Shown here: positions 1-36,370 of the stretch, piece by piece
Layout of the letters: the number at the start of each line of letters is the position of its first letter
Numbering within the stretch: position 1 is the stretch's first letter
Source: a virus
Taxonomy: Duplodnaviria > Caudoviricetes
Reading direction: 5' to 3' (one strand)
DNA length: 36,370 nt
IMG/VR virus record: IMGVR_UViG_3300020043_007103
Location: 1-36,370 of that record
Position numbers and translations under genes: made by a program
Notes under the pieces: model-generated
Databases searched by the model: none
What the model was told of the DNA's origin: nothing
Seen by the model: only the letters and a program-made list of their open reading frames with translations

Positions 1-21
1 CAAATACTGATGCCCCGCACC
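1..21. repeat. Terminal direct repeat (circular overlap), left copy
   Basis: CAAATACTGATGCCCCGCACC matches 36350-36370 at 20/21 positions. Confidence 0.9.
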
Positions 22-1395
22 CGTCGTATCATTAAGCGTAATTGCTGGGGTGGTCGTAGAGATACTTAGGATCGAAGCCGGAGTGGTCGTACCCAATCCG
101 AGGTAGTGCTTGGTCAGGTCGTAGTAGAATCCCGCATTATCCTGGCTATAATAAGTGCCGTTCGAGACGATGACCGATCCGGCCGTCATGACAGTACTCG
201 TGTTCGTGCCGCCGTTTGCCATGGGCAATACCCCCGTTACGCCGGTCGTTAATGCTACCTGCGCCCATGCCGGATTGTTCGATGATCCTGTATTCGAGAG
301 GTAACGTGTCGCATTAGTATCCTTTGCCAGTGCCGTCAGCGTATTAGCTCCCGAGGCATACAAGATATCTCCCTGCGTCAATGAGCTAAGGCCCGTACCA
401 CCGCTCGTGACACCCAACGCCGAGCCGAGCGTCAGGCTGCTTAATACTGTGGCGCCAGCCGAGAACGCACCGGCCACCGAAGCGTTGCCGGTCGTAGACA
501 CTGTCGTGGCATTAAAATTGGTCGTGGTAAGGCCAGCAGTCGTGACATTCGTAAACAAACCATTGGTTACCGTCAGATTCGTGCTAAAGAAATCAGTGCT
601 CGTAATCCGCGTGCTCGTGATGTTGGTGGCCAATAGATTCGTGACGGTAGCATTCGTTGAAAACAAATCAGTTGATGTCGCCCGCGTCGTCGTCACATTG
701 GTAAACAGGGCATTTGTCACTGCCATGTTCGTTGCTGTAATGCCCGAAAAAGCACCAGAACCAGCGGCCGTGAATGTGCCCCCCACATAGAACCCGCCTG
801 TAACCGTTGAGCTTGCGGCAGTCGTCGTGGCAAACGTATTGGTGCCGGTAAATGCGTTAGAAGCATTAAGCAAGGCAATATTTGAAGCGTCCGATAGGTC
901 GGCCGTTGAAAGTCCGCTGATAGCTGCTCCGGTGACGTCTAAGGATGTCGCTATGGTCTGGTTCGTACTCGAAACATTCGTGATGGTAGCATTGCTGCCC
1001 GTGATCGTGCCGATAGTTGCAAACGTGAAGTTCGTATTCGAGGCATAGAGCATGGGGAATGATCCGGTCGGTGCAGACAACAAAGACTGAATGGCCAAGG
1101 CCGCCGTCGACGTACCACCTGCGAACTGGATTGAATTTGTCGTCACGTTCCCGTTATTCGTCACGTCCTGAAACGTTGATGTCGTCCCCCCGCTTCCGGA
1201 TCCGCACCCCGTACAGGTACCGGAAATGGTGATGTTGCGAACGTAGATCGTCTGCCAGACGTTTGACGATGAACCGAGATCGTACGTATTCGTGGCTTCC
1301 GGCAAGACATTACGTTGGTATGTGGTTGTCGGCGCTGCCTGAACGCTTAAGACAGGTACAAGAAGCGCGATAAGGAAGAGTAGAATCTTCGTCAT
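1..1395 (-). CDS. Tail fibre/receptor-binding protein, N-terminal 465 aa (continues across the junction at 36349)
   Basis: Missing from the ORF track because no stop occurs before the edge. Hand translation from ATG 1395 is open to base 1: MTKILLFLIALLVPVLSVQA-APTTT. Contains fibre-like motifs LPEATNTYDLGSSSNVW, GGTGLSSLTQGDILYASG, VTGVLPMANGGT and LGLGTTTP, plus a T/N-rich 5-residue repeat. Confidence 0.85.
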   Translation of the reverse strand, partial: MTKILLFLIALLVPVLSVQAAPTTTYQRNVLPEATNTYDLGSSSNVWQTIYVRNITISGTCTGCGSGSGGTTSTFQDVTNNGNVTTNSIQFAGGTSTAALAIQSLLSAPTGSFPMLYASNTNFTFATIGTITGSNATITNVSSTNQTIATSLDVTGAAISGLSTADLSDASNIALLNASNAFTGTNTFATTTAASSTVTGGFYVGGTFTAAGSGAFSGITATNMAVTNALFTNVTTTRATSTDLFSTNATVTNLLATNITSTRITSTDFFSTNLTVTNGLFTNVTTAGLTTTNFNATTVSTTGNASVAGAFSAGATVLSSLTLGSALGVTSGGTGLSSLTQGDILYASGANTLTALAKDTNATRYLSNTGSSNNPAWAQVALTTGVTGVLPMANGGTNTSTVMTAGSVIVSNGTYYSQDNAGFYYDLTKHYLGLGTTTPASILSISTTTPAITLNDTTGAGHQYL

Positions 1396-1396
1396 A

Positions 1397-2254
1397 TTAT
1401 TCAGAATAGATAATAGTCAATGTCTGGCCAGCGGCGAGCGTGGTGGCTGCGGTGATTTCGTTCGTGAAGGTGATGGTGTGAGCGCTCGCGTTATGCACAT
1501 AATCAGTTGTCGGCCGAAACGCATTCGGAAAAGAACTAGATTGCACTGAGATAATCCGCCACATTGCCGGGAGAGAAAATACTTTAGTCGTACCATCGAG
1601 TGATGAGGAAAGGTCATAAAGTTTAACCATACGTCCACCAGTCGTGTTCCCCGAGCCATGACTCACAAAGTTCTTGCTCTGCAACACCCCGCGTAGGCCG
1701 TCTAACGCCTCTCGCAATCCTTTAATGGCCTTCATATCTAACCGTTCATCACCCTGTAACAGTTCCAAGGCATTACGGATCTCCGGACCGAGCTTAGGCA
1801 AGTCTTTCTCAATGTCCTCAATAACGGGAATGTGGGACTTTAGCTCTTCACGGGCAATGCTAGCTGCTTCCTGAGCGATAGCTTGAGGGTCTGGCAGTTC
1901 TAGAGCATCAAGTTCTGAGATTTTTGCCTCAACTTGGCCTAATTTTTCTGCCACCTGACCATCAATATCGCTTTGCTGGTACATTTTCTCGACGTGCTCT
2001 AGCGCCCATTTCCGCAGGTTCGGTATATGATTATCCTCTTTGATCTGTCGCACGGTATCTTTGTATAACTTCTCCATCTCGGAACGACGATTATCCGCTT
2101 GTTCTAGGTGTTTTTCAGTCAATTTCGTTAAATTCTCCTCGGCTTTTTTGATAAAATCGACAGCCAGCTTAAAACCCGCGAGAAATTCTTCTCGGGTCAG
2201 TCCTTCATCGGCGATCTCTATGAGTTTTTGCAATTTAGCGAGTTTGTCTGGCAT
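1397..2254 (-). CDS. Hypothetical virion-module protein (coiled-coil N-terminus, beta-rich C-terminus)
   Basis: 285-aa ORF abutting the fibre gene in the late operon. Confidence 0.75.
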   Translation of the reverse strand: MPDKLAKLQKLIEIADEGLTREEFLAGFKLAVDFIKKAEENLTKLTEKHLEQADNRRSEMEKLYKDTVRQIKEDNHIPNLRKWALEHVEKMYQQSDIDGQVAEKLGQVEAKISELDALELPDPQAIAQEAASIAREELKSHIPVIEDIEKDLPKLGPEIRNALELLQGDERLDMKAIKGLREALDGLRGVLQSKNFVSHGSGNTTGGRMVKLYDLSSSLDGTTKVFSLPAMWRIISVQSSSFPNAFRPTTDYVHNASAHTITFTNEITAATTLAAGQTLTIIYSE

Positions 2255-2274
2255 ACTAGATAGGTTAGGTGCTA

Positions 2275-2303
2275 TTGACTTTATAATTTATTTATGGTAG
2301 AGT
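2275..2303 (+). promoter_or_regulatory. Sigma70-like promoter for the opposite-strand moron
   Basis: TTGACT-17 nt-TAGAGT with extended -10 TG, 24 nt upstream of ATG 2328. Confidence 0.65.
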
Positions 2304-2327
2304 CTGGCGTTGTTTAGATAATCTTTT

Positions 2328-2777
2328 ATGAGAACTTTTCTAAAAGATAATTGGTTCAAAATAATACTGGTTTTGATTTTTATCGGTATAACTTTGGTGA
2401 TAGCTTATTATTATCTTTCGTATATTCCAGAACGAGACAGAGATAAGCGAATAGATGCTGCAATCGCGGCAGATCAAGAAAAGTTTGATAAAGAACAGAA
2501 AGAAAAGCGTGATTATATTGCAAAGCGTAAGAAAGATTGTTTTGATATATATGATAAGGAGAAAGAAAATTGGAATAATGTTTTAGGTCAGGAGTATGAC
2601 GCCGATTATGACGTTTGTTATGTAATCTATAGATCACAGCAAGGTGAGTGGGCCGGAAAAAATTGTAAACAATACCTACCTACTACCTCCACCCCAGTTA
2701 CCGATCCAATGATTTTAAGATTAATGTTTAATAACTATACGGATTGTTCTGAGAAACAGTTTAGAAAAGAATTTTAA
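2328..2777 (+). CDS. Membrane-anchored moron protein (single TM, 4 Cys); possible superinfection exclusion
   Basis: MRTFLKDNWFK followed by a hydrophobic helix; AT-rich; antisense to the late operon, with its own promoter. Confidence 0.8.
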   Translation: MRTFLKDNWFKIILVLIFIGITLVIAYYYLSYIPERDRDKRIDAAIAADQEKFDKEQKEKRDYIAKRKKDCFDIYDKEKENWNNVLGQEYDADYDVCYVIYRSQQGEWAGKNCKQYLPTTSTPVTDPMILRLMFNNYTDCSEKQFRKEF

Positions 2778-2789
2778 TCGTATTTTTAT

Positions 2790-2987
2790 ATGAACAGCTT
2801 TCTAAAAGAAAACTGGTTTAAACTAATAGCGCTTTTAATGATCGGTCTTATTACATTTTTTTGCATGGTCACATACATATTTGTTGATAAGAGATTGTGC
2901 TATCAAGCTGCGGAGGAGCAGGTCCAGAAATCCGGAAAAGTAATAATAGATCCGTCTAGCGACGACCCGCTTCATCTTTTTGACTAG
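2790..2987 (+). CDS. Small membrane protein with N-terminus paralogous to 2328..2777
   Basis: MNSFLKENWFK plus TM helix; ends DDPLHLFD; 3' end overlaps the convergent gene by 32 bp. Confidence 0.7.
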   Translation: MNSFLKENWFKLIALLMIGLITFFCMVTYIFVDKRLCYQAAEEQVQKSGKVIIDPSSDDPLHLFD

Positions 2988-4314
2988 AATCTTCATCGTT
3001 AAATAACTGCAAAATTTTACTTGCGGTAATCGCGGCCGGGTAACGCCCGGCTTTTAGTAATTTTTCTCCATTCTCTGCAAGCTTATTAAGCCATATAGCT
3101 GACTGGCTTTTAACCGCCGGACTTTGTAAGAATTTTTTTAAAAATAAGACTCCCCCAGCTGCCTTAACTGGTGATGCCGGGTTAACCATGGCTCCTCCTA
3201 GAGATGTCATGATATCGAACGCGTTAATTACTTCTCTATTACCCATCCGACTAACTGCCCTTTGAAGAGATTCCTCTAGCTGGAAAAGTTTAGCATCCCT
3301 TGCGTTTAGTTCAGCTATCTCCGGTACGGCCTTCGCGATTTCATCCTTTAATCCTCTTGCTAACTGTTTTTTAGTCTCCTGTTCAACGGGAGCCATCGCC
3401 CCGTAATATTTATTAACCAATCCCTGAGTAGTTTGTTTTATTTTTTGAGCAGTTTCGATTGGAATATTATCTGGTAAATCATTGAGAATTTTTTTGGAAA
3501 TATCATCGACCTCCTTAACTAACTGTTTTCCACCAAGACTATTTCCGAGATATTCTTTTAATTGATCAAGATACGGAAGGAGAGATTTTTTCTGAACTGC
3601 TCTCCCTTGGGCAATCCCATTGTCAATTACACGACCGATATCTTCTCCGATATCATCCATAATTCCTCTCACCTTTGACAACCCCGAATCACTTACCTTT
3701 ATTCCTTCTTTAATACCAGTCTTAACAACATCAGGAGATTTTTTAAGGACTGAAGCAGTCGGTTTCAGAGCCGACTGATAAAGTTTTTCTGCTCGCGCAA
3801 TGAGAGGAGCTGAAATCTTACCAGCAACTTTGGCCATCGTTTTTTCACCAACACCGGCGATTGTGCTATCTAAAGCAAGACCCGCGATGTTTTTAGCCGT
3901 ACCTTTAAGATTGCTTCCACCTTGTCCTTGAAGAGCTTTGTCGATATCACCGAACTGTTGATTAAAACCCTCGGTAAAAACTCCCTTTTTTCCTTGAGCC
4001 GCTTCGATGCCCTGACCGACAGTATTTGCGATGGTTTTTGAAGCGCTACCAAAGAGAAAATTGGACACCGGTTTAAAGACCTTGCCGAGGCCCTCATCTA
4101 CTCTTTCAAGTAGTCCGGGCTTATTCTCTTTTTGTTCAGTAGGAGTTATTTGGGTCGTGTTAACAGGCTGCTCTTCCTTATAATCCATCAGTCGTGATTT
4201 ATACACCGGATATTTTTCGAGTATTTTCTTCACCAATTGGTCATCATTTGCATTCTTATATTCTGGGAATTTCTGTTTAATTTTTTGTGCGAATTCTTGG
4301 GTGGTTAAAGCCAT
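2956..4314 (-). CDS. Putative DNA ejection/internal virion protein
   Basis: 452 aa, helical, Ala/Gly/Lys-rich; lies downstream of the large ejection protein; N-terminal EFAQKIKQKFPEY..DDQLVKKILEKYP motif. Confidence 0.65.
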   Translation of the reverse strand: MALTTQEFAQKIKQKFPEYKNANDDQLVKKILEKYPVYKSRLMDYKEEQPVNTTQITPTEQKENKPGLLERVDEGLGKVFKPVSNFLFGSASKTIANTVGQGIEAAQGKKGVFTEGFNQQFGDIDKALQGQGGSNLKGTAKNIAGLALDSTIAGVGEKTMAKVAGKISAPLIARAEKLYQSALKPTASVLKKSPDVVKTGIKEGIKVSDSGLSKVRGIMDDIGEDIGRVIDNGIAQGRAVQKKSLLPYLDQLKEYLGNSLGGKQLVKEVDDISKKILNDLPDNIPIETAQKIKQTTQGLVNKYYGAMAPVEQETKKQLARGLKDEIAKAVPEIAELNARDAKLFQLEESLQRAVSRMGNREVINAFDIMTSLGGAMVNPASPVKAAGGVLFLKKFLQSPAVKSQSAIWLNKLAENGEKLLKAGRYPAAITASKILQLFNDEDSSQKDEAGRR

Positions 4315-4315
4315 A

Positions 4316-4465
4316 CTAATAGTAGTTATTAATAACCATGCGAGGCTCTCTTATGTGATGCGTATAGAACCAGATACAGCCGAGTACAAAGGATGCAAAT
4401 ACCATGATTTTAGCTAGCTGACCCCACGTTTTAAGATGGATTTTATTTTTCTTGACAGTTTCCAT
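4316..4465 (-). CDS. 49-aa single-TM protein
   Basis: Hand translation METVKKNKIHLKTWGQLAKIMVFASFVLGCIWFYTHHIREPRMVINNYY; stop lies 1 nt before the next ATG. Confidence 0.6.
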   Translation of the reverse strand: METVKKNKIHLKTWGQLAKIMVFASFVLGCIWFYTHHIREPRMVINNYY

Positions 4466-4499
4466 AAGAAACTCTATAGTACTCATACAAACTTGGCTT

Positions 4500-4543
4500 A
4501 AATCCCGGCGAGGAGTTAGCAGCTCCTATGACCCGGGATTTTT
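4500..4543. terminator. Intergenic hairpin, possible terminator or processing site
   Basis: AAATCCCGG/CCGGGATTT outer stem with inner AGGAGT/GCTCCT stem; T-run on the + side. Confidence 0.45.
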
Positions 4544-4546
4544 GAT

Positions 4547-7282
4547 TTAAGTATAATTTTTAAGTTGTCGTAGAGCGGTAGCAAGCTCGCCGTTCTTACC
4601 GAAGAATCGGTTATACACGGCTTTCTTCACTTGAGGAGTGGAGTTCGCAAACCTTCTCCCGCCATTCCATCGTTCGTTATAGATTGCCTTTATCAATTCT
4701 TCCTCAGATGCATTTTTACCTACCCGAGCGAGCGCTTTGTTAATCACGTCTGTATTTGCTCCGTGTTGCACTCCGGTAGAGAAGATGACCTCGGAAAGAA
4801 CTGGCGTATGTTCTGCTAGATCCAGCCCAGCTTGAGCAGCTTTGACGGCTAATGGCTCGAAGTGGGTTTTAGCGATGTACTGTTCTTGAGCCTGAGCGAA
4901 TCCCTGAGGGTCTTTTTGGGCCACCTCTTTCCATTTGTTACGGAACGCTTCGGAATTAAAGGGGATTCCCGAAAATTCCTTAGCGTAAGGCGACTGCTGC
5001 ACGAACCTCTGCGCATTGTTGTGTGCCAACTGATACGTTCCATAGCTCCACCCACCTGTTGAGTCATAGCCTATCGCCCCCGGATTTCCAGAACTCTCGT
5101 ATTTCTGAGAGAGCTGACCGAGCGAGGCTGCATTCGTGTCGCCTCCAACTGAATTAAAACCTAATCCCAATGGATCATTTGCGTTTCCTCCAGGAAAGAA
5201 ACCCAACCCTAAAGGATCATTTTGTCCAAAGAAACCGATATATTCTTTCCATGCTTGTCCAACGCCCAACACGTTAGCTTGAGATGTATACCGGGCCTTA
5301 CGTGCTTCTACTCCCGTTTCCCAAGCCTTTACTAGATCTTTAGTAGCAAAAGCCAGTTCTCTTGCGGCATCAGGAGAAATTACCTGGCCTTCTGCAACCC
5401 GTGTTAGCGAAGTCTTAAAGCGATCAAAGAAACTGGTAGTTTGATTGGCCAAGGCCACCTCACCTTCCCTGACTGCACTTTCGGGATCGAGATTTTTAAC
5501 AAACGTATACAGAGATTTCAGTTGGTTTGTTGCTGAATTCGGATTTGCTAACACCTGGTCAGCAATTTCGTTAAGACCCTGTCCTTTATCAAACGCTTGG
5601 ACAAGAGCATCCTTCTGATAGTTATTCGTAATATTCAGGAATTGAGCTTGTTGGGCAGGGGTGAGGCCGGAACCATTTGCGATAGTTGAAGCTAATATTT
5701 TTCTATTCGCATCCTGATTTTGGTATTCCGTAAAGCTCATCGGAGTACGTCCAGCTTTCTTTTCTGAATCAGCGTAGAATTGATACTCACCCACTATCCC
5801 AGAACCATACTGAGTTTTCTGATTTTCCAAAGCAGCTTTAGCACCCAAGATCGGCCCCGCCACCTTAATCGCCTCATTAAACGATTTAGCCGAGCTGATT
5901 TTACTCAAAATATTCTGGTCGGTTACTCCTGCGCCAATAGCTTCAAGCACAAGGTTCTGCACCTTCGTCTCCTCAGCTTTCTGTGCGGCAATCGCTTCCT
6001 TGCGCTGATCCAACAACAACTGCTGCGCCTGGGCTGCGATCTTTTCTTCTTTATTCAATGTCGGCTGAAGCGCATTAAGCTGAGCCTGGTATACGCCAAG
6101 CTGTGCTTCGATCGTTGAGTATTTAAGATCAATTGCCCGGTTAACCGTATTCTGCGCCGTCTCGATCTGACCCTGTAAACCCTGCGCGCGGGCTTGTAAC
6201 AAACCGATGTCCGAAGCTTTTGCATTTAGAATCGCCCGCTCAGCACCAATTATAGAATTCATCGTAATCGGTTTCCCCTCCTGAGACTTGGCGAGTGCGT
6301 CATACTCAGCTGATTTACTCAGAATCTGAGCATTAATATCAGCAAACTGCTGACGTAACTGCGGAAGACCGGCGCTTTGTTCGCTCGTTAATTGATCCGC
6401 TGCCCGTTTAGCGTTTTCTCCGACAAGCGAAGCCATCTGGTCAAGCAAGGTCTGTTGTTTTTTTTCCGTTTCTGTTTCCGGTGGGGTAAGGGACTTGATG
6501 ATTTCAGCTAAGCTCGTCGTGGCACCGGCAATCATGGAACCTGCCTGGTCTAAGCCGCTCGGCGTAGCGCCCGGTAAACTGATCGGCGTTTCTTTTGTTA
6601 GTTTTTCCGGCGTAATCGTATTTGTTGGTTTCGGGTAGAGCGAAACACCCGGAACATACTTACCAGCCGGTACATACACTTCTTTATACCCGTCATTCGT
6701 ATCGTATCCTTTGATTAAACCAGGTCCTGGTTTCGAGGAAATCAAACTACGATTGTTATTCACCGGCCCATCAGCCGTAACTACGCCTAACGGAGCTTGG
6801 GGCGTACCCATCACTGAACCGGGAGCATAGAGCTGTCCGGGTTTAGCAGTTTGACTAGGCCCTTTGATTGCAGCCTCAAGCACTGACTGCGGGGCAGCCG
6901 TATATGACGAAGGGACACCTTGCGAGGTTGGATTATTGATCCCGAGCATCGACAAAGCCTGCTCACGGGAAATACCTGAGATCGACGGATTCCAATTGGC
7001 AAGCGCATTGTAAACATCTTTGCTGTTTGGAAGCGTATACCCCGAAAAAGCTGACTTATCGCCCGGAGCTTGACCGTACAGGAAGCCGTTTTTATCCATC
7101 GGAATCCCGGCAGCCTGCGCCTGCTCCGGCGTGATGTTGTTGATTAAGGCCCGGTTAGCAAGGTCTTGAATGCGGGTGTTGAAAGCGTTGACGTCCGCTC
7201 CCGGCTGCAACGCAACCGAGTTACCGAACTTATCGGTTTGTGGTACCCAGGTGTCTGAAGCGATTTGATTTGTTCCTGCCAT
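4547..7282 (-). CDS. Large ejection/internal virion protein with C-terminal VgrG3-like lysozyme-fold peptidoglycan hydrolase
   Basis: Gln/Ala coiled-coil core. C-terminal LSQKYESSG..GGWSYGTYQL..F..KWK..A..DP..F..AQ..YI..THF..STGVQHG pattern resembles the V. cholerae VgrG3 C-terminal muramidase family. Start moved to ATG 7282. Confidence 0.75.
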   Translation of the reverse strand: MAGTNQIASDTWVPQTDKFGNSVALQPGADVNAFNTRIQDLANRALINNITPEQAQAAGIPMDKNGFLYGQAPGDKSAFSGYTLPNSKDVYNALANWNPSISGISREQALSMLGINNPTSQGVPSSYTAAPQSVLEAAIKGPSQTAKPGQLYAPGSVMGTPQAPLGVVTADGPVNNNRSLISSKPGPGLIKGYDTNDGYKEVYVPAGKYVPGVSLYPKPTNTITPEKLTKETPISLPGATPSGLDQAGSMIAGATTSLAEIIKSLTPPETETEKKQQTLLDQMASLVGENAKRAADQLTSEQSAGLPQLRQQFADINAQILSKSAEYDALAKSQEGKPITMNSIIGAERAILNAKASDIGLLQARAQGLQGQIETAQNTVNRAIDLKYSTIEAQLGVYQAQLNALQPTLNKEEKIAAQAQQLLLDQRKEAIAAQKAEETKVQNLVLEAIGAGVTDQNILSKISSAKSFNEAIKVAGPILGAKAALENQKTQYGSGIVGEYQFYADSEKKAGRTPMSFTEYQNQDANRKILASTIANGSGLTPAQQAQFLNITNNYQKDALVQAFDKGQGLNEIADQVLANPNSATNQLKSLYTFVKNLDPESAVREGEVALANQTTSFFDRFKTSLTRVAEGQVISPDAARELAFATKDLVKAWETGVEARKARYTSQANVLGVGQAWKEYIGFFGQNDPLGLGFFPGGNANDPLGLGFNSVGGDTNAASLGQLSQKYESSGNPGAIGYDSTGGWSYGTYQLAHNNAQRFVQQSPYAKEFSGIPFNSEAFRNKWKEVAQKDPQGFAQAQEQYIAKTHFEPLAVKAAQAGLDLAEHTPVLSEVIFSTGVQHGANTDVINKALARVGKNASEEELIKAIYNERWNGGRRFANSTPQVKKAVYNRFFGKNGELATALRQLKNYT

Positions 7283-7286
7283 AGAA

Positions 7287-9830
7287 TTAAGCAAATGAGT
7301 TATTCATTGCGACGATTGAGTATCCATCCCCACCATCTCCACCTGGCTGCCCACTTCCAAGAGCTGCACTTCCGGCGACTGCCCCACCACCACCTCCACC
7401 GCCGCCGCCGACATTAGTAGTGCTAGTGGTCCCACCTGTACCTTTACTTGTATTGATCGTTCCGGAATTAGCGGTCAAAGAATTATAGAGAATTACGACA
7501 CTCCCACCTCCACCTCCGCCTCCACCGGCTGCATTCGTCCCGTTTCCGCCATTCGCGCCATTGGCGTTGATCGTTCCGGTAAAATTTAGAGTTCCCTTAC
7601 ATTCAAGATAAAAAGCTCCACCACCACGCCCACCAGTTCCACCCGTTCCTGAACCAGTCCCACCACCACCACCACCACCACCGACAATAAGATTAACGAC
7701 CTTAAAAAATCTTGTTGAATAAGAATTAACAGCGGTTCCGGCAGATCCACCCGTACTCCCAGAAGTAGAAGCTGCCCCCCCACCACCGGCGCCAGCAGTA
7801 AAAATATTCCCAGCCCCATTAGTTCCTGCCGATCCGGGAGAAGTCCCGGCACTTGCTCCGGCCCCGCCAGAACCACCAAGACTTGAGATTTCGATGCAAG
7901 GAACTGTAGAAGATGTGATGGTTACGTTTCCATTGCATTTGAAGATGATGATCGTGCCTGAGGCATGTGGATTTGAGAAAGCTATTTTCCCCGTACCTGT
8001 AATTGAAATCGAACTGTAGTTTTTAATGAAAATCGCTGCACCGGCCAAATCAATCGTAGTAGTTCCTGAGCTAACCGAAAGCGCACCATCACTTCCATCA
8101 CCGCCGAAAGCGCCGATAGTGGTTTGAACATAGCCGTTAATAACCATGTTCCCGCTTGAAGTGTCGTAATGGAAATATTTACCTGTGCTGTAATTACCAA
8201 TGAAAATACCGTAGGTATCCGAAGCAAACGGACCAATACCGTTAAGATTGCCTAAGCGACACGCCTCAAGATACCCGTCAAACGCAACGCCGGTGCGTGA
8301 GAATACTGAGTAATACGGCGAGTTTGTCCCCTCTCCGATCAAACGCAACCAACCGCCGCTATAGGTGGAAATAGAATCACTTTTACCCTGCTTAGCGATC
8401 GTACAGCCCTTGTAAAACAGAGGCGTCTCACCCGAGTACATGGTCAAAGCTTGACCAGAGGTAACGCCAACGTTATAGATACGGACCTCATCAAGATAGC
8501 CGGTAAAATAGTTCCCAGCCGCCAAAGAATTACGACCAAAGTACAAATCACCGGCTGCATAAGCGATCGGGCCAGCGAAGGTTGAGGAGACAGCAAGTGA
8601 TACGCCGTTTCGATATACGGTAAGAACACCTCCGTTACTCCACGTGCACACAAAATGTGTCCACGTGTTTGTTGGAACAGAATTAGCACCACAAAAGACG
8701 TAGGTATTGGCGGTCCCATCCCCTAACCCAAACTGCAGTTGGTTCGTGTTATCAACCGAGATGTCATACCCCTTAAACGCGAAGAAATCCTGACGATGGA
8801 TGATCTGCGAATATGCTGAACCAGTCCAGTAAATCCAAAAAGCAAAAGAAATTGCCGTAGTTGGTTTGAATGCCGCGTTATCAGCAACCGAAACATACGA
8901 ACTCGATCCGTTAAAACTCAACGCCTTACCATACCGACCATCAACATATGAACAATTAACCTCAGTGCCGTGATTAGCGCTAACTGTGCTATCCCGCGCT
9001 GACGTACCAGTATTTTCGTCAAATCGCCAAAAACCTTTAAGGTTGGAATTAGCCGCCGCGAACGTGACAGCGAAATCACGAGTTACGCGATACGTTGGAG
9101 CACTCGAAGCATCAATCACTCTAAACCATTCTTCTTCTACGCCGGTCGAAGCGAGTGCACGGATAAGGAGAAGATCATTAACCGCGAACGTCGAAGTATT
9201 TTTAGTCGTCAATGTCGTCCCATCAGCCGAAAGGTCGGCATCGAGAACATCGGCGTTGGCAACCATGAGCTGTCCGCCAACGCACGAAACAACATCATAC
9301 TGGAACGCCACGCCTTGCATGAGCCCGCGTGCTTTGATATTTTGCGCTTCAATGAGCGTCGGAGAGATCGTAAACCCGTCTAAATCGGCGGAGTAGTTCG
9401 AGCTTTGAATACGTAAATTCGCTCCGTCAAACGTGATGTAATTTCCCGATGTGGGGCCAAGACGAATGATCGAATTAGCTGAATCTAAAAGGATGTTAGA
9501 ACTTGCCTCGGTAGGACCGCTTGAAATCGTATTCGTATTGATATACCAATTCGCGATCCTTCCTCCTCGGGTTAAAATAGCCACGCCATAAATATTTCCA
9601 TTGCTGTCGAGCATCCAACCTGCAACATCGGCGACGAAGTTACTCGACTTCATCGTTCCGTCATACATGATTGTCCCACCAGCTGCCGGTAAAAGATTGC
9701 TCTTTGCTTCCGGAACGGTCGGAGTATTAGTTTGCGGTTTCTCTGCCGTCGATTCCGAAGAACCATAAGACCCTCCCGGTAAATCGGTCGGATAATAATT
9801 GTATTCGGGTTTGTAGGCAGAATCGGACAT
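7287..9830 (-). CDS. Tail spike/fibre with LamG (concanavalin A-like) domain and glycine-rich C-terminus
   Basis: LKGFWRFDE..G..ARD, GKALSFNG, WTHFVCTW, YRNGV and FTGYLDEVRIYN are classic Laminin_G_3 motifs; poly-Gly tail. Confidence 0.85.
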   Translation of the reverse strand: MSDSAYKPEYNYYPTDLPGGSYGSSESTAEKPQTNTPTVPEAKSNLLPAAGGTIMYDGTMKSSNFVADVAGWMLDSNGNIYGVAILTRGGRIANWYINTNTISSGPTEASSNILLDSANSIIRLGPTSGNYITFDGANLRIQSSNYSADLDGFTISPTLIEAQNIKARGLMQGVAFQYDVVSCVGGQLMVANADVLDADLSADGTTLTTKNTSTFAVNDLLLIRALASTGVEEEWFRVIDASSAPTYRVTRDFAVTFAAANSNLKGFWRFDENTGTSARDSTVSANHGTEVNCSYVDGRYGKALSFNGSSSYVSVADNAAFKPTTAISFAFWIYWTGSAYSQIIHRQDFFAFKGYDISVDNTNQLQFGLGDGTANTYVFCGANSVPTNTWTHFVCTWSNGGVLTVYRNGVSLAVSSTFAGPIAYAAGDLYFGRNSLAAGNYFTGYLDEVRIYNVGVTSGQALTMYSGETPLFYKGCTIAKQGKSDSISTYSGGWLRLIGEGTNSPYYSVFSRTGVAFDGYLEACRLGNLNGIGPFASDTYGIFIGNYSTGKYFHYDTSSGNMVINGYVQTTIGAFGGDGSDGALSVSSGTTTIDLAGAAIFIKNYSSISITGTGKIAFSNPHASGTIIIFKCNGNVTITSSTVPCIEISSLGGSGGAGASAGTSPGSAGTNGAGNIFTAGAGGGGAASTSGSTGGSAGTAVNSYSTRFFKVVNLIVGGGGGGGGTGSGTGGTGGRGGGAFYLECKGTLNFTGTINANGANGGNGTNAAGGGGGGGGSVVILYNSLTANSGTINTSKGTGGTTSTTNVGGGGGGGGGAVAGSAALGSGQPGGDGGDGYSIVAMNNSFA

Positions 9831-11329
9831 TACTGCAGCATTAGACTTTTAAACTGCGGTGTTGTCGTGCTCGTACCTTTAAGCGCAATGCGCAGCTGCA
9901 CAGTCTCAGCTTCGGAAATACCTGATTTTTGGAAATGCGAAAGTACCGCACCAAGTACGGTCGTTCCTGCTATCGAATGCGTGAAGGTTCCGATAACTGA
10001 AAAACTCGCCGTCAAGTTTTTACGATATGACATGCGTATACCTTCCCCGCTTGCTAACAGTTTTCCTAGCTCAAAATTAAGAAAATCAAAGGTCTTAAGA
10101 GCTTTAAGCGAGCCTATAACATAGAGAGGACTATCAAAATACCCGGCGTAATCGGTCCCATAGGCATATGACGTATTATTCGTTACGTCGATCCCATAAC
10201 TTGTGTTATCCCGCCAACCGATCAAGCATTTATCACGGCTAATTGGAAGTAAAGCAGTCGGTTTAAGCGGATTGGCTGATCCGTCATTTAGGGTGCTGAT
10301 CGTATGCTCTAATGTCAACACGTTTCCACGCCCGGTCTGCATCAGACTGTAAACTCCCATTCCGGAAATAGCCGTACTTCCTCCCTGACCGACGCCAAAG
10401 AAAAGTTTATTTTTATACGACATGATCGCCCCGGGGTAGAACTCAAGATATTTTCCCCCTGACAAATCTTGCGGTAGCTGACCGATCGGGATAGTACCCA
10501 CGCCGTCGCTCTTAAAGATCGTTCCATTGATCCCAGCGAGTACATACAATGTTTCGTTGATATTCTCCATGGCATGAATGCCATAATCAGCCATCTGAAT
10601 CGGCTGACCGAACGAAGGAGACGAACGATCCCATGGGAAAATATCGGCAATACGAATATCATAAATATTCGTCCCCTGCCATGTGCCAAGCATGAGGTTG
10701 TTCCCAAGTTCTCGAAGACATTTAATCCGATAGGCAGACGGAAGGTCCAATGCCTGTTGAGTAAACGTGTACGATGCGCCAGTTCCCGGAGCAAAGGTCG
10801 TAAGCTCTTCGATCGAAAAAACATATCGACCTGCACCACCATACAATTTATCGTCATTCTTTGACGTTATCATCGGATGCCATAACACATCGGAATCAAT
10901 CGTTTTCCACCCAAGCGTCCAATTTCCCGACGTAATACCTGATGACGTACCATCACCGCAGACATCTAAATTCGTATCACGAGCAACGAACAGATAGTTT
11001 TTCCAAATCCACAAACCATTCCCATGCGCATTCGTCGAACTCGTGCCCGATAATACCGCCCACGTCTCACCGTTATCCGTCGATTTATACACGGTTCCCG
11101 CAGAATCAAGGACATATACTTGTGCCGGATCAATCGGGTGCCTAACAGCCCAGTTCGGCTGTGCGGTAACCGTCGTACCGGACTTTTTCGACATGATGTT
11201 GTTAAGCTGTACCACGCCAGGAACAGTCGTAATGTCCATATTCACGACAGCGCCAAAACCGACATGCGGACTTTGCGCGATGCCTTGTCGAGGCGCTTCA
11301 ATTACGAGTGTGGTATCTTTAGTGGCCAT
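9830..11329 (-). CDS. Tail nozzle/DNA stabilisation protein (beta-propeller, P22 gp10-like)
   Basis: 499 aa, beta-rich, with Asp-box STDNGETW; position after the adaptor. Confidence 0.65.
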   Translation of the reverse strand: MATKDTTLVIEAPRQGIAQSPHVGFGAVVNMDITTVPGVVQLNNIMSKKSGTTVTAQPNWAVRHPIDPAQVYVLDSAGTVYKSTDNGETWAVLSGTSSTNAHGNGLWIWKNYLFVARDTNLDVCGDGTSSGITSGNWTLGWKTIDSDVLWHPMITSKNDDKLYGGAGRYVFSIEELTTFAPGTGASYTFTQQALDLPSAYRIKCLRELGNNLMLGTWQGTNIYDIRIADIFPWDRSSPSFGQPIQMADYGIHAMENINETLYVLAGINGTIFKSDGVGTIPIGQLPQDLSGGKYLEFYPGAIMSYKNKLFFGVGQGGSTAISGMGVYSLMQTGRGNVLTLEHTISTLNDGSANPLKPTALLPISRDKCLIGWRDNTSYGIDVTNNTSYAYGTDYAGYFDSPLYVIGSLKALKTFDFLNFELGKLLASGEGIRMSYRKNLTASFSVIGTFTHSIAGTTVLGAVLSHFQKSGISEAETVQLRIALKGTSTTTPQFKSLMLQ

Positions 11330-11330
11330 A

Positions 11331-12326
11331 TTATCGATTATCCTGATAAGCGGGCGTCATTCTCTTCACCATATCCTTTGTCCGACGACCAAAGAACGTT
11401 TTAATCGTCATCTCGTCTTTCAAAACTTGCTGCGGCAAAATACCGAGTTTCGGAGAATTGGTGTACGTTAAAAACGTCAGTGCGGCCTTGCGACAGAGCA
11501 TGACATGGTGCATTGGGTTGATGCCCGGACTCATCGATGTTTTGAGGAAAGAATGGTTACTTGAAGTTTGTGCATCGGTGATATCTACCGCCGAACCGCC
11601 GAGCGTCGTTGAAACTTTAAACTCACTCGTCGTTAGACCAGAAGAAATGACGTAATATTGTTGATCAGCAGTCAATCCGGTCGGAATCGTGCCATCAGTC
11701 TCGAAAATGACCGTGTCTCCGGCAACTAATCCATGGGAAGAAGCAGTAAAAACGTTTGAGGTAGCGTCAACCGTTACAGAAACGAAATTAAACTTAAGCG
11801 CTTGGCGATCAAAGTACGCTTTTAGGGCCGAAGATAAGCTATAATCTGGTTTCGGTCGCAAATACACGAAATCACCGAACTTAATATAGTGTGTCGGCGT
11901 ACCACTAGGTGCGTTTAAGTACCATTCTTGAAAAGTTCCCCCGCTCGCTCCCGTAATTCGTCCGGATTGAGCACCTATTGTCGGCGATCCGATCGTATCG
12001 AATGTTTCCGGAATGAGAAAAAGAGGATTTCCACTACCGTCTAACGCTTCAAGACGGATAAGATTGATAATTTTTTCCGTAAAACTACCGAATTTATACC
12101 GATTCGTTCCTGAAACGATATTCTGTGTATCAATTGGCGGCGAGGTCTGATTAATGTCATCAAACGACCACTGACCATCGGCCATAAACGCCAGCTCGCA
12201 ATACCAATCCAACGCATCATTAAGATCCGTTGCCTTGTCTTTGAACGGATACGTATTCACGGTCGAAGAACACAGACGATCAAGCGTCTGCACCAACCCG
12301 TTATTAAGTGAACTGGAGAACTGCAT
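11331..12326 (-). CDS. Head-tail adaptor with an inserted small beta domain
   Basis: Adaptor-like TQNIVSGTNRY and GTPTHY..VYLRPKPD motifs; insert SHGLVAGDTVIF..PTGL..YYVI. Start moved to ATG 12326. Confidence 0.65.
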   Translation of the reverse strand: MQFSSSLNNGLVQTLDRLCSSTVNTYPFKDKATDLNDALDWYCELAFMADGQWSFDDINQTSPPIDTQNIVSGTNRYKFGSFTEKIINLIRLEALDGSGNPLFLIPETFDTIGSPTIGAQSGRITGASGGTFQEWYLNAPSGTPTHYIKFGDFVYLRPKPDYSLSSALKAYFDRQALKFNFVSVTVDATSNVFTASSHGLVAGDTVIFETDGTIPTGLTADQQYYVISSGLTTSEFKVSTTLGGSAVDITDAQTSSNHSFLKTSMSPGINPMHHVMLCRKAALTFLTYTNSPKLGILPQQVLKDEMTIKTFFGRRTKDMVKRMTPAYQDNR

Positions 12327-12377
12327 AGAAGTAATTAGCAAATGGAGAAAGCGGGAGACCGCTTCCTCATCTAATAA

Positions 12378-13124
12378 CTAGGATCCTTGAGTGCGATTGA
12401 CACGGATCGTGACTTTCGCCGACATACCAGCATTAGCGGTAGTGCTGACGAAAAGCGTTTCACTACCAACGCCGCTGGCGACGCAATTGAAATAGGGTTT
12501 GCTCGGGCCGATCGAAACTTTCGCGACCGTACCGCCATCAGCCAAACCGCCATTCGCGGTCGTCAGGTTGTTTTCGACTAAACCAACCGAAGACGTGGTA
12601 ATGGTCGCTGTCAGAAGGTTCATCGAGGGCAACGCATACTGCGTCGTAGCCGGGCCGCAGTTGGCCTGGAATGTGCTCGTCGGAGCGCCGCTCACTTGGA
12701 TTCTGACAAGATCAACCGTCGAAGAAGCGCCGGTCCAACCACGTCCGCTGTCATCGGTTCTAACGACGATATCTCCGGATGTGGAGGTCGGCATCTGAAA
12801 CGGATTGATGAACGAAATAAGCGTCGTCGAGGCTACCGAACCCGTGAACGTTCCAACGAGGTGGTACGTACACACGTTATTCACGCAATGATACGGACCT
12901 ATAACGTCAGCAACGTTCGTCGCGCCAAGCTGCATATCCGGCTTAGAGTCAGATACCTGCTCGAACGCTTCGATGTAGTCACCGGACACATTTTCAATCA
13001 CGACACGCGGTGCTTGGCTGGAGTAACTCTGGTACGCACTAACTGCGCCAACCACAGAGAAAACCCCGAGTACGATCGCGACCAAGACTGCCGGAGAGAT
13101 CTTTGATGTAATTTTTTCCAACAT
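12378..13124 (-). CDS. Beta-rich protein with N-terminal signal peptide/TM, downstream of the capsid gene
   Basis: PAVLVAIVLGVFSVVGAVSA hydrophobic segment ending in V-S-A; Thr/Ser/Val-rich remainder. Confidence 0.75.
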   Translation of the reverse strand: MLEKITSKISPAVLVAIVLGVFSVVGAVSAYQSYSSQAPRVVIENVSGDYIEAFEQVSDSKPDMQLGATNVADVIGPYHCVNNVCTYHLVGTFTGSVASTTLISFINPFQMPTSTSGDIVVRTDDSGRGWTGASSTVDLVRIQVSGAPTSTFQANCGPATTQYALPSMNLLTATITTSSVGLVENNLTTANGGLADGGTVAKVSIGPSKPYFNCVASGVGSETLFVSTTANAGMSAKVTIRVNRTQGS

Positions 13125-13141
13125 ACAGTTAGGTCAATGAG

Positions 13142-13384
13142 TTATTCTTTCCGGGGACGACCGCGACGGACTTCCGTTGTCTCTTCTTTTTCGACTTCCT
13201 CAACCTGCTCCGAAAAGGAGTTGGGCATCAGAGGAAGGTTCTTACGAAACCGATCGAACTCGCCCTTAGCTTCTTTGATCGCGAATTTCTCCGGATTCTG
13301 GGCTTTGTACACCTCAAGAAAGGCCTCGAATTCTTGGGCGGTCATTGGCCTCACCGGTTCGCCTGCGTTAATTACATTGCTCAT
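13142..13384 (-). CDS. Small post-capsid protein with C-terminal AT-hook-like RRGRPRK
   Basis: 80-aa ORF; RGRP motif. Confidence 0.7.
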   Translation of the reverse strand: MSNVINAGEPVRPMTAQEFEAFLEVYKAQNPEKFAIKEAKGEFDRFRKNLPLMPNSFSEQVEEVEKEETTEVRRGRPRKE

Positions 13385-13393
13385 AAGGTTGCA

Positions 13394-13464
13394 TTAGGGG
13401 AGGAGGCGGAAACGAAGTATGCACTCGGTGGGAGATGCTACTCCATCTCCATCCCCTCCCCTAA
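13394..13464 (-). other. Long intergenic hairpin after the capsid gene
   Basis: TTAGGGGAGG (13394-13403) pairs with CCTCCCCTAA (13455-13464); no U-tract. Confidence 0.6.
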
Positions 13465-13474
13465 AATTAAATAC

Positions 13475-14341
13475 TTAGCTAAGAGTGATATCGACCAAGA
13501 GCGCAGCTTTCTGAGCCCAGACTTTGGCACCGATATTCGCCCATACCGCGATTTCACGACCGGTCTTAGCAGTCACTTTCTTTTCGTCGTACTGGATACC
13601 GCGCGGAGCAGCATAGGTAGCGATGTTCTTCACACCGAACAAACGATGACCGGAATTAGTGGCGGTCAACGTACCGAGCGTAGCGGTAACATAGGTGCTA
13701 TCACGGACGCAGTAGATATCAACGCCCATGTAATGACCGATCAAACCGTTGTTAAGCGCGGAATCCGCATAGCTATAACCACTTGCCACCTGCGTCTGGA
13801 TAAGACCCGGAAGATCAGAATTCTCAAGAACAAGGAACAGGCCCTTGTACATGTCCGAGTACCCAGCAACCTTAGCGATAAGATTCGAGAAGATCGTCGC
13901 GATATTCGCGGCGGTCTGGAATCCACCAACCGGCGTGGTATATGCGCCCGTAGCGCCATCAAGAACTTTGTTCAGAACGAACTGATCGGCTTTCACCGCA
14001 ACCGCAGCCGTCATGTCGTCAACGAACGACTGGTACAAATCAGCGCGAGAAAGCGTATCTTCAAACTCGAAGAGGTGGACGCCGTACGTTACCTGATCAG
14101 TGACTTCGCACTTGTCATCGGTCGTCGTCGCCGTTGATACCGAGTAGGTACCGGCCATGGCGGCGATAGCGGCAGTCGCGCCGGTCAAGTACGGATTAGA
14201 GATGTATTTCGCTTCAGTACGATCGACCATGAAAACTTTTTCGGATACCAAAGCCGAACGAAGCTGCAAGTCAAGTTTCGTCTTGAAATATTTTATGCGC
14301 CAGACTTCAGATAAAGTACTGGTGCCAATAGTGTTTGCCAT
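13475..14341 (-). CDS. Major capsid protein (probable HK97 fold, P22 coat-like)
   Basis: 288 aa, directly after the scaffold; AVAVKADQFVL spine helix, NGLIGHYMGVDIY and GAKV C-terminal patterns. Confidence 0.8.
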   Translation of the reverse strand: MANTIGTSTLSEVWRIKYFKTKLDLQLRSALVSEKVFMVDRTEAKYISNPYLTGATAAIAAMAGTYSVSTATTTDDKCEVTDQVTYGVHLFEFEDTLSRADLYQSFVDDMTAAVAVKADQFVLNKVLDGATGAYTTPVGGFQTAANIATIFSNLIAKVAGYSDMYKGLFLVLENSDLPGLIQTQVASGYSYADSALNNGLIGHYMGVDIYCVRDSTYVTATLGTLTATNSGHRLFGVKNIATYAAPRGIQYDEKKVTAKTGREIAVWANIGAKVWAQKAALLVDITLS

Positions 14342-14344
14342 AAA

Positions 14345-14386
14345 GGGTTAATCGTTAATAAGTCCCACCGATTAACCCCACCGATT
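14345..14386 (-). promoter_or_regulatory. Hairpin and tandem repeat in the capsid translation initiation region
   Basis: Perfect 10-bp stem GGGTTAATCG/CGATTAACCC ending 3 nt from the ATG; CCCACCGATT occurs twice (14364, 14377). Confidence 0.5.
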
Positions 14387-14390
14387 TTAT

Positions 14391-14957
14391 TTAGCGTTTG
14401 AGTTGTGCTTTTTTGTGTTCGATTTCGGCTCTGACGAGTTTCTCGATATCTTCTTCTTTATCGGGGACAATGCCACGATTAAACTTTTCCAAGATATCGT
14501 TGGCCGATTCGGTCTTAGCGCCGCGCCGAGCCGTACTCGTGTTCGCTGCAAGAGCAGTCGCCCGCTCTTCTGCGCGTTGATCCAAGATAGTTTTTGCTAC
14601 CTTGTCTTTCATCGTTTCGGCAATTGATTTGCCGAGTACTTTTGAGAGACGAACAACCTCGTCGAAATCTTCGGAACTGACTTTGTGTTCGGTCAGTGCC
14701 AGATAATCCTTTGGTGAAAGCGCGATATCGCTTTCCTTACTGACTTTTTCAGCTGATTTAGCTTCGACAGATTTCTGCTTTAGCATTCGTTCAGCTTTTT
14801 CAGCACGGATTTTGTAGTTGTTGGCGAGATCTTGAGCTTTTTTTAAAGCTTCGTTTTCCTCACCTTCAAATACGTCTTCCGATACCTCTTGAGGATCTAA
14901 GGTGTCCTCGCCCGATGCAGTGTCTAAGGTTTCCTGCTCTACCATTTCTTCGTCCAT
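14391..14957 (-). CDS. Capsid scaffolding protein
   Basis: Acidic N-terminus, coiled-coil, basic tail; immediately upstream of the capsid gene. Confidence 0.75.
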   Translation of the reverse strand: MDEEMVEQETLDTASGEDTLDPQEVSEDVFEGEENEALKKAQDLANNYKIRAEKAERMLKQKSVEAKSAEKVSKESDIALSPKDYLALTEHKVSSEDFDEVVRLSKVLGKSIAETMKDKVAKTILDQRAEERATALAANTSTARRGAKTESANDILEKFNRGIVPDKEEDIEKLVRAEIEHKKAQLKR

Positions 14958-15004
14958 AGTATTGTTGTTAAGGCGGTTTCAAACTCCGCCAAAGATTTAA
15001 TGAA

Positions 15005-15532
15005 TTATTTAGAACTGTCGAGTTTTGCCTTTGCTTTTTTCTCTTCTTCGGTCAGCTCTTTTTGATTGGCAAGCGTTCTCAACTGCATGATGTTGCTGTC
15101 GATATACGAGTTCGTCAGGAAGGCATAGGCGAGCATCGATACATAGCGATCTCCGTCAACTCCAGATCTTAGATCGTTTAAGGTAAGTCCCTCATCCTTT
15201 TCTCCTTCGAGAACAGCCAAACGATGAGCAAGATATTTGACCACGAGCTCTCGAGACTCAATGTGCAAAACCGCGATTTCAGGTAAAGTAATCTCTTTGA
15301 GATTGACCGAGAAAAGAATGTCAGCCTGCTGTCCAAACGGGACATCTGCCGAGAGTTGCGGTAAGAACACTTTACGAATCACTGCCAAGGTTGCTTCAGT
15401 AAAGTTGACCGGCTCAGAAGAAAACCCGAACAAGACATTGCGCAATTTATAGAGATTCTCTTCGTCTCTAAACGTGTTTTTAATGACCTCCATCTCTTCT
15501 TTCGAGAAACGGGTTAACTGTCCTTTATCCAT
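15005..15532 (-). CDS. Hypothetical head-module protein
   Basis: 175-aa ORF between portal and scaffold. Confidence 0.75.
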   Translation of the reverse strand: MDKGQLTRFSKEEMEVIKNTFRDEENLYKLRNVLFGFSSEPVNFTEATLAVIRKVFLPQLSADVPFGQQADILFSVNLKEITLPEIAVLHIESRELVVKYLAHRLAVLEGEKDEGLTLNDLRSGVDGDRYVSMLAYAFLTNSYIDSNIMQLRTLANQKELTEEEKKAKAKLDSSK

Positions 15533-15535
15533 ACG

Positions 15536-17365
15536 TTATTGATTAGCCATTGCCATAGGTGGCATCTGGCCTGCCATCGCCATCATGGGATTAGCAGGTT
15601 GAGTAGATGTAACTTGTAATTCGAGCGGGCTCACCCCTCCAGCCAAACCAATAATCTTGTTGAAGGTGAGTTTGGCGTTCGGATCCTGTAAGACCATCGG
15701 GTTACCAGCGATAGTCTTAAGGACCGTTGTAAGAGTCGTCATGGCACCTTGCACGTCCTTAGTCTCTCCAGTGATATCGATATCAACTTCCCACTCTAAA
15801 TCCTTGAAGATATCTTTCCACGTTTTAGAATCAACTTCAGACGGTTTAATGAAACGTTGGTTGCCTTGTAAGGTCTCTTGTAGTTCTGACTGAGCTTGTG
15901 CGGCGTCAAGTGCTTCGATCCCCGGATCATAGATCTGCCCTGTCAAAACTGCCTGTTTCTTTTTCTGGTTCATCCGACGATTTACTTCGTTCGGGAGATA
16001 CATGCTATCGATCTGCTTGATCTGATGATCTTCAAGGATCGCCGAGATTTCTTCTTTCGTATCAAGTTGTTTTTTAAACGACGGGATAACGTAGCGTCGC
16101 AGTAATTCTTCAAGCGCCAAACCTTTATTCTCAGTCATGGTCTCGAAGAGTGAATGGCTTTCTTGCAACATCGCTTGCGTCTGTCTCCAGGCACTACCAC
16201 TAGGCGGGTTCTGCCCCATCATTGCTTCGGATATACCGTTGATTTGGCTTGCTACGCTTTGCCATGTGGCTTGAAAAGACTGCATGGCCCCGATATCTGC
16301 TTTATTGTTAAGCTGCGCCATAGGGCCTTTGGCCGGGTCGTAAGTGAGGATGTCGCCATTTTCGATATTCACGAGCACATTCTGACCGACGAGTGAGGCA
16401 TCAGCTGTTTGGAAAATGATTTTAGAGGCAAGATCGAGTTGATCCTTCATTTGTTTTTGCGTGTGATTGACCATCCATTGCGCTTCAAAAAGGTTCTTTA
16501 CTGCTCCACCGGCATACGTTTGACCTTCTTTCTTAATAAGATGCGTCAACATGTACGGGTCCTGTGCTTCACGACCGGAATACAAGGTATAATCATCGAA
16601 GCTCTTATCATCATTCTCTAAGAACGTGATGACGTGCATTTGTTGGAAGTATTCATCTTCATCACCCTCTTTAACGTCTTCACCTTTACTCAACTTATAT
16701 TGAGCCAATGACATTTCACCGTGCACTTCATAAAGCGGAATATACCCAGCTTTATTATCGATTATCTGACCTCCGATCGTTTTACGAGTTGTCTTATTCT
16801 CAAGAAGTTTTTTAACCAAATCCTTGTTGTAGGTTTTATTCTTCTTGAGCTGTGCCGGAGTAAACCAGAGCTTTTCAATCTTAATGTTGTTCTCAAAATC
16901 AACCGGATCGACGATCATGTTATTCCAATCCATGACCTTACAATGCAATTCACCATTTTTCTCAACAGACTTGATGAGGGACGATCCATGCGTCGCAAGA
17001 CACAATCCCCAATCATTAAGAAATTCACCAAACCACTGCTTTTTCATCCATTCCTGAAGCTTTATCGTGGCAAGAAAAGCGGCAGTAACATTAGCCTCTT
17101 TGCTTGATCTGATGATGATATTCTTACGATCCAAATCCGTCGCACGGAACCAAATATTGCGCGAGGCAATCGAGATATTAAAGAATGGCTTATCTCTCCC
17201 TAAAGAATCCGTATCGCCCGAAGTATGCTTGGAATTGATATACGCCTCAGTCTTATTAATATCCTCACGCATGCTAAACGCGACGTACTTCGATGCAGTA
17301 GTCATCCCATCTTTATCGTTTTTTTCAGCTTCTCGTACAATCTCTTGTACGGTTTGAATTTCCAT
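15536..17365 (-). CDS. Portal protein (P22-like)
   Basis: 609 aa after the terminase; KPFFNI, NMIVDP, LYEVHG, INGISEAMMGQ motifs and a Q/M/P-rich tail. Confidence 0.85.
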   Translation of the reverse strand: MEIQTVQEIVREAEKNDKDGMTTASKYVAFSMREDINKTEAYINSKHTSGDTDSLGRDKPFFNISIASRNIWFRATDLDRKNIIIRSSKEANVTAAFLATIKLQEWMKKQWFGEFLNDWGLCLATHGSSLIKSVEKNGELHCKVMDWNNMIVDPVDFENNIKIEKLWFTPAQLKKNKTYNKDLVKKLLENKTTRKTIGGQIIDNKAGYIPLYEVHGEMSLAQYKLSKGEDVKEGDEDEYFQQMHVITFLENDDKSFDDYTLYSGREAQDPYMLTHLIKKEGQTYAGGAVKNLFEAQWMVNHTQKQMKDQLDLASKIIFQTADASLVGQNVLVNIENGDILTYDPAKGPMAQLNNKADIGAMQSFQATWQSVASQINGISEAMMGQNPPSGSAWRQTQAMLQESHSLFETMTENKGLALEELLRRYVIPSFKKQLDTKEEISAILEDHQIKQIDSMYLPNEVNRRMNQKKKQAVLTGQIYDPGIEALDAAQAQSELQETLQGNQRFIKPSEVDSKTWKDIFKDLEWEVDIDITGETKDVQGAMTTLTTVLKTIAGNPMVLQDPNAKLTFNKIIGLAGGVSPLELQVTSTQPANPMMAMAGQMPPMAMANQ

Positions 17366-17367
17366 AC

Positions 17368-17769
17368 TTACGGACGGTAGGTCGTAATGAATTGGCCGTT
17401 AAAACCAGTCGGAACCTGGATGCTTAAACCCTGAAACAAGTTAGTATCGAACGTGTACGTGCCAGCCGGAGTGGAAGTCGGGAATACCACAATCGTGGTC
17501 GTTGCTGTGGTCGTCACCGAATCAGTGTCATAGATGGTCAAGCCACCAACTGCCGATGTGCTAACAATGACAACAGAACCGAGCGTGCCAGGAACTGACG
17601 TAATAACGTAGGTGCCAGCGGTTGCACCAACTGCCGTGGTCGTTGCCTGATAGTTGTTACCGATCGATACACTGCCGATCATGTCTGGTTTATTTTCCTT
17701 AGAAACAAAGAATACTAAACCGACTAGGGCCACTACACCGATGAATAAAACAAGAATTTTATTAAACAT
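17368..17769 (-). CDS. Small beta-sandwich protein with N-terminal TM/signal anchor, between terminase and portal
   Basis: MFNKILVLFIGVVALVGLVFFVS followed by a Thr-rich beta domain. Confidence 0.75.
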   Translation of the reverse strand: MFNKILVLFIGVVALVGLVFFVSKENKPDMIGSVSIGNNYQATTTAVGATAGTYVITSVPGTLGSVVIVSTSAVGGLTIYDTDSVTTTATTTIVVFPTSTPAGTYTFDTNLFQGLSIQVPTGFNGQFITTYRP

Positions 17770-17771
17770 AG

Positions 17772-19205
17772 TTATTTACAGCTATTAGTAGCTAAATTTC
17801 TTTTATTCTGTTCAAAACGACGTATCTGTTTCTCGATGACTGGCTGCAAGTTCTCTTGTCCGTAGGCATCCTTCTTCAATTCAAACCACATACGGAAGAT
17901 GATCGAATCACCAATGTCAGGACTTCTACCAAGTGCGATTTTAACTTCGTCTTTCGGTTTGATCTGTAACTTGCCATCCTTGTCCGCATCCTTATGTCGT
18001 AGCAGAGCAGAAAGCTCCTCTAGGATCAGGTCACGATATTCCGGTACCGCGAAGGACAACTTATGTTCATTGATGAGCGATGCCAGCTTGAATGCACATT
18101 GCGTTTTCAGGTTCTTGAAGTTCGTTTTCGGTGCAAAGTCATCGATGTACTTGATTCGTGAAGAGATTTCAGCGAGTGTTGGTAAGGGCGATGAGTTCGC
18201 GACGAATCCTTTGACCCCCGAAAGATGATCGACAACTCCCCCACCAATGCCGTCTTCATCGATAATGATGTTGGACCACGGTATATGCTCGATCGCCGCA
18301 AAATCCTTGATCTTCTGCTCGGTATTGAACGTATCCTGTTTATAAAACTTATCAAGTCGGATAAGTTCCAACCCCTCCCAAAACCCGAACACCGTACTAT
18401 CCCGACCACTACGGGCAACATCAACAGTTAAATATTTTTGATTATCTTTTACGATCGTATTCGAGAACGTATCAGTCAGCGCGTCATAGGTGATGAGACT
18501 ATCTTGATCTTCGTCGTAATCCCATCGTCCCTCGAACAAACGCTGTCTACGGACGCTGTCTTTCTCATTCTTAAGCGTCTCGACATAGTCCTTTGGAAGG
18601 TACGAATTGTCCGTTGCAAATGCTTTAATGAATTTGCGCTGTGGCGGTAATTCGCAATCAATGAACTCCCGTTTCATCCACCCCTTTTTAGGGTTGGCAG
18701 TGATGAGGAGTTTTTTCTTTAGTTTGTATTCATCGTTCTTCCAACGACCGATTGATAACCAAAGGTTAGATTTAGCGGCTTCGGAAACTTCGCCCCCCTC
18801 CTCAATCCATCCTTTAGTCATCTGCATTGAGCCAAAACGCTCGAATAACGGATCAGATGGCTGTTCTTTACAAGCGATCAAGAAAACTTTTGATTTGTTA
18901 TATAACGTGAAAATATTGTATTGGCCATCGAATTTGGCGTAATCCTCAAGCGATAAACCTAGCTTGTTAAATACTTCGTAAATTGTCGGAATCGTGAATT
19001 TGCGCAGGTCAGTCAATTCCTGGCGAGCAATGAAATAATGAGTCTCCGGATAGATCAGAGCATCGTTGAAAATCAGGAATGCACCGAGGAAAGACTTACC
19101 ACCGCCTTTCGCACCACCATACAAAATCTGCTCAGTTACCGAATCATTCCAGTAACGAGCCGCTTCAATTTGCTGTGGAATCTTGGTCTTGAATGTCAGA
19201 ATCAT
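17772..19205 (-). CDS. terL: Terminase large subunit
   Basis: PQQ adenine-binding motif, Walker A YGGAKGGGKS, Walker B WIEEGGE, ITANP coupling motif, nuclease motifs VDVARSGRD and SPDIGDS. Confidence 0.95.
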   Translation of the reverse strand: MILTFKTKIPQQIEAARYWNDSVTEQILYGGAKGGGKSFLGAFLIFNDALIYPETHYFIARQELTDLRKFTIPTIYEVFNKLGLSLEDYAKFDGQYNIFTLYNKSKVFLIACKEQPSDPLFERFGSMQMTKGWIEEGGEVSEAAKSNLWLSIGRWKNDEYKLKKKLLITANPKKGWMKREFIDCELPPQRKFIKAFATDNSYLPKDYVETLKNEKDSVRRQRLFEGRWDYDEDQDSLITYDALTDTFSNTIVKDNQKYLTVDVARSGRDSTVFGFWEGLELIRLDKFYKQDTFNTEQKIKDFAAIEHIPWSNIIIDEDGIGGGVVDHLSGVKGFVANSSPLPTLAEISSRIKYIDDFAPKTNFKNLKTQCAFKLASLINEHKLSFAVPEYRDLILEELSALLRHKDADKDGKLQIKPKDEVKIALGRSPDIGDSIIFRMWFELKKDAYGQENLQPVIEKQIRRFEQNKRNLATNSCK

Positions 19206-19431
19206 CGGATTGAATTACAGTGCCGGTAATCTGTTTGATAATGAACTCCCCCTGGTCTCCCGAACCTTCGTTGATACGCGGTAAAAGAGTCGGAGCAAGT
19301 TTTAACAATAACTGCTTAGAAAATTCTGAATCTGGCTCCTCCTCAAATTGTTTTTTAATTCTTCTCAAACCAAGCTGACGAACTGCCGCAGCCAATACAC
19401 GATCATTCAACGTTTTTCCTCCTTTTGCCAT
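19165..19431 (-). CDS. Probable terminase small subunit
   Basis: 88 aa, immediately upstream of and overlapping terL. Confidence 0.55.
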   Translation of the reverse strand: MAKGGKTLNDRVLAAAVRQLGLRRIKKQFEEEPDSEFSKQLLLKLAPTLLPRINEGSGDQGEFIIKQITGTVIQSDDSDIQDQDSTAN

Positions 19432-19484
19432 ATCAACCTAACTATTTTTTTCCGCTTACTTAACACTTTTTACCACCCTTCTTT

Positions 19485-19808
19485 TTAGATTTCTTCATAC
19501 ATTTCTTTTAATTTCTTACGTCCGATTTTCTTAACATCGTATTCAATAATCTTCTTTACCTGATCCAACCCACCCACGATCAGTGCCCCTCCCTGCTCTT
19601 GCCACTTATCGCGAAAATCCTGTTGGACGGAACTAAGCTTACCCGCAGGCGTTTTCACTTCGATCTGATAAACCTTACCTTGATAGATAGCAGTAATGTC
19701 CGGGACACCGTGGTAAGAGCCTAAGCCTGCCAGGTTGTGGTAGAAGAATGCACCACGTCTACGAAGATAATCTTTAATGTCGAGTTTGATTTTTGTTTCT
19801 TCGGTCAT
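19485..19808 (-). CDS. VRR-NUC (PD-(D/E)XK) nuclease
   Basis: GVPDI...IEVKTPAGKLSSVQ signature; start moved to ATG 19808. Confidence 0.9.
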   Translation of the reverse strand: MTEETKIKLDIKDYLRRRGAFFYHNLAGLGSYHGVPDITAIYQGKVYQIEVKTPAGKLSSVQQDFRDKWQEQGGALIVGGLDQVKKIIEYDVKKIGRKKLKEMYEEI

Positions 19809-19892
19809 AAGTACAGAGGCCAAACCGCTTAAGGAACTAGTCCCTAAGAGAGTTTGCCTCTCCACTCGTGAAAGTGAAAAGGTTAGAAAGTA

Positions 19893-20111
19893 TTAATTAG
19901 GGTATCCTTCGGGATTAGTCAGGCCTTTCGTAGTCCACATAACAACTTCTTCAAGCTTGCTCATGGCAACCGAAAACTCCGAGCTAAGAGCAATTTCATC
20001 GTGTTTCGGAATCAAATCCCACAATTCCTGAGCTTTAACCTTGAACTCCTTAACCTTGGCCTTAGCTTCATCGCTTACAGGCGTATATTCCTGACGAAAT
20101 ACATCGGACAT
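19893..20111 (-). CDS. Acb2/Tad1-like cyclic-nucleotide sponge protein
   Basis: 72-aa helical hairpin: EYTPVSDE..K..K..ELWDLI..EFSVAMSKLEEVVMWTTKGLT matches the family pattern Y..LS..E / RE.SLA.TKLEEAVMWA.K. Confidence 0.75.
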   Translation of the reverse strand: MSDVFRQEYTPVSDEAKAKVKEFKVKAQELWDLIPKHDEIALSSEFSVAMSKLEEVVMWTTKGLTNPEGYPN

Positions 20112-20126
20112 AAATTTAGATTAAAA

Positions 20127-20356
20127 TCAGATGTCGGCAGGCAACTACAGGCTATGAAGCTCATGCGTTGGGGTTGCCGCTGCTACTGGGTGAAGAAGTC
20201 GGAACCTCCCTAGGCGTAGCATGTCGACATCTGAGGCGATAGACTGTCGATCGATACGTCCATCGCCCGAAACTAAGAAGCCCACCCCTAGGTAGGGATG
20301 GGCTTGCCAGATTCTCACACCTTAGCAAGCCTGTCCTAGGCCTAGGGTGAGAATCT
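20127..20356 (-). ncRNA. Highly structured leader/ncRNA upstream of the sponge gene (strand partly uncertain)
   Basis: Multi-stem domain closed by TCAGATGTCG/CGACATCTGA, plus three hairpins: GGCGAT/ATCGCC, AAGCCCA/TGGGCTT and AGATTCTCAC/GTGAGAATCT. Confidence 0.55.
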
Positions 20357-20408
20357 TAATTGTATTGTGTAAGTAGAGTTAATCAATGCTATCTTATGCT
20401 CTGCTACG

Positions 20409-20437
20409 AGTATACGACTATGCGATTATTACGTCAA
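20409..20437 (-). promoter_or_regulatory. Leftward sigma70 promoter
   Basis: TTGACG-17 nt-TATACT on the minus strand. Confidence 0.75.
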
Positions 20438-20446
20438 GGAAAAAAG

Positions 20447-20455
20447 TTATACACA
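20447..20455 (+). promoter_or_regulatory. DnaA box
   Basis: TTATACACA fits the consensus TTWTNCACA. Confidence 0.55.
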
Positions 20456-20625
20456 CTTTTTTTAGCTTGTTTTAGCCACTCAAAAATGAGATTCTTGTTA
20501 TACGGCCCGTAGATGGACGAAAATCAAAAAGACGATACATCATAGCTAATATACATATCACATTGATTATAGACCATTTTAGAACCTATGATTTTCCAAT
20601 CGAAAAAATGATATAAATAATGGAC

Positions 20626-20644
20626 TTATCCCCAGTTATCCACA
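20626..20644 (+). promoter_or_regulatory. Tandem DnaA boxes
   Basis: TTATCCCCA followed by a perfect TTATCCACA. Confidence 0.7.
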
Positions 20645-20653
20645 CTTGAGTAT

Positions 20654-20682
20654 TTGACGAACGTTCGTTGATGATATATAGT
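20654..20682 (+). promoter_or_regulatory. Rightward promoter 1 with palindromic operator
   Basis: TTGACG-17 nt-TATAGT; ACGAACGTTCGT at 20657-20668. Confidence 0.8.
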
Positions 20683-20723
20683 ATCTACATCGAGAGCAGC
20701 TTAGCTCTCAAAACATAACGAAT

Positions 20724-20915
20724 ATGAACGAAGCTAAAATCAAGGTCACCCTCGTAGAAGGAGCCGATGGATTCAACGGCATCAACGTCTACGATCAGGA
20801 CGAGAAGCTTGTCGATCAGATCGCCTATGATGAGACGCTTCCGATAGATGAGCAGTACGATGCAGCCAAAAAAGAAGCTGCCGAAAAATATGAAATCGTC
20901 GAAGAGAATGCGTAA
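20724..20915 (+). CDS. Small acidic early protein
   Basis: 63 aa with 17 D/E versus 6 K; first gene after promoter 1. Confidence 0.8.
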   Translation: MNEAKIKVTLVEGADGFNGINVYDQDEKLVDQIAYDETLPIDEQYDAAKKEAAEKYEIVEENA

Positions 20916-20964
20916 TCCCCCCTACTCCACCCACCACTCGCTGGTGAGTGGGAATAGAGTGGAG

Positions 20965-21001
20965 TTATCCACTTGACACGAACGTTCGTTATAGGTAAGC
21001 T
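20965..21001 (+). promoter_or_regulatory. Rightward promoter 2 with the same operator and a degenerate DnaA box
   Basis: TTATCCACT overlapping TTGACA-17 nt-TAAGCT; ACGAACGTTCGT at 20978-20989. Confidence 0.75.
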
Positions 21002-21025
21002 AAGAGTGTACTTAATGAATTACTT

Positions 21026-21193
21026 ATGGACGAACGAAGTCTCGCCGGAAGCATACTCGGCAAACGCAGTTGGAACAAGAGAAAGAAGACGCAGGGTAGC
21101 GAATACTTTAAAAATATTCGCAAGATCGGCGCAAAAAAACGAGGAGAGAAAATAAAAAAAGAGCCTACCGACTCACCCACTCCCGAACTGTGA
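21026..21193 (+). CDS. 55-aa basic protein, possible DNA-binding regulator
   Basis: Hand translation MDERSLAGSILGKRSWNKRKKTQGSEYFKNIRKIGAKKRGEKIKKEPTDSPTPEL; T-ATG start downstream of promoter 2. Confidence 0.6.
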   Translation: MDERSLAGSILGKRSWNKRKKTQGSEYFKNIRKIGAKKRGEKIKKEPTDSPTPEL

Positions 21194-21315
21194 TATACTG
21201 GACGAAGTACCTTAAAAATTCAAACCAATTTCTAAACTTATTTCGTGATTTATTGAGCGCTTTATTTCTTGGCTAAAGTTGGCGCATAGGAGTTATTATA
21301 CTCAGTTCTTAATAT

Positions 21316-21519
21316 ATGATCAAACCTGAAATTCTAGCGAAAGCCGTTAAATTAGCTCAAAAAGGCCTCTCTACTACCGAAATAAGCGAAAAACTTAACA
21401 TAGATATCCATCAACTTCGTATGTTATTCACTGAACTGCGCAAAGCCAAGATCGAAATCCCGCATAACCGCCGAAGTAAAAAACGCAAATTAATCGAAGA
21501 AACTAAAAAAAGGCTCTAA
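21316..21519 (+). CDS. Helix-turn-helix DNA-binding protein
   Basis: KGLSTTEISEKLNI motif; basic tail. Confidence 0.75.
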   Translation: MIKPEILAKAVKLAQKGLSTTEISEKLNIDIHQLRMLFTELRKAKIEIPHNRRSKKRKLIEETKKRL

Positions 21520-21717
21520 ACAAAGCAGCCCCGTAAGGAGCCGCTTCGTAACCCAGACCAAGTAGATTGTTTTTTGCGAGACCATCTACCTGACCCGTTC
21601 GATCGATAAAAAGTTGTCAGTTCTGACGAACAGAACCATACCAGCTTTTTATTACTTAATAAGCTTAAGTTCCACGGTAACCCATGTCAACGGGTCCTGT
21701 GGATGACTATCACCCCT

Positions 21718-21840
21718 ATGGAAGAAGAAATCAACCAAGCCCAAGAGGCACTCGAAAGAATAGTTGAGTTGCAGAACGAACAAAAAGATCTCTTAGAACA
21801 ACTAATTCTTGACCTAAAAAACCTGTATGGGACGCGTTAA
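21718..21840 (+). CDS. 40-aa coiled-coil peptide
   Basis: MEEEINQAQEALERIVELQNEQKDLLEQLILDLKNLYGTR. Confidence 0.55.
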   Translation: MEEEINQAQEALERIVELQNEQKDLLEQLILDLKNLYGTR

Positions 21841-21946
21841 AGAACAACTTCTCAACGAAGAATTCAGCCGATCGCTGACTACCGATGAATATATCTTCGG
21901 CCGCAAGCGAGAGGATTACGAAGAAGATTATGAGCCAAGCAATTGA
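21827..21946 (+). CDS. 39-aa acidic peptide
   Basis: MGRVKEQLLNEEFSRSLTTDEYIFGRKREDYEEDYEPSN; overlaps both neighbours. Confidence 0.5.
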   Translation: MGRVKEQLLNEEFSRSLTTDEYIFGRKREDYEEDYEPSN

Positions 21947-22130
21947 GTTCGGTACCACGTTCGCCGACGAGATCGGGTTTACCCCGGAGAGATTCGGTAA
22001 GTACACGGTCTTGCACCGCTCGGGTAAACACCTGGAACTCTCGAAAGAATTCCGTGACCCGAAATACCCGGAAGCAATAACGGAAATGCGCAACTTAGCA
22101 CTTCAATACGGTTACGATTTTAAATACTAA
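21930..22130 (+). CDS. Hypothetical protein
   Basis: Track ORF 21885..22130, start moved to T-ATG 21930. Confidence 0.6.
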   Translation: MSQAIEFGTTFADEIGFTPERFGKYTVLHRSGKHLELSKEFRDPKYPEAITEMRNLALQYGYDFKY

Positions 22131-22149
22131 CACCCCTAAAACACCCCAT

Positions 22150-23109
22150 ATGACATTACAACTTCGCAAAGCAGAACGTCGCAAAGCTAAACTCCGCATT
22201 GGTTTCGGTGGCCCTTCAGGATCAGGTAAAACTTTCTCTGCACTACTCCTCGCAAATGGTCTCACTTCTTGGGAAAAAATCGCAGTTATAGACACTGAGA
22301 ATGGATCAGCTGAACTTTATTCTCACCTCGGGCCATATAACGTAATTACGCTTACAGACGATTATGCCCCGGAACGCTATATCGAAGCTATCCATGCGTG
22401 TGAAGCCGCTGGCATGGAAGTCATCATCATCGACTCAATCACGCATGAGTGGGATGGGAAGGGCGGATGTCTTGAGCTGGTTGAGAAGATCACGCAAGCA
22501 AGTACATCTAAAAATTCATATACGTCATGGGCTAAAATCACCCCTCGTCACCAAGCTTTCATTGACGCGATTCTCCAGAGTCCAGCTCATGTCATAACTA
22601 CCGTCCGTAAAAAACAAGACTACGACATGAGCAAAGACGATCGCGGTAAAACGGTCATTACCAAAGTCGGTATGAAAGAGGTTACGCGTGACGGATTTGA
22701 GTATGAATTGACCCTCTCCTTCAACCTCTCACAGAACAATCTCGCTAGTGTCAGCAAAGACCGTACCAACCTCTTCATGAATAAACCCGAATTTACGGTC
22801 ACGCAAGAAACCGGCAAGACGCTTCTGACCTGGACGGAAAGTGGTGCTGAAGCCATCCCCTCTCCTACAATCAATTCTAAGGCCCCTAATAGTTTTGCAC
22901 AGAAGACTTCGACACCTCAGACAGCTCCCCATACCACCCCAGCTAAAAAAACTTGTCCGAACTGCAAAATCGAACATACCGGACAGTACCCCACTTGCTA
23001 CGACTGCTACATGATGAAACGCAATGGGATTACCCCACCCGTGGTTGAGAAGAAACCGGAAATCGTCAGTGAGCAAGAAGTCGATGAGATCGCTAAGCAG
23101 TGGCAATAG
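22150..23109 (+). CDS. Sak4-like AAA (AAA_24) recombination/annealing ATPase with C-terminal CxxC..CxxC motif
   Basis: Walker A GPSGSGKT, IDTE.GS, Walker B IIIDSITHEW, FEYE, KDRT; CPNC...CYDC. Confidence 0.9.
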   Translation: MTLQLRKAERRKAKLRIGFGGPSGSGKTFSALLLANGLTSWEKIAVIDTENGSAELYSHLGPYNVITLTDDYAPERYIEAIHACEAAGMEVIIIDSITHEWDGKGGCLELVEKITQASTSKNSYTSWAKITPRHQAFIDAILQSPAHVITTVRKKQDYDMSKDDRGKTVITKVGMKEVTRDGFEYELTLSFNLSQNNLASVSKDRTNLFMNKPEFTVTQETGKTLLTWTESGAEAIPSPTINSKAPNSFAQKTSTPQTAPHTTPAKKTCPNCKIEHTGQYPTCYDCYMMKRNGITPPVVEKKPEIVSEQEVDEIAKQWQ

Positions 23110-23114
23110 AGACC

Positions 23115-23182
23115 TTCTGGGTCTCTCCCCTACTCTGAGCGCTACGGGGTGTGGTGGCTCGGAGGGAGGGAGAGTCCCGGAG
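23115..23182 (+). other. Long imperfect intergenic hairpin
   Basis: TTCTGGG/CCCGGAG, CTCTCCC/GGGAGAG and CTCTGAGC/GCTCGGAG stems; G-U pairs favour the + strand; no U-tract. Confidence 0.65.
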
Positions 23183-23220
23183 AGAGGGATTTACCTCGAT
23201 TTAAAAATTAATCTTGCCCT

Positions 23221-23997
23221 ATGCAAGCATTCAAAGGAGACAAAAAATTAAAGAAATTATTACTCGACGAAATTATTCGTCACCGTAAAGCTGACCTTCT
23301 TCGCCAAGGAGCTTACAAGACCGAAATTGACGGTAAATTCAGGTTCTGCGCAGTAGGTTGCGCCATCGAAACCATGAACGTAAAGCTCGGTAAAGATTAT
23401 AGCAATGGAGATCACGGCGCTTACGAAAAAGAGTTAGAAATTCCGCGTCAACTAGCTTATTTAGAAGATCGAATATTTGAAAATCTTCCCAAAGAAAAAG
23501 CCATGATGTGGCCCGAGCAGTTTATCGCTGCGATTCCGGTTGGCGCTAATCTTACAATGGTCATGCCAAAACTCATGCTCTGGATCATGGATGATGTCAA
23601 AAAATTCGCCAAGAAAAGTCCGGAAGTTCTCAAGGTGATTGCAACAGTACGCGAATTGTACCGGAAAAAAATAAAGGGAGAAATCATTAAGAACGAAGAG
23701 TGGATCTCGGCCCGCGACGCCGCCTACGCCGCCGCCTACGCCGCCTACGACGCCGCCTACGCCGCCTACGCCGCCGCCGACGCCGCCTACGCCGCCTACG
23801 CCGCCGCCTACGCCGCCTACGCCGCCACCGACGCCGCCTACGCCGCCGCCGACGCCGCCTACGCCGCCACCGACGCCGCCTACGCCGCCACCGACGCCGC
23901 CTACGCCGCCGCTCGAAAACAACAATGGATTAGAACGTCCAAACAACTAATATTTTTACTTGAAAGTTCTAAGAAAGCGGCTAAAAAGAAGAAATAA
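23221..23997 (+). CDS. Phage protein with an Ala-rich (AAYAA/AADAA) repeat
   Basis: CAVGC motif, LEDRIFENLP, then about 65 residues of A/Y/D/T repeat. Confidence 0.85.
   Translation: MQAFKGDKKLKKLLLDEIIRHRKADLLRQGAYKTEIDGKFRFCAVGCAIETMNVKLGKDYSNGDHGAYEKELEIPRQLAYLEDRIFENLPKEKAMMWPEQFIAAIPVGANLTMVMPKLMLWIMDDVKKFAKKSPEVLKVIATVRELYRKKIKGEIIKNEEWISARDAAYAAAYAAYDAAYAAYAAADAAYAAYAAAYAAYAATDAAYAAADAAYAATDAAYAATDAAYAAARKQQWIRTSKQLIFLLESSKKAAKKKK
23710..23910 (+). repeat. GC-rich coding tandem repeat
   Basis: Built almost entirely from GCC, TAC, GAC and ACC codons; GCCGCCACCGACGCCGCCTAC occurs three times. Confidence 0.95.
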
Positions 23998-24082
23998 CGA
24001 TTATTCTCTGGCCTATTCCAGACGCCATAACACGGCTACGACTCCCACAAGGGGCGGCTTACATGGCACACGGCTAGGCTGG

Positions 24083-24205
24083 CACTGAACACTTCGGTGT
24101 CCGGTGGGGAGGATGTATGGAAGGAGGCGTCCTTTCCATGGCTCTCCCCACGGGATACTGCCAAGTATTCCGATCCTCTCCTTCGGGGCTTTAGGGCCCC
24201 GAGAA
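24083..24205 (+). ncRNA. Structured RNA segment upstream of the tRNA-like element
   Basis: ACAC-TTCG-GTGT tetraloop hairpin, GTGGGGAG/CTCCCCAC stem, GGGATACT/AGTATTCC and CGGGGC/GCCCCG hairpins. Confidence 0.5.
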
Positions 24206-24321
24206 GCTCAAGTAGCCAAACGGTAAAGGCCGACGATATTACTTATGTCTACTCGTCGAATGATCACGATGGCGGCGCCGCCAAAATGATCTTGCAGGTT
24301 CGATTCCTGCCTTGAGCACCA
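24206..24321 (+). tRNA. Atypical tRNA-like RNA (no assignable anticodon)
   Basis: Acceptor GCTCAAG/CTTGAGC plus A-CCA; U8-A9; D arm GCC-AAACGGTAAA-GGC; T arm GCAGG-TTCGATT-CCTGC; stem GACGA/TCGTC with a 16-nt loop; variable region of about 36 nt. Confidence 0.75.
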
Positions 24322-24347
24322 GGTTAGCTAACCAACAATTCAACTAT

Positions 24348-25136
24348 ATGTCGTCCATCCCTGGAGGCTTTGTCCTCAAAGCTCGTTCCATAAAAAACAG
24401 TGTTATTGCTTCCGCTCCTCCCTATGTCCGGGAAATCTGGGACTGGCTTGTCCTTAACGCCAACCATAAAGATAAGAAATACGAAGGTTTCATCGTTAAA
24501 AGAGGTCAAATTTTCTGTAAATACAGCGATATTCGCGAAGCTCTCAGTTGGAAAGTTGGGTATCGAAAAATGATGTATCACGAAAATCACACGAAGCGTG
24601 CCATGAAATTCTTACGGGAGCACTCCATGATCGAACTGACGGTCGAACCACGTGGCAACCTAATTACTATCGTCAACTACGATAAATATCAGACTTCCGA
24701 AAACTACGAACGAACCGACGAGCGAACTCACGAGCGAACCAATGGCGAACCAATGGCGAACCAATCCCCCCCTCCTCCATTAACAAGAATGGAAGAATTA
24801 AAGAATGAAAGAAACTTATTACCTAGTGTGGGGGCTTCGCCCACCCCCGCCCAAGAAGCTCAAGAATTTTTCGAGAGCGAAGAAAAGCAACGGGCTTGTG
24901 TCGAAATGCTTGTCGCCAAAAGCCTCCCGGAAGAAACCGCTAAGAACGAAATACAAAAATTCATTCGTCATTGGACCGAACCGACGCATAGCGGTCGAAA
25001 GCAACGTTGGCAGACCGAGAGGACCTTCGAGGTGAAACGCCGTCTGATTACTTGGTTTAACAATGCAGCTAAATTTAATTCACGTGCTTCGCCGAAAGTT
25101 CGGACCGGAGCCGTAACGACTGACCCGAACTTATGA
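24348..25136 (+). CDS. Phage replication initiator protein
   Basis: WLVLNANH..VKRGQ..LITIVNYDKYQ N-terminal initiator pattern; internal iterons; KFIRHWTE..RW..TFEVKRRLITW C-terminus. Start moved to ATG 24348, downstream of the tRNA-like RNA. Confidence 0.8.
   Translation: MSSIPGGFVLKARSIKNSVIASAPPYVREIWDWLVLNANHKDKKYEGFIVKRGQIFCKYSDIREALSWKVGYRKMMYHENHTKRAMKFLREHSMIELTVEPRGNLITIVNYDKYQTSENYERTDERTHERTNGEPMANQSPPPPLTRMEELKNERNLLPSVGASPTPAQEAQEFFESEEKQRACVEMLVAKSLPEETAKNEIQKFIRHWTEPTHSGRKQRWQTERTFEVKRRLITWFNNAAKFNSRASPKVRTGAVTTDPNL
24706..24765 (+). repeat. Iteron-like direct repeats, putative replication origin
   Basis: Five 11-12 nt units: ACGAACGAACCG, ACGAGCGAACTC, ACGAGCGAACCA and ATGGCGAACCA twice, within the initiator linker as in lambda O. 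Confidence 0.7.
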
Positions 25137-25669
25137 GCCAAGAAATAAGCAACCCCGTTACGCATGCCATAATCTTCCACGACAAGACGCATAAACTCAT
25201 CACGACATCGCAATACAACTACATCCTGAGCAACACCGCGAACACGTACGTACAGACTCCTTCGCTTGGGTACTTCGCCCTTTCGTCGATCGCGCGCATT
25301 ATCGAAGTTGGAGACTTCTACGACCAATTCCCGGACAAAAAACCAAAGTATCTAAATTACACTCTGCCGCAGGAAGGCTTGCCACCCGAGAGGCCGGACA
25401 ACAGAACCCCTGAACAACGAGAAACAGCAGCAAAATGGGCGAGAAGCGAAATAATCCGAGGTCTGCAAGAATATTGCGATGAACATCCGAAGGCGAAGAA
25501 CGCTCGCGCCATTCTCAAAAGCATCCAAGGCGGGGGCGGCTCAAAGACCTATTGGGACGACGCTGTAGAAAAATATGCCGATCGAGTGCGGAATCCAAGC
25601 GAAGAAGCGCACTACCAATTCGCTTTAAAAAAACAACAACAAGAAAAACGTTTTTATCAACCAGCTTAA
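25133..25669 (+). CDS. Hypothetical protein coupled to the initiator
   Basis: ATGA overlap; 178 aa. Confidence 0.75.
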   Translation: MSQEISNPVTHAIIFHDKTHKLITTSQYNYILSNTANTYVQTPSLGYFALSSIARIIEVGDFYDQFPDKKPKYLNYTLPQEGLPPERPDNRTPEQRETAAKWARSEIIRGLQEYCDEHPKAKNARAILKSIQGGGGSKTYWDDAVEKYADRVRNPSEEAHYQFALKKQQQEKRFYQPA

Positions 25670-25687
25670 TCTAACCCAAGGAGGGCT

Positions 25688-25987
25688 ATGCACTCACAAA
25701 CACTCAAGCAAATCTTGTTAGACGAACTGAAAGTCAAACGCCTCATGTCCGTCGATGAGGTCATCCAGATTGCCGAAGATCATGGCTTCAAGGCCAGCAA
25801 CGCCGAACGCAGGTTGCGACGCGAAACGTGGTCAGACTTGCAACCGATCCGACGCCTGGGCGCCGATCGCAAACCAATCACGGGTAGCAAACGGATTTAT
25901 TACTACTCGTGGAAAGGCGCCCGGACGGTATGGCGAAAATTCGCTGATCAATTGCAGAAACGATCTAAGAAAAAATCCTATGTCTGA
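25688..25987 (+). CDS. Basic hypothetical protein, possible winged HTH
   Basis: 99 aa; ASNAERRLR helix. Confidence 0.65.
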   Translation: MHSQTLKQILLDELKVKRLMSVDEVIQIAEDHGFKASNAERRLRRETWSDLQPIRRLGADRKPITGSKRIYYYSWKGARTVWRKFADQLQKRSKKKSYV

Positions 25988-26051
25988 TCTTATTGTCATC
26001 ATCCTCGTTTGTGTCATCGCCGCTCTCCTCGGCTACCGAACGGCTTGTTAA
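25980..26051 (+). CDS. 23-aa hydrophobic peptide
   Basis: MSDLIVIILVCVIAALLGYRTAC fills the gap between two genes. Confidence 0.45.
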   Translation: MSDLIVIILVCVIAALLGYRTAC

Positions 26052-26057
26052 TCCCCT

Positions 26058-26399
26058 ATGCAACCCATACCAGAAAAAATCCGTAAGAAACTTTCCGGCA
26101 TGGAACACATGAGGTCCTGCGCCTGGTGTGGGCGGCAAAACAGACTGGAATGGAACCACGCCCTCATGTACTCGAACCGTCAGATTAACGAGTGGTATTC
26201 AATCATCGCACTATGCAACGATTGCCATCGAGGAGACTTCGGAACGATCAAAAAAGAAATACGTGACTATTGCACGCTCCTCGCTATCACCCGCGGTTTA
26301 CAGGATCTTGTAAAAAAATACCCTCGTCGTGACTGGGTTTGGGAAAAGAACTGGTTAGAACAGAAAGTTAAACGCTACATGTTCGATAAACAAATATGA
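26058..26399 (+). CDS. HNH-like zinc-binding endonuclease
   Basis: CAWCG..LEWNH..IIALCNDCH motif. Confidence 0.75.
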   Translation: MQPIPEKIRKKLSGMEHMRSCAWCGRQNRLEWNHALMYSNRQINEWYSIIALCNDCHRGDFGTIKKEIRDYCTLLAITRGLQDLVKKYPRRDWVWEKNWLEQKVKRYMFDKQI

Positions 26400-26632
26400 C
26401 CATCACCGACGCAGAATATCGCCGAATCGGACGCGGAATCGAAATACGTCGTTACCACATTACGAACGAATTGTTCCGTAAATTCCCCTACTCTCACTTT
26501 GACGAAGGAGCGGAAATAGCCAGAGATGAAATTACTAACGATCTTTATAAGCGATTGGATCGATCGATTACGGAAGAAGAGATGGATAAATTTAGAAAAC
26601 TTTATGTCAAACATCAACGAACACATACTTAG
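26396..26632 (+). CDS. Hypothetical protein
   Basis: ATGA overlap; 78 aa. Confidence 0.65.
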   Translation: MTITDAEYRRIGRGIEIRRYHITNELFRKFPYSHFDEGAEIARDEITNDLYKRLDRSITEEEMDKFRKLYVKHQRTHT

Positions 26633-26978
26633 AATCGTCGGCTCTCATCCCCTTTCCGGCCCGCTCGATGCCTCACACTATGCCCGAATACAGACTGAGA
26701 TTGCGATTGAATCAGTCGAGAAAAAAGATTTGCACGATGGAACATTCGACATGATCTACAAGGCCAAAGCTACCGCTGCAGTCGATGCAGAACAGCTCGG
26801 TAAGGTCGTCCGTGGCAAACCGCCTAAGCAATCTCAGAGTAAGAAGCTTCGAGCAAAAGTATACGGTCGTGGATATGAAGAAAGTGTTGCGGATAGCGAA
26901 CGACATTACGACGATTTCATGGAAAAATTACTAAGTAATTTCGATGTAGTTTATTCGATGTTGAAAAATAAATTATGA
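26604..26978 (+). CDS. Hypothetical protein
   Basis: Track ORF 26526..26978, start moved to T-ATG 26604. Confidence 0.7.
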   Translation: MSNINEHILRIVGSHPLSGPLDASHYARIQTEIAIESVEKKDLHDGTFDMIYKAKATAAVDAEQLGKVVRGKPPKQSQSKKLRAKVYGRGYEESVADSERHYDDFMEKLLSNFDVVYSMLKNKL

Positions 26979-27169
26979 AACAAGAAAAAAATTTCTGTGA
27001 TGAGTGTGGTGTTTTGTTGGGTAGTAATTCAGAAAATTTTGATTTAGGATTCCGTCGTCGAATTTCAGTAAATCAAGAAAAAAAAGAAGTGATCACTCTA
27101 AGCTTTTGCCTTGAACATGAAAATATATTTATTAAGAAATATATAGCTAAATATCTAATTGAAAAATAA
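26975..27169 (+). CDS. Small zinc-binding hypothetical protein
   Basis: CDECG...CLEH motif. Confidence 0.65.
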   Translation: MKQEKNFCDECGVLLGSNSENFDLGFRRRISVNQEKKEVITLSFCLEHENIFIKKYIAKYLIEK

Positions 27170-27200
27170 ATGAGATTAAGGAACTTTTACCGAGATAAAT

Positions 27201-27407
27201 ATGAAAAAACGAGAACAACTTAAAAAAGAAATAATTAACATTGAACATGAAATGGAAGGACGAGAAGATTGGGCAGGAATGGTATTAGATCTCGTTGTCT
27301 CAGCTTGTGAAGAAATTATTATGGAAACTGAAATTGTAGGTATTGCTTATAGTGATGCAGTCCAGGAAAAGATGTTAGAAAACCTTAAAAAACTTAAATC
27401 TAAGTGA
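27201..27407 (+). CDS. Hypothetical protein
   Basis: 68-aa ORF in a tightly packed operon. Confidence 0.65.
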   Translation: MKKREQLKKEIINIEHEMEGREDWAGMVLDLVVSACEEIIMETEIVGIAYSDAVQEKMLENLKKLKSK

Positions 27408-27408
27408 T

Positions 27409-27678
27409 ATGTCTGGCGGATCATACGACTACAAATTTAGTAGCTTAGAGGATTTGGCCCAAGATTTAGAGAACTATTCTGAAAACCGTTCTACGCAAGA
27501 AATCGATAAACCTTATTTCAAACAAATTAATCAATATCAGCCAACTCGCAACCGTCTCGCCAAAGCACTACGCAAACTAGCTGTGCAGTGTCGTGATGCA
27601 GAGTGGATAGATAGCGGGGATACTGGTGAAGAAGGTTGGAAAAAGATTGATAAATTTTTAACAAAACATAACTTTTAA
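27409..27678 (+). CDS. Hypothetical phage protein
   Basis: MSGGSYDY N-terminus and AEWIDSGD motif. Confidence 0.75.
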   Translation: MSGGSYDYKFSSLEDLAQDLENYSENRSTQEIDKPYFKQINQYQPTRNRLAKALRKLAVQCRDAEWIDSGDTGEEGWKKIDKFLTKHNF

Positions 27679-27683
27679 TTGAT

Positions 27684-28040
27684 ATGCAACCCGGACAATT
27701 CTTAGTTAATAGAAATAATGAAAAATTAAAAATACTTGATTTTAGCAAAAATGGGAACATCGTATTTTTCAAGAATGATTATGGGGTTTCTTTATGGAGG
27801 GCGTTGGATGAACTGAAGGAAGATGGCTGGTCCCTCCTCGAAGAGCCTTGGATGCCAAAAAGTGGTGATTACGTTTGGGTAGTAGAAGCAAATGGTCATA
27901 GAGTTGGACAGCAATGGGATAGTTTCGATGAGAAAGAAAAAGAATTTCTTATTAAAACTGGTAATCATTTTCGTACTTCCGATGACGCCGAACTCTACAA
28001 ACAGAAGCTGATTGAGGTGATGGGGAGGAAGGAAGGTTGA
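27684..28040 (+). CDS. Hypothetical phage protein
   Basis: WMPKSGDYVW..GNHFRTSDDAE pattern. Confidence 0.7.
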   Translation: MQPGQFLVNRNNEKLKILDFSKNGNIVFFKNDYGVSLWRALDELKEDGWSLLEEPWMPKSGDYVWVVEANGHRVGQQWDSFDEKEKEFLIKTGNHFRTSDDAELYKQKLIEVMGRKEG

Positions 28041-28096
28041 AAGGAAAGTGGGAATTTTATAATCGGTGAAATTCATTCTTGAACATCATAGAAAAT

Positions 28097-28354
28097 ATGG
28101 ATCAACCAACGATTAAGGAGAGGATTCAAGATCTATTTTGCGGAATCACAACATCAGAAAAACATCTTGATTGCATACACAGAAAAGATCTTAGAAATTT
28201 CGCCCGCCTCATTTGCGAGGAGATGACAGGAAAGCCGCAACCACTTTTTGATGAGAAAAAATATCATGAAGAAAATCTGATGATCTCAGGAAGAAACTCC
28301 CGAATAATTGAAGAGATAAAAAAAACCCAAGAAATTCTTAAAGCTTTAGAGTGA
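28097..28354 (+). CDS. Hypothetical protein
   Basis: Start moved to T-ATG 28097. Confidence 0.65.
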   Translation: MDQPTIKERIQDLFCGITTSEKHLDCIHRKDLRNFARLICEEMTGKPQPLFDEKKYHEENLMISGRNSRIIEEIKKTQEILKALE

Positions 28355-28355
28355 T

Positions 28356-28571
28356 ATGACTAAACAAGAATTTAAATCAGTTGATGGAATCACCCGCTTT
28401 GTAAAAAATAAACCATACACCACCTTACGATTTATTACTAAAGCTCATGGTGAGGTGGCGGAATTAACGTTTAATTTTCCAGTCCGTAGATGGGACAACG
28501 ACCTTCTTTATCGTCTTGGTTTAGCGTGGTTTGTCTTTAAGAGGAGTTTCCGTCTAATCTATAAACCGTAA
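28356..28571 (+). CDS. Hypothetical protein
   Basis: 71 aa; tight gene packing. Confidence 0.6.
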   Translation: MTKQEFKSVDGITRFVKNKPYTTLRFITKAHGEVAELTFNFPVRRWDNDLLYRLGLAWFVFKRSFRLIYKP

Positions 28572-28573
28572 CT

Positions 28574-28888
28574 ATGACCCCTCTCGAACAATTTAACGAG
28601 GAAGTAAAGAGAGAATTTACCTTGCTGATGAATGAAACAGTTGTCCAAGATCTTAAAGGATACGAATATGTAAGTAGTAGTTTTATCGAGGATTTCATCA
28701 CCCAAAAACTCGCCACCCACAAAGAACTGATCTTGAAGATGGTGAGGGAGAAGGCGCCGAATAAAAAGGTCGTCGGAGAAAATACTCATTGTCTAACGTG
28801 TAAAGGGCACATAGCCGCCGGAGAGTGTGATTGTAAAGGTTTTAACGAAGGTGTCCAAGAATTCTTAAATAACCTAGATACTCTATGA
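28574..28888 (+). CDS. Hypothetical protein with CxxC..CxC motif
   Basis: HCLTC..ECDCKGFNE. Confidence 0.7.
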   Translation: MTPLEQFNEEVKREFTLLMNETVVQDLKGYEYVSSSFIEDFITQKLATHKELILKMVREKAPNKKVVGENTHCLTCKGHIAAGECDCKGFNEGVQEFLNNLDTL

Positions 28889-29070
28889 TCGAATGTCGGT
28901 GTCATTGTCATGTAGATGTAACAAAATGTGGTTGTTGTTGTGGTGGTTGTCATTTTGAAGTGAGAGTATGTGAGCATTGTGATGAAGTTATAGCTAAGGC
29001 GAAGGAGGAGGGACGACGGGAAATTCTTAACTCACCCCCATCCCCTGCATCTGAGCAGAGGGAGGGATAA
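28885..29070 (+). CDS. Cys/His-rich small protein
   Basis: CRCHCH..CGCCCGGCH..CEHC. Confidence 0.6.
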   Translation: MIECRCHCHVDVTKCGCCCGGCHFEVRVCEHCDEVIAKAKEEGRREILNSPPSPASEQREG

Positions 29071-29516
29071 TGGAGAATGGTATGAATGACTATCCTACAA
29101 TCCAACAATTTCGCATTTGGAGCCCAGAAAAAAATGATTTTGTTTATAGTGGTGGCACACCCATGATGCTTTCCGGATTCTTTGAGCAGACAGCAACGCT
29201 CTATACAGTTCACAAAATTCCATACCAACGTAATACTAATCTCGTCGATCATGAGGGAAAGGAAGTTTATGAGGGTGATATAGTCGATGTGTTTCTAGCA
29301 GCTGAATACCAAGATTTTGAAAATGAAGAAGAGGATGATGGGTTTAATAAAAGAAATGCCTTTGTTTGTCGTCAGGAGGTAAAATGGAATGAAAATAGTG
29401 GTTATTTCTGCGATGAAGATACAGGGGAATATTGTCCCGCTTTAGGTGATGTTGATGATATAGTCGTGAAAGTTATCGGAAATATTCACGAACACCCATC
29501 ACTCCTAAAATCCTAA
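29070..29516 (+). CDS. YopX family protein
   Basis: FRIW..TNLVDHEGKEVYEGDIV..VIGNIHEHPSLL; alternative start at 29082. Confidence 0.9.
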   Translation: MENGMNDYPTIQQFRIWSPEKNDFVYSGGTPMMLSGFFEQTATLYTVHKIPYQRNTNLVDHEGKEVYEGDIVDVFLAAEYQDFENEEEDDGFNKRNAFVCRQEVKWNENSGYFCDEDTGEYCPALGDVDDIVVKVIGNIHEHPSLLKS

Positions 29517-29517
29517 T

Positions 29518-29658
29518 ATGCTCACTAACTTCCACTACGAACGCAAAGAAACAAATAGCTGTCCTTCCCCAGATAATCCCTGTTTCTGTTCGTGCCATCC
29601 TGACAGTGAGTGTCTAGATTGTTTAAGTGGGTTACATATTCCAAAATTCTATGAATAA
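29518..29658 (+). CDS. 46-aa Cys-rich peptide
   Basis: MLTNFHYERKETNSCPSPDNPCFCSCHPDSECLDCLSGLHIPKFYE. Confidence 0.55.
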   Translation: MLTNFHYERKETNSCPSPDNPCFCSCHPDSECLDCLSGLHIPKFYE

Positions 29659-30007
29659 CCCCCACTACGAATCCGTGCGCGCTAAGGTGATTGCCGCCTG
29701 CTCAGATTACGTTAATGAAGAAAAAAAATTTAAAGAATTCATGAGTGGTATAAACTCCTTACCCTGTGATGCAGAAGAAGCCTTTGGAGAAATTCCTGAC
29801 GGGCCAGCTCTCCGTCTAAGCCATGTTTTAAGAGCTCTAGCACAAAAAGATAACGGTTTTGAGCTAAACAATCATCGTGGTGATCGTATGCACTTAGTCT
29901 CTATTACCGATTTTGCGACTGGAGAAAGTCCAGATTGGAACCTAGAACTCGATCTCGCTCAACAAGACCCCTCTGTCTGGGAGGCCTTGGATAAGATGTT
30001 AACTTAA
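29651..30007 (+). CDS. Hypothetical protein
   Basis: Start moved to T-ATG 29651; LSHVLRAL..WNL..DL..Q pattern. Confidence 0.7.
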   Translation: MNNPHYESVRAKVIAACSDYVNEEKKFKEFMSGINSLPCDAEEAFGEIPDGPALRLSHVLRALAQKDNGFELNNHRGDRMHLVSITDFATGESPDWNLELDLAQQDPSVWEALDKMLT

Positions 30008-30012
30008 ATTTT

Positions 30013-30456
30013 ATGGAACTCGAAAAACAAGTCGTAAGTTTAGAGAATGCTAAACGGCTAAAAGAACTTAATGCACACCAAGCAGGAAGCCGTTTTTATT
30101 GGTATGGGAGTACTGAGCCATCTACACTTTGGTATTATGCTTTTCTCGCCGATCATCCAGATTTTAACCAAAATGAAATATATTCTGCCTTCACTGTCGC
30201 TGAATTGGGCGAGATGCTTCCCGTTGAAATTATTAGTGATGAAGGGGTGAGATACGATTTGAATATTTGGAAGTCAAAAGAGGGGTGGAACGTGGCTTAT
30301 TGGTGGGATGAGGATAATAGGCGGATAGTAAAAACAATGAGCATTACATTTAACGAGAAAAATCTAGCAGACGCAATGGCAAGAACTCTTATTTCACTCA
30401 TTGAACAGGATCTGTATGACCCCCAAAACATCCAAAAAACACAAACAACGGTTTGA
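30013..30456 (+). CDS. Hypothetical phage protein
   Basis: QVVSLENAKRLKEL..SAFTVAELGEMLP..ADAMA. Confidence 0.8.
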   Translation: MELEKQVVSLENAKRLKELNAHQAGSRFYWYGSTEPSTLWYYAFLADHPDFNQNEIYSAFTVAELGEMLPVEIISDEGVRYDLNIWKSKEGWNVAYWWDEDNRRIVKTMSITFNEKNLADAMARTLISLIEQDLYDPQNIQKTQTTV

Positions 30457-30607
30457 GCATAAATTACTTTCGATTAGACTTTGGGAACAAGTGCTAAAAT
30501 CGTTAGAAAATTACGAAAGCCAGGGCTATGAGCTTATTTCAATTGATCCGGTAACGATTGAAGACGGCCCTACTTGGTGGAAATTATTCTTTAAACGTCC
30601 GGTATGA
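30416..30607 (+). CDS. Small hypothetical protein
   Basis: FEHK..LENYESQGYELISI..FFKRP; start moved to 30416. Confidence 0.65.
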   Translation: MTPKTSKKHKQRFEHKLLSIRLWEQVLKSLENYESQGYELISIDPVTIEDGPTWWKLFFKRPV

Positions 30608-30990
30608 GACAACCAAAACCATTTTATGAAAAAATAGGCAGGAGAATACGAGAACGACGCGAAGCGCTAGGCATGACCATGGATCAGCTAAACAAGGCGG
30701 CTGGTTTGGAGCTTTCCCGTAGTTCGATTTCATATATTGAACTGGGTCAGCAGGAAATATCTGGTTGGCAAATTAGAAGTATCTGTTCTGTCTTGGGAGT
30801 AAAGATTGATGAGCTGCTCTCGGATGAGGAGATGCCACATGATGATAGTATAAAGATAGTCGAAAATGGCGATGTCTTCTCGATAATAAAAAATATAGAT
30901 TCTACCTCCGAACAAAAGATGATCTTATCACGGACGGATCTCCTAGATTTTTATATTAAGATACAGGAAATCTTAAAACGTCCGGTATGA
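30604..30990 (+). CDS. XRE/Cro-CI family HTH regulator
   Basis: IGRRIRERREALGMTMDQL..SRSSISYIELG..I..VLGV...ELL. Confidence 0.9.
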   Translation: MRQPKPFYEKIGRRIRERREALGMTMDQLNKAAGLELSRSSISYIELGQQEISGWQIRSICSVLGVKIDELLSDEEMPHDDSIKIVENGDVFSIIKNIDSTSEQKMILSRTDLLDFYIKIQEILKRPV

Positions 30991-31193
30991 GCGAAGACAT
31001 GAAAAAATTAAAGGAGGAGATAACATCTGACTTATGTCGTCTTGGGGATACTCTTAATCCAAACGAAGCAATTAAAAATATTGAGAATAAAATCTTTTCA
31101 GCAGGTCGTTTAAATCATAATCCTATTGATCTAAATGCCCTAACAGAGGCAAAAACATTATTTAGGATATTAAAGAGAATTGATTGTCTATGA
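30987..31193 (+). CDS. Hypothetical protein
   Basis: ATGA overlap. Confidence 0.6.
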   Translation: MSEDMKKLKEEITSDLCRLGDTLNPNEAIKNIENKIFSAGRLNHNPIDLNALTEAKTLFRILKRIDCL

Positions 31194-31432
31194 CCCACCA
31201 ACCACAACAAGAACCATGGAAATGCTATATCGCGATTGAAGGCGCAGGCGCAGAAGAATTGTTTTGTGCTGGGCCCGAAGACTTACGAGATTATTTTTTC
31301 AAGGAATGGGCTAATATTCAGCCACAGGATATAAAGGCCATAAAATTTACTCGTGTTACCGAACGTGATGAGCTTGGTTTAGCCACAAAATGGGAGGAAC
31401 ACAAAGAGAATTTTGACTTAAGAAGGGAATAG
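31190..31432 (+). CDS. Hypothetical protein
   Basis: ATGA overlap at 31190. Confidence 0.65.
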   Translation: MTHQPQQEPWKCYIAIEGAGAEELFCAGPEDLRDYFFKEWANIQPQDIKAIKFTRVTERDELGLATKWEEHKENFDLRRE

Positions 31433-31433
31433 T

Positions 31434-31778
31434 ATGCAACAATTTTTCACGCCCGAGATGTGCCAGCACCTCACCTCCCTCGTACCGGGGTTTGAGGGGC
31501 ATCACATGTACTCGCCAACAGGCGGACTATATTGTCGTGAAATGAGATATCCTTGTCCGGACGGAGTTTATAGAATCGTCTCAAAGGCGACATCCTGCAT
31601 TCCCGCTTGGCAGGTGGAGGATGTGTTGAGACATCTACCTCTTTTAAGACCGAAGAAACTTGTAAATCATGAAAAAATTCTCAACGAGATCGTGAAAGAG
31701 ATCTTTAAGATATTATCTTCAAATTCCGACACCGCCTACCAAAAGATTGAGGAGTATTTGTGGAGTGTGTTGAAGTAA
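31434..31778 (+). CDS. Hypothetical protein
   Basis: 114 aa; IPAWQVEDVLRHLP. Confidence 0.65.
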   Translation: MQQFFTPEMCQHLTSLVPGFEGHHMYSPTGGLYCREMRYPCPDGVYRIVSKATSCIPAWQVEDVLRHLPLLRPKKLVNHEKILNEIVKEIFKILSSNSDTAYQKIEEYLWSVLK

Positions 31779-31788
31779 ATTAGTCACT

Positions 31789-31956
31789 ATGAATTCATCA
31801 GTAAGAAAATTCTTGGCCGGTTGGTTAACATTGGTATTAGCTGCAGCGCCACTATTCATCGTGTACGGAGAAGAAACAATCAGCAAAATAGCGTTAGTCT
31901 TTTATCTAACCTGTGCTGCCATGCTTATCTTCCAAACCCGTAAGGAGGCCCTATGA
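31789..31956 (+). CDS. 55-aa two-TM protein
   Basis: MNSSVRKFLAGWLTLVLAAAPLFIVYGEETISKIALVFYLTCAAMLIFQTRKEAL; ATGA overlap with the next gene. Confidence 0.6.
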   Translation: MNSSVRKFLAGWLTLVLAAAPLFIVYGEETISKIALVFYLTCAAMLIFQTRKEAL

Positions 31957-32189
31957 TGTTGCCATTCGTCCCGAAGCTGAACTGCCCGACCTGTAAACGC
32001 GAACAGCCGTTCTTACTCGTCATGGGTCAGGAACGATGGGGGCTTAACGGCTATGAGCACAAGATGCGCTGTACCGAGTGTAGTAAGATCTTCTTCGTGA
32101 GCTTGAAGATCATGTCGCAATTCAAGACACCAGTTGAATTGTACGAAGAAAGGAATAGCCGGACGTTCAGTCCTGACGGGACGTGTTAG
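31953..32189 (+). CDS. Zinc-ribbon protein
   Basis: CPTC...CTEC. Confidence 0.7.
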   Translation: MMLPFVPKLNCPTCKREQPFLLVMGQERWGLNGYEHKMRCTECSKIFFVSLKIMSQFKTPVELYEERNSRTFSPDGTC

Positions 32190-32196
32190 CTTTTTT

Positions 32197-32215
32197 GGGG
32201 AGTAATCCCCTTTTT
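32197..32215 (+). terminator. Intrinsic terminator
   Basis: GGGGA-GTAA-TCCCC followed by TTTTT. Confidence 0.6.
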
Positions 32216-32225
32216 AAACCTATGT

Positions 32226-32369
32226 ATGCTACACTTATTTCACGATTGGATGGCGGTCAAGACAATTAATCTTGATGAAGAACCGCCAAAGATAGAAGTG
32301 ACATATCGATGTCTTAAATGTAAGAAGGAGAAAAAGAAAGTTTTTTTACGCCATAGCAATCGCGGATAA
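32226..32369 (+). CDS. 47-aa HxxH..CxxC peptide
   Basis: MLHLFHDWMAVKTINLDEEPPKIEVTYRCLKCKKEKKKVFLRHSNRG. Confidence 0.5.
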   Translation: MLHLFHDWMAVKTINLDEEPPKIEVTYRCLKCKKEKKKVFLRHSNRG

Positions 32370-32374
32370 TCATT

Positions 32375-32794
32375 ATGATTGAAACTATTTTAGGTGGTAT
32401 AGTAGTCCTCGCCCTGTTTCTCTTTACGGTGTATGGATTACCGAAATTTGGTTATCGAATGAGAGGAAAAAGAATTTCAAAAATTATTCTTTTAAGTGGA
32501 AATTCCAGTATAAAATACGATGCTAAGGATGGAATTTTAGAAATAAATGGCTGTACAGCAGTTGCGGAAATGGGGGAAATGACAATCGACCCAGAAACAA
32601 CTACACCAGCTTGGGAAGGAAGAAAAGAAGAAATTCGCGGGCTTAAACCATCACGTATGGATTTGGATTTACCTTGTAACTGTAATGATTGCAAAAACTA
32701 TAAAGGATTAATAATCTCAACAAAAGAACCAATTGATTTTACTGGTAAAATAACGGGTGGTCATGGTGGTTCAGAAACAAAAAACAGGCTGTAG
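32375..32794 (+). CDS. Membrane-anchored hypothetical protein
   Basis: N-terminal TM segment; CNCNDC motif. Confidence 0.65.
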   Translation: MIETILGGIVVLALFLFTVYGLPKFGYRMRGKRISKIILLSGNSSIKYDAKDGILEINGCTAVAEMGEMTIDPETTTPAWEGRKEEIRGLKPSRMDLDLPCNCNDCKNYKGLIISTKEPIDFTGKITGGHGGSETKNRL

Positions 32795-32804
32795 GGCCTG
32801 TTTT
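32781..32804. terminator. Bidirectional terminator where the two arms converge
   Basis: AAAACAGGC-TGTAGG-GCCTGTTTT. Confidence 0.7.
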
Positions 32805-32807
32805 ACG

Positions 32808-33338
32808 TTACGGCGTGCAGCCGAAGAGCCAGGAGCTCACGAACATGTTCTTGGCGTCGCTGCCGTTGTAGGTCATGATCGGGAGCGGCGCGAGCAGGAC
32901 GCCGTCGAGCCGGATCTCGGCGACCTCGTTGTCACCGGGCGTCTGACCGGGCAGTCCGGCCACCATGCCGTTCGGGAGCGCGAACTTCATCTCCATGCCC
33001 TGCGGATAGACCCCGGTCGGGAGCATGACGCCATCGAGCGCCTTGGCGTTCGTGAACGTCAGGCCGCAGACAGCCGAACCGGGCACCGTAAAGGTCAGCC
33101 CGGTGGCCTTCGAGACGCCGGTGACGTACTTGTAACCGGGATCACCGGCGGGAAGTCCGGGGCCGTAGTAGCCCGCGTAGACCGTGATGCCGTCGATGCG
33201 GGGCTTGATCTCGACAGTGACGCTGGTCGGGGTGAGCGCCTTCACGCTCGAAGAGGTGGTCGGTGGAAGGGCGGTTTCGGCTCCGCAACCCGCCATGACG
33301 GCGGTACAGAGCAGGAACGAGGCAACAAGTCTTCGCAT
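32808..33338 (-). CDS. High-GC lipoprotein moron
   Basis: MRRLVASFLLCTAVMAG-C lipobox; AGGAG 7 nt upstream of the ATG; sampled lines are 65-75% GC. Confidence 0.8.
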   Translation of the reverse strand: MRRLVASFLLCTAVMAGCGAETALPPTTSSSVKALTPTSVTVEIKPRIDGITVYAGYYGPGLPAGDPGYKYVTGVSKATGLTFTVPGSAVCGLTFTNAKALDGVMLPTGVYPQGMEMKFALPNGMVAGLPGQTPGDNEVAEIRLDGVLLAPLPIMTYNGSDAKNMFVSSWLFGCTP

Positions 33339-33376
33339 ACAGTTTCTCCTGGGTGAGCGCGTAACTGCGCAACTGG

Positions 33377-33405
33377 ACTATAACACAGTACCTTAGCCAA
33401 GACAA
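33377..33405 (-). promoter_or_regulatory. Promoter of the lipoprotein moron
   Basis: TTGTCT-17 nt-TATAGT with extended -10 TG. Confidence 0.6.
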
Positions 33406-33633
33406 CTACACTACGCCGATGAATTTATCGTTATCATCGGTCAAGAAATTCTTAAGCAAATACCCGATCATCGCAAGTGATCCAGTAGTAAAAATGCTTT
33501 CCAGATCTTGCATGGTCAGATGGAAACCATGGGCTTTGATAACCGATTCAAGCGTAGTCAGTACCGCAACAAGTACGGCGACAACTAACCCTTTAAACAG
33601 ATCTTGTGCATTGAGTTTGAAGATAGAGCTCAT
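33406..33633 (-). CDS. Putative holin
   Basis: 75 aa with two hydrophobic segments; adjacent to the lysin-position gene. Confidence 0.7.
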   Translation of the reverse strand: MSSIFKLNAQDLFKGLVVAVLVAVLTTLESVIKAHGFHLTMQDLESIFTTGSLAMIGYLLKNFLTDDNDKFIGVV

Positions 33634-33634
33634 A

Positions 33635-34738
33635 TTATCGTTTACTAATTAACATAATTAAAGCGTCACGCCATTGTGATTTATCGAGGTCTTTCATATA
33701 TGGCCAATAATCAGACTGGGTAATGTCCATGGCTGGACCATTCGGGATGAGTTCAAGCGCTTCGTGGTTAATCTCGATATAGCCTTTACTGCGACCACCA
33801 AAGGCCAGGAAGGTGTCCATATCCGGAAATGCCATCTTGGTATCCTTAGTGATGAAGTAAATAGCTCGGCTATCTTTGTCTTTTACGAATTGGCCCTGGT
33901 AATTGGCAATAACTTTTGCTACTTCCGGCGGCATATCAATTTGCACGTATCGTTCATAACCGACTTTATCGAGAAAATCCATATCGATATAGAAGTACCC
34001 TTTATCACCCCAACCGGTACCGTAGGAATTCGGCGCCTTATACACTTTCCGACCCTGATAGTCGAAGTCATACCCATTAAGATCAAAGGCATGACCACCA
34101 ACAAAGAAACCTTTAATCATCCAGATAAGCCACGGCCAGCTGAATCCCCCGCCCATGTTAAAGCCCTGATACCAAGGCATACCGGTATGCAGGATTCGGC
34201 CTTCATCAAGCATCTTAAGCGTCTCGCTCCGGTTCTTGGTATAGAAGTAGCTTTTGCTTTTGTGCAGCGCGGCGTTATCCATCACTCTCTGCGTCAGCAG
34301 GTTCGCATCAGAATACTGTTCCCAGTCAACATCAGCATCCGGCAAAACACCCGCCTCCGGAATCCCGTATTTCTGGATACATTTCTGAATATCACGTAAG
34401 GCTGAGAATCCGTTACCTTGGACATAGCCCTCTCTCCGAGCTATGGCGACAAGGCCCCGGACGCTGAGTTCTACCCCCTCGTCCTGTTCTTTCTGCATCG
34501 TTGCCGAATTCATGACGCAGGTATTGAAGGAACGCTGATTTTTAAGCCATTTGATCGGAATCTCATGACGGGTATGTTTAGGCTGGTATTCACCCCAACC
34601 AAAGATACCGAGTTTGAAATCACGATCGTCTTCTTCGCCACGGAGTAAGCCTGTACCGAGTGTTCTACCGTCCCGATCTTTCTCACCCCAAAGACGTTGC
34701 CGTATGGCCTGAAGCCATGGAAAAAGTTGCGGGATCAT
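33635..34738 (-). CDS. Papain-like (C1) cysteine peptidase, putative lysin
   Basis: NQRSFNTC (oxyanion Gln and catalytic Cys), GGHA (His), NSYGTGWGDKGYFYI (Asn); extra C-terminal domain VK....AIYFI....K.AFP....F..FG. Confidence 0.85.
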   Translation of the reverse strand: MIPQLFPWLQAIRQRLWGEKDRDGRTLGTGLLRGEEDDRDFKLGIFGWGEYQPKHTRHEIPIKWLKNQRSFNTCVMNSATMQKEQDEGVELSVRGLVAIARREGYVQGNGFSALRDIQKCIQKYGIPEAGVLPDADVDWEQYSDANLLTQRVMDNAALHKSKSYFYTKNRSETLKMLDEGRILHTGMPWYQGFNMGGGFSWPWLIWMIKGFFVGGHAFDLNGYDFDYQGRKVYKAPNSYGTGWGDKGYFYIDMDFLDKVGYERYVQIDMPPEVAKVIANYQGQFVKDKDSRAIYFITKDTKMAFPDMDTFLAFGGRSKGYIEINHEALELIPNGPAMDITQSDYWPYMKDLDKSQWRDALIMLISKR

Positions 34739-34740
34739 AG

Positions 34741-34887
34741 TTATTTCTTACCTTTTTTCTTAGTTCCACCGAGCATGCTAGAAGGTTTGGGGTACGTCTT
34801 CGGCGGTAATCCTGCGTTTCCTCCGCTGATAGCACCGCTTACCATCCCATATGAACCGAGTTTTTTGGTCGTTTTTTTGTTTGTCAT
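34741..34887 (-). CDS. 48-aa Lys/Gly-rich peptide
   Basis: MTNKKTTKKLGSYGMVSGAISGGNAGLPPKTYPKPSSMLGGTKKKGKK; exactly fills the gap. Confidence 0.55.
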   Translation of the reverse strand: MTNKKTTKKLGSYGMVSGAISGGNAGLPPKTYPKPSSMLGGTKKKGKK

Positions 34888-34888
34888 A

Positions 34889-35257
34889 TTATTTATTGTT
34901 TAAAATATTACTAATTAAAGATTGTTGTTTTTCTACTGAATCAAGACGTTGGTTCAATTTATAAGAATCAAGTTTTAGATCATAGACACTCCCGTTAAAT
35001 GACATTATATTTTGATTTGTATCTTTAATTTCGTTCCAAATAATCCCCATGAGAGCTGTCATATATCCCAGAACCCCGACCCCTATGGCAATATAGGTTT
35101 TCCACGAAACTTTTGATCGTTCGATTTTATCTAAATGGATATGGACTTTTTCAAATTCTTCTCTAGTTTCCTGAGACATTTTCTTGTGTTCAAAATACCC
35201 ATTCTTTTGAAGTTCTTGTACTAAGGTATCGAGGGCATCGGTTTGCATATTGGGCAT
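34889..35257 (-). CDS. Single-TM coiled-coil protein, possibly lysis-associated
   Basis: Central TM YIAIGVGVLGYMTALMGIIW flanked by coiled-coil segments. Confidence 0.7.
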   Translation of the reverse strand: MPNMQTDALDTLVQELQKNGYFEHKKMSQETREEFEKVHIHLDKIERSKVSWKTYIAIGVGVLGYMTALMGIIWNEIKDTNQNIMSFNGSVYDLKLDSYKLNQRLDSVEKQQSLISNILNNK

Positions 35258-35260
35258 AAA

Positions 35261-35857
35261 TTAATCACCAGCTAAGCTTAAGGCATCGAACGTATTAGCG
35301 GCCGGAACCGTGCCGATGACGTCAATGCTCACACCGATGTTTTTAACTGAACTGTCATACCGCGTATTTGGTTCTATATTAGAAGCCGTAGAATACCAAT
35401 ATTGTTCTGAGGGGGGGCTTGCATATTCGTTATAGAACCTGAAGAAATCAGTCACTGCGCTCGTTCGAGAGATATATACCCAATATCGCGTACCGGAATT
35501 AATCGTACTACCGCCACTTAGATTGATCGTCGTGGTACCAGCATTAAAACTGACGCTTGAGGCACTACCGTAACCGGTCGATGTTGATGCTTTGTCGGCC
35601 CGGATCGAAACGTCGCCTACAGGCGATCCGCTAATAGACTGAACGCGCAACAAGATCTGCGTTGGTACGCACGATGTCGTCGGTGTAAACGAGAAGGCAC
35701 CGTTATCATTTGGTGCGTTCCAGTTCCACCCCGTATTATTTCCCGTACTCGTATAGCTATAACACGTCACGGCTTGGGCCATCTCTGAACCGAGAAACGG
35801 AGCAATGATAACCGCTAATGCGACTAGTATCTTTAATCCCCTCTTTTTGATGTTCAT
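35261..35857 (-). CDS. Beta-sandwich protein with Sec signal peptide, downstream of the tail fibre
   Basis: MNIKKRGLKILVALAVIIAPFLGSEMAQA (n/h/c regions ending A-Q-A); FSFTP..GTRYWVYI; 2 Cys. Confidence 0.8.
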   Translation of the reverse strand: MNIKKRGLKILVALAVIIAPFLGSEMAQAVTCYSYTSTGNNTGWNWNAPNDNGAFSFTPTTSCVPTQILLRVQSISGSPVGDVSIRADKASTSTGYGSASSVSFNAGTTTINLSGGSTINSGTRYWVYISRTSAVTDFFRFYNEYASPPSEQYWYSTASNIEPNTRYDSSVKNIGVSIDVIGTVPAANTFDALSLAGD

Positions 35858-35860
35858 AGG

Positions 35861-36370
35861 TTAGTAATTTAAGCTTGAGCCAGCGTAATACTTACTCGAT
35901 GAAGCGTTATACACGAGCGTCACGATATCGACCTTGCTTGCCGTGGTCGTCCACGTCGGTGTCGAACCGCCTGAGAAAAGAACTGCTGCCGGGAATGTCG
36001 GAGCACGTGAGCCCGTGCCATCCTGACGGATATAGATCAGATAGCGGGCACCGTCTTGCGGGTTAGACAAGGTAAACGTCGTGCTGGTCCCCATGTGCAC
36101 GTCAACCACATTCCCGTTGTTGAAGTTAATCGTCGTCGCATTCGTACCTGCGGCCACATACTGCGTGCGCGAGAAATACTGGCCACTGGCGGCCATAGCC
36201 GGATTAGAGCTGTCGTTGACATCTACGCGGGCTACGGGCGTTGAAGTATTGATACCGATGAGACCGGTTCCAAGAATCGCGAGGCGTGATGTCGAGGAGG
36301 AAGCGTCATACACGTCCAGTGTCCGGGCGCTCAGCGTGCCATTACGGATCAAATACTGATGACCCGCACC
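35861..36370 (-). CDS. Tail fibre, C-terminal part (joined to 1..1395)
   Basis: In frame across the junction (..GAGHQYL-IRNGT..); TINFNNGN..TFTLSNP..IRQDGTGSR..FP..P..T..KVDI fibre tip-like domain. Confidence 0.85.
   Translation of the reverse strand, partial: GAGHQYLIRNGTLSARTLDVYDASSSTSRLAILGTGLIGINTSTPVARVDVNDSSNPAMAASGQYFSRTQYVAAGTNATTINFNNGNVVDVHMGTSTTFTLSNPQDGARYLIYIRQDGTGSRAPTFPAAVLFSGGSTPTWTTTASKVDIVTLVYNASSSKYYAGSSLNY
36350..36370. repeat. Terminal direct repeat, right copy
   Basis: CAAATACTGATGACCCGCACC; differs from 1-21 only at 36362. Confidence 0.9.

Follow-up and report, generated by a model that had tools for sequence, protein, structure and literature searches.

How a tail fibre that begins with a predicted export signal could become part of a tailed-phage particle is the question raised by the first gene of the window, i.e., the whole 36,370-bp stretch of DNA analyzed in the current study. 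The textbook view is that tailed-phage particles assemble wholly in the cytoplasm, and their fibres normally dock by the N-terminus. The gene in question (1..1395; minus strand, as for all features below unless indicated) encodes residues 1-465 of a leader-bearing fibre and is still open at the window end. Based on sequence comparisons and predicted structures, we propose that this protein may form the distal half of a two-part tail fibre, being exported and then docking on the virion at lysis, an explanation that we rate slightly above an even chance.

The window spans the entire IMG/VR virus record, which is classed as linear and has a CheckV completeness of 100%. Its minus strand encodes the terminase large subunit (17772..19205), a leaderless portal-like protein recognized by its size, position, and a weak connector match (15536..17365), the leaderless major capsid protein (13475..14341), scaffold, adaptor- and nozzle-sized genes, and two ejection-type proteins, one of them with a VgrG3-like muramidase domain. 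Given this gene order and since no tape-measure or tube match was seen among the phage genes, the phage is probably short-tailed. The tail genes include g847 (7287..9830), a leaderless LamG-containing protein that is a candidate cytoplasmic fibre or spike and served as internal control, and g285 (1397..2254), a leaderless coiled-coil protein. Directly past the fibre lies SP198 (35261..35857), a leader-bearing protein with two Cys and no family match. A leaderless papain-like (C1) peptidase (33635..34738), candidate endolysin or release protease, and a 75-aa membrane protein (33406..33633), a holin candidate from position and hydrophobicity only, are also encoded. No cultured phage matched the capsid, portal, or SP248 proteins.

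The fibre reading frame runs from 1395 to 1 (465 aa) with no stop up to the window end. Its ATG is located 2 nt past the stop of the upstream gene, and the next in-frame start, a TTG at residue 31, falls beyond the leader. A sequence-only reading of this DNA had proposed a cleavable Sec signal peptide, and all the expected elements are present in residues 1-20 (1336..1395): an n-region with Lys3, a hydrophobic core with a 10-residue Kyte-Doolittle mean of 3.7, and small residues at -3 and -1 (Val-3/Ala-1 at residue 20), with no second membrane segment. These calls come from our own heuristic, which also flags plain membrane proteins and three shadow ORFs. It was positive for eight of 26 named genes (four late leader genes, a lipoprotein-like gene, and three small membrane proteins) and for none of the core head and tail genes. 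The three further leader-bearing genes of the earlier reading, at 12378-13124, 17368-17769, and 35261-35857, are thereby confirmed. The fibre leader has neither a lipobox Cys, the first Cys being residue 61, nor a twin-arginine (Tat) motif, there being no RR. The protein has two Cys, both in the CTGC at residues 61-64 (1204..1215), which is common to several orthologues and likely forms a disulfide.

The two genome ends share a 21-nt overlap (1..21 with 36350-36370, no strand assigned) with one synonymous mismatch, and joining them in frame adds the C-terminal part of the fibre (35861..36370). The resulting length of 627 aa assumes that the genome is circular, since none of the homologues gathered bridges the join. 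Residues 1-465 had no match in Pfam, PHROG, or NCBIfam. A search of the ESM Atlas returned only feature leads below 0.9 and a TM of at most 0.32, and PDB sequence searches with profiles of the fibre, SP133, the g285 C-terminal domain, and g499 gave no useful match.

Comparison with homologues supports the leader. Among 827 fibre homologues, the best 120 were examined; most match only the internal shaft repeat (about residues 325-405; 181..423), a module shared with mostly leaderless phage proteins, and 104 of the 120 have no leader. All three orthologues aligning from the fibre N-terminus do carry one, in agreement with what a signal peptide should show among homologues. In five of five pairs, identity to the window fibre was lower in the leader (16-57%) than in the next 45 residues (47-78%). 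The leader is thus less conserved than the mature start, which is the pattern of a cleaved signal, and despite this divergence the orthologue leaders keep the basic N-region, the hydrophobic core, and the small -3/-1 pattern. The same leader type was found on three unrelated folds. We conclude that the leader is real, conserved as a property, and probably cleaved after Ala20. Export of the fibre, as predicted from these sequences, is very likely, and this claim of the earlier reading is well supported by leaders that diverge faster than the mature start.

The identification as a fibre also stands, supported by the position of the gene in the tail module, by weak PHROG tail-fibre matches of the last 169 residues (E 9e-5 to 8e-4), and by a structural model. 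As a homotrimer, the tip scored 0.96 vs 0.00 for the best of three controls. In the calibration of the pass mark, done on two copies, 21 of 30 solved homo-pairs passed and none of 23 single chains did; contact agreement between runs was at least 98% and pLDDT at least 93. Although this pass may reflect likeness to solved fibres, a homotrimeric tip related to phage fibres is supported by the model. The tip also gave a weak sequence match to Bdellovibrio Bd2133 (E 0.018), no S74 chaperone was matched in the fibre, and a profile of the N-terminal fibre orthologues had no PDB match. In six of six other viral loci, the same tip occurs on leaderless proteins. In phage C72C1, the tip domain is the only part in common with the fibre.

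The place of the leaderless N-terminal tail-docking domain of ordinary fibres is taken here by the leader, and the gene order points to a partner for the fibre. Of 17 related loci in which DNA downstream of a g285-type gene is available, 16 have a leader gene directly behind it; among the nine loci retrieved independently of the fibre, the figure is eight. The first scans gave this arrangement in nine of nine loci, eight of them found via the fibre; two of the nine were read manually because of an overlapping shadow ORF (L025) and an upstream TTG (L024), and L025 carries the pair twice. The order holds in seven of eight new loci found with the g285 C-terminal domain, the exception (L083) having no open frame between the g285 homologue and the contig end. 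These counts exclude short-repeat or unrelated-phage matches from the fibre scans (L026, L028-L033, L038-L046), repeats of earlier contigs (L075, L080, L081), and L063, whose g285 homologue lies at the contig end; L035-L037 are near-identical.

A close relative of the window phage (G001; capsid 63%, g499 68%) has a different arrangement. Here the coiled coil of g285 (35% over 207 aa, E 5e-36) is fused into a longer protein of 550 aa, which has no leader and lacks the g285 C-terminal domain. Leaders and A-[ST]-[ST]-T are absent from the genes downstream, two of which have LamG domains. The SP133 and SP248 slots of the same phage retain their leaders. The C-terminal part of the fused protein had no Pfam, PHROG, or PDB match, and reached E 0.16 against the window tip; judging only from its position and a repeat motif, the 550-aa protein may be a fibre. 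This contrast between split and fused versions suggests a cytoplasmic anchor combined with an exported distal fibre. From synteny and this one fusion, we infer that g285 would be the cytoplasmic, tail-bound proximal half and virion-side anchor, with its C-terminal domain of ~85 aa (1400-1657) as the dock that receives the exported distal fibre.

Leaders also occur on proteins that resemble parts of the head. SP248 (12378..13124) is a leader-bearing jelly roll encoded two genes past the major capsid protein. Phage cement proteins or capsid accessory chains take the first three places among its fold matches, i.e., KHP40 7dou (Z 8.4, rmsd 3.6, 111 aligned; Foldseek E 6e-4), the Ralstonia GP4 capsid chain 8h89_J (Z 8.3, rmsd 3.6, 133 aligned), and the Pam1 capsid chain 7eel_H (Z 7.8, rmsd 3.2, 116 aligned), obtained with a weak model (pLDDT 63). 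SP248 may thus be described as a cement-like jelly roll beside the capsid gene, on a moderate match with Z about 8, bearing in mind that a fold Z of 8-9 is barely above the 7-8 typical of unmatched models. Its homologues in related phages keep their leaders, and an invariant Gly follows a low-confidence linker. SP133 (17368..17769), between the terminase and portal genes, is a leader-bearing single jelly roll (pLDDT 77) whose nearest folds are YomS, XepA, the HFTV1 turret chain, and KHP40 cement (Z 7.8-8.9). At an E threshold of 0.001, the family comprises 1,057 clusters, and all of the best 150 matches have a hydrophobic leader. Among these 150, the aligned -1 position holds a small residue in 147, charge is higher on the N-side than on the C-side in 103 and reversed in 11, and a variable linker past the leader precedes a conserved [LVFI]-G|S (Gly in 121, Ser in 138). 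A search for SP133 in three virus records at least 90% complete matched one of them. The wider export-dependent module envisaged in the earlier reading gains support from these leaders on cement-like proteins.

Based on these observations, we propose the following theoretical scheme. Late in infection, the host Sec machinery and SPase I would export the fibre and cut after Ala20. The fibre would fold, trimerise, and form the CTGC disulfide outside the cytoplasmic membrane, where the host could possibly O-glycosylate it at [AG]-[ST]-[ST]-T. The core short-tailed particle, g285 coiled coil included, would be built in the cytoplasm. Lysis would open the membrane and let the mature fibre, by its conserved N-terminus, bind the g285 C-terminal domain. 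Cement-like SP248 and SP133 would coat the capsid, and the docked fibre would act in host recognition. That the fibre joins the virion by a late docking step is, in our judgement, somewhat more probable than improbable. The phage has a further tail protein without a leader, g847, which by itself could suffice for receptor binding.

On the other hand, the exported proteins might never be on the virion and could work at the infected cell as adhesins, receptor decoys, or a superinfection shield, a reading that we consider unlikely. The MAT proteins of Bdellovibrio are signal-peptide-bearing trimeric cell-surface fibres (PMC10769870), and the weak match of the tip to Bd2133 agrees with such a role. 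The best folds of SP133 include XepA (Z 8.7) and YomS (Z 8.9), prophage proteins not listed as capsid parts, and the virion fibre could be g847. However, the leader genes keep constant positions among the morphogenesis genes (behind the capsid gene, next to the portal gene, and at the end of the tail module), cement proteins head the fold list of SP248, the same slot in G001 holds a leaderless fused version, and leader proteins of the cultured phage phi18:3 carry particle-protein annotations. Both this annotation and the comparison of split with fused versions speak for the virion rather than for display on the infected cell. None of the genes scanned was identified as an integrase, which makes a surface role in a long-lived lysogen less likely.

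The second question concerns what export adds to these proteins. The sequence-only reading counted 18 N-x-S/T sequons in the first 465 aa and five past the junction, which is exact (23 in total), and cautioned that a high Thr/Asn content inflates such counts. Shuffling justified this caution, with an excess of only 1.4-fold: 15.7 sequons are expected in the 627-aa fibre by global shuffle (p 0.015) and 16.8 by 30-residue-block shuffle (p 0.04), while the first 465 aa alone have 18 vs 12.8-13.5 (p 0.05-0.09). About two thirds of the count is thus composition. Host N-glycosylation of the exported fibre at N-x-S/T by an oligosaccharyltransferase would be compatible with the two-part fibre that we prefer, and 15 leader fibres do have 203 sequons vs 164 expected (1.24-fold, z 3.8), or vs 156-159 with the other motif discussed below held fixed, while 17 leaderless tail proteins have 137 vs 136. 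The effect is small, however, with counts at or below expectation in five of the 15 leader fibres. It is also flat in the SP133 family (198 vs 189, 1.05-fold) and without significance across the four leader proteins of the window (28 vs 24.5, p 0.22). The PglB sequon needs an acidic residue at -2, and this D/E-x-N-x-S/T form is not enriched, with two of the 23 fibre sites and 4 vs 5.1 expected in relatives. Thr/Ser-Asn pairs, tried as a leader marker, were rejected (1.34 vs 1.31 and 1.08 vs 1.05, leader vs leaderless sets); such pairs are equally enriched in leaderless homologues, which points to repeat structure. Overall, a small true N-x-S/T excess is possible and most of the sequon density is composition. 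Of the glycosylation proposed earlier, the N-x-S/T version is weakly supported at best (1.2-1.4-fold, with no enrichment of the acidic form), and we regard N-glycosylation at these sites as doubtful.

The presence of a leader is matched much more closely by another motif, [AG]-[ST]-[ST]-T, than by N-x-S/T. This other motif occurs 108 times vs 28.6 expected in the 15 leader fibres, above expectation in every one of them, and 11 times vs 10.2 in the 17 leaderless tail proteins, figures to be read knowing that the A form was chosen after viewing alignments, the G form was added later, and the homologues are not independent. The leaderless set was picked by hand because the initial one was contaminated by SP248 homologues with long N-termini, two of which contributed six of its 16 motif matches. 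The window fibre has six sites vs 2.4 (p 0.03), the four leader proteins of the window 11 vs 3.6, and ten leaderless ones 4 vs 2.3. Seven later-fetched fibres have 49 vs 10.9, and 150 SP133 representatives have 304 vs 28.7, of which 244 fall at three aligned positions and are thus not independent. A motif linked to export on unrelated folds would have the look of a host glycosylation sequon, a structural role being the alternative. We consider glycosylation at [AG]-[ST]-[ST]-T to be about as probable as not from these sequences, and the motif, linked as it is to the leader, is a candidate site of an unknown modification system in the host and perhaps a marker of that host.

The leaders might also be left uncut by SPase I and tether the proteins, facing outward, in the membrane, followed by a later second cut or by a membrane-bearing particle. 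Such a cut could fall at a hydrophobic-Gly|Ala/Ser site and might be made by the phage C1 peptidase; we regard this reading as a whole as quite improbable. It would account for the linker and the [LVFI]-G|S that follows it in the SP133 family, for the invariant Gly behind the linker of SP248, and for the extra linker ending in xG ahead of the conserved AP start in several fibre orthologues, and the leaderless papain-like peptidase is encoded nearby. In the window fibre and several orthologues, however, a small-x-small|AP site is present directly, without an intervening linker, the conserved Gly may be structural, and the peptidase adjoins the holin candidate and may simply be an endolysin. An ordinary cytoplasmic fibre, with a hydrophobic N-terminus that either is not translated or serves as a helix in cytoplasmic assembly, as the usual N-terminal docking of tailed-phage fibres would allow, is highly improbable given a leader that diverges faster than the mature start yet keeps the signal pattern, its recurrence on three unrelated folds, the charge bias of the SP133 relatives, the ATG just behind the upstream stop, and the co-occurrence of the motif and paired Cys with the leader.

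As for the host, Bacteroidota-type exported phage fibres have Gln after the leader and an excess of the O-glycosylation motif D-[ST]-[AILVMT]. In the window phage and its relatives, the mature starts are not Gln and this motif is depleted (36 vs 47 in the fibres, 64 vs 90 in the SP133 family). The nearest terminases are those of Bacteroidota phages (33-37% identical), and the terminase slot is occupied by different terminases among relatives. SP133 was not found in 401 Bacteroidota genomes in a weak search run without a positive control, and the only match in a GTDB scan for the host was spurious (16 residues). A Shine-Dalgarno-like motif precedes six of 43 genes, vs about 10% of random positions. 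Our guess is a host among the Patescibacteria, from weak Shine-Dalgarno use, the style of the small membrane proteins, and Ala-Thr-Ser-Thr-rich exported proteins, which we take to be features of that group. Many viruses have been predicted for Patescibacteria (PMC12960796); the term "signal peptide" is absent from the accessible portion of that paper, as is "signal" from that of a study of CPR phages (10.1101/2022.11.22.517103). Literature searches covering open-access papers and the main texts of bioRxiv preprints listed no paper on a Patescibacteria glycosylation motif or on [AG]-[ST]-[ST]-T, and none on leaders of tailed-phage virion proteins.

Taken further, a very large uncultured lineage, probably of Patescibacteria phages, might build its virion in two compartments, the core head, the tail, and a fibre anchor being made in the cytoplasm, with exported cement and distal fibre that are disulfide-bonded, host-glycosylated at the undescribed [AG]-[ST]-[ST]-T, and attached at lysis; we put this forward tentatively, as a possibility short of probable. 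If true, passing cement and distal fibre through host secretion would add a post-lysis or lysis-coupled step to assembly, and phage parts would gain disulfides and host glycans that could serve camouflage, stability, or adhesion. It would mean a tailed virion coated with host sugars and phage proteins that reveal a new bacterial O-glycosylation motif, and it would account for many of the "secreted hypothetical proteins" in phage late operons. The split and fused versions in close relatives offer a direct structural test, with the anchor domain and the mature N-terminus of the fibre.

Known systems share parts of this proposed arrangement. Fibres of the T4 gp34-37 type consist of a proximal part that attaches to the tail and a distinct distal trimer that bears the tip. 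Both halves are cytoplasmic there, whereas in the window phage only the distal half has an export leader. The Ff proteins pIII and pVIII are virion proteins with Sec leaders that are added outside the cytoplasm, similar to the Sec-type leaders on the predicted virion proteins described here. Ff, however, extrudes its ssDNA through the membrane without lysis and has no terminase, portal, or HK97-type head. The jelly-roll cement and decoration proteins (7dou, 8h89 chain J, 7eel chain H, BPP-1 3j4u chain H, and HFTV1 8qpg_TD) resemble SP248 and SP133 in fold and in gene position beside capsid or portal genes. SP248 and SP133 differ from them by their leaders, a comparison in which the HFTV1 paper was the only one checked for leaders among the known entries; the accessible text of that paper places the turret base and head on the capsid and contains neither "signal" nor "secret" (10.1101/2024.12.09.627619).

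A cultured parallel is the Cellulophaga phage phi18:3 (KC821620, Pachyviridae), a tailed phage whose gp085-gp087 have leaders and are annotated in GenBank as "structural protein, MS/MS", although detection by MS in a phage preparation can reflect co-purification. None of nine other MS/MS structural proteins checked in this phage has a leader. In phi18:3, unlike in the window phage, Gln follows the leader, and the comparison covers N-termini, with no sequence relationship found, a GenBank record silent on leaders, and no split anchor shown. Since phi18:3 is in culture, the central claim could already be tested on this phage as a stand-in.

The MATs of Bdellovibrio bacteriovorus (Bd2133, PDB 8ond) combine a signal peptide with a trimeric, beta-rich, phage-fibre-like shaft and tip; all 21 carry a signal peptide, directly followed by a conserved ~130-aa domain (PMC10769870). 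While MATs are chromosomal cell-surface adhesins, the fibre gene sits in the tail module of a 36-kb phage genome, is paired with a leaderless coiled-coil gene, and has no S74 chaperone match. Overall, the fibre lies outside the MAT family and resembles a two-part tail fibre with its distal half made like a MAT adhesin.

A hydrophobic-Gly|Ala/Ser motif occurs in three unrelated leader-bearing families (proteins with a predicted Sec-type signal peptide), where it is preceded by a variable linker and marks the beginning of the folded domain. The motif is found in the window at 17368-17769 (-), a modelled jelly roll, and at 12378-13124 (-), a cement-like protein, as well as in other viral contigs (L073, L077, L079, and L082). 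This motif could represent a second processing site in the predicted exported proteins; a leaderless papain-like C1 peptidase gene lies nearby (window 33635-34738, -).

The 915-aa ejection-type protein (window 4547-7294, -) carries a VgrG3-like muramidase domain at its C-terminal end (E 3e-43), implying a host that would bear peptidoglycan. Immediately upstream of the packaging genes lies a gene for an Acb2/Tad1 hairpin-domain protein (window 19893-20111, -; PF24729, E 9e-10, above the cut-off), likely an anti-defence nucleotide sponge. The terminase (window 17772-19205) differs from those of L010, L011, and L002, and because these close relatives share the capsid and portal, it is a poor marker of host or kinship in these phages.

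A low-GC stretch (36%) at window 2328-2987 (+) encodes two small membrane proteins that resemble each other at the N-terminus and form an insertion on the strand opposite to the surrounding late operon; five close homologues were found. A lipoprotein-like gene (window 32808-33338, -; 176 aa, lipobox Cys18), which may be a recent import, has a Shine-Dalgarno motif, as few window genes do. The gene at window 23221-23997 (+) encodes 258 aa, including a long tandem repeat of Ala, Tyr and Asp, and has three PHROG matches, their function unknown.

The cement-like gene is tandemly duplicated in one relative (L017:9776-11273), and in another the pair of the leader-bearing fibre gene and g285, a leaderless coiled-coil gene, is present twice (L025:9215-15678). 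Leader-bearing genes are also clustered in the tail region of unrelated phages, some with a long-tail gene order (L026:7847-11570, L028:2932-11285, L029, L030:9365-13092, and L032:7935-11454), and in many of these genes Gln follows the leader.
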